Positions 1 to 64,000 of a stretch of DNA of 64,000 bases are shown here, in pieces (the stretch's first letter is position 1; every line of letters starts with the position of its first letter). Under the pieces are notes generated by a model. That model had not been told where the DNA came from and did not search any database. It saw only the letters and a list, made by a program, of their open reading frames with translations. The position numbers were made by a program, and so were the translations under genes. This DNA comes from Alphaproteobacteria bacterium (GTDB taxonomy: Bacteria > Pseudomonadota > Alphaproteobacteria > UBA828): positions 32,001 through 96,000 of the forward strand of contig CBDCRW010000002.1 of NCBI GenBank assembly GCA_965221125.1, given 5' to 3'.

Positions 1-1272
1 TACGGCCTGCGCTGGTATCCGTCGAAGGGCGGCGAGCCCGAGACGCGCTGGATCCCGAGCGCGTTCGTGCCGCTGGCGAGGGACGCGCTGAAGCGCATTC
101 GAGACGTCACCGAGCCCGCCCGCGCGCTTGCGCGCAGGTACATGGCCGGCGAGGACATCCTCCCGGGCGACGCCCCGGACGATCCTCTCGCCCGCGAGGG
201 CTACATCAGCATGAGGAGTCTCGGAACGGCCGCCGATCCGAGGACCGTGCTTGTCGCGCTGCGCAGAAACGGATTCGATGTTCGCGCGGACCACGCAACA
301 CAGCTGGGCGTCAAGCTCGCAATGAACGCCAAGCTTTATCTCCGCGCGCCGATCGAAGAAGGCTTTCGGGCGGAGCTCCCGCAAGGCTTCCCGCTGGCCG
401 ATCCCAGATCCGGCCTCGGATACGACCGCGCGCTGCTCGTACGCACCGCTGACATGGCCCGGCAATCGTGCACTCTCTTCTGGCGCCTTTCCTGCGTCTC
501 GACCAGCGAGATCAAGAACACCATGAACGGGAGAGACTGCACGAGCGATCAAAAGGCTGGATTGTTCGGCCGTCTCGGGCTGGTGGACGACGATGGCGAG
601 ACCGTCCGCATCACGCCTCACCAGCTGCGCCACTACATGACCACGCTGGCGAACGAGGGGAACCTGTCGCAGCTCGACATCGCGAGATGGGCGGGCCGCA
701 AGGACATCCGGCACAACGCGTACTACGACCACGAAACCGCCGATTCCCTCGTCTCCAAGGCGCGCTCTCTCGGCGGGGACATCTTCGGCAGCCCGATGAC
801 GGCAACCCCTCAGCGGCCGGTGACCCCGCGGCAGCTGATCGAGGGCAGTCTCGCCGGGGTGCATCTGACGCGTTACGGCGCCTGCCTGCACGACTTTGCG
901 GCGTCGCCCTGCCCGATGTACCGGGACTGCCTGAACTGCGTCGAGCACGCCTGCGTCAAGGGAGACGAGCGCGCCGAGCGCGCCCTGCGCGACCGCCTAG
1001 CCGTCATCCAGAAAGCTGTCGCGTCCGCGGAAGAGGCCGCAGCTATCGGCGAAGGCAACTCGGAGATCTGGCTCTCCCGCAAGAGGACCGAGCTTGCGCG
1101 CCTGCGCGAGCTCGTCGCCCTGATCGACGACGCGGCGATCGCGCCGGGCGCCGTCCTGAGGCTCGACGGCGCGGCACGCTATGCGATCGGCGGCGACGGG
1201 GCCGGTTCGGCGAAAGCCCTGCCCGGCCCCGGCCCGGCTCCCGATTCCTTACCCCGGCTACGGAAACCGTGA
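1..1272 (+). CDS. Tyrosine recombinase/integrase (5' part outside window) with C-terminal Cys/His cluster
   Basis: Frame is open from base 1 (YGLRWYPSKGG...). Motifs ITPHQLRHYMTT and WAGRKDIRHNAYYDH (HxxR ... Y), followed by H-x-T-x2-G-x-C-x-H-D-F...PC...DC-x2-C-x-EH-x-C. Confidence 0.85.
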   Translation, partial: YGLRWYPSKGGEPETRWIPSAFVPLARDALKRIRDVTEPARALARRYMAGEDILPGDAPDDPLAREGYISMRSLGTAADPRTVLVALRRNGFDVRADHATQLGVKLAMNAKLYLRAPIEEGFRAELPQGFPLADPRSGLGYDRALLVRTADMARQSCTLFWRLSCVSTSEIKNTMNGRDCTSDQKAGLFGRLGLVDDDGETVRITPHQLRHYMTTLANEGNLSQLDIARWAGRKDIRHNAYYDHETADSLVSKARSLGGDIFGSPMTATPQRPVTPRQLIEGSLAGVHLTRYGACLHDFAASPCPMYRDCLNCVEHACVKGDERAERALRDRLAVIQKAVASAEEAAAIGEGNSEIWLSRKRTELARLRELVALIDDAAIAPGAVLRLDGAARYAIGGDGAGSAKALPGPGPAPDSLPRLRKP

Positions 1273-1273
1273 C

Positions 1274-1693
1274 ATGGCCCGGCACCTCACCGAGACCAAC
1301 GTCGAAACGCTCGCCAGGACCATCGGCACGCTCGAGGTGGCCACGTGGGGCGCGGTCGTGAGGCTGGCGCGGCGACGGCTCGGCCACGCCTACTCGCGCC
1401 AGGCGCTGTCCAGGCATGAACGGATAAGGACGGCGCTCGCGGCCCGCAGGGAGCAACTCAGGGGCAGCGGGGCGGGGCGGCGGCCGAGACCGAAGACCGA
1501 CACCGAAGCGGCCCTCCTCGAGCGCATCGATTCCCTGGAAGCGGACCTCTGCCGGCTTCGCGCCGAGAACGAGGCGATGATGACCCGGTTCGCCGTCTGG
1601 GCCTACAACACGCACGTTCTCGGCATTCCCGACCATCGGCTGGACGCTCCGCTTCAGCCGGTCGATCGAGAATATAGCGAGCATGACGCATGA
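1274..1693 (+). CDS. Small integrase-associated protein (139 aa, HTH-like plus coiled coil)
   Basis: ATG 1 nt after the integrase stop; YSRQALSRHERIRTA followed by a coiled coil; stop overlaps the next start (ATGA). Confidence 0.7.
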   Translation: MARHLTETNVETLARTIGTLEVATWGAVVRLARRRLGHAYSRQALSRHERIRTALAARREQLRGSGAGRRPRPKTDTEAALLERIDSLEADLCRLRAENEAMMTRFAVWAYNTHVLGIPDHRLDAPLQPVDREYSEHDA

Positions 1694-2229
1694 GCAGGGG
1701 CAGCGGCGCGGAACGCGGCCGGCAGGCGGTGCTGCGCCTGCGCGAAGAGATCGACGCGCGCGAGGCGGCCGGCGAGACCTTGCCCATGAACGGCCGGGCT
1801 CTCCATCTGGCGAAGATCTGCCAGCTGGTCGGGGTTGGCCGGTCGACGGTGACGCAGAACCCGTCCTTCCGCGCCATGCTCAAGGACTACGCCGGCCGGA
1901 AGGGCGTGGCCTTCTCCGCCAGAGGATCGCCGCCCTCCGTGCACGACCGCCAGACCACGGGAGCTGTCGAGGCGCCGGGCGACGCCGGCGGGGAGGCCAT
2001 GGTGCCGGCCTCCCGCCTGCGCGAGGAACAGCGGCGCAGCGCGGCCGCCGAGCGCCGCGTCAGCGAGCTGGTCGCCAGGAACGCGGCGCTCATCGCCCGC
2101 CTGAGGCGCTATGAGGCTACCGATCAAGCGCTGATCGCCGCCGGTCGCCGCTACAGGCCCAGGCCGCCGGAGAAAGAGAACTCCGGCCCCGGACAGAGCC
2201 GCCTTCAGCTCGACGAGACGTCCGAATGA
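1690..2229 (+). CDS. Integrase-associated protein, VPA1267-like HTH plus coiled coil
   Basis: ATGA overlaps at both ends; LAKICQLVGVGRSTVTQNPSFRAML resembles the VPA1267-type motif (recalled, not searched). Confidence 0.65.
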   Translation: MSRGSGAERGRQAVLRLREEIDAREAAGETLPMNGRALHLAKICQLVGVGRSTVTQNPSFRAMLKDYAGRKGVAFSARGSPPSVHDRQTTGAVEAPGDAGGEAMVPASRLREEQRRSAAAERRVSELVARNAALIARLRRYEATDQALIAAGRRYRPRPPEKENSGPGQSRLQLDETSE

Positions 2230-4205
2230 GCCGGCCGGGCGCAGCCGCCCGTGCCGCCGTCGAGGCCCCGATGCCGCGAAGGCCCGGCGCGCTCGCGGCG
2301 TACCTTGCCGAGGACCGGGACTTCCGCGGCATCGGCCCCGCGAAGGCCGCTGCCCTGGCAGCCGCATTCGGCGACGGCCTGCGTAACGCGCTCGACCGGA
2401 AACATCCCGAGGTCACCGCCATCCTCGGCGAGGAAACCGCCACCAACGCGTTCGCGGCCTACGAGTTGAAGAGCCCCGAGATCGAGCTTCTCGACTGGCT
2501 GGAAAGCCGGGGGGTCGCCCCCGCTGTCGGGACGCGTACCGCGATCAGGATCGCCCGCTGCTGGGGCCATGACGGCATCGACGCCCTGAAGGACAATCCC
2601 TACCTCCTCGCGAGCTTCCTGCCCTGGCCTGCAACCGACAGGGTCTGCCGCGCTCTCGGCGTCGCGCCCGACGATCCCCGCCGCGCCGTCGCCGCCGTCG
2701 AGGCCACCCTCTACCGCCGCCTCGACCGGAACCATACATGGACGTCCCGCGCCTCGGCAGAGGCCGGGGCCGCGAAGCTGCTCACCGGCGTAGCGGCTCC
2801 GGACGGCAGCCCTGCCGGACCCTGGGCGGTCGAGAGCGCCGTCGAAGCCGGCGGCGCCGAGCCCTTCGAGGACGGCGTTCAGCCCATGGGCGCGGCCGCC
2901 ATGGAGGCCTTCCTTGCCGAAGAGCTCGCACGCTTCGCCGCCGAAGTTCCGGCGTCCGACCTGGCCTTGCCAGCTGTTGCCGGCGAGGAGATCGGGCACG
3001 CCGTTGACGAGTATGAACGCCGCCGGCCGCACCGCCTCACGGGCCCGCAGAAAGCCGCCATCGCGGGCGCCTTCCGGCACCGGCTGTCGGTGCTGGGCGG
3101 CTATGCCGGCTCCGGCAAGACCACGTCCCTGCGCGGCATCTGCGAGCTGGCGGAACGCTTCGGCCGCGACACCGTGCTCATCGCGCTCTCGGGCCGCGCG
3201 GCGCAGCGCATGGCCCAATCGGCGGGGCGCCCCGCGATGACGATCGCCCGCTTCCTCAAGGAGACCTCCGGCGGCGCGGGTGCGCGCTTGCATGCAGGCA
3301 ACATCGTCATCGTCGACGAGGCGTCCATGGTCGACCTTCCCCTGCTCTGGCAGGTGGTGAGACGCATCGGGGACGCCTCCCTCGTTCTCGTCGGCGATCC
3401 CGCGCAGCTTCCGCCCATCGGCTTCGGCCTGACCTTCCACGTGCTCATCGAACATCCCGCCATCCCGAAGACCGTCCTCGACCGCGTGATGCGTCAATCG
3501 GCCGAGACCGGGATACCGGTCGTGGCCGAGGCCATTCGCAACGGCCGCCGCCCGGAGCTCGGCCCCTTCCGCGGCCTGGCGCCGGGGGTGACGTTCATCG
3601 ACGCCGCCCCGGAGGAGGCGTTCGACGTCATCTTCGATGCCGGCGCGCGGCTCGCCAAGAACGGATTGCGCCGGGGCGACGCTCAGATCGTCGCGCCGGT
3701 CAACGCAGGACCGGCGGGCATCCTCGCCATCAACCGCCGGTTCCACGAACTGCGGATGCAGGGCAGCGCCCATACCCCCCGTCTCGTTCCCGGCCGTGCC
3801 GACATCGCCGAAGGCGATCCCGTCATCTGGACCCGCAACGACTACGAGCGCGACCTCATGAACGGCTCCACCGGCCGTATCGTCGAAGCGCACCGGGACC
3901 ATGCGACGGCGGTCATCGACAGCCAGGAGCACCGGCTGGGCGCCGCCGACGCCACCAACATCGAGCTCGCCTACGCGATCTCCGTGCACAAGGCGCAGGG
4001 CTCGCAGTGGCCCCTGGTGATCGTGCCCGTCTACCGGTCCAGGATCCTCGACAGAACGCTGATCTACACCGCGGCCACGCGGGCCTCGGAGCAGGTCGTC
4101 TTCGTCGGAGACCGAAACGTCTTCGACGCTGCCGTCGCAACGGCGCCAAGGAATCTGAAGCGCGACATCACCCTGGCGTCGCGCTTGAGATCGATCGGGC
4201 AATGA
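2226..4205 (+). CDS. RecD2-like ATP-dependent SF1B DNA helicase
   Basis: HhH RGIGPAKA; NPYLL; Walker A GYAGSGKTT; IVDEASMVD; LVGDPAQLPPI; LAYAISVHKAQGSQW; YTAATRA. Confidence 0.9.
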   Translation: MSRPGAAARAAVEAPMPRRPGALAAYLAEDRDFRGIGPAKAAALAAAFGDGLRNALDRKHPEVTAILGEETATNAFAAYELKSPEIELLDWLESRGVAPAVGTRTAIRIARCWGHDGIDALKDNPYLLASFLPWPATDRVCRALGVAPDDPRRAVAAVEATLYRRLDRNHTWTSRASAEAGAAKLLTGVAAPDGSPAGPWAVESAVEAGGAEPFEDGVQPMGAAAMEAFLAEELARFAAEVPASDLALPAVAGEEIGHAVDEYERRRPHRLTGPQKAAIAGAFRHRLSVLGGYAGSGKTTSLRGICELAERFGRDTVLIALSGRAAQRMAQSAGRPAMTIARFLKETSGGAGARLHAGNIVIVDEASMVDLPLLWQVVRRIGDASLVLVGDPAQLPPIGFGLTFHVLIEHPAIPKTVLDRVMRQSAETGIPVVAEAIRNGRRPELGPFRGLAPGVTFIDAAPEEAFDVIFDAGARLAKNGLRRGDAQIVAPVNAGPAGILAINRRFHELRMQGSAHTPRLVPGRADIAEGDPVIWTRNDYERDLMNGSTGRIVEAHRDHATAVIDSQEHRLGAADATNIELAYAISVHKAQGSQWPLVIVPVYRSRILDRTLIYTAATRASEQVVFVGDRNVFDAAVATAPRNLKRDITLASRLRSIGQ

Positions 4206-4509
4206 CCTCGTTCAGCGACACCCGCCTGCCGGCTGGCCCCATCGCGCCCTGATCGCCCCCATCCCGCGCCCCCCTGATCAAAACTGCGCCCTGGCGGCTT
4301 CCAATGCCGGCGCACGCCCGGCCGCAGCCGGCCTCTCGTCGCGTGCGATCCGTGAAGCCGTCGGCTACCTGTCGGCCACCGGGGCGCCGGGCCTGGCAGA
4401 GGTGGAGAGTGGCTGGAGGAGGATGAACGGAGAAGGGCGGGGAGAGAGATCCCCCGGCCCGCTTCGTTCCGCAACCATCGTCAGAAACTCGGATGAACAG
4501 GAGACGATC

Positions 4510-4929
4510 ATGAGCTTCGGGATGAACAGGGCTGAGCTCATCGGACGCTTGGGCGCCGATGCGACCATCACCAATCTCACGTCCGGCGGGCGCGTCGCCA
4601 ATATGAGCGTGGCGACCGACGAGGGGTACATCGACAAGACCGGCGAGCGCGTCGATCGCGTGGAATGGCACAAGGCGGTGACCTTCCAGGACGGGCTCAT
4701 CGGCATGCTCGAAAAGCACGCGAAGAAGGGTCGCCTGGTCTACGTCAGCGGCAAGCTCCAGACGCGCAGGTGGCGGAAGGAGGGCGAGGACAGCGACCGC
4801 TTCTCCACCGAGATCCTGCTGGTGCCCGGTTCGCGGATCCAGTTCCTCGAGCGCACCAACGGCACCGCCGCCACCCAGGACGACCGCCGGCCGGCAGAAG
4901 CCGGCCATGCCTCCGATTCGCCGTTCTAG
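4510..4929 (+). CDS. ssb: Single-stranded DNA-binding protein
   Basis: MNRAELIGRLGAD...VEWHKAV...KGRLVYVSGKLQTRRW...acidic PF C-terminus (SDSPF). Confidence 0.92.
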   Translation: MSFGMNRAELIGRLGADATITNLTSGGRVANMSVATDEGYIDKTGERVDRVEWHKAVTFQDGLIGMLEKHAKKGRLVYVSGKLQTRRWRKEGEDSDRFSTEILLVPGSRIQFLERTNGTAATQDDRRPAEAGHASDSPF

Positions 4930-5019
4930 GAGCATGATCGCCGTCTACTCCCGATCGGGCCGGCGCTTCGCGCGTCGGCCCGTCCTTCCTGGCCTCGCAT
5001 CGGGTGCCGACGACAAAAG

Positions 5020-5068
5020 TGTAAACAATGTCGCCCATATCGGGCCAATCTCGGCGGCATTGTTTACA
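5020..5068. repeat. 16-bp inverted repeat (1 mismatch), 17-bp spacer
   Basis: TGTAAACAATGTCGCC (5020-5035) and GGCGGCATTGTTTACA (5053-5068). Confidence 0.8.
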
Positions 5069-5439
5069 AGAGATCCGCACGGAAGGGCACCGGAACACCA
5101 AAAGATCGTTGTGAATCAAACCACTCACTCAAACGTTACACGGTCCAACTTCCCATAACCGTTCTAGGCGGGTCCCTCCCTCCCGCTGACCCTGGCCGGT
5201 GCCGCGTCCCTCCCTGCGCGGCATCGGCCATTTTTTCTGCAGCCCATTCAGAGCCGTCTCCGGCCGGACGGCACGGCTCGCGCTTCGCGCGTCGCCCGCC
5301 GTCCCGGCACCCCCAGGAGCCGAGAGGGGCCGGGACCCTGGCGCTCCCCCGGCAGCCGCGAGCGAGGTGCTCCCATGCTCTCCGATCCCGTCCATCGTCC
5401 CGGCCGCGCCAGTGCCGTCATGCGCGCCGGAGGCGCGCC

Positions 5440-6453
5440 ATGAACGCCACCGCCATCGCCGCAGCCCTCGGCGCGCGCGCCGAGGAGGTCTGCCGCCGCT
5501 ACCTCCCCCACGGCCGCAAGAACGGCCGCTACTGGACCGCCGGCGACATTCGCGGCGCCAAGGGGCGCTCGCTCTTCGTCCGCCTCTCACCGCCCGGCGT
5601 CCCCGGCAAGTGGACCGATGCCGCCGAGGGAACGCACGGCGACCTGCTCGACCTCATCCGCATCGCCTCCGGCGCGGGCTCCCTCCGCGCCGCCCTCGCC
5701 GAGGCGCGCGCCTTCCTCTCCCTGCCGCCCGCGGCCGCCGCTGCCGCCTCCGACACCTACGACCGCACGGAGGCGGCGCGCCGCCTGTGGCAGCGCTGCC
5801 GCGCCATCGACGGCACTCATGCCGAGGCCTATCTCCACGCCCGGGCGATCCACCGCTGCCGCTTCCCCGCGCTCCGCTTCCACCCCGCGCTCTTCTACCG
5901 CGACGGCGGCGCCATGCGCCGCCTGCCGGCGCTGGTCGCCGCCGTCACCGGCGCCGCAGGGGAACACCCTGGTCACGGCTCCATCACCGGCGTCCACCGC
6001 ACCTGGCTCGATCCCTTGCGGCCGGCCAAGGCGCCCGTGGCGCGTCCGCGCAAGGCGCTCGGCCGCGTCCACGGACTGGCCGTTCGCTTCGGCGGCTCGG
6101 GGCCCGCCACGCTGCTGGTGGGCGAGGGCATCGAGACGGTGCTCTCGCTGGTCACCGCCATGCCGGACACCGTCGCCGCCGCCGCGCTGTCTGCCGGCAG
6201 TCTCGGCGCGTTCGCGCCTCCTGCCGGCACCGCCCGGCTCGTCATCGCCCGCGACAACGACCCCGAAGGCGAGCGGGCGGCCGAACGCCTTGCCCGCCGC
6301 TGTGCGCGGGCCGGCGTCCCCGCCCATGTCCTCGTTCCCGAAGGCGCAGACTTCAACGACGACCTGCTCGCGCTCGGCTCCGCCGCGCTACGCGCGCGCC
6401 TCGCGCCCCTCTTCCGCTTCGCGGGAGAGAGAGGAGAGCAGGAGTCGGTGTGA
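5440..6453 (+). CDS. Toprim-domain (primase-like) protein of plasmid/ICE backbones
   Basis: GKWTDAAEGTHGDLLDLI; LRFHPAL; GVHRTWLD; Toprim LLVGEGIETVLS, IARDND and DFNDDL. Confidence 0.85.
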   Translation: MNATAIAAALGARAEEVCRRYLPHGRKNGRYWTAGDIRGAKGRSLFVRLSPPGVPGKWTDAAEGTHGDLLDLIRIASGAGSLRAALAEARAFLSLPPAAAAAASDTYDRTEAARRLWQRCRAIDGTHAEAYLHARAIHRCRFPALRFHPALFYRDGGAMRRLPALVAAVTGAAGEHPGHGSITGVHRTWLDPLRPAKAPVARPRKALGRVHGLAVRFGGSGPATLLVGEGIETVLSLVTAMPDTVAAAALSAGSLGAFAPPAGTARLVIARDNDPEGERAAERLARRCARAGVPAHVLVPEGADFNDDLLALGSAALRARLAPLFRFAGERGEQESV

Positions 6454-6505
6454 ACAGGGCGAAGGAAGAGAGAACCCGCCCGCCAGGCACGAAGGGAGCA
6501 CCCGG

Positions 6506-6742
6506 ATGGGACGCTATCGCACCGATCTCACCTTCCGGCGCATCACGCCGGAGGAATCCCGCATCTACCAGGACGGCACCATCGTCGGCGAGGTCTACCG
6601 GCAGGAAGACGTCCTGAATGCGGGCTCGCACTACTACGTCATTCACCTGTCGGAGGACCATCGCGGCCCCGTCAAGGTCCACGACCGCGCGCGCATCCGC
6701 GCCGAGGCCCAGCGCCTCGTCGACACGCATCCCCTCTGGTGA
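6506..6742 (+). CDS. Hypothetical protein (78 aa)
   Basis: GGGAG RBS-like sequence before ATG; protein-like composition (MGRYRTDLTFRRITPEESRIY...HPLW). Confidence 0.6.
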   Translation: MGRYRTDLTFRRITPEESRIYQDGTIVGEVYRQEDVLNAGSHYYVIHLSEDHRGPVKVHDRARIRAEAQRLVDTHPLW

Positions 6743-7415
6743 GCGCCATGACGCTCGTGCCGGGGAACCGCCTTCCGGCGGTCGCGGCCAGGGCCGCGAA
6801 GCGGCTGCCGCCGCTCAGGAGTGGGGAGGGACTGCCCCCCGTCGTGACGCTTTATTGTCCCACGCCGTGCTCCTCCCTCAACCCCGCCAAGCGGCGGGGT
6901 CCTCCGCTTCGCTTCGGCCTCTCGCAAGGGCCCGGCCGCGCGCGCGCCAAGATTCAAGCGCGCGCGGCCTGTCTAGGGCGGGCCGTGAAAGTCGCCGACC
7001 GTGAAGTTGGCTTACGCGAACTCTCCACCGCTTCGCGTGAGGCACGCCGGCCCCTGAAGAGCGGGGCCGGCGCGTCGGCGCAGCGCTCCCTGCCCCCGGC
7101 GACTCGAACGGCTCGCCGCCCGGCGCTGATAGAGCGCCGGATCGGCGTCCGTCCGGTCGCCTCGATGCCCACTCATAACGCGGCTCAAGAACCCGAGGCA
7201 CTGCGCGCGCGGAACCACGCGCGCGCGGCGCCTCGCATCGCGCTGCGCCTCCCCAGGCCCGCAGAACGCCAACTTCCGCACCGAAATCGGCGACTTTCCG
7301 CACCGACTCCCGCCCAAGACACCCTACCGAGAGGTGAGTCGTGCGCGCGCCGTGAGCCAACAAAAGCATCACGACGGGGCACAGGGTCCCGGAGGATGAA
7401 CAGAAGGAGAGCGTC

Positions 7416-8435
7416 ATGCTCGATACAGACAGCCAGACCGCCGAGACCACCGAGACCTCGATGACCCACGCCTTCGCGAAGGCCGGATACACCATCCCCG
7501 GCATCGACCCCTACGACGTCGACGTCCGCGAGCCCCGGCACTACGCATCGCCCACCGCCGCCATCTGCGACCACGCAGCGCTGCACGGCGCCACCCCCGG
7601 CCCGGACGAGATCGACAACCGCTTCGTCTGGGACGAGGACGAGGCCATCGCCGGCATCGAGCAGACGGTGCACACGCTGATCCAGAGCGTCGCCCCGGAC
7701 GGCACGCAGCTCGCCGACGAGCGCGAACCGCTGCTGTGGGGCTTCGCGAACATGCTGCACGCACAGGCGCAGCGGATCGACCGCACCGTCGAGCGGATCG
7801 CCCAGCAGATGCGCGACCTCGAACGCGCCCAGGACGGCACCGAGGTGAAGGCCGTCGAGCTCGAGCGCCTCACCGATCGCGCCCACGATCTCGGCCGGCG
7901 CCGCGACGCGTTCGAGAAGATGCGCGACTTCGCCTCGGACGCCTACCGCGTCGAGACCGGCCAGGTCTGGCGCCCCCGCCACGGATCGCACACCTCGCAG
8001 ACGCGCCGGCTCACCTCGGCCGCCATCGACGCCCGCGACTTCCGGCGCGCGCGGAAGGACCGCGAGACCCAGGCGCATCTGCCCGACGGCACCCTCGTCG
8101 CCATCACCGGCGGGAAGAACGTCGCCGACGCGGACGCGGTCTGGACCACGCTGGACCGTGCGCGCGAGAAGTACGGCGACATGGTGCTGCTGCACGGCGG
8201 CGGCCCGGGCTACGAGAAGATCGCGGCGAGCTGGGCGGACGCGCGCGGCGTCGACCAGGTGGTCTGCCGCCCGGACTGGACCGCACACGGGAAGGCCGCG
8301 CCGTTCAGGAGGAACGACGAGCTTCTGAACCTGCTGCCGAAGGGCGTGATTGCGTTCCCCGGTTCGGGCATCACCGGGAACCTGGTCGACAAGGCCCGGC
8401 AGCTCGGCATCCCGGTCATGAGCGTCGCCGCCTGA
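7416..8435 (+). CDS. DUF2493 / YspA-related SLOG family protein
   Basis: AAGGAG RBS; C-terminal VAITGG...LLHGGGPG...AASWADARGV...AAPFRRNDELL...VIAFPGSGITGNLVDKAR, a SLOG-fold pattern. Confidence 0.85.
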   Translation: MLDTDSQTAETTETSMTHAFAKAGYTIPGIDPYDVDVREPRHYASPTAAICDHAALHGATPGPDEIDNRFVWDEDEAIAGIEQTVHTLIQSVAPDGTQLADEREPLLWGFANMLHAQAQRIDRTVERIAQQMRDLERAQDGTEVKAVELERLTDRAHDLGRRRDAFEKMRDFASDAYRVETGQVWRPRHGSHTSQTRRLTSAAIDARDFRRARKDRETQAHLPDGTLVAITGGKNVADADAVWTTLDRAREKYGDMVLLHGGGPGYEKIAASWADARGVDQVVCRPDWTAHGKAAPFRRNDELLNLLPKGVIAFPGSGITGNLVDKARQLGIPVMSVAA

Positions 8436-9294
8436 TGGCGACGCTTCCGCGATCCGTCAGGGCCGGTCCTTCGCTTCGGCGAGGGATCGGCCTTTCTTTA
8501 TGCACCGTGCCAGGTGTCGCGCGTCGCGGCGCAGCGCTTCGCGCCGCTGCCGCTCGCGCTCCCGGCGGCGCCATCCCGCCATGCGTCAGCGCCTCAGCCT
8601 CGCGGCCAGCTCGGCGCTAACGCGCCGTCGCCGGCCGCTCGCCGGTCCTTCCTCTCCGCCGCCGCGCTTCACGCGCTGCCATCGGCAACTTCCCCCGTTC
8701 TCCCTCTTTCGGTCATCGCGTTCAACGCCGCCATCAACACATCGCTCCGAGCCCCGTTCGGCGAATTCTGGATCACCTTAGCCTGTCCGTAATCCTCGGC
8801 CGTGGTCGATGATGGCCCTTTGTCGTCCGCTGTTCCGGTCGGAAGGTATGGGCGCCCGCCCGGTCCTTCGGACCGGTCGCCGGGCTCTATTCCGCCGGGC
8901 GCGGCTTCGCCCCGCCCGGCTCCACGAAGCCCGCTTCGCGGTCTTCGCCGTCCCGGTGACGATCCCTGGCGCCTTCGCTCCCTTCGGTCGCTGCGCGCTG
9001 CGCTTGCGGGTGCGGGCATGAAATCCCGTGTCTCACCGCCGCCGTTGCTCGGTCGCTCCGCTCCCATCGCCGCCGGCTCCTCCCCACACCTTGCCCAGGC
9101 GCATTGCGTCGCGTCGCTCCGCCGCCGCTTACGCTCGCCTCGCCGCCCTTCGGCGGCTCGCGGTCCTCCACGGCCTCGCAACAGGCTCGGCGCTTTCGCG
9201 CCATCGCCGTTGCTCGCTCTCCCCACATCGACCGCGGCTCATCGCTCTTCGAGCGATATCGCCCCCTTGCGCTCGGCGCTTCGCGCCATGGCGC

Positions 9295-9600
9295 TCAGAA
9301 GGGATCCCCGCCTTCCCCCGAAGCCGCGGCATTCGCCACAGACTTCGCGGCCTTCCGTCCCGGCAGATCGCCCTTGTCGAGGAACGCCTTGAGGCTCCTT
9401 TCCCCGATCTCGATGCCTCGTGCTTTCAGCACTTCGTGCATCTGCGCCACCGTGACGCCCCTGGCCCGTTGCTCGACCATGCGGTCTCGCAGACGGTCCA
9501 GGACGTCCTTCAGCGACAGCTTCGGCGGCGCCAGCTTCGCCAGGTCCCCGTCTATGGCCTCGAAATCCACATCGGCTTCGTTGAAGCGCCTCGCCACCAT
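9295..9600 (-). CDS. Putative relaxosome accessory / oriT-binding protein (TraK/MobC-like)
   Basis: AAGGAAGGGG RBS; divergent from the relaxase across oriT; RGVTVAQMHEVLKARGIEIGERSLKAFL helix-turn-helix-like. Confidence 0.6.
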   Translation of the reverse strand: MVARRFNEADVDFEAIDGDLAKLAPPKLSLKDVLDRLRDRMVEQRARGVTVAQMHEVLKARGIEIGERSLKAFLDKGDLPGRKAAKSVANAAASGEGGDPF

Positions 9601-9701
9601 TGTATCCCCTTCCTTTTCCGACCACTACATCTGGTATGTCGCATGATCGCCCGACCGCCCCACCATGTCAACGGACGCCCCTTTCGGTCCCTGCGATGGG
9701 G

Positions 9702-9745
9702 CCCCACCCCGTGCGACCTCTCCCCACCCCGTGCGACCTCTCCCC
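9702..9745. repeat. 20-bp tandem direct repeat (2 copies plus partial) near oriT
   Basis: CCCCACCCCGTGCGACCTCT at 9702-9721 and 9722-9741. Confidence 0.85.
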
Positions 9746-9811
9746 GTCCCTGCCTTTGAACCCGCGCCTTGCGCGGAGTCTCCCCTGTTGAAACCACATA
9801 ACGTAGAAAAA

Positions 9812-9840
9812 GCCTTGTCACACCTATGCACTAAAGTGCG
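9812..9840 (-). other. Putative MOB-F oriT; nic predicted between 9820 and 9819 on the minus strand
   Basis: Minus strand reads GCACT-TT-AGTGC-ATAGGTGT^GAC: a hairpin plus 8 nt, like R388/F/R46-type nic regions; lies just upstream of the relaxase gene. Confidence 0.7.
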
Positions 9841-10005
9841 AGTTGCCGATAAGTATGGCCAATGCTACAGTCGACGACGCATGGATGTCACGAGTCCATT
9901 GGGTAACGGTCTGAAGCACATGAGCACTCCCTCAATCGCTCTTGGCGCTGCGGCGCTGCCTGCAAGTACGGCCGCCCCGTATCCTCCCAGCAGGGCCACC
10001 GCACC

Positions 10006-13000
10006 GTGGTAGCCACCCTCGCCCAGGCCGCCTCCGCCGCATACTACCTGGAGAGCCAGCGCTCGTTCCGTCATCCCAACGAGTACTACACGGCGGGCGA
10101 GGAGCCGGACGGGGGATGGTTCAATCCTGCGGGCCTGCTCGGCCTCAAGAACGGCGGCAAGGTCGACAGCAGCGATTTCCAGCGTCTCTACAACGGCTTC
10201 GCGCCGGACGGCTCCACCAGGCTCACCAGGAACGCGGGCAGCGAGAGCCGCTCGCCGGGTGTGGACATGACCTTTTCGGCCGACAAGAGCGTGTCCACGC
10301 TTTGGGCCATCGCCGATCCCGAACTGCGTGGCGAAATCGAGCAGGCGCACAACGACGCCGCCCGGGTGGCGCTGGAAGAGACCGTGTTCCGCTACTGCGC
10401 CTATACCCGGATCCGGGACGAGGAGGGTCGCATCAGGGTCCTACCTGCCGACATCTCCGTGGCCATGTTCCAGCACGGCACCAGCCGGGAGAACGACCCG
10501 CAGCTTCACACCCACTGCGTGATCTTCAACGCGGCCCGCACGCACGAGGACGGCAAGTGGCGGGCCATGCACCAGTACCCGGTCTACAGCTGGGCCAAGG
10601 CTGCGGGCGCAGTCTACCGCAATGCCCTCGCCTGGAACCTGCGCGAGCGCCTCGGCATTCGCATGGAGCAGTACGGTCCCAATGCCGAGTACACCCGCAT
10701 CGAGGGCATGCCGGAGGACCTGCAGGCCTTCTGGTCGAAGCGGCGGAAGGCGATCGTCGCCAAGGCCGGAGAGCTGAGCATTCCGTCACTCGGCAATGCC
10801 TCGCGCATGGCCGGCGTCAACAAGCTGACGCGGGCGGGGAAATCCCATGACAACGACCCGGAGGTACGTCATCGACGCTGGCACGAAGAGGCCGGGGGGT
10901 TTGTCGAGCGCGAGGAACTGATCGCCTCCGTGACCGGGCACGAGGTGAAGATCGATCAAGAGGCGATCCGGGCGCTGACCGACCGGCTCGACGCTCTTCC
11001 CGCCCACCTGGCCCGGGAGGAGGCCGTGTTCCGCCGCCCGGACATGGTGGAAGCGGCGGCGAATGCGGCGGCGGGCCTGATCGGCCCCGAAGCCCTGAAG
11101 ACCGCCATCGAGCGGCTGCGCCGCAATTCCGAGATCGAGCGGCTGGAGCCGAAGAAGCCCACACCTGAGTCCAGGGCCGGCATGGTCCACACGGAGGTCT
11201 ATTCCACCCGCCACAACCTCGGGCTGGAACAGGCGGTCAGGGACATGGCCCAGACGATGGCCGTCGATACCGGCCACGGGCTCCCGGAACAGGCGGTCAA
11301 GGAGAAGGTGGAGACTCTGCTAGAGCAGGGATATCCGCTGAGTCAGGAGCAGTCGCTGGCGATCCGTCATGCGACGATAAAGGGCGGCCGCGTGGCGGTG
11401 ATCGAGGGCGCGGCGGGGTCGGGCAAGACCACCACGCTCAGGCCCATCACCGATCTTCACAAGGAGCACGGCTACGAGATTGTGCCCACCGCCGTCGCCT
11501 GGCGGACCGCCGTGGCCCTCGGCGACGACTGCGACGCCCGTGCTTACTGTGTCGACAAGCTGCTGAAGCTTGCGGCGAAGGAGCAAGTCCAGATCGGCGC
11601 CAGGACACTCATCGTGGTGGACGAGGCGGGCATGCTGTCGACGCGGCAGGCCCATCACATCCTGCAGCTCTCCGAGAGGCACGGCGCGAAGGTGGTGTTC
11701 GCCGGCGACACGCGGCAGCAGCAGCCGGTGGAGGCGGGGCCGGGATTGAGACTCATCCGCGACGTCGCCGGCAGCGTTCGCGTGGACCGCATCAGGCGCC
11801 AGAAGGCCGGCCTCGAGGACGTGCTGGTCCATGTGCACAAGGAGACGCCGGAGCGGGCACGCTTCCGGGCGGGGCTGACCAACGCCGAGGAGCGAGACGC
11901 GATCCTCGCCGAGTACGAAGCGATGGACCGAAAGCCGGTGTTCACGCCGTGGCAAGTGGCGGTCTCGGAGGCGCTCAGGGACGGAGAGGCGGAGAAGGCG
12001 ATCGAGGCGTGGCATGTGCGGGGCCGCCTCCATCTCTGCCACGACGAGGAGAAGACCCTCACCCGTCTCGTGGACGACTGGGAGCGCCATGTGCGCGCAG
12101 AGCCCGGCACATCCACCGTCGTGCTCGCGCGCACGAAGGCCGAGGGACGGGCGCTGTCGTGGCTCATGCGGCAGCGCGTGCTTGCGCAGACCCCCGACGC
12201 GAAGCGCGCCGTCATCGAGGTGAGCCGGGACCTGGACGGGCGTGTCACCGAGCCGCTGGAGATCGCGGTGGGCGACCGCATCCGCATCGGCGCCACGCAG
12301 TGGGAGAAACAGCTCTTCAACGGCACCGTAGTCACGGTTGAGAACCTGGAGGTCAGGCCCGCGGAAGCCGAAGCGGTGTCGCGAAAGGCCCGGAACCGGC
12401 AAGCCGGCGGGCGCACGCCGGAGCCGGACAGCGGAGCTTCCGAGCCCGAGTATTCCGTCCACATCGCGGCGCGGACCGACGACGGCAGGCGGGTCACGTT
12501 CCGGCACGACGAGATCCGCGACTGGCACGACAACATCCGTCTCGACTACGGCTACGCCATGACCATCGCCTCCGCCCAGGGACTGACCGTGGATCGGGCC
12601 TTCCTGCTGGCCGACGATCGGCCGGCGCGGGAGACGATTTATCCGGCCGCCACCCGGCATCGCGAGGCGCTCGACATCTACGTCAACCGTGCGCCGCTCG
12701 CCTTCGACATCGCCGAGCACCGGCCCGAGGACGAGGCGGAGCGGCCGGTGCTGGACAGCGACGTCCGGGCCTATCTGGCCGAGCGCTGGTCGCGCTCGCA
12801 GCCCAAGGAGGCGGCTCTCGACTACGTCTCCGACGGCATGTGGCGGGATGCGCGGGAGGACGCGCAGCATCACGGGCGCGGCGCCGGAGAGGCGCAGCAA
12901 GGGGCGGCCGAGGCCCACGCTGCCGCCAACGACAACGCGATCGTGCGCATCGCCCAGGAAATCCGTCACGCGGTCAACGGTTGGCGCCACGGCGCAGACG

Positions 13001-14106
13001 TCGACGCGTTCGCGGCGGAGCGCGCGGAGGTCCTGGCGGCGTGGGACGAGCTGCGCGAGCGGGCCCGCGACCAGGGCGACGCGGTGGCGCTGAGCCCCGC
13101 CTTCCGCGACACCCTGGACAGGCACGGTGCGCTGATGAAGCAGGCAAGAATGTTCCGTGCCAGGCCGCAAGTGTATGAGCGCCTGCTGGCCGAGCGCGCC
13201 GGCATCGGGGAAACCGAGCTGCAAGAGCTGCGCGACGTCCATGCCCGCGCCGGCAGCTACCTGCGCTCGGTCAGCGTCAGGACGGCTTCCGCGGCGCGTC
13301 ACGCCGCGCAGCCCGAGGAATCAAGAACCAAGACCGTTCTGGCGGATGCGCCGGTTCATACCCCCGAGCCGCCCGTCGAGGAACACGCACAGGTCCAGCC
13401 GAGCGAGCCGGCCGCTCCCAACAGCAAACACGACGACGAAACCACCTGGGAAGTCCTGTACGACCGGTTGGAGCGCGACTGGAACCATCTTGTCGCCGGC
13501 GCCAACCGGGCCGGACTGCCGCTTCCCCTCGTTCGTGGATACGACGAACTGATCGGGCGCGTGCGGGACCTCGCCAAGCATCCGCGACTCCCCTCAACGG
13601 AGCACCGGGAACTGACAGGGCTGCTGGACTACCACCGCACGGAGACGGCCGCGCGCATCGCCGTCCATGACTACCTCGCGGCGGCGGAGCGTCACGTGAA
13701 AGCCTGCGAGCCCCTCCAGCGGGAAGCCGAAAGCCAGGGCGTGCATATTTCCGAGGTCGCCGGTTGGACGGATTGGCAGAAAAAGGCTCAACGTCTTGAA
13801 AAGGCAGGCAGTGCCATTCTCACGGACGAGGAAACCTACGGTGCCTGGCTCGATGCCGTTGCCGCCGGAAAGCCCCGCGCCCGCTTGACCGTCGACCAGT
13901 TGCGCAGCCGCATCGAGGACGGGCGTGTCAAGGCAGCCGAGGCGGAGAAACGGGGGCCCCGTCGCGACCCCGCGCCCAAGCGGCAGGAAGGTATCGCCTA
14001 CATCCTCGACGACCCAGAGAGGCTCCGCGAACTGCGGGAGCAACTCAAGAAGCGCGGGCGCAAGGTCGGTCGGCAGCACAGGAGGGGCCGCGGTCTAGGC
14101 ATGTAA
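10006..14106 (+). CDS. mobF: MOB-F (TrwC/TraI-like) relaxase-helicase
   Basis: N-terminal YY...EYY; DMTFSADKSVS; HGTSRENDPQLHTH (HUH); helicase GAAGSGKTT, VVDEAGM, GDTRQ, YAMTIASAQGLTVD. Confidence 0.93.
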   Translation: MVATLAQAASAAYYLESQRSFRHPNEYYTAGEEPDGGWFNPAGLLGLKNGGKVDSSDFQRLYNGFAPDGSTRLTRNAGSESRSPGVDMTFSADKSVSTLWAIADPELRGEIEQAHNDAARVALEETVFRYCAYTRIRDEEGRIRVLPADISVAMFQHGTSRENDPQLHTHCVIFNAARTHEDGKWRAMHQYPVYSWAKAAGAVYRNALAWNLRERLGIRMEQYGPNAEYTRIEGMPEDLQAFWSKRRKAIVAKAGELSIPSLGNASRMAGVNKLTRAGKSHDNDPEVRHRRWHEEAGGFVEREELIASVTGHEVKIDQEAIRALTDRLDALPAHLAREEAVFRRPDMVEAAANAAAGLIGPEALKTAIERLRRNSEIERLEPKKPTPESRAGMVHTEVYSTRHNLGLEQAVRDMAQTMAVDTGHGLPEQAVKEKVETLLEQGYPLSQEQSLAIRHATIKGGRVAVIEGAAGSGKTTTLRPITDLHKEHGYEIVPTAVAWRTAVALGDDCDARAYCVDKLLKLAAKEQVQIGARTLIVVDEAGMLSTRQAHHILQLSERHGAKVVFAGDTRQQQPVEAGPGLRLIRDVAGSVRVDRIRRQKAGLEDVLVHVHKETPERARFRAGLTNAEERDAILAEYEAMDRKPVFTPWQVAVSEALRDGEAEKAIEAWHVRGRLHLCHDEEKTLTRLVDDWERHVRAEPGTSTVVLARTKAEGRALSWLMRQRVLAQTPDAKRAVIEVSRDLDGRVTEPLEIAVGDRIRIGATQWEKQLFNGTVVTVENLEVRPAEAEAVSRKARNRQAGGRTPEPDSGASEPEYSVHIAARTDDGRRVTFRHDEIRDWHDNIRLDYGYAMTIASAQGLTVDRAFLLADDRPARETIYPAATRHREALDIYVNRAPLAFDIAEHRPEDEAERPVLDSDVRAYLAERWSRSQPKEAALDYVSDGMWRDAREDAQHHGRGAGEAQQGAAEAHAAANDNAIVRIAQEIRHAVNGWRHGADVDAFAAERAEVLAAWDELRERARDQGDAVALSPAFRDTLDRHGALMKQARMFRARPQVYERLLAERAGIGETELQELRDVHARAGSYLRSVSVRTASAARHAAQPEESRTKTVLADAPVHTPEPPVEEHAQVQPSEPAAPNSKHDDETTWEVLYDRLERDWNHLVAGANRAGLPLPLVRGYDELIGRVRDLAKHPRLPSTEHRELTGLLDYHRTETAARIAVHDYLAAAERHVKACEPLQREAESQGVHISEVAGWTDWQKKAQRLEKAGSAILTDEETYGAWLDAVAAGKPRARLTVDQLRSRIEDGRVKAAEAEKRGPRRDPAPKRQEGIAYILDDPERLRELREQLKKRGRKVGRQHRRGRGLGM

Positions 14107-14298
14107 CCCCAACTCTGCCAACCGAGTCCTGGCAAGATCCACATGCTCTCGCCCGCTCCGTTCGAGAAAACCTGCCCAAATTTCCGACTGCCGCGTACCA
14201 TTGGAGTAGAATCGAGAAGGCTCTTCGCGGCAGCTGCGTCACAAGACTCTCATATAGTCGTCGCGAAGCCCACTCGCAGCAGCCTGATAGCAGCGGAC

Positions 14299-14487
14299 TT
14301 AGTCCTTAGCGATTTTGTCAGAAAGCCGGTCCTGGACGGCCTTTCGAATGCGAATGTGCCCCAAATCATCGAGCACTGTTTGCAACTGTTCGCCATCTTT
14401 TGGATCGAGCAGACGCTGCGCAGCGTTATCTGAACTGAGCAACGCCAGTAGATTGACAGCTGCGTGATGGTCACGATCTGCAAGGTG
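14299..14487 (-). pseudogene. Detached C-terminal 62 codons of the nuclease-STAND gene
   Basis: Removing 14493-19113 and one ATAGG copy joins ...LLGAY to HLADRDHH...KIAKD* in frame. Confidence 0.85.
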
Positions 14488-14897
14488 ATAGGTGTTGTTT
14501 CGCACGTTATTTGACGCCGAATCTCCCAGATTATTTGACGTGATCGCTGCCCTGATTTCCCAGATTGCTCGGTCTTTTCCGGATCGAAGCGTAGGAGCTC
14601 ATGGTCTCTGCGGGCGGTCCGGGGTCGCTGTCTGATTGAGGTTTGGACTGGTGCTTGAGGAGAGCTGACGAGGTGTCGCGCGGCCGTCGGCGCGTCAAGC
14701 GGCTGCGCCGCTCCTGCGCTTCGCTTCGGCCCTTCGGGTGACTCGCCACCGTCCACACGACGAAGTGCTGCCATGGCCTGAAGCAAGCTTCCGGCCACGG
14801 ACTGGCCGCTCACCTGACGTAGTATCCCGGTGGAGGCGCAGCGCCTTCCGGACCGTTGGGGAAGGGTGGTTCCCGACGGCGGTTCCGGCTCGAACCC

Positions 14898-15938
14898 CTA
14901 GGCGTTGGCGGAACCGGGCTCCGGGAACCGCGGGGCCTGCGGCCGACTGCTGCCGTTGGCGGCGGCGGCCGCCGCCCGCTTGTCCGCTGCGCCTGCGACG
15001 ACGCTGTAGCCGCCCTCGGCGTTGCGCGCGACGCGACCCTCCTGGACGAGCTTTTGCAAGATTACGCCGACGGTCTTGTGCCGGGTCGCGGCGCGTTCCC
15101 GGATCTGGCGTTGCGAGAGCGGCGCCCCGGCGTCGGCGAGCGCCTTGAGAACGCGGCATTCGGGTGTTTCGGGCTGAGGCGCCCCGCCGCCGGCCGTGGG
15201 CGGCTGGCGCAGCCGGAAGGAGGGCTCCTCTCCGTCTTCCTTGAGCTCGATCTCGATGTCGTCGAGACCGCGTGCGGCGCGATGCTCGACGGTCATGAGG
15301 GTCTGCCGGTCCCGGCGGCGCAGGTAGAGGTTCGAGTCCCCCCAGGCGTGCAGCTCACTGCTGCCCCGCAGGGCCTGCCCCGGCCTCGTGGCCCCGCTCT
15401 TGCGGGCGTGGTGGACGAGGAGGACGGCGGTCTCGAAGCGGCGTTGCAGGTCGCGCAGGAAGCCGAGGATCGGGGCGACGTCCGCAACCGTGTTCTCGTC
15501 CACGCCGTGCAGGCGGACCAGGGGGTCGAGGACCACGAGGCGCGGTGCGATGCGCTCCACGGTCTGCTGCAGGCGGCGGCGGTCGTCGAGATGGTCGAGG
15601 CGCAGTGTGGGCACGTCGATGACGGCGATGTCGAGGGTCTCGAAGCGGGCGCCTGCGGCGCGGGCGATCCCCTGCAGGCGCTTGCGCACGAGGTGGCCGG
15701 CGTCTTCTGCGGCGAACAGCAGGACCGGGCCAGGCCGGGCCGGGGCGAAGTGCCGCAGGCATGGGACGCCGGCGGCGACTGCGACCGCGAGGTCCAGCGC
15801 CAGGATGGACTTGCCGCACTTCGGCTCGCCGCCGACGATGCCGACGGCCTGCTCGCCCCATAGCGTGTCCACCAGCCATTGCTGCTCGCGCGGCCGCTCC
15901 TCCAGCTCGATCGGGGCGCGGGTCGGGAAGCCGGTCAT
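14898..15938 (-). CDS. AAA_25 / RSF1010 RepA-like RecA-fold helicase-ATPase with C-terminal HTH
   Basis: ATGA coupling to the upstream gene; GGEPKCGKS, VLLFAAED, LVVLDPL, LLVHHARK, LRGSSELHAWGD. Confidence 0.85.
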   Translation of the reverse strand: MTGFPTRAPIELEERPREQQWLVDTLWGEQAVGIVGGEPKCGKSILALDLAVAVAAGVPCLRHFAPARPGPVLLFAAEDAGHLVRKRLQGIARAAGARFETLDIAVIDVPTLRLDHLDDRRRLQQTVERIAPRLVVLDPLVRLHGVDENTVADVAPILGFLRDLQRRFETAVLLVHHARKSGATRPGQALRGSSELHAWGDSNLYLRRRDRQTLMTVEHRAARGLDDIEIELKEDGEEPSFRLRQPPTAGGGAPQPETPECRVLKALADAGAPLSQRQIRERAATRHKTVGVILQKLVQEGRVARNAEGGYSVVAGAADKRAAAAAANGSSRPQAPRFPEPGSANA

Positions 15939-16738
15939 GGCCGCAGTTCCTCGAGCGCGTGCTGCAGGTGGTCGGCACTGACGGTCCTCGCCTCGTCGAG
16001 AGCGGCGGCGGAGAGCGCGTAGTGGGCGATGCGGTTGATCTGGCGCGGCAGGCCGCGCGCGCCCTGGAACAGGGCCTCGACGGCGGGCTCTTCGAACAGC
16101 GGCAGTTCGCATCCCGCGAGCCTGAGGCGGTGCTTGATGTAAGCGTCGACCTCGTCGCGGTCGAGACCGCTCAGGTGGTGGCGGACGACGAGGCGCTGGC
16201 TGAGGGATTCGTGCATGGCCATGGCCAGGCGGCGCCTGAGCTCGGTCAGACCGACGAGGACGAGGCACAGGCGCTGCTCTGCATCCATGGCGAAGTTGGT
16301 GAGCAGGCGCAGGTCCTCAAGGACGTCGTTGCGCAGATGATGGGCCTCGTCGATGACGAGGACCGGCAGCTGCTTGGCCTCGGTGACGAGGCGGGAGATC
16401 TCGTTTCGGATGGCCTGATAGGCCGAGGCGCGGGAGCGCTCGATGGGCAGGCCGATCTCCCACGCGATCGCCTTGTACATGTCGAGCACGTTGCCCGTGG
16501 TCAGCGAGACGTAGTGGACCCGGTAGAGGCCTGGATGAAGCTGCGCGGTCAGATGCCGGCACACGGTGGTCTTGCCGGAGCCCACCTCGCCGGTGAGCAG
16601 GCCGATGCCGCGCAGGTCGATGAGGTGGCCGAGCCTGGCCTCGGCCTCGCGGCGCGCGTTGGACTCGAACAGCTCGTCGGTCTCTGCCGGGGTCTCGAAG
16701 GGCAGGCGGGTGAAGGCGAAGTGGCGCAGGTACATCAC
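15935..16738 (-). CDS. ExeA-family AAA+ ATPase (transposition helper, TnsC/IstB-like role)
   Basis: GEVGSGKTT, LVIDEAHHL, LVLVG, GLPRQINRIA; coupled to the transposase. Confidence 0.88.
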   Translation of the reverse strand: MMYLRHFAFTRLPFETPAETDELFESNARREAEARLGHLIDLRGIGLLTGEVGSGKTTVCRHLTAQLHPGLYRVHYVSLTTGNVLDMYKAIAWEIGLPIERSRASAYQAIRNEISRLVTEAKQLPVLVIDEAHHLRNDVLEDLRLLTNFAMDAEQRLCLVLVGLTELRRRLAMAMHESLSQRLVVRHHLSGLDRDEVDAYIKHRLRLAGCELPLFEEPAVEALFQGARGLPRQINRIAHYALSAAALDEARTVSADHLQHALEELRP

Positions 16739-18063
16739 TCGTCCTCCTTCTTGTCCTTGAGGTTGCGCATGGCCAGCGGCGAGGGCGGAGGCTCGGGCGC
16801 CGGATCTTCGGCCTCGATCTCCCTGGCCGGGTAGGTGCGCCTGACGGCGGTATTGGCGTAGGCGTCGAGAGGGCTGGCCTTGCCGGCCGGCTTGCCGTCA
16901 TGGACCACGTCGAGAGGGCGCGAGGGCGGCGCGGCCGGGTCGTAGCGCAGGATGACGTTCTGACCCACCAGGAGGGCGTCGACCTCGTAGACGCGGCCGT
17001 TCAGACTAACGGTGCGGTCCTTGTAGACACGGCGCCTGGCCTCGAAGAGGAACAGATCGTCGAGGTCCATGGTGGCGTCGGGATAGCGCACGCCGGCCGA
17101 GGCCAGCGCCCACTGCTCAAGCGGGGTGCGCCCCTCGTCGAGGCCACGATGCGGGCTGTTGTGATACTCCCCCTCGATCCAGGCCCAGAGGCTGCGGTTG
17201 AGCGCCTCCAGGCTGTCGACGTCATCGCCGAGGTGGCGGAGCCAGCCGGCCCGGAGGGTGCGGAAGAAGCGCTCGATCTTACCCTTTCCCGCTGGCTGGA
17301 ACGCCCTTGCGTGAATCAACGCAACGCCGAGCCTGGCGCAGACCAGGGAGAGATGACGGGAGCGGTAGGCGCTTCCGTTGTCGACGTACAAGCGGGCCGG
17401 GAGGCCGCGCCGGATCAGCGCGTCCTTGAACACCGGCAGGAACGCCGCAGTGTTCTCCGCCATGGCGAAGGCGGCGAACGGGATGACGCGGGTGGCGTCG
17501 TCGATGAAGGCGATCAGGTAGGTCTTGCGCCGGGTTCGGCCGTGCCGGACCTTGGGTCCGTGCATGACGTCGCTCATCCACATCTCGCCGGCATGCCGGA
17601 AGGCGAAGCGGCGGCGATCCGCCCCGTCGGGCGGCTTCTTGTCGAACAGGCCCTCGCGGCTGAAGAGGCGGTGCACGGTGGACGAGGCGAGCGGGTGGTC
17701 GATACCCTCCTCCTTGACCTTCTGGATGATGGCGCGAACCGACAATGCGTCGTTCTCGGTCTTCAGCGCGATGAGGCGCTCGGCGACCTCGGGCGGCAGC
17801 CGCCGGGGCTTCCCCCGGTCGGTGCGGGGCTTGGGGTAGAGCGCGTCGAAGCCGCCGTAGCGGTAGTCCTTGATCCAGCGCCGCATGGTCTCGGCGGCGA
17901 CCCGGGTCCTGGTGGTTCCGGGGATCGTGTAGGTCTTCTCGGCTTTGGCGCGCATCATCGCGCCGGCACCCGGTGCACCCACGGGCAGATGCACCAGATC
18001 GGCGATGACGTCGTATCGGAAGAGCGCGATCTGTTGGCGAAGGTCGTCGTCTGAGCTGTTCAT
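16735..18063 (-). CDS. DDE-type transposase (rve core, Mu-like C-terminus)
   Basis: WMSDVMHG, IAFIDDATR, LYVDNGSAY, GKGKIERFFRT; N-terminal HTH. Confidence 0.92.
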   Translation of the reverse strand: MNSSDDDLRQQIALFRYDVIADLVHLPVGAPGAGAMMRAKAEKTYTIPGTTRTRVAAETMRRWIKDYRYGGFDALYPKPRTDRGKPRRLPPEVAERLIALKTENDALSVRAIIQKVKEEGIDHPLASSTVHRLFSREGLFDKKPPDGADRRRFAFRHAGEMWMSDVMHGPKVRHGRTRRKTYLIAFIDDATRVIPFAAFAMAENTAAFLPVFKDALIRRGLPARLYVDNGSAYRSRHLSLVCARLGVALIHARAFQPAGKGKIERFFRTLRAGWLRHLGDDVDSLEALNRSLWAWIEGEYHNSPHRGLDEGRTPLEQWALASAGVRYPDATMDLDDLFLFEARRRVYKDRTVSLNGRVYEVDALLVGQNVILRYDPAAPPSRPLDVVHDGKPAGKASPLDAYANTAVRRTYPAREIEAEDPAPEPPPSPLAMRNLKDKKEDE

Positions 18064-18108
18064 GGTGCGATCCTCGTTCAGGGACTCCCTGGCCCCGGGA
18101 TCGTCACG

Positions 18109-18744
18109 CTACGAACTCTCCGGCGGCGGGTCCGGCCCCGCCCGTTGTTGGAACTGCGGTTTGCGATTCCCCACGTCGATGCCGTGGGGTTGGAAGCCCA
18201 GAGGCGCGGGTAGCGTCCGGAGCTGCCCGGCGACCAGGCCGCGCAGTTCCATCAACGCGCTGTCGCTCTTCAGACGCTCGCGCACCGCGCTCATGGTGGG
18301 CGCGCAGCCCGCGAGCAGGTCGGGGATCAGGCCGATGACGCGCACAAGCGCGTCGTGCACAAGCTTCAGCCTGCGGCGGATCCAACGCACGGCGCCGGGA
18401 AGCTCGATGGCGTCCTCGTCCTCGGGGCAGCGCACCTCGTCCGCTGCCTCCTCCAGGCTGCCGGCCTCCTCCGCCACGACAACAACCGCTTCCAGCGCAT
18501 CGAGCGTGCCCGGCAGCCGCGCCGCCAGACAGTCGGCCAGCAGGCCGATGGTCGTATGGCTCTCACGGCAATACCAGCGAGGAACCCTTGCGCCGGGCGG
18601 GGTCTTCCGCTCGTAGGTGCCGTGGCTTGCCACAGAACATCCGCCGTGCGGGTGATTCGGGCAGCGCTCAAGCCTTGCGTCGCGCCACGCCTCGGTCTTA
18701 ACGTATTCCTCGCTGGTGAGCCCCGTTTCGTAGCGAAGCTGCAC
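18109..18744 (-). CDS. Transposon-associated Cys/His-containing protein
   Basis: CPNHPHGGC...HGTYERK...RWYC; first gene of the transposon operon. Confidence 0.7.
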   Translation of the reverse strand: MQLRYETGLTSEEYVKTEAWRDARLERCPNHPHGGCSVASHGTYERKTPPGARVPRWYCRESHTTIGLLADCLAARLPGTLDALEAVVVVAEEAGSLEEAADEVRCPEDEDAIELPGAVRWIRRRLKLVHDALVRVIGLIPDLLAGCAPTMSAVRERLKSDSALMELRGLVAGQLRTLPAPLGFQPHGIDVGNRKPQFQQRAGPDPPPESS

Positions 18745-18833
18745 CGGCCCTGGCCCGGCGGGAGTTCCGTCCCCCGGGCCTCTCTTTGTCGTTCAGTGAG
18801 AGGCCAAGATTACGGACGCTCCCCGCCGCCGCC

Positions 18834-18967
18834 AAGCTGTGGAGCCGTGGACGCGTCCTGCGGACCGATCGGCGTCCTGCGGACCGTGTGGACAGCCCGT
18901 GGACAAGCTGGCGCTTGCCCACCGCCTGACCACACTCGCCGATCTCGCGCCCACCGCTCCACAGCTT
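18834..18967. other. Nested stem-loop in the transposon 5' non-coding region
   Basis: AAGCTGTGGAGC...GCTCCACAGCTT outer arms; inner GTGTGG...GTGGACAAGC/GCTTGCCCAC...CCACAC. Confidence 0.65.
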
Positions 18968-19113
18968 CAACAGCAATGAGGATTCTGCTGAGGATCAAAA
19001 AAATGCCGCAGGCAGCGTCCTTCCCGCACTCGGCCACCATCCCGGGAAATCCACCAACCAATCAAAGTGAGAAAAAAACCCGTGCTTCTATCCGGCTAGA
19101 CCGGAAAACAACA

Positions 19114-22100
19114 ATAGGCCCCTAGCAGCAGCAGAGCGCAACTCTTCGTCGACTGCGCAATTCGTTCCATCGCCGCGACCACTGCGGCGACCTGTCCATG
19201 AATCGCAAGTAGAACGCAAGCAGAGGCGGCCAAAGGTGGCCCAAGTTGCAAAAGAAGCTTGGCAGTGATCGCATCTAGAATGTCGCTTTCGACCACATCC
19301 GCCCGGCTCAAGGCGTCGATGGCGTCGACGCGGACCCAACGGAGCTGATCAACGAACGATAGGGCCCATATTGCTTTGCGGATCGCTGGGCCGCAGCATT
19401 GCGCAGCAGTGTTGAGTGCGACAATGCCGAGCGAGCGATCGTCCGTGCGCTCGGCTCGCAACAACAGCGTTTCTCCGATTTCATCTGATAGGCTGCCGTA
19501 GGCAGCCAGCCCGACTATCGCCTCGCGCGCGATCGGATAAGATGGCGGCTCATTGTAGAAGGCTTCGGCGTCGGACCAATTGTCGTCGATCAATCGGAGT
19601 AGCACGTTCATATGATGCCCATGAGGCCGGTCCGTAAGAATGTCGACTAGGCTGCGGCGAACTCGGCTACTGGGATCGGTCGCCATATATAGAAGTCGCT
19701 GCGGCAGCGGGCTTGGCAGGCAGTTGGCGAGATAGACGAGCGCCGCCTCGCGAGCATCCGCACGCGCATGGTCAAGTGCGAGCCACACAAGCTCTTCGTT
19801 CCGAATGCAAATTGCTGCCTCGACGGCAGCTTTCGCGAGTTTACGGTCCTCGGTCTCCGCGAGCCATCGCCGAATGACTGCCGCTGGAGTGGAACCACTG
19901 ACGATCATCATCGGTACGATCTTGTCGAGGATAATGGGCGGTACCATCTCCGCAGCCTCATTCAACAGATGAAGAGTCGTCTGGCCGACAGGGCGTGGAG
20001 GTTCGTCCTTGATGGATAGAGCCTGGAAAATCTCTTTGCCAGCACTCGAGATCGACTTCAGGACGTGCCTCGCTCGCCGCGCGCGCTTCTTGCGGGAGAT
20101 CCGGAGATGCGCCGCATGCGTATCCACTAGTAGGTGGACGAAATCTGCCGGTGCGGTAGACAATCTCTCCAAGCAGAGGCCAAGCGTCGCTGGCGATTTC
20201 TTCAAGGCGCAATAGATAAGTGAATGGCGCAAGCGATCGTCGTCCGGATTGGAAAGGAGCCGCTCTTCAAGGTCGGAGGCCAGCGTAGATTGCCAATGCT
20301 GGCGCGCAGCTTCCCAAGCATGCTGTTCGTCATCGCCCGGCTGCGTGACAGCGATGACGCTCCGAAGCTCCTCCGGCGACACCGACCGGCTCGTGTGTGA
20401 GATGTCCTGGGCCCAAGCACGGCCCAGTTCCAATATTCGGGAGTGTTTTGCCAAGGATTTCCAGTGGCCTAGCGACCTAACCTGTCTTACGTAGGCTTCA
20501 ACGAAAGTACTCGCCGCATAACCGTCATCTTGGTGCTGCCATTGATAGCCTTCCTTAAAAGCTACATCGCATTCTCCGTCTTCGATCGCCCGCCATTGAT
20601 TCAGGCCCTCTCGCTCGTGGGATCGACTAACGCGCGCAAGTTCTTCAAGCGCCGCATCAAGCACACCTTCATAGAGATCAAGGTCCCGCACTGCCCCAGC
20701 CGCCACCGCACGGACATTACTAACGAAGCCAGAGTCTACCAGCTTGCGTGCTGCCGCGACGAAGGCCGGCGTGAGGTCGCTCGCGATTCGATCGAGTTGG
20801 TTTGCAAAGTCATCGCCAAAGCCGTCCCGATCCTGCGGCAACAGCTCGCGAACAAACCGATCAGCGATCGCAAAAGACCGTGAATCGGCGGAGACCCGCG
20901 CATACCACGCATCATTGACAGGCGGTGGCTTCCAATCGTCGAGGGAGAATTGACCACCATGCCGGTTGCCATTGATGAACCAGCGCGCAAGTTCTGCCGG
21001 GATCGATATCTGCGTACCCACATCCGACGCCAGTTGCAGCACGGGTCCGAAATCGGCTCGTGGATCAACCAAGCTCTCTTCCAGCCACGCATCGATTGCC
21101 TCATGGCTGGCACTGTCAGCCTCAAATTCCGCATAAGGGCTCTCAATGTCGGAAGTGAGATCGGCGATTGCCTTGAGCGACCGGGCGGCGGTCTCCAGCG
21201 CCCAATCCTGATGCGATCCACCGAGTTGAGTCAAAGCAGAGATCATTGACGTCAAGGCGGCTTCGCTGCGTCCCCAATTCTCTTTTATGAATGTCTCGAA
21301 GCCAGCCCGGACGCTCGGATGAGAGAAGCTGACGGTCTGGCCGGGCTGGCGCAGATGACGCGTGGCGACGAGCCGGTTCACCAGCTTCTCCAGCCCGTCG
21401 AAGAAGGTCGGATCGCCGCTCCGCAGCTGCCGGTTGAGTCTGACCAGCTGATTGCGGTCGAACTGCGATCTCGCTGCCAGCAGTGCCCAGATGATCGCTG
21501 ACGCGCCGGTTTGATCGCTGTCGCTCAGATAGGAGATAACCACATCTTCCACGGCCTCACGATGCGCCAGTGCAAGAGTACGTTTGAAGAAAGCACGGTC
21601 GATCTCACCCGGTTGCGGACGGTCGCCGATGTAGCTGATAAACAACTCGACTTCGAGTGGCGTTTGGAGCGCGTCGAGAGCGCCCGCGCGGAAATCCAGC
21701 GCCTTGGCTTGCAAATCCTTTGCCAACAGCTCGATGCGATTGTCGTAGATTCTTGCGAGTTCACCATCGCGATATTGATCGGCGTCCAGCACGACGGTCC
21801 AACGCTTCAGGCCCTCGCCGGCCCTAGACTGATCCAGCATGTCTGTGCGCGAAGTGACGACGTACTGGTGTCCGGCATGCGCCTCCCGCAACAACCGAGG
21901 AAGCTGCTCGGTCCAGATGTCGGCGCCGACCCGGAGGCTCGACTGCCCCCAAGGATCCTCAACGTAGTAGAGCCTCGGTCCGGTGTCGGAGAGCGCTCGC
22001 GTACTCGACGGACCGTTGTTGACATTGACCTCAATGATTTCAGGCGCTGAAGGTCCCTGTCGTGCCTGATCGACGAGCGCCCGCGCCGTCCAGGTCTTGC

Positions 22101-22908
22101 CTGTACCTGACGGGCCGGCGATAACGAGGGCGTTTTGGCGTTCGAGCAGATCGCTCATGGTTTCGTAGTTCGCTGGCGGCACGAACGACTTGAGCTGCGG
22201 AGCGCTAGCTAGATAACCACCACAGTCGCGAATGACACTCAGCAAGTCCTCGCGCGTCCACTCGCCTACTTCCGTTCCGCGCATGCGCTGAAGTGCCTCG
22301 TCTCTCAACCGCGCACGACATTCTGCTCTCCGGTTCTGGGGTACCCGCAGAAGAGACCCGAGGATTTCGTTTGTTTCCAGATCCAGAAGGCGCTCAGTAA
22401 GAACGCCCCAGATAGCGACCCGACCCTCTGGTCTATAGGGTAAGGTTTCTGATAGGAGAGCTGGAAAAGTCTGCTCTTCCGGCCATTCTTCCAAGCCCTG
22501 TACGCCCAGGTTGCGAGCCTCCCCAGTTGTGTCAGCGTTGGTGATCAACAAATAACGCGTGCCGGGATGGTCAAGATGGCATCTGGCCGGTTCCCGAGTC
22601 GTACCGCGTTTGAGCAGGGCATCGAAGTCGGCGATCGACCACGGGCCACTGTTGCGGAGCTTCACCTGCACGACAAGCTTGTAGCCCGCCGCCATATTCG
22701 CGCTAGGCCGCACCCGGCCCGGCGTAGCTGGTTCAAGGTCCGCCGCCAGATCTTCCTCGTTAGCGGGTTCGAGTGTGATCTGGGTCGCCGACTTCGTGAT
22801 CAGCATCAATTGCAGGGCTATCAACACCGAGACACCGAGCTGGTACTCAAAGCCGTCGAGCGCTGCTTTAGCCCCGCCTGCTGCAGATGTTGGAGCTCGC
22901 GATTTCAA
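19114..22908 (-). pseudogene. PD-(D/E)xK-type nuclease - STAND NTPase - HEAT/ARM-repeat protein (Avs/NLR-like defence candidate), C-terminus cut off by transposon
   Basis: N-terminal GFEYQ...EED...VVQVK; Walker A IAGPSGTGKT; YYVEDPWG; YVVTSR; HEAT-like C-terminal repeats. The final CCFPV residues come from the transposon end. Confidence 0.75.
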
Positions 22909-23214
22909 ATCCGTACGTCCATCAATGATGATTGATCATCAATAGGGATATGTAACAACAGTTCAACTCGGCTTCTTTCGTGCACGGCCAGAACTTCCTC
23001 ATTCTCTTTGTGTAGGAGAGAGCAACGTTCTCATGATCGAGCATCCATTCATACCGTAAGTGCACCGTCGTTCAAGTATGACGACACGGTCCCTCCAAAC
23101 GGCTAGCCCATGGGCCTTCGGGGGGAGGGGTACCAGCATCATCGACGCCAGCGCGCAACCAGACCGGAACGAGCTGCGTAAGCAGCCTCAACCGCGCGCT
23201 GCGCGCGCTCCCAA

Positions 23215-23593
23215 ACGAGATGGCCGACGACGTCTAGGTCCGCCGCCTTGAGGCCGGCGCAGGGAAGATGCGCAGTTTCGCTCCCTTCCCCTACTCCGCC
23301 CGCTCCTGGGGCCGCGAACGCCGAATCATCGCCCGGCTCGAGGCGAGCACCCGCGTCCGCATCCACTTCGCCTCGGCCTGTCCCGACGCCGCCCTCTTCT
23401 GCTTGTTCGCAGGTCGCCTCGCCGCAGCAGGCCCCTGAGCACTGGGACGGCGTGCCCCCGATCACCCAAGCTCGTTCGACCCTCAAACCAATCACGACCA
23501 TCCTAAGTTCCCGCCGCCAAACCGCGTTAGGACCCGACGCGCCCAATTGATCGAGCCTCGAGCGCAAGGCCGCCCGTGAATAGGTCGGGTTAG
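23215..23593 (+). mobile_element. IS1380-family transposase remnant (internally deleted, stop codon)
   Basis: Translates as ADDV*VRRLEAGAGKMRSFAPFPYSARSWGRERRIIARLEAS and TRVRIHFASACPDAALF...AAGP*; ends GTGAATAGGTCGGGTTAG. Confidence 0.6.
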
Positions 23594-23794
23594 TGCGAAC
23601 ACGGCCTGTGCGCCCCTTTTTCAACTCGTCCAAATGAACAAGCGAAATTCCCTTCTATCTCAGCCAGTTGTTTGCTATGCATCTTCCCGTCCAGCAATCT
23701 TCCGCTCGCTGGCCCACGCAAGCCTGGGCGACGCATTCAGAGCACTAGACTGGGTTGCCCCAAGATCTTCTCGACACGGTGAAAGTAAGGTGAA

Positions 23795-26700
23795 ATGACG
23801 ATATCTTTCGCGGAAGCAACACAGACGCTGCTCGCGGGTGAGCCGCTAGCATGGAGCGGATTTGAAGGCCACGCAGCGGGATCCCTTACCTTAACCTCAT
23901 CTGGCCAGAGACGCCTCTTCGCATTCCTCATGAGCCAAGACCGTGCGAAAGTCGCTCGCGGCGATGAAAGTCTCTTTGCTGGACTAACTTCGGCCTGGAA
24001 CAACGAGGGCTCAGATCCAGCCTCGACCGCAACCACTAAGACTCAAGCGTCACCTACGGATGTATGGAGATTAGATAAAATCGAAGCATCCGGTTTCGGT
24101 GGCCTGACGCTCTGTGGTGGGCCCACATTTGAACTGCGAACGAATGGTCGGAACTGGTGTCTGAATGGACAGAACGGCTCGGGAAAGACTTCCATAGTTA
24201 GCGCTATCCTGTGGGCACTAACAGGTCAGCGCATCCGCGAGCAAGATGGCCCAATCAAAGAGAACGGTGAACGCTCTGCAGTCATCAACAAGGCCGGAAC
24301 GATAATTGGCACTTGGCCTTCTTTCGCGTCATATCCAGCAGAAGAACATCAATTGGCCAATTCGGTCGAGGTCTGGGTGCGGCTAACCTTTGTGAACCAA
24401 AATGGCGAAGCTGCTAGTGCCTTTCGGCGAATGGTGTGTCCGACAGCCGGAGACTCCATTACAGATACTACGATCGATCCCAGGTTACTAAGCGCCCCTC
24501 AGTTGTTAGAATCAGGCTTGCTAATGCCAGCACGGTTGGCCGGAATCGGGTTTGGCGAAAAGAGTAGTTCGTTGTATGAAGCAGTTAAAATGCTCACTGG
24601 TCTTGACCAACTATCCGATGTTGCCGAAGGGAGCAGCCAATTTACGCACCGAGGTAGACGTTTCCTCAAGTACGGCAAGGATAGCGGTCTCGATCGTTGG
24701 AGTGACACGTTTGTTGACGAGATGACTAAGGCAGTTGAGACAGCGGAAGCGCTGCGCTTCAAGCTGCCCGTCAATCGACAGTTGGGCAACAATACTCTTG
24801 TCTCTGATCTTCAACACGCTGCCAAGAATGCCTCGGATCAAGCAGCCACTCATTTTCGCGCTCTAAAGTCTGATATTGCACCCGATATTGATACATCTAC
24901 CGCCGAGGATCGTGAGACAGTGCGCAATGCGGTAGCAACAGCCCGAATGCTTGTGAACCAGGGCACAAAGGGCGTCTCACTGTTCGATGCATGGACAGCC
25001 CTGGAAGAAGCTAGCGAGGATACGAACTGGGCGAAACTTCCCAATGCCATTGCAAATGCCCGTATCATGTTGAAGTCTGCTATCAACTGGCACACGATGC
25101 AAATGGCCGACGAGAAATTCAGACTCAAGGCCTTAGCAGCACAATATTTCGTTCCTCCGCACCGTCATTCCGATTCTGCTCGGTGTCCTTTGTGTGAGGG
25201 GCTCTTGTCCACCAAGGAGCAGGAGGCATTAGCAGCACAACTGACTGAACTTCAGAAGGACGCCGAAGAAGCGGAACGCAAGCTGGACGATGTTTGTCGG
25301 CGCTTGGAAGCCGATTTGCTGGATTGTTTTCCGCGAGGGATGAAACAGCACCGTGACCGTCTAGCTACCATGAATCCAAGGAAGAGTTACGGTATTGCTG
25401 CTCGCGAACGCTTCTGTGAGCAACCTCCCTTCGTTGATGTTCTTGTAGCACTCTCGGCGCATAATCGGACCAAGATTGAAGAACAGGAGGCTTTGCTACC
25501 TGAGTTTGAGTTTTCTAAATTTGAAGAGGATGAGAAAGGGGAGTCTGAAAGCGTTGCCCGCTTGCGCCGTAGTTTCCATAGCATAGATCGGCTCTTGGCG
25601 CTCGTTGCTTGGTGGAGTCAACATCGTGAGAACTTTCGGGCGGCATGGGCGGAACTTATCGGGATCGTACCAGATGACTATGAAGGTCCGGCCTTAGGTA
25701 TTGTTGCCCGGATTGATTTGCTTGAGGAAGCGCTGTCCAAGGCTGCCCCGGCGGACCAGCTAGCCAAGTCTCTTCTTGGTGCCGCGGTAGCGGCAGAGAA
25801 GTGGGCGGAGATCAGAAAGGTGCAGGACTTACGTGAGGAAATCGCCAAAGCGTTACAGCCCCTCAAGGACCTGCGCCATTTAGTAGGGGCCGAGACGGCC
25901 CGCTCTATTGCGAACCTGTCGGGTCGGATAAGAGATATCGTGGAGCGAATCCATCTCAGGGAACGTTTGATATACGAGCAAACTTCACTTGGGAGGAAAG
26001 TTGTACATGTAGGAGGTAGTTTTGCACCAGGCCTGCAAATAGATGCGGCTCTAGTCGCTAACTCATCGTGGATACGAGCCATTTTGTGGGCTTTTATCTT
26101 TGCTCTGCGGGAAGAAGCAATCGAGACCCTTAATGCCAACCCGTTTCCGTTGATGGTACTCGATGATCCTCAAGCAAGCTTTGATCCTCGCAACAAGCGC
26201 AAATGGGCAGAGGAGCTAGCTCGCCTGGCCAACATGGGCCGAACGTGCACGCAGGGGGTGCAACTCTTCCTAGTTACGCACGAACGCCAATTCTACCAAT
26301 GCATGGTGGATGTGGAGCGACTGGAAGGAGAGCAGGGTTTAATCGGCGGTGTCAACAGCACTGCCGGCGTCGTTACCATCGTAAATGCCGGATGGCTTCA
26401 GCGAGCGTGGCAGGAGGCAAGTGAAAATAACGACGATTCGCGCGCGCGTGATTACATATCTGACGTCCGAATCTATTGTGAAGATCTTCTCAAATTTATG
26501 TTGAGAGGTGAGGGTCCAGACATTCCACATTTCAGTTTAGGCGGGCTGATAAGGAAACTCAAGGATTTGCATGACGATCATGTGCCACCTTTTGATCGAA
26601 AAGTATTTTCACAACTCATCAATACGTTTTGTGGTGGTGGCGGCAAGCCGATGAACTTGATAAATGAGACTCACCACAAAGACGATGAGAGCATTGGATT

Positions 26701-27682
26701 AGCGCAAGCAAGTGAAGTAAAGAACTTTTGGGAAGGCAAGTTAATGGGGCAGATTCACGACGCTTTTGCAGTCTATGATCGCTATGAGTCCTTTTATGGT
26801 GAACCGAGGACGTTTCCCTGGGCCAAGACAGTGGTCGATTTCCCGATTGGCTTCCGAGACGAGTTGAGAGAGGTGGCGTTGCAGCAGTCAGGGATTGCCG
26901 CCGCGGCAAGAACTGACGGCAGGGCTGGCGACGGTGTTATGACCATCACGGAATGGGATGCCGCCAGTACGGTTGCTTTACCAAATCATGAAGTGTTTCA
27001 GCTGGCGGCTGGAACTCTAGAGCCGGTCGCGAGTCTGGGCGATTTGCTGATAGTGTGTAATCATGCGAAAGTGAATCCTCGCAATTTGGTTGTTGCAGCA
27101 CACGGAGATGCGTTGTTAGCTCGTCGCTACAACGAGATGGGCGAGCATCCCGAGATTGCGGTACTGACTGGAGAGGTAGTTGACCCGTATTCTCTACCAG
27201 AGCCATTGATTATCGCACCGAACACAACGAAGTTGCGCAAAGTTGTTGGAACCCTTTTTGCCGCACATCAGCTGCCGGTTCCCGCCATTGAGGAGAATGC
27301 AGAGATTGTGCCACTCAGAGACCCGACAGTTCCAAGACGAATCCTCCAGGGTGCGCGTTTATTTCAAGTTGAAGGACGGAGCGCGGAACCCATTGCATTA
27401 GATGGCCAGTTCTTGATCACCAGCGATGTGGAGTTGGGCATCGAACACGTTCGGACATTGGACGGTCGACTTGTAGTTGCGATCGATGAAGATGGCACAA
27501 GGTACTTTAAGAGATTGCGCTGCATAAGGGAAGTTGTGGTATTGGAAAGCCTGAATCAGGATGGCAGTACAAGTAGCGAGTTGTTGGGCTTAGACGGAAG
27601 CAGCGGGCTGCCAATGCTATCTCACGTACGCGAAGTTGTTGGGGTATTGTTTGAGGTGAACAGTGGGAATATTAGTGCTTGA
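23795..27682 (+). CDS. Rad50/SMC-like ABC ATPase with Zn-hook, HEPN-like region and tandem S24 (LexA-type) peptidase-like domains
   Basis: LDKIEASGFGG, GQNGSGKTS, CPLC hook in a coiled coil, LMVLDDPQASFD, LVTHE; C-terminal GTLEP...LARRY and GRSAEP...YFKRL...LESLN. Confidence 0.8.
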   Translation: MTISFAEATQTLLAGEPLAWSGFEGHAAGSLTLTSSGQRRLFAFLMSQDRAKVARGDESLFAGLTSAWNNEGSDPASTATTKTQASPTDVWRLDKIEASGFGGLTLCGGPTFELRTNGRNWCLNGQNGSGKTSIVSAILWALTGQRIREQDGPIKENGERSAVINKAGTIIGTWPSFASYPAEEHQLANSVEVWVRLTFVNQNGEAASAFRRMVCPTAGDSITDTTIDPRLLSAPQLLESGLLMPARLAGIGFGEKSSSLYEAVKMLTGLDQLSDVAEGSSQFTHRGRRFLKYGKDSGLDRWSDTFVDEMTKAVETAEALRFKLPVNRQLGNNTLVSDLQHAAKNASDQAATHFRALKSDIAPDIDTSTAEDRETVRNAVATARMLVNQGTKGVSLFDAWTALEEASEDTNWAKLPNAIANARIMLKSAINWHTMQMADEKFRLKALAAQYFVPPHRHSDSARCPLCEGLLSTKEQEALAAQLTELQKDAEEAERKLDDVCRRLEADLLDCFPRGMKQHRDRLATMNPRKSYGIAARERFCEQPPFVDVLVALSAHNRTKIEEQEALLPEFEFSKFEEDEKGESESVARLRRSFHSIDRLLALVAWWSQHRENFRAAWAELIGIVPDDYEGPALGIVARIDLLEEALSKAAPADQLAKSLLGAAVAAEKWAEIRKVQDLREEIAKALQPLKDLRHLVGAETARSIANLSGRIRDIVERIHLRERLIYEQTSLGRKVVHVGGSFAPGLQIDAALVANSSWIRAILWAFIFALREEAIETLNANPFPLMVLDDPQASFDPRNKRKWAEELARLANMGRTCTQGVQLFLVTHERQFYQCMVDVERLEGEQGLIGGVNSTAGVVTIVNAGWLQRAWQEASENNDDSRARDYISDVRIYCEDLLKFMLRGEGPDIPHFSLGGLIRKLKDLHDDHVPPFDRKVFSQLINTFCGGGGKPMNLINETHHKDDESIGLAQASEVKNFWEGKLMGQIHDAFAVYDRYESFYGEPRTFPWAKTVVDFPIGFRDELREVALQQSGIAAAARTDGRAGDGVMTITEWDAASTVALPNHEVFQLAAGTLEPVASLGDLLIVCNHAKVNPRNLVVAAHGDALLARRYNEMGEHPEIAVLTGEVVDPYSLPEPLIIAPNTTKLRKVVGTLFAAHQLPVPAIEENAEIVPLRDPTVPRRILQGARLFQVEGRSAEPIALDGQFLITSDVELGIEHVRTLDGRLVVAIDEDGTRYFKRLRCIREVVVLESLNQDGSTSSELLGLDGSSGLPMLSHVREVVGVLFEVNSGNISA

Positions 27683-27742
27683 GTATGTGTGAGACGGCGG
27701 AACATGACGTTGCAAGAGAACCCAGGAATAGTTTACTTCATG

Positions 27743-28015
27743 GTATCCATCCGAGCAGTACCGCAGCTGGTAAGGCACCACCGTCCAGCCGATGGGCCCT
27801 GCGGGAGCTTTCAGCGAGTGACGGAGATCAGGCCGCGAGGTCTTGATACTGTCGGGTCTTCCAGTGCCAAGGTAGGAGTTCCGGCAGGCGGGTCTGCGGC
27901 TGCTCGGCGATGCGATCGAGCACGTCGGCGAGCCAGGCCTGGGGGTCGACGTCGTTGAGCGTGGCGGTGCCGATGAGGGTGTACATCACCGCCGCCCGCT
28001 CGCCGCCGCGGTCCG
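27743..28015 (-). mobile_element. IS66-family remnant (tnpC C-terminus and right end)
   Basis: Minus strand SDRGGERAAVMYTLIGTATLNDVDPQAWLADVLDRIA...LPELLPWHW; IS66-like end GTATCCATCCG at 27743. Confidence 0.75.
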
Positions 28016-28830
28016 ACGAGGTGCGGTTGATCCCGCCGATCTACGTGAAGCCATTCGTGAAGCGGCAGAAGAACGACGCTACGGACGCGGAGGCGATCTG
28101 CGAGGCGGCGCAGCGTCCGACCATGCGCTTCGTGACGGTGAAGGGGGAAGAGCAGCAGGCCCGGGGCATGCTGTTCCGCACGCGCGACCTGCTGGTGCGC
28201 CAACGCACACAGACGATCAATGCGCTGCGTGCTCACCTGGCGGAGTTCGGCGTTGTCGCTCCGCAGGGGCCGGCCCATGTCCGCCGGTTGGCATCGGCAC
28301 TTGAGGATCCGAGTTCGGGCTTGCCGGGGCCGGTTCGCGAGCTGGGCGCCCTTCTGCTCGATCGGATTGCCGACCTCGATACGAAGATCGCCGGCCTGGA
28401 GAGGGAGATCCGCGCGTGCGCACGCCGGGACGAAGAGGCAGCGCGGCTGATGACGATCCCGGGGACCGGGTCGATCAGCGCGATGGCGCTGCAGGCCTTT
28501 GCGCCGCCGATGGAGAGCTTCCGGCGCGGGCGCGACTTCTCGGCCTGGCTCGGCCTCGTGCCGCGGCAACATACGACGGGCGGCAAGCCACGGCTGGGGA
28601 GGATATCGAAGATGGGTCAGCGCGATCTGAGAAGGTTGCTGATCACGGGCGCCATGGCCGTTGTCAGCTGGGCGGCTCGGCGCGGCGAGACGAGGGACCC
28701 CTGGTTGGCCCGGATGCTCGCACGTAAGCCCAGGCTGCTGGTCGCGGTGGCGCTGGCCAACCGGATGGCGCGCATCGTCTGGGCGCTGATGACGAAGAAG
28801 GAGAGCTACCAGGCACCCGCCTTCGCCTGA
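28015..28830 (+). pseudogene. IS110-family (IS1111-type) transposase, N-terminally truncated
   Basis: VKPFVKRQKNDATDAEAICEA; AWLGLVPRQHTTGGKPRLGRISKMGQRDLRRLL; the N-terminal GxD catalytic motif is absent. Confidence 0.85.
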
Positions 28831-29101
28831 GAGAGCGGCGAAGGCAGGAAGCCGTCGGGGGTGTGAGCAGGTCGGAGGACAGTCAAGGGCAAACGGTCGA
28901 TCGAGACGGGATCGGGAAAACCAGAGTCGGGGTCAGGGGCCTTCAAGCCCGCAATTTTGATCTTGGACTCGGTCCGCGCATCTCCATACGGGCCTGCGGC
29001 GCTGAACCAGCCGCATCATGAGACCGGACAGATGACCGCACCTGACCACATGCCCGAGACGTTCAAAGAAATGCTTGCATCAACGGAGGCGTCCACAGAT
29101 G
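28831..29101 (+). ncRNA. Putative IS1111-type bridge/seek RNA non-coding region and right end
   Basis: About 270-nt non-coding region after the transposase, ending in TTGCA...GGAGGCGTCCAC, like an IS1111 sub-terminal IR. Confidence 0.6.
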
Positions 29102-29229
29102 ACCCCTCGCCAACCGAAATCCGAATCCCATCGCTAACCGATTCACCGTGGCCGATCCCTCGCGACACTCGACACACTCCTGAGCCCATGGACCGCGTCG
29201 CCCGCGCCGGTCGAGCACACTAACACGGG

Positions 29230-29433
29230 CACCGACTGGGGCGGCGACGGCAACAAAATGTGGAAGGGCTACGCGCCCATCGCCCTCAGCGCCAGCTCGG
29301 CCAGCTGCTCGTTGGTGCCACGCGACTGGCTATCCAACGGGATGGCGACGGCGTCGCCGGGCTCGACCGCGGACAGGCCGAACACCGTATCGAACGCCCG
29401 GATCCACTTCGCCTCGACCCGCTCCTACAACAT
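29230..29433 (-). pseudogene. Fragment of a peptidase M29 / NicX-like gene
   Basis: ML*ERVEAKWIRAFDTVFGLSAVEPGDAVAI...QSRGTNEQLAELAL with in-frame stops; family recalled, not searched. Confidence 0.4.
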
Positions 29434-29608
29434 GATGCCCTCCCCGCCGCAACGCTCCGACCCCAGCAACACGCCAAGCCGCGGACGGAGCCAACGGGGC
29501 AGGCGGCATGCCGGGCGTGTCAACCGCGCTGAGCCGGTTGGGGCTTCCGTTTCGCGCGGCCGATCTGTATCAGTCCACCGGACCGGACCAAACCGACAGG
29601 CCCCTGCC

Positions 29609-32600
29609 ATGTCCACGCCCGACTTCGATGCCTATCTCCGCGCGCTTCGCGAAATTCCGCTGGACGAACATACGGAATTTACTGGCCGGACGGCGCTGGA
29701 AACTCTGTTACGGGGCGTCGCCTCCCGGCAAACGGGCGGACGGATCGGAGTCCAGCAGGAACCCAAGAGAGAAGCCGGCAAGGGCGCACCGGATTTCAAG
29801 GTTTCGCGCCAGGGCATGATCCTCGGCTATGTCGAGACCAAGCCTGTCGGCGAAAATCTCGACCGGGTTCTGAAATCCGATCAATTGAAGAAATACGGGA
29901 GCCTTTCCGACAACATCCTGGTTACGGACTATCTGCATTTTGTATGGATAAACAAAGACGGCGTACAACGCGAAACGCTGTGCCACGCGACGGATCTCGA
30001 ATCTCCACAATTCAGGGCGCGGGAGGACCGAGCGGCAGAGGTCGCGCGATTGCTGAACGGGTTCTTTTCGACGGCCCCGCAGGGAATCGGCCGGTCGCAG
30101 ATTCTGGCTCAGGCGCTTGCCGTGCGCAGCCGATTGCTGCGGGACAGTCTCGGCGGGGAACTGGTCCGGCAAAGGAAAGATGACCAACGAGGCCGGTTAT
30201 ACGGGCTGTTTGAAGTCTTCCGCGATCAGGTCTTCCACGAACTGGAACTCCCGGAGTTTGCCGACGCCTTTGCACAGATGCTGGCCTACGGACTGTTTCT
30301 GGCAAGAATCAATTCTGGAACCGATGCCGTCACCTTGCAGAACGCCCGGCAATTCGTGCCGGGCTCGTTCCGCCTGATCCGGGAACTGGTCGAATTTCTG
30401 CCCGAACTGGAAGGCCCGGAATACCGAGATGTCCGCTGGGTGGTCGAGGAAATCCTGTCCATCGTCAACGGCCTCGACATGGCGGCGATCCATGACGACC
30501 TGTCGTTCCGGCAGCGCCGGGCGATCAGCAGGAATGTGCGCGCCGGGGATGAGGAAGAGCACCGGTTGTTCGAGCGCGACCCCTTCATCTACTTCTACGA
30601 GGACTATCTCAAGGCGTACGACGCAAGGACGCGCAAGAGCCGCGGCGTCTACTACACGCCGCCGCCGGTCGTGAACTTCATCGTCCGGGCCATCGACGAC
30701 ATCCTCAAGGACAGCTTCGGCATCGAGGACGGCCTCGCCGACCATAAACGGGTAACGGTACTCGACTTCGCCTGCGGCACCGGAACCTTCCTGCTGGAAG
30801 TCTTCGAGCGAATCTTCGACCAGATCGGCGGACCCGCAGCTGGCCGTGCCAACTTGATTGTCCGCGAGCATTTGCTCAAGAACATATTCGGGTTCGAATT
30901 TTTGATTGCGCCATACACCATCGCCCATCTGAAATTATCTCAATATCTAGGCGACAAGGGGCATTCTCTTGAAGACGGAGATCGGCTCAAGATCTTTCTT
31001 ACAAACACTCTGGAGCCGATCGCACCGCAGCCAAACCTGCTGCTTCCTGCGGTTACCGCGGAAGTAGAGGCTGCGCAAGAAATCAAAGAAAAACCTATCC
31101 TCGTCATTACCGGGAATCCACCCTACGCCGGACACTCAAAGAACAATGGCGAGTGGATCACTTCAAGAATCGAAGATTACAAGTTTGTCGACGGCAAACA
31201 CTTTGGAGAACGTAAACACTGGCTCCAGGATGACTACGTCAAGTTTATTCGTTTTGCGCAAGAAAAAATGAAAGATGTCCCTAGAGGTATCGTAGCATTG
31301 ATTTCAAATCATTCCTGGCTTTCCAGTCCGACTTTCCGCGGTATGCGACAATCATTACTGAACTCATTTCATCAGATACACGTTATAGATTTGCACGGCA
31401 GCACAAAGCCGAAAGAAACCCCTCCAGGTGGCGAACGAAACGAGAATGTGTTTGACATTATGAAGGGTGTGGCGATATCACTGTTCATTAAAGACGAAAA
31501 TTTGGAACGCGGCGTGTGGCACGGTGACATTTGGGGTCGTCGTCTCGAAAAATATCAATTTTGTGCCGCCGCAGACTACCGAACAGCAACCTCGGCTCGA
31601 ATAGAGCCAGAAACTCCGTATTATTTTCTTCGACCTCATAGCTCGGATGAAGTGTGGAAGGGATTTTTGTCACTGGAGGAAATTTTCATGCGACAAAGCG
31701 TTGGAATGTTGACCGCGAGAGACAAGTTCAATGTCGAGTTCAGTAAGTCCGAATTAATTCAGAAGTTGAACGAATTTGCAACACTTTCGCAGGAAAGAGC
31801 ACGTACGCGTTTTTCTCTAGGCCAAGACTCGAGAGATTGGAAAGTATCGTTGGCGCAAGATGATTTACGTTCTTCGGGTATCGAAGAAGGAAATTTAATT
31901 TCCGTTTTCTATCGACCATTTGATAACCGATTTGTATATTACACGGGAAAGTCCAAGGGGTTAATTGGTCAACCGGCAAAGGTTTTGTTTGACGCAATTG
32001 AGTTACCTTCTATTGCCTTAAGTACAGTAAAACGTGTGGAGGAAGGAGAATTTCGACATGCGCTAGTTTGTTCAAAGTTGCCAGACGGGCATTCGGTCTC
32101 GTCGAAAGAGACGACGCATGTGTTTCCACTATACTGGTGTCAGGAGGGCACAGGGAGTTCAACCGGTAAGATTGCAAATTTGTACCCGGATTTTAGAGAG
32201 TCATTAGATGCGCGGTTTGAAGACCACTACACACCAGAAGATATACTAGGTTACATATATGCGATTATGTACGCGCCGAGCTACCTAAGAGATTATGCAG
32301 AATTCTTGTGTATTGATTATCCTCGTATTCCGCTCCCGACGTCCGGCAAGGACTTTGAATTACTTTCACAGCTTGGGTGGACGCTCACACAATCACACTT
32401 GCTGATTGATGTATTGCGCCTCGGGCTCGCTCGTTACCACGGCCAAGGTGACGATATGATAGCGGCTGTTCGCTATTCGGCACGTGAAGAGTCGATCCAC
32501 ATTAACAAGACGCAATGTTTTCGGCCGGTGCCTCAGGCGGTGTGGGACTTTTGTATCGGCGGCTACCAGGTGCTCGACAAGTATCTGAAGTCACGAAGGG

Positions 32601-32725
32601 GTCGAACTCTGTCGCTCGACGAGATCGACCACGTTGCGAAGGTCGCGGACAGCGTCGCCTTCACGATCGACCAGATGGCGGCCATCGACGGAGCCTACAA
32701 GGCAGCGTTCAAAACCTCGAGGTAA
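29609..32725 (+). CDS. Single-chain restriction-modification enzyme (type IIG/IIL, ISP-like specificity domain), N6-adenine methyltransferase
   Basis: PDFKV...GYVETK nuclease; GVYYTPPPVV; VLDFACGTGTFL; ITGNPPY; YRPFD; IGGYQVLDKYLKSR. Confidence 0.9.
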   Translation: MSTPDFDAYLRALREIPLDEHTEFTGRTALETLLRGVASRQTGGRIGVQQEPKREAGKGAPDFKVSRQGMILGYVETKPVGENLDRVLKSDQLKKYGSLSDNILVTDYLHFVWINKDGVQRETLCHATDLESPQFRAREDRAAEVARLLNGFFSTAPQGIGRSQILAQALAVRSRLLRDSLGGELVRQRKDDQRGRLYGLFEVFRDQVFHELELPEFADAFAQMLAYGLFLARINSGTDAVTLQNARQFVPGSFRLIRELVEFLPELEGPEYRDVRWVVEEILSIVNGLDMAAIHDDLSFRQRRAISRNVRAGDEEEHRLFERDPFIYFYEDYLKAYDARTRKSRGVYYTPPPVVNFIVRAIDDILKDSFGIEDGLADHKRVTVLDFACGTGTFLLEVFERIFDQIGGPAAGRANLIVREHLLKNIFGFEFLIAPYTIAHLKLSQYLGDKGHSLEDGDRLKIFLTNTLEPIAPQPNLLLPAVTAEVEAAQEIKEKPILVITGNPPYAGHSKNNGEWITSRIEDYKFVDGKHFGERKHWLQDDYVKFIRFAQEKMKDVPRGIVALISNHSWLSSPTFRGMRQSLLNSFHQIHVIDLHGSTKPKETPPGGERNENVFDIMKGVAISLFIKDENLERGVWHGDIWGRRLEKYQFCAAADYRTATSARIEPETPYYFLRPHSSDEVWKGFLSLEEIFMRQSVGMLTARDKFNVEFSKSELIQKLNEFATLSQERARTRFSLGQDSRDWKVSLAQDDLRSSGIEEGNLISVFYRPFDNRFVYYTGKSKGLIGQPAKVLFDAIELPSIALSTVKRVEEGEFRHALVCSKLPDGHSVSSKETTHVFPLYWCQEGTGSSTGKIANLYPDFRESLDARFEDHYTPEDILGYIYAIMYAPSYLRDYAEFLCIDYPRIPLPTSGKDFELLSQLGWTLTQSHLLIDVLRLGLARYHGQGDDMIAAVRYSAREESIHINKTQCFRPVPQAVWDFCIGGYQVLDKYLKSRRGRTLSLDEIDHVAKVADSVAFTIDQMAAIDGAYKAAFKTSR

Positions 32726-32811
32726 GTTCGAAAATTCGCTGGTGCGGACGGCATGCTGAATGTATGGTCCGTTTTGGTCTGTACCACCATATGTAGGACA
32801 ATCGACCAGCG

Positions 32812-33090
32812 ATGGACCTGAACGGCATGCCGGACGGAAACGTACAGGGCGATCTGTTCGGAGAGGCGAAGCCGCCGGCATACCGGCCGGATCTGGAGCG
32901 GGTACGCCGACGGATCGACAGCATTCTGACGGAGCTTCGCGGCGAGGAATCGGTACGGGACTGGCCTTACGGGCAGGCCTCATTCTTCCGCATGGTGATG
33001 CCGAACCTGACCCGCTGGCTGCCTGAAGACGAAGCCGGGCAATTCACGTCGGAGTTCGAAGCGGAGATGGCGCGGCTCGAAGCCGCCTGA
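32812..33090 (+). CDS. Hypothetical protein (92 aa) downstream of the R-M gene
   Basis: QGDLFG...YRPDLERVRRR...WLPEDEAGQF...EMARLEAA; plausible codon usage. Confidence 0.6.
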   Translation: MDLNGMPDGNVQGDLFGEAKPPAYRPDLERVRRRIDSILTELRGEESVRDWPYGQASFFRMVMPNLTRWLPEDEAGQFTSEFEAEMARLEAA

Positions 33091-33138
33091 CGCGCCAGTG
33101 GGCGCCCTAATGTCTCCACCCCCCGCGCGCAGACCCCC

Positions 33139-33437
33139 TCACGTCGCCAGCACGACCCGGCCGACGATGCGTCCCGCTTTCATGTCGTCCAGAGTCTTCA
33201 AGGCTTCGGCGAGCGCCATCAGCTCGGTCAATTCCGCCGGGCTGCCGACATAGCTACTGGTGAGCATCATCGAGATCAGCGGCGGCAACGGCACCTCGCC
33301 GCCCATCAGACCGACGACGATCACCGTGCCGCGTCGGCCGACGGTGCGCACGACGAAGCCGGCCCTCGCCGCCGCGTCGACGAAATCGACCACCGCCGGT
33401 GCGCCGCTGCCGGTCAGCTTGCGGACCTGCCTGACCG
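33139..33437 (-). pseudogene. Zn-dependent alcohol dehydrogenase C-terminal remnant
   Basis: VDFV...GTVIVVGLMGG...SYVGSPAEL...LDDMKAGRIVGRVVL; N-terminus missing. Confidence 0.6.
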
Positions 33438-33485
33438 CTCAATGGTGCGTGAACCAGCAGGCGCCGTTACGACTCCGGAATAATT

Positions 33486-33629
33486 CGCCGTGATTTGGCG
33501 AACGACGTCCTTGCCTCGCATCGACCGCCCCCAGACATGGGTGAAGCCGAGGAAGTCGAACGTCGTGGCCGATGCCATCCAGTGACGCCCGTGGGGGCGT
33601 CTCCGACGGAAGTCCACATAGCGCGTCTT
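33486..33629 (-). pseudogene. ltrA: Group II intron RT, distal fragment (domain 7)
   Basis: KTRYVDF...TFDFLGFTHVWGRS...VRQITA; in frame with the proximal part once the IS110 is removed. Confidence 0.85.
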
Positions 33630-33640
33630 CCGTAATGGGG

Positions 33641-34068
33641 CGGTTGATGTCAAACACCGATCTTCACGATCTTCCGGCCTGGCACGGTGGCTCGCACATG
33701 AAGCACCGTAGCCTGTTGCAAATCGAATCACAGGCGCGGTCAACATAGCGGATTGCCATGGCGGGAGCGGCTAACTGACTCGTCTGCGCGGCAAAGAAGG
33801 AAGCGGGATTCCCGGATGTGTCCGTCGCCAGGCTCTCGCTTCCGTCCGTGGTCAGCGCAGCGGCTGCCAACGTCATGCCTGGTCCAAACGATTCCCGAGT
33901 GCCGATCTTGGTCGCGTGCTCGAACGCGATGAAACGGTTCGGCCGACAAGACGCAGCGCGTGCATCAACGGGAACCGCGTCCCGGCGAGGGGACACCGGT
34001 GGATCGCCACCTTCAGGCGCGGCTCTTTCCTCCTCTCGCTTCCGATTGCCGGTGGGATGCAGCCGCGC
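33641..34068 (-). ncRNA. Putative bridge/seek RNA of the IS110 element
   Basis: About 430-nt non-coding region 3' of the transposase; two 8-nt segments (33906-33913, 33947-33954) match opposite strands of the insertion site, within a stem-loop. Confidence 0.7.
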
Positions 34069-35112
34069 CTATGCCGTCTGGAGCGCCATCGCCTCCTCGC
34101 GCGTGAAGCGGAACTCGGTGCCGTCCCGCCACATCCGGTGAAGTACCACGCCGATGCGCCGGGCCAGGGCGACGGTCGCACGCTTCTTGCCACGGAGCTT
34201 CGCCAGACGAAGCGCCCAGGCCTTCAGCCAGTTCGGCCCGGCGGTGCCGTTCAGCATCACCGTGGCGGCCTGATAGAGCGCGGTACGCAGACCTGCGTCG
34301 CCGCACTTCGTGATGCCGCCGACAATATCTCGCTCGCCGGATTGGTCCCGGCCCGGCGTCAGTCCCACCCAGGGGCCGACATCCTTCGATCTCCGGAACC
34401 GCCCGGGATCGTCAATCGCCGATTTGAAGGTCAGGGCCACGACCGCGCCTACGCCGGGCATGGTCATCAGCAGCCGGCATACCGGATCCTCCCTGGCCAG
34501 ATCGCGGACCAGCTTCTCCAGGCCGGCCAGCTCGCGGCGCAGAGCCACCCGCGCGCGCAGGATCGGTTCGGCGGCGGCCTCCAGCATCGCGTTGCCTGCG
34601 ATCAACTCCCGGACGCGGGCCTCCCAGCGGCCCTTCGAGACCTGGCCCAGCTTCAGGCCAAAGTTGCGCAACACGCCGCGCAGCGAGAGTTCCATATCGG
34701 TGAGCGCGCCCTTCACGGACCTGCGCGAGGTCAGCAGTGCGCGCATCTCCTGCGACGATACCGACTTGCAGTGCACCGGCCTGAACCAGCCCATCTGCAA
34801 GAGCCGTGCGATGCCCTCGGCATCCCGGCGATCCGTCTTGATCGGCATCGCCTTCAGCGCCGCCTTCACCCGCCGGGTCTCCATAAGGACGGCCTCGAAG
34901 CCGGCGTCGGTCAGCCCCTTGTGCAACCAGTGGGACAGGGGACCGGCCTCAAGACCGATCACGGCGATCTCGTGCTCCAGCTTGCCCATGAACGCAACCA
35001 ACGCGTCAGGCGTGCTGGCGACCTGAGCCTCGGTCACGATCTTGCCCTTGTCGCCGATCACGCAGATTGTCGTGCTTGCCAGCGATACATCCAGCCCGAT
35101 ATAGACAGCCAT
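34069..35112 (-). CDS. IS110 family transposase (DEDD recombinase)
   Basis: YIGLDVS, IGLEAG, KTDRRDAEGIA, GLTPGRDQSG; apparently intact (347 aa). Confidence 0.93.
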   Translation of the reverse strand: MAVYIGLDVSLASTTICVIGDKGKIVTEAQVASTPDALVAFMGKLEHEIAVIGLEAGPLSHWLHKGLTDAGFEAVLMETRRVKAALKAMPIKTDRRDAEGIARLLQMGWFRPVHCKSVSSQEMRALLTSRRSVKGALTDMELSLRGVLRNFGLKLGQVSKGRWEARVRELIAGNAMLEAAAEPILRARVALRRELAGLEKLVRDLAREDPVCRLLMTMPGVGAVVALTFKSAIDDPGRFRRSKDVGPWVGLTPGRDQSGERDIVGGITKCGDAGLRTALYQAATVMLNGTAGPNWLKAWALRLAKLRGKKRATVALARRIGVVLHRMWRDGTEFRFTREEAMALQTA

Positions 35113-35260
35113 GTCGTTGCCCTTTCCTCTCGAAGGATTGGGGCGCGCCTTCCGGCAAGACCCCGTGAGCACGCTGAGCGTGCAAGGGCAACGACACCCG
35201 ATTCGTCGTCATCGGGACAGGCTCCGATGGTACCGATTGGCGCCGAGCCCCATTACGGCA

Positions 35261-36140
35261 TCTTGGTCTCATGGAGCGTGAGCCCGTATCGACCGAGACG
35301 TTTGCCCAGCGCGTCAAGCAGCCGCTTGCCGCTGTGGCGGTCTTCGAGGGCGACGACAAAGTCATCGGCGAATCGCACCAGCTGGCAGTTTCCGCGTAGG
35401 CGCGGTTTCGCCACTTTCTCGAACCACTCGTCCAGCACATGGTGCAGGAAAACGTTCGATAATAGCGGCGAGATCACCCCGCCTTGGGGAGTGCCAGCGA
35501 CCGGCCTGTGCACGGTGCCCTCTTCGAGCACCCCTGCCTTCAGCCATTTGTCGATCTTGCGCCTTGCGACGCCGTCCTTGATCCGCAGGTCGAGGAACGA
35601 CCGGAGGTGGGTGTGCGAGATCGAGTCGAAGTAGGATTTCAAATCCGCGTCGATCACCCATCTTTGGCGCTGCTCGATGATGCCCGCACGCAGCGCGTCC
35701 AGGGCATCGTGAGCCGACCGTCCGCGCCGGAAGCCGTAGGAGCACGGCAGAAAGTCCGCCTCGTAGATCGGCTCCAGCAGCATCAGGATCGCCCGCTGTG
35801 CCACCTTGTCTTCGAACGTCGGGATGCCGAGAGGGCGCTTCGTCCCGTCCGCCTTGGGGATGTAGTGCCGTCGCACCGGCGGCGCGAAGTAGCGGCCCGA
35901 CTTCATCCGGCACAGGAGGTCATCAAGATTGGCCTCCAGGTCCTTCTCGTAGTCGACCGCCGTCACGCCGTCGATGCCCGTCGCCCCATCCTTGCGCGTC
36001 AGGCGATACGCTTCGCGCATCCACTCGCCGTCGATCAGGTGGTGCAGGGACGTGAACACCCGGTCCGGATGCTCCCTCGCCTGTTCGGCTATCCACTGCT
36101 GTTTCGTGTACGTGTTGGTGGAACTCAGGGTTTCCTCCAG
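35261..36140 (-). pseudogene. ltrA: Group II intron reverse transcriptase/maturase, proximal fragment
   Basis: GATGIDG, RPLGIPTFEDKVAQ, SYGFRRGRSAHDA, DADLKSYFD, GTPQGGVISPLLSN, RFADD. Confidence 0.9.
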
Positions 36141-36839
36141 CGTTTCCCATCAGTGGGTCTGGTCAGGTGACGCCCCGCTTCCCTCCAGCGGGTCCCGATG
36201 GCCACGGTTCCCCGCCTTCAGCGGTACTATCAGGGCGCTACGACTTCCTGCTCCCGCATGTCCTTCGGCTTATTGATTTCGCCAGCCGGCTCCGCAGGCG
36301 CCTGCCAAGTTCGTGTCCGCCCTGTGGGGCGCTCCCGTCGCCGTGCAGACCCGGCGGCGGGCCAGGGTCTGGATTGTTCACGCTGGCAGTCCCCTTTCCA
36401 GCGTCCTTGCCCGCGGGCAAGAGCAGGATCTCCCAGGTTCCCTGGCGATCCATCCCGTGACTCTGCGCCGGTCCACGACCCCGGACGACCCGTTGCGCCT
36501 CGCCATTGGCGGCGCTTCCGGTGCTGCCCCCACGTGCTTAACAACGAAGGCGTCATCGCTTCACCGATTTCGAGGCTTACCCCACCGCTTCGTCACCTGC
36601 TGTCTACGCTTCACGACGGACGTTGCCGCACGCCATGCAAGACTCGCTTCCGGCTGGCGGGCTGCGCCTTTGCCGGGCGGGGGTCGAACCCGCTGGACCG
36701 CGACGAGAGGTTTCAGTTCATGGCATCCTCCTCTCCAGGGCTTACCCTGGCGCAATAAGCATCCGGCGAAGGCCCTTTGGCTCCGTTGAGAGAGGATGGT
36801 GGCGGTGACGGGACGCGCGGCGAACGCGGAGATGCCGGC

Positions 36840-37427
36840 CTACTCGGCTTCCGTCAGCGCGATCACACTGCTGCGGAGTGAATGCAGGAGTTCATCGAGC
36901 GCGCGTCGATCCCCGGCCCCGTACTTCAGGCCCATCGCAACGGTGACGACAAATCGTGCCAACTGGGCGGGCGTCTGGCCGGAGCTGGCAATGGCATCGG
37001 CATGGGGCTCCAGCAATTCGGCAATCAGCGCCGCCTGACGGGCGTGGGCCTCCTCGATCGCCGCCCTTCCCGCCTCGTTGTGACCGCTGATCAAGTCCTC
37101 CGGGTCGCCTGCCTCCTGCAGCATCTCGAAGGACTTCACCACCGTCTCCTCGAAATAGACGTCGAGCCGTTCGCCCAAGGTGCCGCAACCGCCGAGCCGC
37201 GCCCGGATCGCCGCCAGCGACGCCTCCGAGACGTGGCGGATGCACGCCACGATGATCCCGTCCTTGTCGCCGAAGGACGCGTAGACGGTCTGGCGCGACA
37301 CCCCGGCCGCCTCGGCAATGTCCGCCATGGTCGTCTTCTTCGCGCCATAGCGGACAAAGATGCCGATCGCGGCCTCGACGATCCGTGCTTCGGTCTCGGA
37401 GAGGGGGATGCGACGCACGCTGCTCAT
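36840..37427 (-). CDS. TetR/AcrR family transcriptional regulator
   Basis: TTMADIAEAAGVSRQTVYASFGDKD HTH; divergent from the SDR gene. Confidence 0.9.
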   Translation of the reverse strand: MSSVRRIPLSETEARIVEAAIGIFVRYGAKKTTMADIAEAAGVSRQTVYASFGDKDGIIVACIRHVSEASLAAIRARLGGCGTLGERLDVYFEETVVKSFEMLQEAGDPEDLISGHNEAGRAAIEEAHARQAALIAELLEPHADAIASSGQTPAQLARFVVTVAMGLKYGAGDRRALDELLHSLRSSVIALTEAE

Positions 37428-37528
37428 GCAGGGGGAGATATCTCAGGATTCACGACTTGACAAGATGTGGTTGCATGTAAGATATACTGTACAGAACGTC
37501 ATAATCTGTCGATATGTAAGGACGCGCC

Positions 37529-38374
37529 ATGACCCAGACCGTTCTCATCACCGGATGCTCCAGCGGATTCGGCAGGCTGACCGCCCAGACCTTCCAAGAC
37601 GCGGGCTGGAACGTTGTCGCCACAATGCGCGCGCCCGAAAGGGTGCCTGAGCTTGCCGACGACGACCGGATGCTGGTCCTCAAGCTGGACGTCACCGACC
37701 CGGCCAGCATCTCCGCTGCCTTCGCCGCCGCGCGCGCACGATTCGGCCGCATCGATGCCGTCGTGAACAATGCTGGTTATGGAGGCGACGGCCTGTTCGA
37801 GCAGGCCAGCGACACGGATATCCGCGCCATGTTCGAGACCAACGTGTTCGGCCCGATGAACGTCATGCGCGAGGCGCTGCCCGAGATGAGGGCGGCGGCG
37901 AATGGCGCCATCGTCAACGTGACCTCGATGGCCGGTCACCTGGGCCTGCCGCGGCACGCGGTCTACGCCGCCTCGAAGCACGCCATGATCGGCCTGACCG
38001 AGAGCATGGCGCTGGAATACAAGCCCCTGGGGGTGCGCATCCACTCGGTCGCGCCGGGCGCCTATCCGACCACCGCGTTCGGCGTCAATACCGACGATCG
38101 GCTGGAGGTGGGCGACGCCCAGCTCGTCGCGTTCTCCAAGCGCCTGCGGGCGCAGATGACCGCGGTGGGCGAGCAGATGGCGAACCAGGGCGGGAATCTC
38201 GCCGATCCGCAGGAGGTTGCCGACCGGATCTTCCAGTGCGTCACGGGCGATGCGCCGATCAACAATCCGACCGGTGCCGACGCGGAGATGCTGATCGCGA
38301 TGATGGGGCAGGACAAGCGCCAGGCATTCCTGGACCAGCTCGGCGCCATGCTCGTGCCCCCGTCTGCCGCCTGA
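37529..38374 (+). CDS. Short-chain dehydrogenase/reductase
   Basis: ITGCSSGFG, VVNNAG, YAASK. Confidence 0.93.
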   Translation: MTQTVLITGCSSGFGRLTAQTFQDAGWNVVATMRAPERVPELADDDRMLVLKLDVTDPASISAAFAAARARFGRIDAVVNNAGYGGDGLFEQASDTDIRAMFETNVFGPMNVMREALPEMRAAANGAIVNVTSMAGHLGLPRHAVYAASKHAMIGLTESMALEYKPLGVRIHSVAPGAYPTTAFGVNTDDRLEVGDAQLVAFSKRLRAQMTAVGEQMANQGGNLADPQEVADRIFQCVTGDAPINNPTGADAEMLIAMMGQDKRQAFLDQLGAMLVPPSAA

Positions 38375-38424
38375 CCGGCCGTGCTCCCGACGACCCGATG
38401 GGCCGGTTCGCGAGGCTATGTGAG

Positions 38425-38949
38425 ATGTCGAAGCCCCGCTCCCTCGTCAAATGGGGTGTCCCCACCGCCCTCCTGATCGTCTTGATCGTCGCGGTGGCGG
38501 GCGCGCTCGCCACCCGCAAGACCTTCCTCGTGGAGATCTGGATCCCCGCCCCGCCCGAGGCGGTGTGGGAGGTTCTGATCGACACGGGGGCTTACCCGCA
38601 ATGGAACCCGGTCTTCGTCGAGGTCGACGGCGCCTATGCGGAGGGGGAGACGGTGCTGAACAGGGTTCGGGAGCCAAGCGGCGCGATCCTGGAAATGACC
38701 GCGAAGGTGGAGACCCTTCTGCCAAACGCGGAGCTGCGCCAGTCGGGGGGCATCCCCGGCATATTGACCTTCGACCATCGCTGGCTTCTGGAGCCTGCGG
38801 ATGGCGGAACGAAGGTCGTTCAGCACGAAGTGGACCGTGGCATCGGCCTCTGGTTCTGGAGCTCGGACTGGCTCGAGCCCGCCTATGCGGCCACCAACGA
38901 GGCGTTGGCAGAGAGGGTGCGTTCAGAGATGGCGAAGCCGGGCAACTGA
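38425..38949 (+). CDS. SRPBCC (polyketide cyclase/START-like) domain protein with N-terminal anchor
   Basis: IPAPPEAVWEVLIDTGAYPQWNP; hydrophobic N-terminus. Confidence 0.8.
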   Translation: MSKPRSLVKWGVPTALLIVLIVAVAGALATRKTFLVEIWIPAPPEAVWEVLIDTGAYPQWNPVFVEVDGAYAEGETVLNRVREPSGAILEMTAKVETLLPNAELRQSGGIPGILTFDHRWLLEPADGGTKVVQHEVDRGIGLWFWSSDWLEPAYAATNEALAERVRSEMAKPGN

Positions 38950-39179
38950 GCTTCCGCATCTCGTCGAAGGTGTGGTTGCCACCGCCAAGGCATCGCGCCG
39001 GTCGCCTACTTCGGTCAATCCTGCAGCCTGCCATGCGGCTGTCGAAGCGGTCGTGACGAACCTGATCCTCCAGTGGCTACACGGCGAGTGCCGGCTCCCT
39101 TTCGGCCTTCCAGTGCCAGGGCAGGAGGATCACAGATCTCGGCCTCATGCGGGGCATGGGGGCCTGCGTGCGGTGCGCA

Positions 39180-39752
39180 TCAGTCGCGGGTGCGCATCGT
39201 AGTGCGTGCGCCGGCATTGCCCAGCGTCCCCATGTGCACGGCACGGACGCCATTCTCTGCGGGCCAGTCGAACGCCTCGAGGACCGCGTCGAGCGCCGCC
39301 TCGTGCTCGCCCGTCTCGAAGAACAGTCCGTTCGGGCGCTCTGGGTCCGCCAACACCTCCTCCGGGTAGCGCCAGTCGTGGAACGCGGTGTCGTGCGCCG
39401 CCAGCACCTCGGCCAGCCGGGAGCGTTCCGAACTCGTCTTCGACGGGTACGGGCGGAGTGCCGTGCCGGCCGCCTCGTCGAGGCATTCCCGCACCTCTTC
39501 GGGCAGCGCCTCGTAGAGCGCCAACAGGCGATGCGTGCGCTTCGCCGCCTCCCCCGTTGTGCGCAGGTGCCAGGCCTTGAGCGCCCGCTCCATCGCGAAC
39601 GCGAGCAGCATCGGAGCGGCATGGCTCGAATGGTATTGCGGGATTTCGCGGGCCGCGCCGTGCAGTGCGCGGAGCTTCCCGGCGGACTCCGCCATCAGAT
39701 ATGCGATGTATCGTGTGTCGTCGGTTCCCCGCCATTGGAGGGCCGTGTTCAT
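39180..39752 (-). CDS. HEPN-like domain protein
   Basis: LLAFAMERALKA...THRLLALYEAL...FHDWRYPEE pattern. Confidence 0.6.
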   Translation of the reverse strand: MNTALQWRGTDDTRYIAYLMAESAGKLRALHGAAREIPQYHSSHAAPMLLAFAMERALKAWHLRTTGEAAKRTHRLLALYEALPEEVRECLDEAAGTALRPYPSKTSSERSRLAEVLAAHDTAFHDWRYPEEVLADPERPNGLFFETGEHEAALDAVLEAFDWPAENGVRAVHMGTLGNAGARTTMRTRD

Positions 39753-39980
39753 ACAGTCTCTCCAATCGATTGCACCAAAGCGGCTTGGCAGCCCCACACC
39801 TCGCCTCCACGCCGCTTCATCAGCGCGCTCCCCGGCGCACGGTGGATGATTTCCGGGCGGTCAGCTTCCTGATAATCGGCCAACCGCAGAGAGTGGCCTT
39901 CCCGGCTAGTGGATCATCGGGTGATCGCAAGCTCAAGCGGTGCTATCATCATGGCGTCGGGCAGGCGACGCTCATCGTGT

Positions 39981-41186
39981 TTATCCCAAGTAGCCAGCCC
40001 AATCCTCCATCAGCATTCGGCGCCGCTCGAACAGGTCGGTCCGGCGATAGGCCGCCTCCACCCGATCCGAATTCACATGTGCTAGCGCGAGCTCGCAGAC
40101 CTCGCGGGGCGCGTCCGAGCACTCCGCCGCCCAGTCGCGGAACGAGGACCGGAAGCCGTGCGGCACGGCCTCGATGCCGAGCTCCCGGAGCAGCTTGGAG
40201 ATCGTGTTGTCGCTGAGCGCCCGGCCCTGCGGCGAGGGGAAGATCAGCCTGGACCGGTCCTCGAAGGCCCGCGCTTCGTCGAGGATCTGCAGCGCGCGGG
40301 CGGAGAGCGGCACCCGGTGATCGCGCTTCGCCTTCATCCGGCTCGCCGGCACCGTCCATGTCGCGGAGTCGAAGTCGACCTCGTCCCACGTCGCAAGCCG
40401 GACCTCGCCGGACCGGGTGGCTGTCAGCACCAGGAACTCGAAGGCGAGCGCGGTGAGTGTCTGCGCACCCGACGTCTTCACCTTCTCGAGCGCGGCGCCG
40501 ACCTCGGGGAAGGGGAGGGCGCGCTGGTGCCGGCGCACGCTGCCGTTCTTCGGCAGCGCGGCGGAGATCGCGTCGCCGGCGGGGTTGTCGTCGCGGTAGC
40601 CCTGTGCGATGGCCCACTTCATCACCGCGCCGATCCGCTGGCGCACGCGCCGCATGGTTTCGTTCTTGGTGTGCCAGTGCGGGATCAGGACGGCCATCAC
40701 GTCGGCGGTGGTGATCTGGTCGACCCGTCTGCGGCCGAGCCGTTTCATGGCGTAGTCCCGGAGCGAGGCACGCCATTGCTTCTCGCTCTTGCCGGCGTCC
40801 TTCCAGCCTTCGCGGTGGATGGCGATCACGGTCTCGACCGCGTCCGCGAACGTGGGCACGTCCGGTTTGCGTTGGAGCGCGATGGGGTCGCCGCCCGCCC
40901 ATGAGATCTTCCGGTACTCGAAGGCTTTTTGGCGGGCTTCGGCGAGGGAGACGTAGGGGAACGCGCCGAGGCCGACGTCGCGGCGCATGCCGTTGACGGT
41001 TCCGCGCCAGATCCAGTGTTTGGAGATCGACTTCCGTTTGCGCGATTCGTAGACTCGGAGTCGCAGTCCGTGCTGGTCGCCGTAGACGCCGGGCCGGTTG
41101 ACGGTTTTGACGAATGCGGCGGTTAGGCGTCCTTTCTTCGGGGTTTTGATGGCGGACGCAAACGGAATCGAACGCGTTTCGGGCAT
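39981..41186 (-). CDS. P4-like tyrosine integrase with arm-binding domain
   Basis: GLGAFPYVSLAEAR, TATRSGEVR, MKAKRDHRVPLS, HGFRSSFRDW, LAH...AAYRR. Confidence 0.93.
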   Translation of the reverse strand: MPETRSIPFASAIKTPKKGRLTAAFVKTVNRPGVYGDQHGLRLRVYESRKRKSISKHWIWRGTVNGMRRDVGLGAFPYVSLAEARQKAFEYRKISWAGGDPIALQRKPDVPTFADAVETVIAIHREGWKDAGKSEKQWRASLRDYAMKRLGRRRVDQITTADVMAVLIPHWHTKNETMRRVRQRIGAVMKWAIAQGYRDDNPAGDAISAALPKNGSVRRHQRALPFPEVGAALEKVKTSGAQTLTALAFEFLVLTATRSGEVRLATWDEVDFDSATWTVPASRMKAKRDHRVPLSARALQILDEARAFEDRSRLIFPSPQGRALSDNTISKLLRELGIEAVPHGFRSSFRDWAAECSDAPREVCELALAHVNSDRVEAAYRRTDLFERRRMLMEDWAGYLG

Positions 41187-41335
41187 GCTTTCTGGCACCC
41201 ATATTGAGTCCCACAATGCGATCGATATTGGCTGAGAACGGTGTCCAACGCAAGGCAAGAGTTGGACCGGTAACCCTTTGATCTTGAACAACAGTTACGA
41301 ACGGTTGAGAAGCGTTAAAAACCCCCTTGGGCGGT

Positions 41336-41349
41336 CACCCCCTCCGCCA
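41336..41349 (+). other. Putative att core: duplicated tRNA 3' end (tRNA-Ser-like)
   Basis: CACCCCCTCCGCCA about 150 nt upstream of the integrase start, with no T-loop in front of it. Confidence 0.6.
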
Positions 41350-41414
41350 CCGAACCTTGATAATACACTGTATCTGAACGTCATTTTCTTCATTGGCGTT
41401 GTTCGGCGCGGCGG

Positions 41415-42173
41415 CTACGGCCGGGCGCCGAGGCGCTCCAGCGAGGCGGGGGCGACGGAAAAGATCTCGCCCCAGCCGGCGATGCGGCCGGGGTCGACGC
41501 CAGCGAGCGCCAACGTGCCCCAGAGCGCTGCCGCCACGCTGTCGTAGATCGGGCGGCCGGCCTCCGCCTCCAGCGCGGGCGCGTGGGGCGCGCCCTTCAG
41601 GTTCGTGCAGACGGCAGCGATGGCCTGCGGCTCGGCGCCTGCCACGGCGCGGATCATGCCTTCCGTCTGTTCCGCCGGGATCGTGGCGTAGCCGAAGGTG
41701 TCGTCGCTATCGAGGTGGCGCTCGGCGACGCACTGAAAACCCTCGCGCCCGTAGGTCTCGATGATCGCCTCCTGCAGCGCGCTCTCGAAGGGCGTGACCA
41801 GGGCGAAGCGGCTCACCCCCCGGCTGCGGAAGAGCTCGGCCAGCGCCAAGGTGGCGCTCGTCGCCGGGATGCCGGTCTCGCGCGCGATCGTCTCGCAGAG
41901 CCTGCGGTCGAAGTCGGGGCCGAGCCAGCTTCCGGCGGTGCCGTTCCAGCAGATCGCGTGGACGCGCGCATCGGCCAGCAGGCGCGCGGCGGCCAGCATC
42001 GGCTCGTCGGCGAACTGGGCCGTCGCCTTCTCGTCGAGCGCGATGCTGCTCACCCGCACCCGGCTGAAGTGCGCGGTGACGTCGGGCAGGTCCGCGAGCA
42101 GCGCGTAGGTCACGGGCTCCAGCACCGTGTTGAGCGACGGCGTGATCATGCCGATGCGGGTCTGGCTCGCCAT
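41415..42173 (-). CDS. Maleate cis-trans isomerase / Asp-Glu racemase family protein
   Basis: IGMITPSLNTVLEP, WNGT, VCTNL. Confidence 0.85.
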   Translation of the reverse strand: MASQTRIGMITPSLNTVLEPVTYALLADLPDVTAHFSRVRVSSIALDEKATAQFADEPMLAAARLLADARVHAICWNGTAGSWLGPDFDRRLCETIARETGIPATSATLALAELFRSRGVSRFALVTPFESALQEAIIETYGREGFQCVAERHLDSDDTFGYATIPAEQTEGMIRAVAGAEPQAIAAVCTNLKGAPHAPALEAEAGRPIYDSVAAALWGTLALAGVDPGRIAGWGEIFSVAPASLERLGARP

Positions 42174-42192
42174 GGGCTCCTCCGTTCTGACG

Positions 42193-43764
42193 TTACGGCG
42201 CGCCGACGCTCGCGTTGGGGGACATCACGTGGGCAACGCCGGTGGCAGCGCCGCTCTCCGGGTCCCAGACCACCGCGTTGGGGCAGGCGTAGGACGACGG
42301 ATGAACCCCGTGCGGCCGCACGCCAAGCGCGAAGCGGGCCTTGAGCGCAGCGAGCGTCTCCGCCGCAAGCCGCGCATCGGCCTCGACGAGGTCCGGCCCA
42401 TCGACGTTGACGCGGGGGCAGTGCGCGGCATCCTCCGGGCTCATCCCGAAATCCGCGAGGAAGGAGAGGAGCTGCGCCACGGCGGGCAGGATGCGCCGCC
42501 CGCCCGAGGCGCCGAGCGCCGCGCGGCGCCCGTCCGCGAGCTCCACCACCGTCGGGCACATGTTGGAGAGCGGCCGCTTGCCGGGCGCGATCGAGTTGGG
42601 GCGGCCCGGCCGGGGGTCGAACCACATGATGCCGTTGTTCAGCAGGATGCCGGTGCCGGGCAGCATCACCTTGGCCCCGAAGGGCGACAGCAGGGTCTGG
42701 GTCAGCGCGACCACGGTGCCGTCGCGGTCGGCGACGCCGAGGTGGCTGGTGCAGGACGCGGGCTCCGCGTCGGCGCCCTCGCCCATGCCCCGGAGCCGCG
42801 CGGCGTAGGCCGCCTGCAGCGCCCCGGCGTACGCCGCGTAGCTCTCGCCGCCGGGCGCCTCGCCCGGATCGAGGGAGTCCGCGAGGCGGCTCAGCACGTC
42901 GAGCAGAGTCGGCCCCGCAGTCAGCCCCGGCGCAGCCCAGACGCGGGCATCGCGGTAGGGCACCGGCGCGACCTCCTCCACCTGCGCCTCGTAGCCCGCC
43001 AGGTCGGCCGCCGAGAGCCGCCCGCCGAGCGCCGCCATGTCGGCGGCAATAGAACGCGCGATCTCGCCCGTGTAGGCGTCGGCGGGTCCGGCCTCGGCGA
43101 GCCGGCGCAACGTCTCCGCGAGCCGGCCCAGCCGCACGCGCGGCGCGTCCCCGGTCCAGGGCGTGGCCTGCGGGAAGCCACCCCTGAGGTAGGTGGCGGC
43201 GGAGCCGGGATCCTGCGCGAGCTCCGGCGCAGACGCGGCAATGGCGATGGTGGCGTGCCAGTCCACCTCCATGCCCTGCTCGGTCAGCGCGCACGCCGGC
43301 GCCACGAGGTCGGCCCACCCTTGAGAGCCAAAGCGTTCGTGCGCGAGCCCGAGGCCCGCCACCTGCCCCGGCACGGCGACCGCGAGCGGGCCCCGCATGT
43401 TGCGGTCCTCCTCGACCGCCGGCCAGCCGAACATGTCCGCGCCCGCTTCGCCGGTGAGCGGGTAGTCCGCCGGCTCCAGCGCGCCCGGCGCGACCATGCC
43501 GAAGGAGACCGCCCACGTGCGGTCCCCGCCTCCGGGGCGGACCAGCATGTAGCCGCCGCCGCCGAGCCCGCTCATCCAGGGCTCGACCGCAGCGAGCGCC
43601 AGGCTCGTCGCGATGGCGGCGTCGACCGCGTTGCCGCCCCCCGCCAGCACCCGCGCGCCGACTTCGGACGCGGCATGGTGCTGGGTCGCGACCACGCCGC
43701 CCCGGCTCGTCACCGCCGGCTTGCGGACGACCCAGCGCTCCGGCTTCTCCGTCGCCGTTGCCAT
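42193..43764 (-). CDS. Gamma-glutamyltransferase family protein
   Basis: GGNAVDAAIA, SGLGGGG, CTSHLGVAD (Thr nucleophile), PGKRPLSNMCP, GASGGRRI. Confidence 0.9.
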   Translation of the reverse strand: MATATEKPERWVVRKPAVTSRGGVVATQHHAASEVGARVLAGGGNAVDAAIATSLALAAVEPWMSGLGGGGYMLVRPGGGDRTWAVSFGMVAPGALEPADYPLTGEAGADMFGWPAVEEDRNMRGPLAVAVPGQVAGLGLAHERFGSQGWADLVAPACALTEQGMEVDWHATIAIAASAPELAQDPGSAATYLRGGFPQATPWTGDAPRVRLGRLAETLRRLAEAGPADAYTGEIARSIAADMAALGGRLSAADLAGYEAQVEEVAPVPYRDARVWAAPGLTAGPTLLDVLSRLADSLDPGEAPGGESYAAYAGALQAAYAARLRGMGEGADAEPASCTSHLGVADRDGTVVALTQTLLSPFGAKVMLPGTGILLNNGIMWFDPRPGRPNSIAPGKRPLSNMCPTVVELADGRRAALGASGGRRILPAVAQLLSFLADFGMSPEDAAHCPRVNVDGPDLVEADARLAAETLAALKARFALGVRPHGVHPSSYACPNAVVWDPESGAATGVAHVMSPNASVGAP

Positions 43765-43791
43765 GCGGCGCTCCCCGAAAGCCCGCGCCCG

Positions 43792-45357
43792 CTACACGCT
43801 CTGCCAGTCCGCGCTCTTCTCCAGCGCGTCGGCGACCCTGAGCACGGTGAGGTCGTCGAAGTGGCGGCCCACGATCTGGCAGCCGATGGGCAGGTCGTCG
43901 CTCACGCCGCAGGGCACGCTGATCGCGGGATGGCCGGTCAGATTGAACTGCGGCGTGTTGTTGATCATGCTGAGCGCGCGCGACATGTACTCCCCGAAAT
44001 CGGCATCCAGGCTCGGGATCGGCGCCGGCAGGTGCGGAATGGTCGGCAGCACCAGCACGTCCACCTCGGCGAGCGCCCTGTCGTAGGCCTCGGTCAGCCG
44101 CCGCCGCTGGTTCTGCGCCTTGGCGTAGTAGGTGCCGTGGTAGTAGCGCTTGAGATAGCTGCCGAGCAGCAGGACGTTCTTCACGGTGAGCGGATAGTCG
44201 TTCTGGCGGGTCTGCGCGGCGCGCGACGCGTGCTCCAGGAACTGCGTGTCGTAGTAGCCGAACCAGCCGGTGCCGACGCCGCCCGCCTTCAGCATGAACT
44301 CGGTCGCGCCCTCGGCCGCGATGGCGAACCAGACCCGGAGCCCGTGGTAGTGCAAGGGCACCGAGACCTCAGTGACCTGCGCGCCGCGCTGCTCCAGCCG
44401 GCCCACCGCGGCGCGCACCGCTGCGTCCACCGCCGGATCGCTCCCCGGCAGGCCGAACTCGGGCCACGTCTCCTCGGTCTGGCCGAAACCCTCGGTCAGC
44501 ACGCCGATGCGGATCCCCTCGCAGCCCGCGCCGATGGCCGGCATGTAGTCCTGCACGTGGTTCGCCGGGATGGTGCCGCGCTGGCGCGGGTCGAGCGGGT
44601 CGGGGCCGGCCAGCACCGAGAGCATGCGGGCCGTGTTCTCCACCGTGTCCGTCATCGGGCCGATGTGGTCGAGGGTCATCTCGATGGCGAGGCAGCCGGT
44701 ATAGGGAATGAGCCCGTAGGTCGCCTTGTGGCCGACGGTGCCGCACCAGGAGGCGGGAATGCGGATCGAGCCGCCCTGATCGCCGCCGATGGCCATGGCC
44801 ACGTCGCCGGCGGCGATCGCGGCGCCGCTCCCCTTGGACGAGCCGCCGGGCGCGTGCGTCGGCTTGCGCGGGTTGCGCACCGGCCCGTAGCCGCTGGTGT
44901 GGCCGCCGCCGGAGAAGGAGAAGTCGGCGCAGGCGGTCTTGCCGACGATGGTGGCGCCCGCGTCGAGCAGGCGGGTCACGATGGTGGCGTCGATGGTCGG
45001 CACGTAGCCCTCGAGGACGCGCGCGCCGTTCATCATCGGCAGGCCGGCCACGGAGACCACGTCCTTGATGCCGATCTCCTCGCCCGCGAGCGGACCCGCA
45101 TCGGCGCCCTTGATCTCGGCCCGCCAGTACCAGGCGTTGTACGGGTTCTCGTCCGGGTGCGGCCGGTAGCCGGAGGTGCGCGGATAGGCGACCTGGGGGC
45201 GTTCCTCCGGCATGTCGTCGATGTGGCGCAAGCTCCTGATGGCCCCCAGCATGGCCTCCCGCTGGTTCGACAGGTCCTCCTGCGTCATGTCGAGCCCGAA
45301 ATCCAGGGCGATGTCGGCAAGCTGATCGATGGTGGGCAGTTCCGGACCGCGGGACAT
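43792..45357 (-). CDS. Amidase (amidase signature family)
   Basis: IGIKD, PGGSSKGS, GGDQGGSIRIPA. Confidence 0.92.
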   Translation of the reverse strand: MSRGPELPTIDQLADIALDFGLDMTQEDLSNQREAMLGAIRSLRHIDDMPEERPQVAYPRTSGYRPHPDENPYNAWYWRAEIKGADAGPLAGEEIGIKDVVSVAGLPMMNGARVLEGYVPTIDATIVTRLLDAGATIVGKTACADFSFSGGGHTSGYGPVRNPRKPTHAPGGSSKGSGAAIAAGDVAMAIGGDQGGSIRIPASWCGTVGHKATYGLIPYTGCLAIEMTLDHIGPMTDTVENTARMLSVLAGPDPLDPRQRGTIPANHVQDYMPAIGAGCEGIRIGVLTEGFGQTEETWPEFGLPGSDPAVDAAVRAAVGRLEQRGAQVTEVSVPLHYHGLRVWFAIAAEGATEFMLKAGGVGTGWFGYYDTQFLEHASRAAQTRQNDYPLTVKNVLLLGSYLKRYYHGTYYAKAQNQRRRLTEAYDRALAEVDVLVLPTIPHLPAPIPSLDADFGEYMSRALSMINNTPQFNLTGHPAISVPCGVSDDLPIGCQIVGRHFDDLTVLRVADALEKSADWQSV

Positions 45358-45559
45358 GGGGGCCTCGTTTCGTCTGATGGGAGCGGCTTGCGATCCTAGG
45401 GCGGTGCGTGGGCGCCGACAACGGGGGCGGCCGTTCTGCGATCCCGCGGGCCTGCCGGCGCGACTGGGCGGAGCCGATCCCCGATGGCCCGCGCGCGGGG
45501 CCGCGGCTACCATCGTCCGCGCCATGCGGACCGACATTGCCTAGCGGGACCGAGGAGCC

Positions 45560-46159
45560 GTGAACGCGACCCCACGGGCCGAGCGCCTGCGCGATCACTT
45601 CGTCGGCTGGCAGTGCCGCATACGGGCCGATGCCATGCGCCGCCGGGCCGGCCGGCCCACGCCGGGGATGTGCCCGCAGGTGCTGAGTGCTGCGGGCGCG
45701 CCGCTCGCGCGGGCGGTGACGACGCTGCTGGTGCGGCGGGAACCCGAATCCTTCGCGCCCGAGTTCCGCCACCTGGCGCGGCGCACCCACGACCCGCGCG
45801 ATCGCCGCGAGGCGGCGCTCGCGCTGCTGGCCGAACGCTACTACCAGCACGCCCGCGACTTCGGCGACGTTCTCACGGCGACCTTCGCGGCCGAATCACC
45901 GCTCGCCGCCGACCTGGAGCGGGAGGGCCGCTGCGTCCTGGCGTTCGCCCAGGACGGCCAGCGCTACCGGCTGCCCTGCGCCGTTGGGAGGCTAGGGCTC
46001 GACGATCCCCGCCGCGAGGAAACCTGGTGGCACAACGCGCTCTTCAACCCGCAGCTGCCGCCGGACGTCCCCGTCCTCGCCTTCGTCCCCCGCTGGCTGG
46101 AGGCGGACACCGATCCCGACGAGTCCGCGGTGCTCATGGGAGTGAAAAACAGTGCCTGA
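45560..46159 (+). CDS. Hypothetical protein
   Basis: GAGGAG RBS with GTG start; WQCRIR...TWWHNALFNP. Confidence 0.65.
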   Translation: MNATPRAERLRDHFVGWQCRIRADAMRRRAGRPTPGMCPQVLSAAGAPLARAVTTLLVRREPESFAPEFRHLARRTHDPRDRREAALALLAERYYQHARDFGDVLTATFAAESPLAADLEREGRCVLAFAQDGQRYRLPCAVGRLGLDDPRREETWWHNALFNPQLPPDVPVLAFVPRWLEADTDPDESAVLMGVKNSA

Positions 46160-46308
46160 GATATCGGAAAACGCGGGAACTCACCGCCAATGCGATTGAC
46201 GCAATTTATTCGACATACCGCAGTTACGGACCCTCGATTCGGTCATATCATTGTGGGAGTCGTGCAGGCGGACCACGCTGCATAAGATTGCGAGCAGGAG
46301 GCCCCACA

Positions 46309-48936
46309 ATGAATATCACGACAGGGACATTCAGATATTCGTCGTTTCTGGGAGCCGGCCTGCTCATGCTCGCCGGCGTTTATTCCGAGGTGCTCCCCAC
46401 GACGGCACAGGCACAGGAAGGGTGTCCGCTTCCCGCTGGCGCGACTGCTGTCCAGCCTCCGGACGTGACGGCGCAGGAGGTGGAAAACGGCACTGGCAGC
46501 CTGATGGACTTCACGCTGGCTGCAACGCAGCGGTTCGCGACCCTGAACGAGACGAGGAATCTCCTGCACTACTTGTGTCTCGTCCGTCAGGAGGGGGGCC
46601 CTTGGCGTGCGGGATCCACCTACATCACGGCACTGTCGGTCGACGGCAGGGTGTTCTTTCACGCGAAAGACATGGCACTCACGGGCAGGCAGCTCCAGCC
46701 GGCGATTTATGGAGAGATCCTCGTTCGGTTGGGAGTCGAGCCGGCCGTCCTCGCCAACCTGGCGTCTCCCGATCCCGCCGTAGTCGGTCAGGCTTTCGCC
46801 GCCGTCATTCGAACACTGTCGCAAGGACCGCACGCCTCGTTCGACGCGACGGCCCCCGTGCCAGGCGCAAGGCCGGGGATACCAGGCGCCTCGGGCCATG
46901 TCGGCTCCTACGTCTCGATCGCCTATGGAGGGCAGCCGTTCCTGGCGCTCGCCGGGTTCGATCTCGACGAGTCACACCTGGTTCCCATCGGCGAAGAGAT
47001 TATCGACCACGGCGACCCGGTTATTACTGCTGCAGACGTGGTGGACCGCGAGACTCTGAAGGCCTTCGTCACACAGGCGGGGGAGTACGTTCTCGCACAG
47101 CAGAAGAGCGGAGATCCGGCTGGCAGCGCGAAAGCCTTCATCGCCTTGCGGGATGAGAACGGGCCCTGGCGGCACGGTTCCGTCTACCTCTATGTCATCA
47201 ACCTTACGGATCCTGACGCCGATCCTCCGGAGGGCGTTGTCCTCTTTCACGCGACGGAACCGGACAGGTTCGAGTTTCAGCCTCTGGTCGGGATTGCCCG
47301 AGACGGCGTTACCGGAGAGCTCATTCTGCCGCAGGTCCTCAGAGCGGCGACCAGCAATCCGGAAGGCGGCTTCGTGCAGTATTTCTACGACGATCCCGCT
47401 GATGACACGGACAGGGCCGACATCCCCAAGGTGGGTTATGCCCGCGAGTTTACCGCTGAAATCCAGACGCCAGTTGGAGCATCCCAGGTTAACTTTGTCG
47501 TCGGATCGGGATTTTATCTGAGCGACACCGGGGTGGTCGCGGCGGGCCGGAACACGGTCGTCCAGTCGGTGCTGCCCCAGGTCGTCCGCGCCATGACCGC
47601 CGGCACGGTCGATGCCGTTTCCAGCCGCATCCAGCGCGCATCATCCGGCGCCGCGCCCGATGCCAGCCTCAGCTTCGGCGGCGCCACGACGCTCTCCGAC
47701 GCCATCGTGGCCAACGGCCCGGCGCTGCAGAACGGCACGTTCGACCTCGCGCGCCTGCTCGAGGGCTCGTCCTTCACCGTGGCGCTGGGCGCCGCGGATG
47801 GCGGGAGCAGCGGCCCGTTCGGCGACCTGACCTTCTGGGGAAGCGGCGACTACCGCAGCATCTCGGGCGGCAACGCGCAGTCCGTGAGCTACGACGGCAC
47901 CGTGACGAGCGCCAACCTCGGGATCGATACCAGGCTGAGCGCAGACGTGCTGGCCGGCGTGTCGCTCACGTCGTCGCAAGGGGCGGTGGATTACACGGAC
48001 CTCAACGCGCAGGAGGGCGAGTTCTCGGCCTCGCTGACGAGCGTCAACCCCTACATCGGCTGGGGAACGCCCGGCGGCATGAACCTGTGGGCCATGGCCG
48101 GCTACGGCACGGGCGAGGTCGAGATCGACGACGCGGTGGGCACGGAGGCGAGCGACCTGACGCAGCAGACGTTCGCGGCAGGCGCGAGCGGGTCGCTCAT
48201 GTCCAGCGACGAGTTTCTCGATGGCGGGACCACCAGCCTGCTGCTGAAGGCCGAGGCAGCCTTCACGAAGGCCGAGGTCGATGGCTCGGAGACGCTGGCG
48301 CGCACGACGGTCAACGTCAGCCGGCAGCGGCTCACGCTCGAAGGGGTGTACGACCGGAAGCTCGCCTCGGGCGCGACGCTCTCGCCCTCGCTCGAGCTCG
48401 GCATACGGAACGACGGCGGAGACGGCGAGACCGGCGGCGGTGTCGAGACCGGTGGCGGTCTGCGCTACTCCGACCCGGCGTCGGGGATCACCCTCGAGGG
48501 CCGGGCCCGGACGCTCCTGTCGCACAGTGGCGACCACGAGGAGTGGGGCGTGAGCGGACTGGTGCGGATCGATCCCGGCGCGTCGGGCCAGGGGCTCGCG
48601 TTCAGCCTGCGGCCGGCGTGGGGCGAGACGGCCGGCGGCGTGCGGCGGTTGTGGGGGGGCGACGTGACCGCCCTGGGAGCGGCAGCGGCCGAGCACGGGG
48701 CCGGGCGTGTGAGCGCGCGGCTCGCCTATGGCATCGGCGACACGTGGGGTGCCGAGGGCGTGCTCACGCCTTACACCGACGTGTCGCTCTCCGACGCGGG
48801 CTCACGGCGTCTCGGCCTCGGCGGCCGCTACGACATCGGGCCCTGGGTCGGGATGAGCCTGGAAGGCACGCACGGCCGGCCGGCGCAGGGTGCCGCCGAC
48901 AACAGCGTTATCCTCCGCGCCGACCTACGCTGGTAA
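46309..48936 (+). CDS. Autotransporter with Cache-like passenger domains
   Basis: AGGAGG RBS; signal peptide ending AQA; two GPWRxGSxY...V(F/L)FHA repeats; C-terminal beta-barrel ending in W. Confidence 0.8.
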   Translation: MNITTGTFRYSSFLGAGLLMLAGVYSEVLPTTAQAQEGCPLPAGATAVQPPDVTAQEVENGTGSLMDFTLAATQRFATLNETRNLLHYLCLVRQEGGPWRAGSTYITALSVDGRVFFHAKDMALTGRQLQPAIYGEILVRLGVEPAVLANLASPDPAVVGQAFAAVIRTLSQGPHASFDATAPVPGARPGIPGASGHVGSYVSIAYGGQPFLALAGFDLDESHLVPIGEEIIDHGDPVITAADVVDRETLKAFVTQAGEYVLAQQKSGDPAGSAKAFIALRDENGPWRHGSVYLYVINLTDPDADPPEGVVLFHATEPDRFEFQPLVGIARDGVTGELILPQVLRAATSNPEGGFVQYFYDDPADDTDRADIPKVGYAREFTAEIQTPVGASQVNFVVGSGFYLSDTGVVAAGRNTVVQSVLPQVVRAMTAGTVDAVSSRIQRASSGAAPDASLSFGGATTLSDAIVANGPALQNGTFDLARLLEGSSFTVALGAADGGSSGPFGDLTFWGSGDYRSISGGNAQSVSYDGTVTSANLGIDTRLSADVLAGVSLTSSQGAVDYTDLNAQEGEFSASLTSVNPYIGWGTPGGMNLWAMAGYGTGEVEIDDAVGTEASDLTQQTFAAGASGSLMSSDEFLDGGTTSLLLKAEAAFTKAEVDGSETLARTTVNVSRQRLTLEGVYDRKLASGATLSPSLELGIRNDGGDGETGGGVETGGGLRYSDPASGITLEGRARTLLSHSGDHEEWGVSGLVRIDPGASGQGLAFSLRPAWGETAGGVRRLWGGDVTALGAAAAEHGAGRVSARLAYGIGDTWGAEGVLTPYTDVSLSDAGSRRLGLGGRYDIGPWVGMSLEGTHGRPAQGAADNSVILRADLRW

Positions 48937-48976
48937 CGCCGCAGGGCATCCGCCCGCGGCGACGGGCGGGCGCGCT

Positions 48977-49369
48977 CTAAAACTTCCGGTAGACCGCGTT
49001 GAGGTCCGTCATCGGGTGGCGCGGCGACATCTGGAATTTGATCAGCAGCTCGCGGGCGAGCATGTCGCGGTCCTGCTGGTTGTCCGGCAGCTCCAGGTCT
49101 TCCGGCACCGTGACCCAGCCGTTGATGTTGCGGTCGAACACCGCCGGCCGGCCTTCCTCGTAGCCCATGTGGACGTCTTCCAGCCAGTTGAGGTCGGTCC
49201 AGCCCATGGTCTCGATGTAGCGGGCGAGGAAGGGCGTGAGCCGCTCGTAGTCCGGCACCAGGTTCACATCGTAGCGGTAGCCGATGTGCTGGCCGATCTC
49301 CTTCTCGCGCTTGCTGTCGAGCCCGCTCTGGCTCAGGAAGTAGTCGACGTCGCCGGTCTTGTCGCTCAT
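48977..49369 (-). CDS. Hypothetical protein in the methylamine-type operon
   Basis: GGAGAA RBS; strong host codon bias; co-oriented downstream of the mgsC-like gene. Confidence 0.75.
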   Translation of the reverse strand: MSDKTGDVDYFLSQSGLDSKREKEIGQHIGYRYDVNLVPDYERLTPFLARYIETMGWTDLNWLEDVHMGYEEGRPAVFDRNINGWVTVPEDLELPDNQQDRDMLARELLIKFQMSPRHPMTDLNAVYRKF

Positions 49370-49515
49370 GGCGCTTCTCCGGAGTCCTTGTGGTTCGGCG
49401 CGACCGCTTCAAACCACAAGACTCTTTCGTGATGGATCAACTTATCGGGACATTCGAACATGTTATCCTCGACCAACCGACAGCATCCGGGGATTCGAAT
49501 GTCCCGGTCGATCCA

Positions 49516-50883
49516 CTAGTAGCGGTTCATGTCGGGGCGGCCGACGGTGTGCTGGGAGCCGGCGAGCGGCACCTGGGCCATGGCGGAGGCCTCCATGGTG
49601 AGCGCGGCGAGGTCCTCCGGCTCCAGGCTGTGCACGTCGGTCTTGCCGCAGGCGCGCGCCATCATCTGGCATTCCAGCGTGAGCGTGTGGAGGAAGTTGT
49701 AGACCCGCTCCGCCGCCTCGTCGGGGTCGAGCCGCTTCCTGAGCTCCGGGTCCTGCGTGGCGACGCCCACGGGGCAGCGCCCGGTGTGGCAGTGGTAGCA
49801 GTAGCCGGCCTCGACGCCGATCTCGGACTCGAAGTCGGCCTCCGGGATGTCCTTGTTGCAGTTGAGCGCCATCATCACCGAGTGCCCGATGGCGCAGGCA
49901 TCGGCCCCCAATGCGAGCGCCTTGGCGATGTCGCCGCCGTTCCGCACGCCGCCAGCGTAGACGAGGCTGATCTTGCCGCTGGCGCCGAGGTCGTCGAGCG
50001 CCTTGCGCGCCTGGCGGATCGCGGCGATGCCGGGCACGCCGGTCTCCTCGGTCGCCAGATGCGGGCCGGCGCCGGTGGAGCCCTCCATGCCGTCGATGTA
50101 GATGCTGTCCGGCCCGGTCTTGATCGCCATGCGCACGTCGTCATAGACGCGGGCCGCGCCCAGCTTGAGCTGGATCGGGATCTCGGCGTTGGTGGCTTCC
50201 CTGATCTCGTTGATCTTGAGCGCGAGGTCGTCGGGCCCGAGCCAGTCCGGGTGCCGCGCCGGCGAGCGCTGGTCGATGCCGGCCGGCAGCGAGCGCATCT
50301 CCGCCACCTGGTCGGTGACCTTCTGCCCCATCAGGTGGCCGCCGAGGCCGACCTTGCAGCCCTGGCCGATAAAGAACTCGCAGGCGTCCGCGAGGCGCAG
50401 GTGGTGCGGATTGAAGCCGTAGCGCGACTGGATGCACTGGTAGAGCCACTTCTCGGAATAGCGCCGCTCGTCCGGGATCATCCCGCCCTCGCCGGAGCAG
50501 GTCGCGGTGCCGGCCATGGTGGCGCCGCGGGCGAGCGCGGTCTTGGCCTCGTACGAGAGCGCGCCGAAGCTCATGCCGGTGACGTAGACCGGGATGTCGA
50601 GCACCAGCGGGCGCTTCGCCATGGGGCCTATCACCGTCGTGGTCGTGCACTTCTCCCGGTAGCCCTCGATCACGAAGCGCGTGAGCGTGCCCGGCAGGAA
50701 GGTGAGATCGTCGAAGGTCGGGATGTTCTTGAAGAGCGAGAAGCCCCGCATCCGGTAGCGGCCGAGCTCCGCCTTGATGTGGATGTCGTCGATCACCTCC
50801 GGCGAGAAGATGCTGCTGCGCCCCAGGATGTGGCGGTTGCGGCCGGGCCGGTTGGCGACGGCTTCGCGTCTGTCGCTGGCCAT
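49516..50883 (-). CDS. mgsC: FMN-binding glutamate synthase family protein (N-methylglutamate synthase subunit C-like)
   Basis: GMSFGALS, CSGEGG, SPARHPD, CYHCHTGRCPVGVATQ. Confidence 0.85.
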   Translation of the reverse strand: MASDRREAVANRPGRNRHILGRSSIFSPEVIDDIHIKAELGRYRMRGFSLFKNIPTFDDLTFLPGTLTRFVIEGYREKCTTTTVIGPMAKRPLVLDIPVYVTGMSFGALSYEAKTALARGATMAGTATCSGEGGMIPDERRYSEKWLYQCIQSRYGFNPHHLRLADACEFFIGQGCKVGLGGHLMGQKVTDQVAEMRSLPAGIDQRSPARHPDWLGPDDLALKINEIREATNAEIPIQLKLGAARVYDDVRMAIKTGPDSIYIDGMEGSTGAGPHLATEETGVPGIAAIRQARKALDDLGASGKISLVYAGGVRNGGDIAKALALGADACAIGHSVMMALNCNKDIPEADFESEIGVEAGYCYHCHTGRCPVGVATQDPELRKRLDPDEAAERVYNFLHTLTLECQMMARACGKTDVHSLEPEDLAALTMEASAMAQVPLAGSQHTVGRPDMNRY

Positions 50884-50920
50884 GACGGACTCCTTGCAGG
50901 GTGGCGAGAGGCGCGCGCGG

Positions 50921-51772
50921 CTAGAGCGCGATCTTCTTCTCGCTCGGCTCGAGGTTGTCGTAGTTCCAGAGCTGCTTGCCGGCGACGATCTTGGTCAGGC
51001 TGCCGACGCCGCCCGGCGCCTCCATCCCGTAGGTCGAGAGCTTGCGCTCGAGCCAGCGCGCCTCGACGTCGGTGATCTCGCCGGGCACGGCGTCGACGCC
51101 GAGGGACTCGATGGTGCCGCCGACGTAGATCGTGCCGTCGTAGAGCGAATCGCCCAGGTTGGGGCCGGCGTCGCCCAGGATGACGATGCGCCCGCGCTGC
51201 ATCATGAAGCCGGTGAACGCGCCGGCGCGGCCGCCGATGAGGATGGTGCCGCCCTTCATGTCGATGCCGGTGCGCGAGCCCACGTCGCCCTTGCAGACGA
51301 GGTCGCCGCCCCGGAGCGCTGCGCCGAAGGTGGAGCCCGCGTTCTTCTCCACCACCACGACGCCGGCCATCATGTTCTCGGCGCAGGACCAGCCGACGCG
51401 GCCCTTGATGTGGATGTTGGGGCCGTCGACCAGGCCGCAGCCGAAGTAGCCGAGGCTGCCCTCGAAATCGAGCTTGAGCCGGTTGAGGATGCCGACGCCG
51501 AGGGAGTGCTTGGCCAGCGGGTTCTGCACCACGATGTGGCCGTAGCCCTCGCCCATCAGCTCGCGGATGCGGAGGTTGACGGCGGGCCCGTCCAGCTCGG
51601 CCGCGTCGATCGTCGCCTTCTTGCTGAAATCGACGGCGAAGCCCTCGGGGTAGGTGTAGTTGTCGCCTTCCTCGGGCACGAAGAAGACCTGCTGGGTGCG
51701 GCCCGCGAGCTGCTCCGCGTGCAGCCCCATGTCATGGGATTTGTGCCGGTCGTCGGCGCTCAGTTCTGCCAT
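50921..51772 (-). CDS. mgsB: GXGXG-domain protein (N-methylglutamate synthase subunit B-like)
   Basis: GSLGYF, AENMMAG, RTGIDMKGG, FMMQRG. Confidence 0.8.
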   Translation of the reverse strand: MAELSADDRHKSHDMGLHAEQLAGRTQQVFFVPEEGDNYTYPEGFAVDFSKKATIDAAELDGPAVNLRIRELMGEGYGHIVVQNPLAKHSLGVGILNRLKLDFEGSLGYFGCGLVDGPNIHIKGRVGWSCAENMMAGVVVVEKNAGSTFGAALRGGDLVCKGDVGSRTGIDMKGGTILIGGRAGAFTGFMMQRGRIVILGDAGPNLGDSLYDGTIYVGGTIESLGVDAVPGEITDVEARWLERKLSTYGMEAPGGVGSLTKIVAGKQLWNYDNLEPSEKKIAL

Positions 51773-52716
51773 ACCTTGACCTCCCCCTCGTAGGGATCCC
51801 AAGTGTCGATCTCGTCGGGCATGATGCCGCGGATCGCGACCTCCTCGGAGGCGAGGCCCACGAAGTCGTCGCTCTCGTAGAGCACCATGGGCTTGGCCGC
51901 CATGGTGTCCTTCGCCATGCCGAGGCTGTCCGCCGTCGCCACCAGGTAGGTGAAGACGCCGTCGAGCTCGTTCACCGAGCGGTCCATCGCCTCCTTGAGC
52001 GCGTCGCCCTGCTCGATGCGGTCGGCGAGGTAGACGGCGATCAGCTCGGAATCGCAGTTCGACATGAAGCGGTGGCCCCGGTGCTCCAGCGCCCGGCGGA
52101 ACTTCCAGTAGTTGGTGAGCTGGCCGTTGTGGACCACGGAGATGTCGTTGAAGGGATAGGCCCAGTAGGGATGGGCCGAGCGGATGTCGACGTCCGATTC
52201 CGTCGCCATCCGGGTGTGCCCGATGGCGTGGGTGCCCCGGAAGCCGGCGAGGCTGTACTGCTCGCTCACGATGCCGGCGTCGCCCAGGTCCTTGATCAGC
52301 TCCAGCGCGCGGCCGAGGGAGAGGATCTCCGCCCCTTCCACGTCCTCGATGTAGTCGGCGAAGCGCTTGAGCCGCTGCTGGCCGCCGTCGTCGTCAGCGG
52401 GGAAGCGCAGGCCGTAGCGGAAGGCGTACTCGGTCGCCTGCTCCTCGCCGACGATCTCCACGTCCATGCTGCGGATGCGCGCGTCGACCTCCGCCTTGCG
52501 GTCCTTGATCTGCCGGTGGATTTCGAAGCCCTTGCCGATGTCCTCCTGCTCCGCCACCTTGAAGCGCATCACGTGGTCGCTCTCGACCGGGATGCCGTAG
52601 ATGGCGAAGCCGGTGGAATCCGGCCCGCGGTGCTTGAGCGCCTGCAGCATCGTGGTCATCTCCGAGCCGATGTCGCCGCTCGATCCGCGATGGATCAGTC
52701 CTGCTATCCCGCACAT
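51760..52716 (-). CDS. mgsA: Class II glutamine amidotransferase (N-methylglutamate synthase subunit A-like)
   Basis: MCGIAG, HRGPDSTG, GHTRMATES, VHNGQLTN. Confidence 0.82.
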   Translation of the reverse strand: MCGIAGLIHRGSSGDIGSEMTTMLQALKHRGPDSTGFAIYGIPVESDHVMRFKVAEQEDIGKGFEIHRQIKDRKAEVDARIRSMDVEIVGEEQATEYAFRYGLRFPADDDGGQQRLKRFADYIEDVEGAEILSLGRALELIKDLGDAGIVSEQYSLAGFRGTHAIGHTRMATESDVDIRSAHPYWAYPFNDISVVHNGQLTNYWKFRRALEHRGHRFMSNCDSELIAVYLADRIEQGDALKEAMDRSVNELDGVFTYLVATADSLGMAKDTMAAKPMVLYESDDFVGLASEEVAIRGIMPDEIDTWDPYEGEVKVWQN

Positions 52717-52749
52717 GGGCGCCTCGTCTTTCGCTTCCGTTAGGGCAGG

Positions 52750-54219
52750 CTAAGGCAGGCAGTCGAGATAGGTCTCGACGTCCCACTCGGTGACGGTGGA
52801 CATGAAGCGCTCCCACTCGTCCCGCTTGTAGTGCATGAAGACCTTGAACATCTCGTCCGGCAGCGCGGCCTTGATGACCTCGTCCCGCTCCAGCGCATCG
52901 AGCGCCTCGCCCAAGGACATCGGCAGCTTCTTCACCAGCTTGCCGGCTTCCATGGCCTGGTAGATGTTGCGCTCCTCCGGCTCGCCGGGGTCGAGATCGC
53001 GCGAGATGCCGTCGTCAAAGGCCTTGAGGATCGTGGCCGCCATCAGATACGGATTGACCATCGAATCGACCGAGCGGTACTCGAAACGGCCGGGCGCGGA
53101 GACGCGCAAGCCGCAGGTCCGGTTCTGATAGCCCCAGTCGGCGAAGACCGGCGCCCAGAAGCCGGTATCCCAGAGGCGCCGGTAGGAGTTGACCGTCGAC
53201 GAGCCGAGGGCGGTGAGCGCGGCGAGATGCTCCATCACGCCGCCGATGCAGTTCAGCCCGACCGGGCCCGGCTTGTGGTCGTCGATGGAGGGGTCGGGCA
53301 TGAACAGGTTGTCGCCGCCCTTCCAGTAGCTGAACGTGTCCTCCAGGCCGGGCATCGGGTCCTGGTGCAGCGCGTTGACGCGCTGCTCGCCGCCGGTCCA
53401 GAGCGAGACGTTGTGGTGGCAGCCGCTCGCGGAGACCCCCATGAAGGGCTTCGACATGAAGCAGGCGATGACGCCGTGCTCGCGCGCGACCTGGGCGCAG
53501 ATCTGGCGGTAGGTGGTGAGCCGGTCGGCGGTCCTGAGCGCGTCGTCGTAGGTGAAGTTGAGTTCGAGCTGGCCGGGCGCGTCCTCGTGGTCGCCCTGGA
53601 TCATGTCGAGCCCCATGGCCTGGCCGTACTCGATCACCTGCATGAAGATCGGGCGCAGTTCCTCGAACTGGTCGATGTGGTAGCAGTTGGGCTTGGTCAC
53701 GCCGCCGTCGGCGCCGCCGTCCGCGCCCCGCTTCAGCCACATCATCTCGGGCTCGGTGCCGTGGCGCATCTGCATTCCGTGCTTGGCCTGGAACTCATCG
53801 TGGATGATGCGCAGGTTGCCGCGGCAATCCGACGTGAGGTGCCCGCCGGGGTTCTCGCGCTCCTCGCGGTTGCGGAAGCAGGTGCAGAAGACGCGGGCCA
53901 CGCGCTTGTCCCAGGGCAGCTGCACGAAGGTCTCGGGGTCCGGGATGCCGACCAATTCCGAGGCTTCCGGCCCGTAGCCGATGTAGTTGGAGTGGCGGTC
54001 GGTGAAGAGGTTGGCGGTCGAGCCGTAGACGAGCTGGAAGCCCCGCTCCGCGATCTGCTCCCAGTGATCGGCGGGGATGCCCTTGCCGACGATCCGCCCG
54101 GTGACGGACACGAACTGGTAGTAGATGTAGGTGACGCCGAGCTCGTCGATCTTGGCGCGCACCTGGCGCACCAGCTCGTCCCGGCCCTCTGCGTTCACGT
54201 GGGCTTCAAGATCGGTCAT
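52750..54219 (-). CDS. Glutamine synthetase-like gamma-glutamyl-amine ligase
   Basis: TEPEMM, DHEDAPGQLELN, ASGCHHNVSL, NRTCGLR, EYRSVD. Confidence 0.88.
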   Translation of the reverse strand: MTDLEAHVNAEGRDELVRQVRAKIDELGVTYIYYQFVSVTGRIVGKGIPADHWEQIAERGFQLVYGSTANLFTDRHSNYIGYGPEASELVGIPDPETFVQLPWDKRVARVFCTCFRNREERENPGGHLTSDCRGNLRIIHDEFQAKHGMQMRHGTEPEMMWLKRGADGGADGGVTKPNCYHIDQFEELRPIFMQVIEYGQAMGLDMIQGDHEDAPGQLELNFTYDDALRTADRLTTYRQICAQVAREHGVIACFMSKPFMGVSASGCHHNVSLWTGGEQRVNALHQDPMPGLEDTFSYWKGGDNLFMPDPSIDDHKPGPVGLNCIGGVMEHLAALTALGSSTVNSYRRLWDTGFWAPVFADWGYQNRTCGLRVSAPGRFEYRSVDSMVNPYLMAATILKAFDDGISRDLDPGEPEERNIYQAMEAGKLVKKLPMSLGEALDALERDEVIKAALPDEMFKVFMHYKRDEWERFMSTVTEWDVETYLDCLP

Positions 54220-54252
54220 CTCCGCATCCTCCCTGGCGATCGGCGGGTCCCG

Positions 54253-55596
54253 TCAGCTCCACGGGAAGGGGCTGTTGGAGACCGGATGAAGGCGGCCCTC
54301 CGCAAAGCGCGAGAAGCGGAAGGGCTCGAGCAGGGCGCTTTCGCGGCCCATCAGCTCGTCCGCCACCAGCTTGCCGACGGCGAGCATCTTGTAGCCGTGG
54401 TTCGAATCGGCGACCACGTAGCAGTTCTCGCGGAAGCGGTCGAACACGGGAAAGCTGTCGGCGGTAAACGCGCCGATGCCGCCGGAGGGCTCGTCGAGCC
54501 AGCGCCCGATCTGGCCGCTGTAGCGGCTCTGGCAGAAGGCGAGCGCCGAGCACCACATCTCCCTGAACTCGCCATCGACCACGAACTCGGGCGACTCCGG
54601 CCCGTAGGGGTCGATGGCTACGTCGGGCACCGGGGTCTTCACCTTGTAGGGCGCGGCCCCGCCCTGGACGCCGCCGAAGTTGAAGTCCGGCTTGTAGTAG
54701 ATGCCCCACATCTCGTCGGTGATCAGCCTGCCGTCCACGTCGGAATAGAGCGGCTCGTTGGAATCGACGTGGATGACCGGCGGCATCGACCCGTCGTCGG
54801 CCATGCCGAGGGAGGGCTCGACCGCAATCGTCCCTTCCTGCAGGCACCAGAAGCGCCACATGTCGACGTCGCGATGCAGCGTGCCCTCAAGGTCCTTCAC
54901 GTCGATCCGCTCCGGCAGGTCGAGCATCTCCCAGATGCGCGGTACCCAGGGGCCGACGGCGACGACCACCTGATCGACGCCGATGGAGCCCTGGTCGGTC
55001 TCCACCTGCGTCACCGCCCTGGAGTTGGCGCCGAAGCCGAAGCCCTTGACCTCGACCCCGGTGAGGATGCGCACGCCGGTGCCCCGCGCCTTGTCCGCGA
55101 GCCCGTGCATGGAGGCCTTGTTGTGGGCGTAGCCGCCCCTCTTCTCGTGCAGGACCGAGGTGATGCCGGGCGCCTGCCAGTCGGCGAACAGCTTCCGCAT
55201 GTACGCCCTGCAGTCCGCCTCGCCCTCGATGAACTCGGATTCGTAGCCGATCTCGCGCTGCTGCGCGGCGATCTCGGCGACGTCGGCGTGCATGCTCTCG
55301 GGGCTGATCTGCATGTAGCCCACGGGGTGGTAGTGGTAGGCCTCGGGGTCTTCCTCCCAAGCCTCCACGCAGGCCGCCATCAGCTCGCGCATCGCCGGCT
55401 GGTAGTAGTTGTTGCGGATGACGCCGCAGGCGATGCCCGAGGCGCCGGCCGCGATGTCGGACTTGTCCACGATCGCGATGTCCGCACCGCTGCCGCTGCC
55501 CTGCGCCTTCAGCGCGAGCGCAAGGTGATAGGCGGTGCTGAGGCCGTGGATCCCGGCCCCGATGATCAGATACTTGACGTGGCCCGGAAGCGTCAT
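54253..55596 (-). CDS. FAD-dependent oxidoreductase (DAO / sarcosine oxidase beta-like)
   Basis: IIGAGIHGLSTA, GASGIACG, TADSFP, HGYK. Confidence 0.88.
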   Translation of the reverse strand: MTLPGHVKYLIIGAGIHGLSTAYHLALALKAQGSGSGADIAIVDKSDIAAGASGIACGVIRNNYYQPAMRELMAACVEAWEEDPEAYHYHPVGYMQISPESMHADVAEIAAQQREIGYESEFIEGEADCRAYMRKLFADWQAPGITSVLHEKRGGYAHNKASMHGLADKARGTGVRILTGVEVKGFGFGANSRAVTQVETDQGSIGVDQVVVAVGPWVPRIWEMLDLPERIDVKDLEGTLHRDVDMWRFWCLQEGTIAVEPSLGMADDGSMPPVIHVDSNEPLYSDVDGRLITDEMWGIYYKPDFNFGGVQGGAAPYKVKTPVPDVAIDPYGPESPEFVVDGEFREMWCSALAFCQSRYSGQIGRWLDEPSGGIGAFTADSFPVFDRFRENCYVVADSNHGYKMLAVGKLVADELMGRESALLEPFRFSRFAEGRLHPVSNSPFPWS

Positions 55597-55670
55597 CTGT
55601 TCCTTCTCCCGACCTTGATCGGCCGATGTTCCGGGGGCGCACTCAAGCGGGCAGCCCCCTTTTTGTCAAG

Positions 55671-55710
55671 CCAATTGTGCCCCGATCGGAGCGACCAATT
55701 GTGAACCAAT
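55671..55710. promoter_or_regulatory. Candidate GntR operator (CCAAT repeats) in the divergent promoter
   Basis: CCAATTGTG at 55671 and 55695 and ACCAAT at 55705, in an AT-rich intergenic region. Confidence 0.35.
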
Positions 55711-55853
55711 ATGAATGAATGGTTGAACGCAGCGCAAAAATTGACTAAAGCAAAGGGGCCCGCATGCGGCCTGTCTCGTGGCGTGAGGCGTTTTGGGAGG
55801 CGATTTGGGTCACGGGCCGGCGGGCGGCACGCAACGAAAAACGGGCTGACGCC

Positions 55854-56573
55854 ATGCAGCTGGAAAGCACACGGTTGAGTAACGAGAACGGCGGAATCCC
55901 GAGACCGGCCGATTCGGCGGCCGACTCGATCGCCGCGCAGCTCGCGCGGCAGATCCTCGACGGCTCGCTCGCCATGGGCGACCGCCTGCCGCCGGAGCGC
56001 AGCCTCGCCGAATCCTTCTCCGCCTCGCGCGGCACGGTACGCGAGGCCCTGCGCTCGCTCAGCGCGCGCGGGCTGGTGGCGCGCCGCGTCGGCAGCGGCA
56101 CCTTCGTCATCTACGAGCCGGACTCGGGCGAGACCGACGTCTCCGAGATCACCTCGCCGCTGGAACTGGTCGAGGTCCGCGCCGCCATCGAGCCGCAGAT
56201 GGCCCGCCTTGCGGTGCGCAACGCCACGGCCCGCGACATGGCCGCGCTGGAACGCGCGGTGGCCGAGATGGAGGGCGTGGACGACGCCGAGAGCTTCTCG
56301 CTCGCCGACGAGATGTTCCACCTGCGGCTGGCCGAGGCCACGCACAACCCGCTGATTGTCGAGATCTATCACCGCATCAACCACGTCCGCGCCCACCAGC
56401 AGTGGGATTCGATCAAGAACAAGATCCTGACGCCGGCGCAGATCACCGCGTACAACGCCGAGCACCGCGACCTGCTCCTGGCCCTCTCCCGCCGCGATGC
56501 CGAGCGTGCGGTGGAGGTCCTGTCCGCCCACATGGAGCGCGCCCGCGCCGACCTGCTGGCCAGCGTCGGCTGA
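55854..56573 (+). CDS. GntR/FadR family transcriptional regulator
   Basis: LPPERSLAESFSASRGTVREAL...GSGTFV; FCD domain ADEMFHLRLA. Confidence 0.92.
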   Translation: MQLESTRLSNENGGIPRPADSAADSIAAQLARQILDGSLAMGDRLPPERSLAESFSASRGTVREALRSLSARGLVARRVGSGTFVIYEPDSGETDVSEITSPLELVEVRAAIEPQMARLAVRNATARDMAALERAVAEMEGVDDAESFSLADEMFHLRLAEATHNPLIVEIYHRINHVRAHQQWDSIKNKILTPAQITAYNAEHRDLLLALSRRDAERAVEVLSAHMERARADLLASVG

Positions 56574-56764
56574 TCCGCCCACCTGCGGCGGGCATCCCCC
56601 GTGGCGATTTCGGGGTGAGACGCCGCCCCGATTGTGTTTAGATTGCCCGGACAATCGCGTCCGCTCCGTCACGGAGCGCGCGCGTCGCGTCATGACTTAT
56701 CGCCGTTGCCTGAAACGGGGCTGGACGCGGGCCCTGCCGCGCGGCGCCATATGGGGAGACGACC

Positions 56765-57958
56765 ATGAACGAGGACAAACTTCTCAAGCAGATGGTGAAG
56801 CGCGACCCGGTGCGCGGTGCGGCCGCCACCCGGCGCCAGGTGCTGCAGGGCATCGGCGCAGGCGCGCTGGCGCTCGGCGCGGGCGGCGCTTTCGCGGGCC
56901 GGGCCCGGGCCGCCGACGAGCTCACGATGCTGACCTGGGACGGCTACGTCGACCCCCGCGTGCTCGACGGCTTCACCGAGCAGTACGACACCGGCATCAA
57001 GTACGAGCTGCACACCTCGGACCCGGATTCGGTCAACAAACTCCGCGCGGGCGAGACCGCGATCTGGGACATCATCAACCTGAACAACCCGTGGGCGCGC
57101 GAGATGATGTGGCCGGAAGGGCTGATCGTCGAGCTCGACCGTGCCCGCTTCGAGCCCTACTTCGACGCGATGCTGCCGATGTTCAAGCCGCCCTACAAGT
57201 GGGCGATGAGCCTCGACAACGAGCATCTGCTGGGCGTCTGCCAGCGCGTGGATACCTTCGACTTCGTGGTCAACACCGACGTGATCTCGGCCGACATGGC
57301 GAAGGACGAAGGCTGGGATCTGTTCAACAATCCCGACATGGAAGGCCGCTACGGCATCCTCGCCTACGACAACTGGAACATCATGCACATCTGCATGGCC
57401 GCCGGCCTGCATCCGTTCAAGGAGAAGACCGACGACGAGGTCGCGATCTTCGAGGAGGCGGCAAGACGCCTCATCAACGGCGCGAAGATGGTCTCGGACG
57501 ACTTCGTCGCCGTGAACCTCGCCGTGATCAACGACGAGATCGACATGTACTTCGGCGGCGGCACCTACTCGATCTCGGCGGCCCGGCTCGACGGGCTCAC
57601 CAACCTCTACCACGTGGTGCCGAAGAGCGGGCCTGCCGACGGCAAGGGCGGGATCAACTGGATCGAGCTCAGCTCGGTGGTGAACAATCCCGACCTGCAC
57701 CCCAAGGCCATGGACTGGATGGAGTACATCCTCCAGCCCGATACCTCCTACGCCGTGGCGACGGCCGGCGGCTTCCTGCTCCCGGTGGGGCAGATGTCGC
57801 AGCCGGAGCTGCTCGCCAAGTTCACGGCGGAAGAGCTCGACTCCTTCCAGTGGGACGAGTTCGACTACCGCATCTCGCACTCCGTCGAGTACGACGTGGT
57901 GCCGGACTACAACCGGCTCTACGACATCTACACGGCGGCGCGGCGCGAGAAGTCGTAA
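56765..57958 (+). CDS. Polyamine-type ABC transporter substrate-binding protein (Tat signal)
   Basis: TRRQVL twin-arginine; LTWDGY; upstream of ATPase and permease genes. Confidence 0.85.
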   Translation: MNEDKLLKQMVKRDPVRGAAATRRQVLQGIGAGALALGAGGAFAGRARAADELTMLTWDGYVDPRVLDGFTEQYDTGIKYELHTSDPDSVNKLRAGETAIWDIINLNNPWAREMMWPEGLIVELDRARFEPYFDAMLPMFKPPYKWAMSLDNEHLLGVCQRVDTFDFVVNTDVISADMAKDEGWDLFNNPDMEGRYGILAYDNWNIMHICMAAGLHPFKEKTDDEVAIFEEAARRLINGAKMVSDDFVAVNLAVINDEIDMYFGGGTYSISAARLDGLTNLYHVVPKSGPADGKGGINWIELSSVVNNPDLHPKAMDWMEYILQPDTSYAVATAGGFLLPVGQMSQPELLAKFTAEELDSFQWDEFDYRISHSVEYDVVPDYNRLYDIYTAARREKS

Positions 57959-58081
57959 ATCCGGCCGGCTGCGGCGGGGGCGTGCGGCGGCTGAGGCCGC
58001 GCGCCCCCGCCCCGATCGCACGCCCGGCCGCACCCGGCCGGGCGGCGGTGCATTTGCGGAGAGAGAATCGAGTCGAGCGCC

Positions 58082-59149
58082 ATGGTGGATGCCGCGCCTA
58101 TCCTGCGCATGGTCAACCTGACCAAGCAGTTCGGCCGACTGGTCGCCGTGAACGACGTCACCCTCGACATCCAGGAGGGCGAGTTCTTCACCATCGTGGG
58201 CCCGTCCGGCAGCGGCAAGACCACGCTGCTGCGCATGCTGGGCGGGCTGGAGAAGCCGACGGCGGGCGATATCTACCTGCGCGACGAGCGGGTCAACCGG
58301 GTGCCCGCCAACCGGCGCCCGACCTGCATGGTCTTCCAGTCCTTGGCCCTCTTCAACCACAAGACCGTGGGCCAGAACATCGAGTTCTCGCTGAAGATGC
58401 GGGGCGAGAGCCGCCGCGCCCGCCGCGAGCGCGGTCTCTCGCTCATGAACGTGGTCCAGCTGCCGGAGGACTTCTACGACAAGTCCGTCACCAAGTGCTC
58501 GGGAGGTGAGCGCCAGCGCGTGGCGCTGGCCCGTGCTTTGGCTTCCGACCCGGACATCCTGTTCTTCGACGAGCCGCTCTCCGCCATCGACTACCGCCTG
58601 CGCAAGCTGCTCGAGGTCGAGCTCAAGGACCTCCACCGCACCACCGGCAAGACCTTCGTCTACATCACCCACTCCCTCGAGGAGGCGATGGTGATGAGCG
58701 ACCGCATCGGCATCATGCAGGAGGGCCGCCTGATCCAGATCGGCTCGCCCAACGAGATCTACCTGCAGCCGCGCAACAAGTTCGTCTCCGAGTTCATGGG
58801 CGAGGTGAACACCCTTGCGGTGCACGCGGGCGCGGACGGCGGCATCGACTGCCCCGCCTTCGAGCGCCGCTTCACCAGCCCGGCCCGGCCGGACGGCTTC
58901 GCCAGCGGCTACCTGGTGATCCGGCCCGAATCGATGCGCTTCCTGAACGATCCTTCCGAAGCCGAGAACCATCTCGAGGGCTCGCTCTTCAACGAGTATG
59001 CGCTCGGCTCGCGCGTGCAGTACCACGTGAGCGCGGGTGGCTCGATGTTCGTCGTCGAGAAGCTCCGCGAGCAGGCCTATCGGGGCGCGCTCAACGACGA
59101 CGTGCTGATCGGCTGGGACGCCAAGGACAGCGTGCTCGTGACCGACTGA
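58082..59149 (+). CDS. ABC transporter ATP-binding protein (PotA-like)
   Basis: GPSGSGKTT, CSGGERQRVALARAL, FFDEP, YITH; C-terminal TOBE-like region. Confidence 0.93.
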   Translation: MVDAAPILRMVNLTKQFGRLVAVNDVTLDIQEGEFFTIVGPSGSGKTTLLRMLGGLEKPTAGDIYLRDERVNRVPANRRPTCMVFQSLALFNHKTVGQNIEFSLKMRGESRRARRERGLSLMNVVQLPEDFYDKSVTKCSGGERQRVALARALASDPDILFFDEPLSAIDYRLRKLLEVELKDLHRTTGKTFVYITHSLEEAMVMSDRIGIMQEGRLIQIGSPNEIYLQPRNKFVSEFMGEVNTLAVHAGADGGIDCPAFERRFTSPARPDGFASGYLVIRPESMRFLNDPSEAENHLEGSLFNEYALGSRVQYHVSAGGSMFVVEKLREQAYRGALNDDVLIGWDAKDSVLVTD

Positions 59150-59159
59150 TGGCCGGCTG

Positions 59160-60065
59160 ATGGCAGAGGCCCCGACACCGTTGATCCGCCAGCCGGGGGT
59201 GGGCTCGCTCCTGTTCGGCTGGCTGCGCTCGCCCGGCGTGCTCAACGCGACGCCCGTCCTGGTCTTCTTCCTGATCGGCTTCGTCGGCCCGCTGGTGATC
59301 GTGCTGGCCTTCAGCTTCACGCCCGAGCGCACCTTCGACCTCGGCGCCGGCTTCACCACCGAGAACTACGAGCACATCTTCACGGAGAGCTACTACATCT
59401 CCTTCATCTGGTCGTTCGGGCTGGCCGGCGTCACCGTCCTCTGCAACCTCCTGATCGGCTACCCGATCGCCTACGGCCTCGCCAAGCTCTTCGGCCGCTG
59501 GGCCGCGCCGGTCATGCTGGTGCTCGTCATCCCCCTCTTCGTCTCGGAGAACGTGCGGCTCTTCGGCTGGTATCTCTTCCTGATCAAGGGCGGCGGCATC
59601 CTGGCGGGCGGGCTCAAGACCGCCTTCGGCATCGACACCGGCACCATGCTCTACGAGCCCGGCACCATCCTCATGGGCATGATCTACGTCTATCTGCCCT
59701 TCACCCTCTTCCCCATCGTGCTCGGGCTCTCCATGGTGCCGCGCGACCAGGTGGAGGCCTCGCGCGACCTCGGCGCGAGCCGCTTCCAGATCTTCCGCGA
59801 GGTGGAGCTGCCGATCGCCATGCCCGGCATCCTCATCGGCGCGCTGCTGACCTTCGTGCTGGCGGTCGGCGCGATCTCGGAGGCCAAGCTCTTGGGCGGC
59901 CAGAACACGCCGGTGATCGCGCAGGACATCCAGCACGAGTTCACCTACGCGCAGAACTGGCCGCTGGGCTCGGCGATCTCGGTGCTGGCCATCGTGGTCA
60001 CCGGCTTCCTCGTGGTGCTGGTGATGCGCCGGCTCGACCTCGACCGGCTGCTGGGCCGACGATGA
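59160..60065 (+). CDS. ABC transporter permease (PotB-like)
   Basis: Multiple TM helices; EASRDLGAS loop. Confidence 0.9.
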   Translation: MAEAPTPLIRQPGVGSLLFGWLRSPGVLNATPVLVFFLIGFVGPLVIVLAFSFTPERTFDLGAGFTTENYEHIFTESYYISFIWSFGLAGVTVLCNLLIGYPIAYGLAKLFGRWAAPVMLVLVIPLFVSENVRLFGWYLFLIKGGGILAGGLKTAFGIDTGTMLYEPGTILMGMIYVYLPFTLFPIVLGLSMVPRDQVEASRDLGASRFQIFREVELPIAMPGILIGALLTFVLAVGAISEAKLLGGQNTPVIAQDIQHEFTYAQNWPLGSAISVLAIVVTGFLVVLVMRRLDLDRLLGRR

Positions 60066-60086
60066 CGGCTGCGGGCGGGCGCTGAG

Positions 60087-60890
60087 ATGGAGAACAAGCG
60101 CTGGGTCATATGGCTGATCGCGGTCTGGACCGGCGTGATCGCGCTCTTCCTCTACATCCCGATCTTCTCGGTCATCGTCAGCTCCTTCGGCAAGTCCCGC
60201 TACTTCCGCTTCCCCGTGAAGGCGTGGAGCGACAAGTGGTACGACCAGACGCTCGGCGCCAACCTGACCACGGACCTGCACCTCACCTCGTTCTACGTCG
60301 CGGGCTGCGTCGCGCTGATCGCGGTGGTGCTCGGCTTCTTCGGCGCCCTTGCCTTCGCCCGCTACAACTGGCGCGGCCGCCAGTTCTATCAGCGCCTCAT
60401 CATGCTGCCGATCTTCTTCCCCCAGGCCGTGCTCGGCCTGGCACTCCTGCTCTGGTTCACCTACGTCGGCGTGCTGCCGAGCTGGGAGGCGGCGGTCTTC
60501 GCCCATCTGGTCTGGATCGTGCCGATCGTGACGCTGGTGATCTCGATCCAGGTCTATGGCTTCGACGCGGCGCAGGAGGAGGCGGCCTACGACCTCGGCG
60601 CGAGCCGCTGGCAGGCCTTCCGCGAGGTCACGCTGCCGGCTTTGGCCCCCGGCCTCTTCTCCGGCGCGCTCTTCGCCTTCCTGCTGTCCTGGGGCAACTT
60701 CCCGCTGTCCACCTTCACCACGGGGGCGGACAGCACGGTGACCGAGTGGCTCTACACCAAGATGGGCTCCGGCTACACGCCGATGATCCCGACCATGGGC
60801 GCGCTCTCCGTGTTCGGCGCCATCGTCATCCTCTTCGGCGGCTACATGTTCCTGATCGCCCGCCGCCGCCGGCAGGAGCGGGGCGAGTAG
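60087..60890 (+). CDS. ABC transporter permease (PotC-like)
   Basis: Multiple TM helices; EEAAYDLGAS loop. Confidence 0.9.
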   Translation: MENKRWVIWLIAVWTGVIALFLYIPIFSVIVSSFGKSRYFRFPVKAWSDKWYDQTLGANLTTDLHLTSFYVAGCVALIAVVLGFFGALAFARYNWRGRQFYQRLIMLPIFFPQAVLGLALLLWFTYVGVLPSWEAAVFAHLVWIVPIVTLVISIQVYGFDAAQEEAAYDLGASRWQAFREVTLPALAPGLFSGALFAFLLSWGNFPLSTFTTGADSTVTEWLYTKMGSGYTPMIPTMGALSVFGAIVILFGGYMFLIARRRRQERGE

Positions 60891-60937
60891 CGCCGCATTC
60901 GCTCACGCCAGGCCGAAGTCGTCGAACGGAGGCAGGA

Positions 60938-61957
60938 ATGGACCTCAGATCGCATATCCGGGCGCTGCCCAAGGCCGAGCTTCACCTGCATCTGGAAGGC
61001 GCGATCGACCCGGAACTGATGATGCGGCTGGCCGCCAGGAACGGGGTCGGGATCCCGTTCCGCTCGGCGGACGAGATTCGGGCCGCCTGCCGCTTCACCC
61101 GGCTGCAGGATTTCCTGGACCTCTACCACCAGGGCATGGCCGTGCTCCGCACCGAGGAGGACTATTTCGAGCTCACCGCAGCCTACCTGGAGCGCGTGGC
61201 CGCCGACGGCGCGGTTCACGTAGAGGTGTTCTTCGACCCCCAGGGCCACACGGCGCGCGGCATTCCCTTCGCCACCGCGGCGGACGGCATCCTGGCCGCG
61301 CTCGCGGAAGGCCGCGAGAGGCTGGGCGTCACGTCGCTGCTCATCATGAACGTCTGGCGCGACCTGAGCGAGGACGAGGGCTTCGCCGCCTTTCGCGAGG
61401 CCGAGCCCTATGTCGCCGACCGGCGGATCGCCGGCCTCGGCCTCGATTCGACCGAGTTGGGCCATCCGCCCGCGAAGTTCGAGCGCCTCTTCGCCGCGGC
61501 GCGCGAGGCCGGCCTCAGGCTCGTCGCCCACGCCGGCGAGGAGGGCCCGGCATCCTATGTCGCCGAGGCGGTGGACCGGCTGGGCATCGATCGCATCGAT
61601 CACGGCAACAGCGCCCTCGACGACCCGGCGCTGGTCCGCCGCCTGGCGGAGAGAGGCACGACGCTCACCGTGTGTCCGCTCTCCAACCTGCGGCTCGGCG
61701 TCGTCCCCGACCTGGAGCGGCACCCGCTGAAGCGCATGCTCGACGCGGGCCTCAAGGCCACCGTCAACTCGGACGATCCGGCCTATTTCGGGGGCTATCT
61801 GGTGGACAATTTCGTCGCGGTGGCCGAGGCGCTCGCGCTGGAGCGGGCGGACCTGGCCACGCTGGCGCGCAATTCGATTCAGGGCTCGTTCCTCGACGAG
61901 CCGGCGAAGTCGGCGCACCTGGAGCGGATCGACCGGGCCGTCGCGGCGGACGGGTGA
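60938..61957 (+). CDS. add: Adenosine/adenine deaminase
   Basis: LPKAELHLHLEG, AHAGEE, RIDHG, CPLSN, NSDDPAYFGG. Confidence 0.9.
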   Translation: MDLRSHIRALPKAELHLHLEGAIDPELMMRLAARNGVGIPFRSADEIRAACRFTRLQDFLDLYHQGMAVLRTEEDYFELTAAYLERVAADGAVHVEVFFDPQGHTARGIPFATAADGILAALAEGRERLGVTSLLIMNVWRDLSEDEGFAAFREAEPYVADRRIAGLGLDSTELGHPPAKFERLFAAAREAGLRLVAHAGEEGPASYVAEAVDRLGIDRIDHGNSALDDPALVRRLAERGTTLTVCPLSNLRLGVVPDLERHPLKRMLDAGLKATVNSDDPAYFGGYLVDNFVAVAEALALERADLATLARNSIQGSFLDEPAKSAHLERIDRAVAADG

Positions 61958-62087
61958 TCGTGGCGCCCGGCCACGGTGCGGGTCTCCGCCGCGGGCACAC
62001 ACGCGGGAGTTGTCTCGCCGGGCGCATCGCGTTCTAATCCCCCCGCTTTTGGAAGACGCGCAGGCTGCGCGCCGCAGGGAGTAGCCG

Positions 62088-62390
62088 ATGGCCTATCAAG
62101 TCACGGAACAGGACCTTTACGTCGTCGACGAGTTCATGGAGAACCCGATCGGCCACCACAGCCCCGACCTGCAGCGGGTGCTCAACACGCTCCGGGGGGC
62201 GGACGTCAAGGGCAAGCACTGCCTTGTCTGCACCAAGCCCGGCCGCGAGTGGCAGCTCGCCCAGCTCTCGGGCGTGCGCGGCAAGCCGGTCAAGATGCTC
62301 GACAAGACCTTCGACAATATCGAGGACGCCGAGCGCTACGTCTTCCGCCTGCGCTGGAAGCAGCACACCGGCAAGGCGCTGCCCAAGTAG
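62088..62390 (+). CDS. N,N-dimethylformamidase small-subunit-like protein
   Basis: EFMENPIGHHSPDLQRVLN...VFRLRW; directly upstream of the large-subunit-like gene. Confidence 0.75.
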   Translation: MAYQVTEQDLYVVDEFMENPIGHHSPDLQRVLNTLRGADVKGKHCLVCTKPGREWQLAQLSGVRGKPVKMLDKTFDNIEDAERYVFRLRWKQHTGKALPK

Positions 62391-62465
62391 ACGCCGCGAC
62401 CGCCACCGCGCGCGCGGCCCTCTGCACCACACACGATCGACCGCCAGGCCCTGGGGGAGCTACAC

Positions 62466-64000
62466 ATGACCAGAATCGCGGGCTATTCCGACCGCGTCAG
62501 CGTGACGCCGGGTGAGACCATCAACTTCATGGTGAGTTGCGAGGCGCCCTCCTACAAGTGCGACATCGTCCGCCTCATCTGCGGCGACCAGAACCCCGAC
62601 GGCCCCGGCGTCATCGAGAAGGTCGTCCGCACCGGCGCGAACGGCACCTACAAGGGCCGCCGCCAGGTCTGCCACGACGGCTCCTTCATGGAGGTCCCGG
62701 CGCACCCTGCGATCAACGGGCTGGAGAGCTTCACCTTCCAGGCCTTCATCTGGCCGACCACGCCGGATCGCGGCACCCAGGCGCTGATCTCGAGCTGGCG
62801 CGACCGCGACAAGGCCGGTGCTGCGCTCATCATCACCAAGAAGGACGGCTCGCTCGCGCTCTGCCTCGGCGACGGCGAGGGCAACATCGAGGTGACCGCC
62901 ACCAACCGCCCGCTGATCCCGCACCAGTGGTACTTCGTCGCGGCCGCCTACGACGCCGGCTCGAAGCAGGTGACGCTGGTGCAGCAGCCGCTGAACGAAT
63001 ACCCCAACGTCAAGCACAGCCGGGTCATGAAGAAAAAGTCCGCGCTGAGCGGGCCCGGCGGGCACGACGCGCCACTCACCATGGGCGGCTACTTCAAGCG
63101 CGTCGACAAGGGGCGGACCGTCTGCGGCGGCTTCTACAACGGGCGCATCGACAGCCCGCGCATCGCGAACCGCGTGCTGAGCCCGGCGGAGATGGAGCTT
63201 GCCAAGACCCGGCCCGTGGACGGCGATCTCTCCACCTCTATCGTCGGCGCCTGGGACTTCTCGCAAGGCATCAAGACGACGACGGCGACCGATCTCTCCG
63301 CCAACCGGCTGCACGGCAGCCTCGTCAACATGCCGACCCGCGCCGTCACCGGCTGGTGCTGGGACGGCAGCGAGATGAACTGGCAGAACGCGCCGGAGCA
63401 GTACGGCGCGATCCACTTCCACGAGGACGACGTCTACGACGCGCGCTGGGAGGTCGATTTCTCGCTCACCTGCCCGAAGCGGCTGAAGAGCGGCGTCTAT
63501 GCCGCGAGGCTGCGCGGCGAAGGCGGCGGCGAGGAGTACATCCCCTTCGCCGTGCGCGCACCGCGCGGCCAGCCCACCGCGAAGATCTGCTTCCTGCTGC
63601 CCACCGCGAGCTACATGGCCTACGCCAACACCAACATGTCCACCAACATGGGGGCGGCGCAGATCCTCGCCGGCCGGCTCACGGTGCTGAACGACAGGAA
63701 CCTCCAGCGGAGCGAGCACCGGGAATACGGGACCTCGCTCTACGACAGCCACATCGACGGCAGCGGCATCTGCTACTCCTCGCGGCTGCGCCCGATCCTC
63801 AACTTCCGCCCGAAGGCGCTGGAGTGGATCGGCGGCACGGAGTCCACGCTCTGGCAGTTCAATGCCGACACGCACCTGACCGAGTGGCTGGAGGCCAAGG
63901 GCTTCGAGTACGACGTCGTCACCGACGAGGACCTGCACTACGAGGGCCTCTCGGCAATCGAGGACTACACGGTCGTGCTCTCCGGCTCGCACCCGGAATA
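62466..64000 (+). CDS. N,N-dimethylformamidase large (beta) subunit family protein with LamG-like insert; runs off window
   Basis: Not in the ORF track. MTRIAGYSDRVSVTPGETINFMVS...AIHFHEDD...PTASYMAYAN...SLYDSHIDGSG...TDEDLH...SGSHPE. Confidence 0.85.
   Translation, partial: MTRIAGYSDRVSVTPGETINFMVSCEAPSYKCDIVRLICGDQNPDGPGVIEKVVRTGANGTYKGRRQVCHDGSFMEVPAHPAINGLESFTFQAFIWPTTPDRGTQALISSWRDRDKAGAALIITKKDGSLALCLGDGEGNIEVTATNRPLIPHQWYFVAAAYDAGSKQVTLVQQPLNEYPNVKHSRVMKKKSALSGPGGHDAPLTMGGYFKRVDKGRTVCGGFYNGRIDSPRIANRVLSPAEMELAKTRPVDGDLSTSIVGAWDFSQGIKTTTATDLSANRLHGSLVNMPTRAVTGWCWDGSEMNWQNAPEQYGAIHFHEDDVYDARWEVDFSLTCPKRLKSGVYAARLRGEGGGEEYIPFAVRAPRGQPTAKICFLLPTASYMAYANTNMSTNMGAAQILAGRLTVLNDRNLQRSEHREYGTSLYDSHIDGSGICYSSRLRPILNFRPKALEWIGGTESTLWQFNADTHLTEWLEAKGFEYDVVTDEDLHYEGLSAIEDYTVVLSGSHPE

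Follow-up and report, generated by a model that had tools for sequence, protein, structure and literature searches.

A Rad50-type ATPase joined to a HEPN-like domain and a tandem LexA-like S24 module in a candidate single-protein anti-phage device

The gene, its flanks and its homologues

We examined a gene within a 64,000-nt window, the whole stretch of DNA analysed here, from an Alphaproteobacteria bacterium (UBA828; GCA_965221125.1, contig CBDCRW010000002.1, positions 32,001–96,000 of the forward strand). The gene occupies 23795..27682 on the forward strand, as do all of its features given below, and is a stand-alone open reading frame of 1295 aa. Since 27 homologues share the same initial Met and hold conserved residues from position 12 onward, the annotated start is supported. 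On one side, outside the unit, lies a reverse-strand gene for an nSTAND3 NTPase (19096..22908; 1270 aa; PF20720, E 1.3e-14), and this adjacency is not kept beside homologues. On the other side, again as context, is a forward-strand type IIG / type ISP restriction-methyltransferase (29258..32725; Type_ISP_C 9e-67, N6_Mtase; PADLOC REase_MTase_IIG 8e-244), and a truncated IS110 transposase is found between the flanking genes. GC content is 0.51–0.55 within the gene versus 0.58–0.69 in the flanks, making the gene a low-GC patch in surroundings that are mobile and defence-rich. An earlier sequence-only reading of this DNA had placed an AT-richer gene between a STAND and a restriction-modification gene, and both statements were borne out.

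Conservation was assessed across 60 full-length cluster representatives (1220–1360 aa; 19–70% identity to the query), found with the HEPN-domain profile and aligned by MAFFT. The architecture is fixed: all 60 representatives align with the query end to end, and by local HMMs none departs from the order in which the two lobes of the ATPase head and the HEPN domain are arranged; the two S24 HMMs were detected in most, not all. In this alignment K131, C464, C467, D790, R892, H961, A1038, S1196 and K1239 are each invariant (60/60), and E896 is retained in 59/60.

ATPase, HEPN-like domain and the likeness to RloC

The protein begins with a domain (residues 1–75; 23795..24019) that is conserved in 27 sequences, is followed by a variable linker to residue 90 and could not be made out in the divergent sister clade; it gave no match in Pfam, PADLOC, PDB profiles or Atlas. 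The N-lobe of an ABC ATPase head follows (residues 91–300; 24065..24694; AAA_23, SMC_N), with a Walker A motif, G125QNGSGKT132 (24167–24190), that includes the invariant Lys131. A coiled-coil insert (residues 301–740; 24695..26014) carries the invariant zinc-hook cysteines in C464-P-L-C467 (25184–25195); Rad50_zn_hook matched 9/38 members at E ≤ 0.01, and among PDB entries the Rad50 hook matched the insert only weakly. The head is completed by its C-lobe (residues 741–861; 26015..26377), which is matched by AAA_21, the third Pfam family found on the query, and by PADLOC LmuB PDLC03859, and which holds a signature-like A755-N-S-S-W759, a Walker B motif PLMVLDDPQ (26147–26173; D790-D791) and an H-loop T828-H829. 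Every motif that the sequence-only reading had listed, including the degenerate signature, could be located, and all are kept in the wide family except the H-loop His. The ATPase is of the Rad50/SbcC type; its coiled coil is long and its CxxC zinc hook invariant.

In PADLOC, the ATPase was matched best by LmuB PDLC03859 (residues 425–850, E 4.5e-15). Because the same model also hits RloC-like proteins (E 1e-14 to 1e-21), this match is generic to CxxC ATPases. The query has in common with long LmuB a Walker B of the form hhhhDD and a single CxxC, features given for long LmuB in PMC12663957, and it would share with Lamassu the proposed logic of a DNA-sensing SMC-like protein governing a toxic effector. 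Lamassu divides these roles between the LmuB sensor and the LmuA effector, with or without LmuC, whereas the query has its effector fused; no LmuA or LmuC gene was found, and no neighbour is common to more than 4/36 loci.

Downstream of the head lies a four-helix bundle (residues 862–1008; 26378..26818; AF2, pLDDT 83). HEPN-titled chains came out on top in both structure searches, Foldseek and VIA-wide, with the HEPN protein 4nqf leading the latter at Z 10.6 (2hsb 8.8, sacsin 8.5, 7ae2 8.5). That Z lies below the level of about 13 that VIA-wide cautions helical bundles can reach, and the Foldseek E-values were 0.7 or worse; the model thus points to a HEPN domain at the level of fold only. The domain lacks the Rx4-6H motif canonical for HEPN, no Arg lying 4–6 residues before H960/H961. 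What the domain does hold is R892-x3-E896 (26468–26482) and H960-H961 (26672–26677), of which Arg892 and His961 are invariant.

RloC (Pfam AAA_13; comparators PADLOC PDC-S06) is a Rad50-like ATPase with a zinc hook and a C-terminal HEPN anticodon nuclease. The query follows its order of parts, running from the ABC head through a coiled coil that holds one CxxC to the C-lobe of the head and a helical, putatively nucleolytic domain. Compared profile to profile with 8 AAA_13/RloC-like proteins, it aligned collinearly across 674 columns (Prob 95%, E 3.6e-8), and R892 and E896 fell on the R-x3-E of those proteins and H960 on their SH. The RloC triad, Arg-X3-Glu-X36-52-His, is essential by mutagenesis (PMC2610378). 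The sequence-only reading had compared the helical region with the HEPN of RloC-like proteins; the fold matches agree with this, and since the Arg-x3-Glu...His triad aligns, the resemblance is stronger than that reading had it. The triad alignment nevertheless rides on the ATPase similarity, because a HEPN-only profile compared with RloC C-termini was not significant (P 0.042); the query also spaces its Arg-Glu and His by 64 residues as against 36–52 in RloC, and PF13166 (AAA_13) gave no match on the query at E ≤ 1 and matched 2/38 members at E ≤ 0.01. The HEPN-fold domain is probably the effector, an endonuclease of tRNA or other RNA. The query is about 500 residues longer than RloC, having an extra 75-residue N-domain and, at its C-terminus, a β-hairpin and two S24 folds that are not known from any RloC.

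Distribution, neighbours and a possible role in defence

A search at E ≤ 0.001 returned 436 homologous proteins (the best 120 of 436 listed), of which the full-length ones have about 1290 aa. The family is rare and patchy: 54 loci were counted among 185,579 species genomes, and it occurs in several phyla and on conjugative plasmids; twelve plasmid records carry the gene, 8 of them conjugative. Like RloC, it is a single gene rarely accompanied by a fixed partner: neither an ORF of at least 100 aa within 6 kb nor an open frame of at least 35 aa within 1.2 kb was common to more than 4/36 loci, so that the single-gene unit proposed from the sequence holds across 36 neighbourhoods. The frame is interrupted in 8/35 homologous loci, which is compatible with a costly gene and also with the decay of a useless one. 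When large neighbours from 16 other loci were put to PADLOC, 4/19 gave strong matches to established defence proteins (type III R-M, Hhe/PDC-S37, GajB-like and AbiLi), a raw count without a background rate from a biased sample of the largest ORFs, and a further 2/19 were LmuB-like ATPases. The gene often adjoins known defence genes or rides plasmids.

A Rad50/SbcC-type ATPase could also serve outside immunity, as an SOS-linked DNA repair or recombination factor of mobile elements that is activated by cleavage like UmuD, with the helical domain a non-catalytic HEPN-like binder of nucleic acid. One homologue carries the GO term 'double-strand break repair' in its PGAP annotation, and non-catalytic HEPN domains do exist (PMC3710099). 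We consider this very improbable: no conserved SbcD/Mre11-type nuclease is found nearby in the 36 loci, the rare and patchy distribution, low GC, plasmids, frequent interruption and defence neighbours speak against it, and the invariant R/E/H triad argues for catalysis. Context and analogy suggest a defence role instead, and our favoured reading, which we put forward tentatively, is that one polypeptide serves as an RloC-type enzyme of abortive infection or defence and carries its own LexA-type proteolytic switch.

The tandem S24 module and the proposed switch

The C-terminal part of the protein begins with a hairpin resembling the LexA cleavage-site region (residues 1028–1060; 26876..26974), with strands predicted at 1029–1040 and 1043–1060 and a tip of low pLDDT. 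It leads into a pseudo-S24 domain (residues 1061–1160; 26975..27274), in which Thr1074 replaces the Ser and the Lys is missing, and then into an active-looking S24 domain (residues 1163–1290; 27281..27664; Peptidase_S24) with its Ser in G-R-S1196-A-E-P (27380–27382) and its Lys in Y-F-K1239-R (27509–27511); Ser1196, Pro1199 and Lys1239 are each 60/60. VIA-align matched both repeats to LexA, UmuD' and λ cI at Z 9.9–10.4, against at most 5.7 for unrelated rows, and the match of the pseudo-S24 domain spans model residues 52–160 (LexA, UmuD' and λ C-domains). Peptidase_S24 (PF00717) scored 29.3 bits on the C-terminal fragment (cut-off 23.3) and matches 33/38 members, and hhalign aligned the first repeat with the second at E 8.7e-4, setting T1074 opposite S1196. 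By sequence, a search of the PDB with the family profile did not reach LexA. Two S24 repeats, the first lacking the dyad and the second having it, were what the sequence-only reading had proposed, and the S24 fold is seen for both. From these models the C-terminal module consists of two S24 folds joined covalently as a pseudo-dimer, the first dead and the second with a Ser/Lys dyad.

The hairpin and the last domain together superpose on LexA 75–198, cleavage-site region included (Z 10.3–10.4), and the printed alignment ranges put LexA 84/85 at residues 1037/1038. Across the 60 representatives residue 1036 is hydrophobic or Ala, 1037 is A in 50 and S in 10, and 1038 is always A, so that h-(A/S)-A at 1036–1038 fits the LexA pattern V/I-A-A|G. 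The earlier proposal had placed an Ala-Gly cut site in the linker GIAAAARTDGRAGDG; the linker is present, but its Ala1044-Gly1045 is missing or altered in about half of the wide family. Because the LexA-equivalent h-(A/S)-A is conserved and the Ala-Gly is not, we predict from the superposition and the conservation that self-cleavage would occur after Ala1038 (A1037-A1038; 26903–26908).

The module shares with LexA, λ cI and UmuD (MEROPS S24) the fold, a Ser/Lys dyad at the cI-like spacing of 43 residues and the h-A-A hairpin. Unlike them, the query has no DNA-binding repressor domain, it carries the S24 fold twice in one chain with the dead copy inserted between hairpin and live domain, and the partner is an ATPase-nuclease rather than a repressor or polymerase subunit. 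A further difference is at P1', which is Gly in LexA, cI and UmuD; here it is Arg in the query, variable in the family and never a conserved Gly. Such a P1' would suit a module that does not cut its own chain and serves instead in docking to RecA filaments or ssDNA, in oligomerisation, or as a trans protease on a phage or host protein, leaving the ATPase alone to control the RNase as in RloC. The dead domain is pertinent here, as it keeps an invariant R1110-R1111 (R1111 60/60) despite its lost catalytic residues. Since this catalysis-less fold stays conserved, binding roles exist in the S24 module, and LexA-family C-domains do offer dimerisation and RecA-binding surfaces (complexes 8gms and 8trg). 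An invariant S1196/K1239 pair together with an invariant Ala1038 on a LexA-like hairpin is hard to explain without catalysis there, and we regard the absence of self-cutting as improbable.

If the chain does cut itself, the direction of the switch has to be considered, and the phrase 'toxin gated by proteolysis', used in the sequence-only reading, presupposes that cleavage activates. Alternatively, cleavage may disarm or time out the toxin, with a RecA-stimulated cut during host DNA damage separating the S24 module from an ATPase-HEPN fragment that would expose a C-terminal Ala-Ala and could be degraded. A suicide RNase that senses breaks would in this way not fire on damage arising in the host itself, which would make the cut a counterpart of restriction alleviation at the level of protein. 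In favour of disarming, the cut would leave [A/L/V/I]-[A/S]-A as the new C-terminus in 60/60 representatives, and cleavage inactivates LexA and cI. ClpXP reportedly degrades an N-terminal LexA fragment ending in VAA, and the new C-terminus may be a degron of this kind. RloC functions without an S24 module (PMC3710099, PMC2610378), so the S24 tail would be an add-on and not the primary lock. Against disarming, the substrate preference of S24 peptidases accounts for the Ala-Ala pattern equally well, UmuD is a case in which S24 cleavage activates, and the conserved dead S24, with its strict linkage to the HEPN domain, hints that the module does more in the structure than supply a degron. Taken together, we judge disarming to be unlikely, while giving it some weight.

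In the activating version, which we favour, the sensor would be the ATPase with its zinc-hook coiled coil, which, if it behaves like RloC and LmuB, would respond to the ends or breaks of DNA or to replication intermediates, and the effector would be the HEPN-fold domain with Arg892, Glu896 and His960/961. The live S24 domain (Ser1196/Lys1239) would hold the hairpin with its invariant Ala1038 at the LexA-cut position until an intramolecular cut, favoured by filaments of RecA on ssDNA and/or by a conformational change that the ATPase drives, detaches the 257-residue S24 module and leaves a 1038-residue protein with the RloC layout. The S24 module would thus act as a lid whose loss licenses the RNase, for example through HEPN dimerisation, and translation would stop in the infected or DNA-damaged cell. 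We hold it possible, though on balance doubtful, that the S24 pseudo-dimer of an immune protein takes up a RecA/DNA-damage signal, the sensing of DNA ends by the Rad50-like motor, or both, and irreversibly activates a HEPN toxin that cuts tRNA.

DNA-break inducers activate RloC via its ATPase (PMC3874168), and how the signal travels from there to the RNase in such break-answering nucleases is an unsolved question in the field. In the present family, an RloC-type nuclease may come naturally with a switch that is explicit, cannot be reversed and lends itself to study by mutation, and through which a DNA-damage signal could lead directly to suicide of the cell or arrest of its growth. No description of the architecture was found in the literature searched, a search without one key review, and the fusion of a DNA-break-sensing motor, a probable RNase toxin and a LexA-like switch has the look of an anti-phage device in one protein that has not been described before. 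RecA-stimulated self-cleavage, if it occurs, would connect an immune effector directly, at the protein level, to the SOS signal, as opposed to transcriptional control through LexA. Were cleavage activating, a general and undescribed principle could emerge, in which immune effectors read the SOS co-protease signal directly as proteins; were it to disarm the toxin, the cell would have a new means of protecting itself, similar to restriction alleviation. In either direction the tandem of dead and live S24 domains would make a compact single-chain sensor-switch-effector, reusable as a protease-gated RNase. RecA and LexA are both encoded by the host, and the cleavage-site sequence of its LexA is GRIAAG.

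Family conservation and the Rad50-type ATPase

A word-indexed search with the 1295-residue protein (window 23795..27682, + strand) returned 436 proteins at E ≤ 0.001, and the best 120 of these were nearly all ~1290 residues long (49–71% identity; 99–100% query coverage). Existing annotation describes the relatives merely as ‘hypothetical protein’ or ‘AAA family ATPase’. A one-genome-per-species set (185,579 species) held 54 homologous loci, mostly in Alphaproteobacteria, with some in Gammaproteobacteria, Nitrospirota and Acidobacteriota and one in a myxobacterial MAG; relatives also occurred on 12 plasmid records, 8 of them conjugative. Mean column identity in a 38-sequence family alignment was 62%. 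A profile of the helical domain (residues 862–1008), searched against 1.84 billion cluster representatives, found 161 proteins (E ≤ 0.001), and no other architecture was seen among these matches. The full-length set comprised 60 representatives (1220–1360 residues; down to 19% identity), all aligning end to end with the query, and local HMMs recovered the head lobes of the ATPase and the HEPN domain, in one constant order, in 60/60, with the S24 HMMs matching most. Residue conservation was read from a MAFFT alignment of these 60 sequences.

A search for shorter relatives, as natural S24-less or split forms, gave only pieces of the family. Among six shorter representatives, two cluster with full-length members, two end in a frameshift-like manner and two, P0186 and P0219, fall in neither group. 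The reading frame was interrupted at 8 of 35 homologous loci (L013, L025, L031, L034, L037, L039, L041 and L043); complete isolate genomes account for two of these (Mesorhizobium, L031; Methylocapsa polymorpha, L043), and some of these interruptions may be long-read errors. On a Phyllobacterium plasmid (L033), the match lay in two pieces over 5.0 kb, as though an insertion had divided it.

The sequence-only reading had assigned an SMC/Rad50-type ATPase, and this was borne out by Pfam matches to AAA_23, SMC_N and AAA_21 and by a Walker A motif, CxxC hook and Walker B motif (hhhhDD) that were invariant across the family (Lys131, Cys464, Cys467 and Asp790, each 60/60). The Rad50 zinc hook model matched 9 of 38 members, and a whole-protein profile searched against PDB chains matched nothing but Rad50, and that weakly. 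The same traits are described for ‘long’ LmuB, the Lamassu sensor (PMC12663957), and the best PADLOC model for the query was LmuB (E 4.5e-15; residues 425–850). Since this model matches RloC-like proteins equally well, the match is a mark of CxxC-type ATPases in general. We therefore rejected membership in Lamassu, the query loci, unlike Lamassu, having no LmuA or LmuC gene alongside.

Upstream of the ATPase lies a 75-residue N-terminal domain (window 23795–24019, + strand) with invariant residues L12, G15, W20, R39-R40, L45, F61, W68 and D74-P75. In isolation it was unmatched in PADLOC and Pfam, had no usable match in the Atlas and gave nothing significant in a profile search of PDB chains; a divergent sister clade carries an unrelated N-extension in its place. 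Because 27 homologues share the same first Met and conserved residues from position 12 onward, the ATG of this ORF is the true start, and the database copy P0002 (1250 aa), which begins 45 residues further in, is therefore probably mis-called.

The helical domain and its likeness to RloC

Residues 862–1008 had no Pfam or PADLOC match and gave nothing significant by profile against PDB chains. With an AlphaFold2 model built from 38 sequences (pLDDT 83), HEPN proteins ranked first in both structure searches. The top Foldseek matches were the HEPN toxins 7bxo/7ae6 and 2hsb (E 0.7–0.9), and VIA-align, run against 48,161 chains, was led by the ‘HEPN domain protein’ 4nqf (Z 10.6; 126 residues aligned), 2hsb (Z 8.8), the sacsin HEPN (Z 8.5), the HEPN toxins 7ae2 and 8xdj (Z 8.5 and 8.0) and the archaeal HEPN homologue 1wol (Z 6.7), with Roquin, AbiA and Csm6 further down. 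The HEPN-like character proposed from sequence thus drew support from the ranking of both searches; because a Z below about 13 can reflect a common helical-bundle arrangement, we grade the modelled HEPN fold as probable, not proven.

More telling than the fold matches is the conservation of Arg892 (60/60), Glu896 (59/60) and His961 (60/60). RloC and PrrC carry exactly Arg-X3-Glu...His, with every residue essential (PMC2610378). As RloC comparators we took nine AAA_13 proteins from the same class, eight of which entered the profile alignment; PADLOC assigned the four submitted to its PDC-S06 model, with one also matching PrrC across the nuclease part. The family profile was collinear with the eight comparators (residues 95–984 against 8–748 of 767; probability 95%, E 3.6e-8, 674 columns), so that R892 and E896 fell on the ‘R-x3-E’ of the comparators and H960 fell on the ‘SH’. 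A HEPN-only profile against the RloC C-termini was not significant (P 0.042), the sole local alignment being the R-x3-E helix. The nuclease domains are similar in motif only and, unlike the RloC family, the query has no match to its Pfam model. By analogy, the protein would work like RloC, and the two are probably from the same stock.

The tandem S24 module and its predicted cleavage

The model of the C-terminal module (residues 1001–1295; pLDDT 79.5) shows two beta domains preceded by a long beta-hairpin (1029–1040 and 1043–1060), the tip of which is modelled with low confidence. The VIA-align matches, S24 proteins without exception and well clear of the unrelated rows, fell into two classes: the first beta domain alone matched the C-domains of LexA, UmuD’ and lambda cI (Z 9.9–10.4), and the hairpin with the last domain matched LexA 75–198 including the cleavage-site region (Z 10.3–10.4; 118–121 residues aligned). 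Pfam Peptidase_S24 was above its cut-off on the C-terminal fragment and was found in 33/38 members; a sequence profile of the module gave nothing significant among PDB chains. In hhalign the two domains were mutual repeats (E 8.7e-4); Ser1196 of the second aligned with Thr1074 of the first, which also lacks the Lys, so the earlier assignment of one dead and one live S24 domain was right. The tail is a genuine S24 module whose tandem arrangement is unusual, and in the model a LexA-like substrate hairpin lies on its putatively live domain.

The cleavage site originally proposed, Ala1044-Gly1045 in the linker, was absent or altered in about half of the 60 representatives. Invariant in all were Ala1038, Ser1196, Pro1199, Lys1239 and Arg1111; position 1037 was Ala (50/60) or Ser (10/60), and position 1036 was Ala, Leu, Val or Ile in 57/60. 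By the printed VIA-align ranges, LexA Ala84/Gly85 fall at query residues 1037/1038. Since the resulting h-(A/S)-A| equals the V-A-A|G of LexA (GRIAAG in the host protein, whose gene lies on the same contig), we predict cleavage after Ala1038, within one residue; unlike LexA, the P1’ residue of this site is not Gly.

Three predicted catalytic residue sets are conserved together in an RloC-like layout. Sensing of DNA ends or breaks is reported for RloC and LmuB, and the Rad50-like part would sense them likewise. The live S24 domain would cut after Ala1038, perhaps helped by RecA filaments in the co-protease role (RecA is encoded by the host), leaving a 1038-residue product with the layout of RloC, and the cut would change the RNase activity of the HEPN domain. 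The reading we tentatively favor is activation by loss of the S24 module as a lid; complex prediction of the HEPN domain with the hairpin/S24 module scored 0.25 for this contact against a mark of 0.32, a value that weighs neither way on binding. A serious rival, rather unlikely in our estimate, is the reverse, in which cleavage disarms or time-limits the toxin during the cell’s own DNA damage: the predicted new C-terminus ends in Ala-Ala, as does that of LexA(1-84), a ClpXP substrate. The finding would place an S24 module on an RNA-targeting, Rad50-like chassis. A literature search gave no paper joining an S24/LexA-like module with an SMC/ABC/HEPN defence protein, the ABC ATPase classification of Krishnan et al. 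(2020), which may describe the architecture, and supplements lying outside that search. A bacterial Schlafen preprint does not mention S24 or LexA, and a HEPN superfamily survey lists ABC-HEPN fusions, none with S24.

Genomic setting and neighbors of homologues

As first noticed, the gene is AT-richer than its surroundings (GC 0.51–0.55 inside, 0.58–0.69 around) and sits between a STAND and a restriction-modification gene. Upstream and divergent is a 1270-aa nSTAND3 NTPase (window 19096–22908, − strand), whose ~240 N-terminal residues and long C-terminal region were unmatched. Its PADLOC matches were all weak (PDC-S73, 3e-5; MkoA), and it is possibly a separate STAND defence gene, as yet uncharacterised. 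Directly 3’ of the query gene lies a truncated IS110 transposase (27910–28830, + strand; DEDD profile positions 73–152 only), then a type IIG/ISP restriction-methyltransferase (29258–32725, + strand). The GC content of the latter falls from 0.60 in its 5’ part to as low as 0.45 in its 3’ third (about 31000–32500), which suggests a swapped specificity region, and the initial ~120 residues of the called ORF resemble non-coding read-through. An intact second IS110 follows (34069–36059, − strand), and the reverse-transcriptase fragment alongside it (RVT_1) is possibly what is left of a disrupted group II intron. Because a TrwC relaxase-helicase (1366 aa), an AAA_25/MarR protein and a TniA/TniB-like transposase pair occupy 10006–18063, the defence genes are on or beside an integrated conjugative or mobilisable element, and the setting as a whole is a mobile, defence-rich island.

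The 89-aa GTG ORF that begins 7 nt past the query stop codon (27689–27958, + strand) lacks both a Pfam match and conservation at other loci, and so is probably no gene. The query gene showed no sigma-70-like promoter. The SOS box consensus GTTC-N7-GTTC occurred 46 times in the window (43 expected) and not once in the 160 nt that precede the gene.

The window was compared with 35 loci that have full-length matches. None of the ORFs of at least 100 residues within 6 kb, nor any open frame of at least 35 residues within 1.2 kb, was common to more than 4 loci, and the 4 loci sharing a neighbor were close relatives. The gene thus stands alone, as the sequence-only reading had supposed, in mobile or defence contexts. 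PADLOC was run on the 19 largest neighbors from 16 loci, a size-based and hence biased choice: four strongly matched known defence proteins (a type III methyltransferase together with its restriction enzyme, Hhe/PDC-S37, a GajB-like helicase and AbiLi), LmuB-like ATPases accounted for two, several matched weakly and 8/19 were unmatched at E ≤ 1e-5. Other SMC-like ATPases adjoin the homologue in two sets of three loci. One set pairs a ~1170-aa protein with a ~430-aa protein (L003:12730–17586, L007:5002–9755 and L029:5026–9852), the larger matching LmuB in L003 and mad3 weakly in L007; in the other, a ~1025-aa LmuB-like protein lies upstream of the homologue and is itself preceded by a ~385-aa gene (L021, L024 and L026). 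These pairs may be unnamed SMC-type systems.

Follow-up and report, generated by a model that had tools for sequence, protein, structure and literature searches.

RNA guidance has been demonstrated by experiment in related IS110-family elements (PMC11187229; PMC11208160). According to the first of these reports, transposases of the IS1111 group carry the motif GL-P----S(T)G in the C-terminal domain (PMC11187229). For the seekRNA elements ISEc11, ISPa11 and ISKpn4, the same report gives a transposase of 330-350 aa with this motif, inverted repeats in subterminal position and, downstream of the gene, a long non-coding region; two short RNA segments address opposite target strands and overlap at the crossover, the complement of the top strand lying 5′ of the complement of the bottom strand (Siddiquee et al. 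2024, PMC11187229). For IS621, the second report sets out a logic of two loops (Durrant et al. 2024, PMC11208160; structure 8wt6).

In this study, we analyzed a stretch of 64,000 nucleotides of alphaproteobacterial DNA, referred to as the window. It contains a new insertion sequence (IS) of the IS110 family and IS1111 type, which is ordinary within this known RNA-guided family and may already carry a name. The element shares with ISEc11, ISPa11 and ISKpn4 all features listed above, including the order of the strands, and differs in target sequence and host lineage as well as in having an RNA that is predicted from sequence. With IS621 it probably shares the two-loop logic, and its C-terminal domain is related (E 3.8e-13 against transposase 8wt6), whereas the N-terminal domain can hardly be aligned by sequence, the RNA region lies downstream and not upstream of the gene, and the subterminal repeats comprise 12 bp instead of 2-3 bp. 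We consider it highly probable that the region is a recently active IS1111-type copy whose target is set by a seek/bridge RNA loop, with a second loop for the joined ends. No new principle is added thereby; the element provides a clean natural IS1111-type example with a target loop readable base by base. The evidence at hand comprises six insertion sites within a single genome, direct observation of the empty site and eight close relatives that have been re-aimed in nature.

Element limits, transposase and activity

The coordinates of all features are given in Table 1. Non-coding sequence of the IS is distributed unevenly, with 443 nt downstream of the transposase gene (about 440 nt as 34068-33629) and ~150 nt upstream (35261-35113), as is typical for IS1111 elements. 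The subterminal repeats are perfect, lie 1 and 3 nt in from the core and fall within the 7-17 bp of this group. Junctions of the copy L005 (CCTT vs TCTT) and of the relative L009 limit the shared core to 2 nt (CT). At six sites, insertion was sequence-specific with a short core and without target duplication, again in agreement with the IS1111 type.

Table 1. Features of the insertion sequence and of the interrupted intron in the window
Feature	Position	Strand	Evidence or remark
Whole IS with a CT core copy at either side	33627..35263	-	Six full genomic copies; contig skips
CT core copies	33627-33628 and 35262-35263		
IS proper	33629-35261		1633 bp; with one core 1635 bp
Subterminal inverted repeat, right end in IS orientation	33630..33641	plus-strand sequence CCGTAATGGGGC	Kept in relatives
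Subterminal inverted repeat, left end in IS orientation	35247..35258	plus-strand sequence GCCCCATTACGG	
Transposase gene, 347 aa + stop	34069..35112	-	Pfam, NCBIfam, IS621 comparison
Target-binding loop module	33889..33977	-	RNAalifold consensus; helices 2 and 3 paired 96.0% and 97.6%
Guide 1, 5′ loop strand CGCUGCGUCU	33949..33958	-	Hypervariable columns 38-47, 0.36 pairwise identity; covaries with flanks
Guide 2, 3′ loop strand CGACCAAGAU	33905..33914	-	Hypervariable columns 82-87, 0.37 identity; covaries with flanks
Candidate donor-binding loop	33828..33882	-	3′ strand covaries with right end
Earlier proposed donor match ATCTTCCG	33669..33676	+	Probably not functional
N-terminal part of interrupted group II intron RT gene	35253..36059	-	Pfam RVT_1 117.7 bits; NCBIfam TIGR04416 295.5 bits
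RT frame beyond the IS (KTRYVDF...FDFLGFTH...)	33414..33625	-	Reading frame
Group II intron RNA domains D1-D4	36469..36686	-	Rfam RF02005, 114.8 bits, E 8.3e-33

The DEDD transposase carries the motifs YIGLDVS (residues 4-10), GLEAGP (53-58), KTDRRDAEG (92-100) and GLTPGRDQSGE (250-260), the last of which represents the IS1111 motif and is aligned with GLTPRRYESGS of IS621. Both Pfam domains of the family were found (DEDD_Tnp_IS110, PF01548, 60.2 bits; Transposase_20, PF02371, 78.1 bits), and the NCBIfam model NF033542 'IS110 family RNA-guided transposase' matched with 251 bits at a cutoff of 140. Membership in the IS110/IS1111 family, as claimed in an earlier note on this DNA, is thus borne out by Pfam, NCBIfam, motif and repeats. 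A metagenome pattern scan gave no match, and a plasmid search returned only partial matches of 70-79% on Rhodobacterales plasmids annotated as IS110 family transposase, with no added sites.

The genome contains six full copies of the IS with 98.3-100% identity and also a fragment (L007). The empty site, formerly reconstructed as GCGCG-TCTT-GGTCTC with E-T-K-T-R in the reading frame of the reverse transcriptase (RT), proved to be correct and was observed directly: contigs in four of four public runs examined join position 33625 to 35261, omitting exactly 1635 bases, with 4 letters common to both sides of the junction. X5 and X17 provide strong support, with 82 and 142 letters on the shorter side of the junction, and X9 and X15, with 24 and 19 letters, provide weak support. 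Recent activity of the element appears plausible from the sequences, since the transposase frame is open in five of the six copies and an empty site exists elsewhere. The window copy could instead be an inactive relic, with a pattern derived from old insertions only. A stop at codon 58 and a length difference of 21 bp in copy L006, as well as the fragment, would fit such a relic, but the encoded protein is the same in four copies and the frame of a fifth is open, the copies are separated by 0-2 bases in 1639, and the empty site in X5 is near-identical (its two pieces deviate by 0 and 3 letters), so that we regard a relic as very unlikely.

Target-binding loop and its landing sites

Two strings in the non-coding region, GCGUCUUG (minus strand, 33954-33947) and GACCAAGA (minus strand, 33913-33906), had been read in the earlier note as matches to the target, and a third one, ATCTTCCG, as a match to the predicted circle junction (donor); all four strings of the note, these three included, are present at the stated positions (Table 1). 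When the non-coding region was dinucleotide-shuffled 1000 times, both target 8-mers appeared together in 5 shuffles, which places the two matches above chance, and the reading of the loop strands against the target holds across copies and relatives. The two strings belong to a loop module with an outer stem (33977-33959 with 33904-33889), an inner hairpin (33948-33915) and an internal loop of 10 x 10 nt in between. Guide 1, overlapping GCGUCUUG, reads like the plus strand of the window on the left side of the CT core, core included, while guide 2, containing GACCAAGA, is complementary to the plus strand at the core and rightward. Because the 5′ strand ends with CU and the 3′ strand carries AG, the core is covered by both strands, as in IS621. 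Identity in the guide columns is 0.36-0.37 vs 0.86 for the remaining RNA.

Both loop strands match the flanks of all six genomic copies, which read GCGT/GCAT/GCGC-CT-TGGTC/TGGTA and can be summed as GC(G/A)(T/C)-CT-TGGT(C/A). For covariation, a matrix was set up from 8 guide variants of 6 genomes, with transposases of 70-95% identity and 15 sites. Loci nested in another IS copy or without left flank (L010, L020), without right flank (L030) or with the right flank only (L038), those found or examined later (L040, L041, L045, L042, L043, L014) and duplicate loci of the same place (L008, L019, L025, L029, L032, L034, L035) were omitted. In relatives carrying other guides, the loop strands vary jointly with the flanks: the best-matching guide was the cognate one at 14 of the 15 sites, and cognate pairs reached a mean summed match of 14.3 vs 7.1 for the 105 non-cognate pairs. 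Three misfits were seen: the decayed copy L027 is better matched by the guide of another variant, guide 1 of L040 fits its own flank poorly (seen, unscored), and the variant of L010/L026 requires an offset of 1 nt. The element thus has the pair of loop strands that characterizes a seek/bridge RNA: they address the two opposite strands of the target, overlap each other at the core and covary with the landing sites. These sequence comparisons confirm its target loop as readable against the landing sites.

Guide-like matches might also be by-products, if the protein reads the target directly or if the strands act as DNA as in IS200/IS605. Chance does produce both 8-mers in the few shuffles mentioned, but in 7 of 8 variants the loop strands shift along with the flanks while the protein remains 85-95% identical, and experiments on related elements have established guidance by RNA (PMC11187229; PMC11208160). 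This explanation is therefore considered highly improbable.

With targeting by RNA as the preferred reading, insertion may proceed as follows. The transposase would act as a DEDD/serine recombinase, and the 443-nt region would encode the seek/bridge RNA on the minus strand. From the published biology of the family, the guide is expected to function as transposase-bound RNA and a circle to be the intermediate. The 5′ loop strand (CGCUGCGU-CU) would pair with one DNA strand on one side of the CT core and the 3′ loop strand (CGACCA-AG-AU) with the opposite DNA strand across the core; together they could define a target of as many as 16 nt (CGACCA-AG-ACGCAGCG, IS orientation). The joined IS ends of the excised circle would be recognised by another loop further downstream (GGCAU ... 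ACGGAAG). Recombination would take place at the 2-nt core, so that the inserted element is flanked by a core copy on either side.

RNA structure and candidate donor loop

The enclosing stem and the inner hairpin, both proposed earlier, agree with an alignment of 11 relatives, in which 95.5% of the cells pair vs 27-39% with the partners slid. As the relatives are close, the stems show little covariation, with 4 pairs in which both partners have changed (helices 4 and 5, counted for the candidate donor loop, have 2 pairs and 1 pair of this kind). An alternative closing stem given by RNAalifold (columns 5-15 with 167-177) competes with the stem of columns 115-120 with 166-171. Folding of the single sequence, applied to 161 nt and to 443 nt of this region, did not outperform shuffled controls (z 0.93 and -0.29), and the folds were not used as evidence. 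In an Rfam search of positions 32500-38500 with E up to 1, nothing except the group II intron was matched; no curated covariance model fitted the RNA of the IS. Contigs from RNA libraries cover the region; such contigs cannot show transcription, and stretches without cover by them were not counted as evidence.

The donor match ATCTTCCG did not hold up. An 8-mer matching the junction was found in 133 of 1000 shuffles, i.e. at chance level, and the string is lost in relatives of 85-87% identity (L012, L037, L013) with unchanged or nearly unchanged IS ends, so that it is probably not functional. A better candidate for the donor loop, judged from the sequence, is located at 33882-33828, with a stem of CCAGGC (33882-33877) and GCCUGG (33833-33828), a hairpin (33869-33849), the 5′ strand GGCAU (33879-33875) and the 3′ strand ACGGAAG (33845-33839). 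The latter corresponds to the right end plus core and was found in four states, ACGGAAG, ACAGAAG, ACCGAAG and AGAGAAG, each matching the end of its own element; this covariation gives evidence for the position of the donor-recognising strands in the subgroup. For the 5′ strand, GGCAU can be set against the left end ATGCC, and a corresponding change was seen in a single distant relative, L014 (CCCAUCUU vs AAGATGGG); the search for a second copy of this relative in G140 yielded only the same truncated contig. In the clade of the window element, GGCAU does not cover the core, unlike in IS621, and it overlaps the predicted stem.

Interrupted intron, site choice and guide turnover

The N-terminal part of the interrupted RT gene matches model positions 4-248 of 353 of TIGR04416 and ends with HETKMP*, because the IS supplies the stop codon. 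Pfam found 0 families, and hence no maturase domain, in 33414-33746. Without a maturase domain and without D5/D6, the intron looks like a truncated remnant. The RT gene was probably hit by coincidence, as its codons ACC-AAG-ACG-C supply the 11 nt at the center of the target.

In the earlier note, it was suggested that the element may specifically parasitise group II introns via the conserved K-T codons of the RT gene. Several points can be cited in favor: the one group II RT gene of the genome is the one occupied, the site lies within conserved RT sequence, the guide variants E and H of relatives sit at the start of a putative IS3-type gene, and IS1111 members targeting transposon ends and attC sites are listed in the literature. 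The gene at the sites of variants E and H is one that we take to be IS3-type by its appearance. Tabulation of the assembled insertion sites of the window guide variant, however, revealed no enrichment in intron RT genes: only 1 of 7 is in an intron RT, and the start of an HU-like gene accounts for 3, which come from two assemblies. Also, the fit to the full 16-nt guide is worst of six at the intron site (11/16) and best at the recurrent HU-like gene start (14/16). The intron site is empty in all four runs examined, and these runs also contain the IS; loose contig ends in X9, X15 and X17 resemble the HU-like flank in a by-eye comparison with the flanks of L004 and L006. Together with the missing maturase domain and D5/D6, this makes a specific parasitism hardly credible and removes the idea of an intron-specific parasite; the presence of the element inside a group II intron gene is incidental and no speciality. 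Judged by titles and abstract openings, none of the papers listed by a literature search deals with IS1111 targeting of group II introns.

IS4321/IS5075 and attC-targeting IS1111 members reportedly demonstrate that targeting by this family can extend to features of other mobile elements. Unlike these, the window variant has a chromosomal HU-like gene start as recurrent site. A point against the favored guide reading is an unoccupied match of 15/16 to the guide at G000 C3:422471. Perfect 11-mers occur in the genome in 4 unoccupied copies vs an iid expectation of 3.1, which indicates no enrichment of the 11-mer as such.

The one aspect that may deserve more work is the sharp contrast between hypervariable guide positions and silent sites. 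We see a small chance that the 16 guide positions in this lineage are rewritten far faster than by neutral drift, which may reflect a dedicated or templated re-aiming of both strands. If true, there would be a re-aiming mechanism beyond point mutation and selection, and the origin of new bridge/seek specificities would become testable on close variants. When the window element is compared with L009, identity amounts to 90% at four-fold silent sites in the transposase gene (n=203) and to 149 of 163 positions in the RNA outside the guides, whereas only 4 of 16 guide positions agree.

The insertion sequence and its copies

The interval 33626-35264 contains a minus-strand insertion sequence of 1633 bp (1635 bp including one core). 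Its transposase contains the Pfam domains DEDD_Tnp_IS110 and Transposase_20, reached 251 bits against NCBIfam NF033542 'IS110 family RNA-guided transposase' (cutoff 140) and resembles the IS621 transposase 8wt6 in its C-terminal domain (E 3.8e-13). Residues 250-260 (GLTPGRDQSGE) conform to the GL-P----S(T)G signature described for IS1111-type transposases in section 6 of PMC11187229. [quoted passage not shown] The element is a confirmed, well-behaved member of this published system.

Features of the insertion sequence and its candidate guide RNA
Feature	Position	Strand	Details
Transposase ORF	35112-34069	minus	347 aa
Subterminal inverted repeats	33630-33641 and 35247-35258		12 bp, perfect
Outer stem	33977-33959 with 33904-33889	minus	RNAalifold
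Inner hairpin	33948-33915	minus	RNAalifold
Internal loop	between outer stem and inner hairpin		10 x 10 nt; RNAalifold
Target loop 5' strand	33958-33949	minus	CGCUGCGUCU
Target loop 3' strand	33914-33905	minus	CGACCAAGAU
Candidate donor loop	33882-33828	minus	directly after target loop; stem CCAGGC with GCCUGG
Candidate donor loop 5' strand			GGCAU
Candidate donor loop hairpin	33869-33849
Candidate donor loop 3' strand			ACGGAAG

The genome (7 contigs, 4.58 Mb) harbors six complete copies plus a fragment of 258 bp. The other five copies differ from the window copy (L002) at 0, 1, 2, 2, and 16 positions, and the transposase frame is open in five of six, with a stop at codon 58 in L006. On the window plus strand, left flank, core, and right flank read GCGT, CT, TGGTC for the window copy, L003, L004, and L006, GCAT, CT, TGGTA for L001, and GCGC, CT, TGGTC for L005. 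The two junctions of L005 have different bases before CT, and in L009, a locus in a relative, the bases on both sides of the dinucleotide differ; the shared core is therefore 2 nt, CT, the same as the IS621 core.

Direct evidence of the empty site comes from contigs of all four public runs compared, which join 33625 to 35261, skipping 1635 bases. The X5 contig has 0 and 3 other letters in its two pieces, with a shorter side of 82 letters, and the shorter side in X17 has 142 letters; support was weak in X9 (24 letters) and X15 (19 letters). One RNA-library contig of X15 carries the element with a 61-nt deletion (window 34004-34066), i.e., loss of the first hairpin past the transposase stop codon.

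Further observations concern neighboring and variant copies. The 258-bp fragment L007 (G000 C6:220871-221126) corresponds to the left end at 95% identity, terminates with CATCT followed by unrelated sequence, and is probably the remnant of a related variant. In the relative G037, contig C8 (L010/L020) has a second copy 1.6 kb after the first, starting inside the left end of the first copy's neighbor (nested or tandem copies); in L040 (G054), a 62-nt right end is duplicated. Just upstream of the window copy, a 1155-aa ORF (29258-32725, plus strand) contains an NPPY-type motif (ITGNPPYAG), which suggests that it may encode a DNA methyltransferase or restriction enzyme of large size.

Target loop of the candidate guide RNA

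The RNA region was aligned for 11 elements, comprising the window element, nine close relatives, and one distant relative. Our version of the structure had 95.5% of cells paired vs 27-39% with slid partners, and only 4 pairs changed on both sides because the aligned sequences are close. The variable alignment columns correspond almost exactly to the two loop strands, with pairwise identities of 0.36 and 0.37 vs 0.86 elsewhere. Read from the RNA, the strands have the form N8-CU and N6-AG, which is the IS621 arrangement, and in transposase-gene orientation the complement of the top strand comes first, as in published IS1111-type seekRNAs. The earlier note had read a guide loop from two 8-mers in this candidate RNA. 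The coordinates given there are exact, and both 8-mers occurred together in the non-coding region in only 5 of 1000 dinucleotide shuffles. The guide reading is right and can cover 16 nt instead of 11, with CGACCA-AG-ACGCAGCG as the full target specification.

A search of 49 genomes of the order (matches in 11) and of 401 genomes sampled from the class (matches in 5) yielded elements with transposases 70-95% identical, ends of the same sequence, and loop strands that differ. Eight guide variants (pairs of target-loop strands) were scored at 15 sites by the summed longest exact matches of both strands to the reconstructed target. The best-scoring variant was the cognate one at 14 of 15 sites, and cognate pairs had a mean score of 14.3 vs 7.1 in 105 non-cognate pairs. 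Three results speak against the guide reading: the single exception, L027, which contains stop codons; L040, with a poor guide-flank fit by inspection outside the scoring; and the L010/L026 variant, which required a 1-nt offset.

When the window element is compared with L009, identity is 90% at four-fold silent sites of the transposase gene (n = 203) and 149/163 in the RNA scaffold, vs 4/16 at guide positions (columns 38-47 and 82-87 of alignment A1). Judged from these sequences, guide-position turnover is much above neutral drift. Strong diversifying selection can explain this divergence, and, with low probability, a templated or recombinational re-aiming mechanism may lie behind it.

Donor recognition

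The donor match ATCTTCCG (33669-33676), previously proposed as a match to the circle junction, is at chance level, with a junction 8-mer match in 133 of 1000 shuffles, and is absent from L012, L037, and L013, whose ends are unchanged or nearly so. This reading should be replaced. The loop at 33882-33828 is the likely but unproven donor-recognition loop. Its 3' strand is identical to the final five right-end bases together with the core and varies along with that end, reading ACAGAAG in L037 (right end TTACAGAAG), ACCGAAG in L042 (TTACCGAAG), and AGAGAAG in L014 (ATAGAGAAG), the latter with a transposase 54% identical. The left end ATGCC is the complement of the 5' strand, whose L014 counterpart is CCCAUCUU against AAGATGGG. 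For the clade that includes the window element, this 5' strand is without core pairing and overlaps with the predicted stem.

Insertion sites and target choice

The six copies in this genome are inserted in its only group II RT gene, in a gene for an AtzD/TrzD-type amidohydrolase (L003), in two HU-like genes at codons 1-4 (M-T-K-T; Bac_DNA_binding confirmed for L006), in the N-terminal region of a protein that has a fervidolysin-type prodomain, and in an unknown ORF. Guide scores were 14/16 for L006, located at an HU-like gene start, 13/16 each for L003, L004, and L005, 12/16 for L001, and 11/16 for the intron site, and one unoccupied genomic site matched 15/16 guide positions. The same loops were found in only one other assembled record, a 2668-bp contig with a 99.6% identical copy at an HU-like gene start; loose ends in X9, X15, and X17 resembled HU-like flanks (compared with L004 and L006). 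The idea that the element specifically parasitises group II introns is thus not supported, as the intron RT is one site of six and the lowest scoring. The intron insertion is best read as a partial-match event on the common codons ACC-AAG-ACG, with no speciality. A paralogue of the L003 amidohydrolase gene at G000 C2:151567 has the same 11-mer and is unoccupied.

Pfam detected no maturase domain in the intron RT and Rfam no D5/D6 RNA in 32500-38500. In the RT frame (33414-33625), family-like sequence fades by eye ~45 codons past the insertion site, and the intron looks like a 3'-truncated remnant. It is adjoined by an 84-aa ORF (33139-33393), which may represent a zinc-type dehydrogenase C terminus.

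Insertions of two other guide variants (L012, L033, L036, and L037; G048 and G037) lie within a few dozen bases of each other at the 5' end of a single repeated element, whose first ORF starts with MAKHRTHSIAFKRQV and is a putative IS3-family OrfA. Some relatives therefore target another mobile element.
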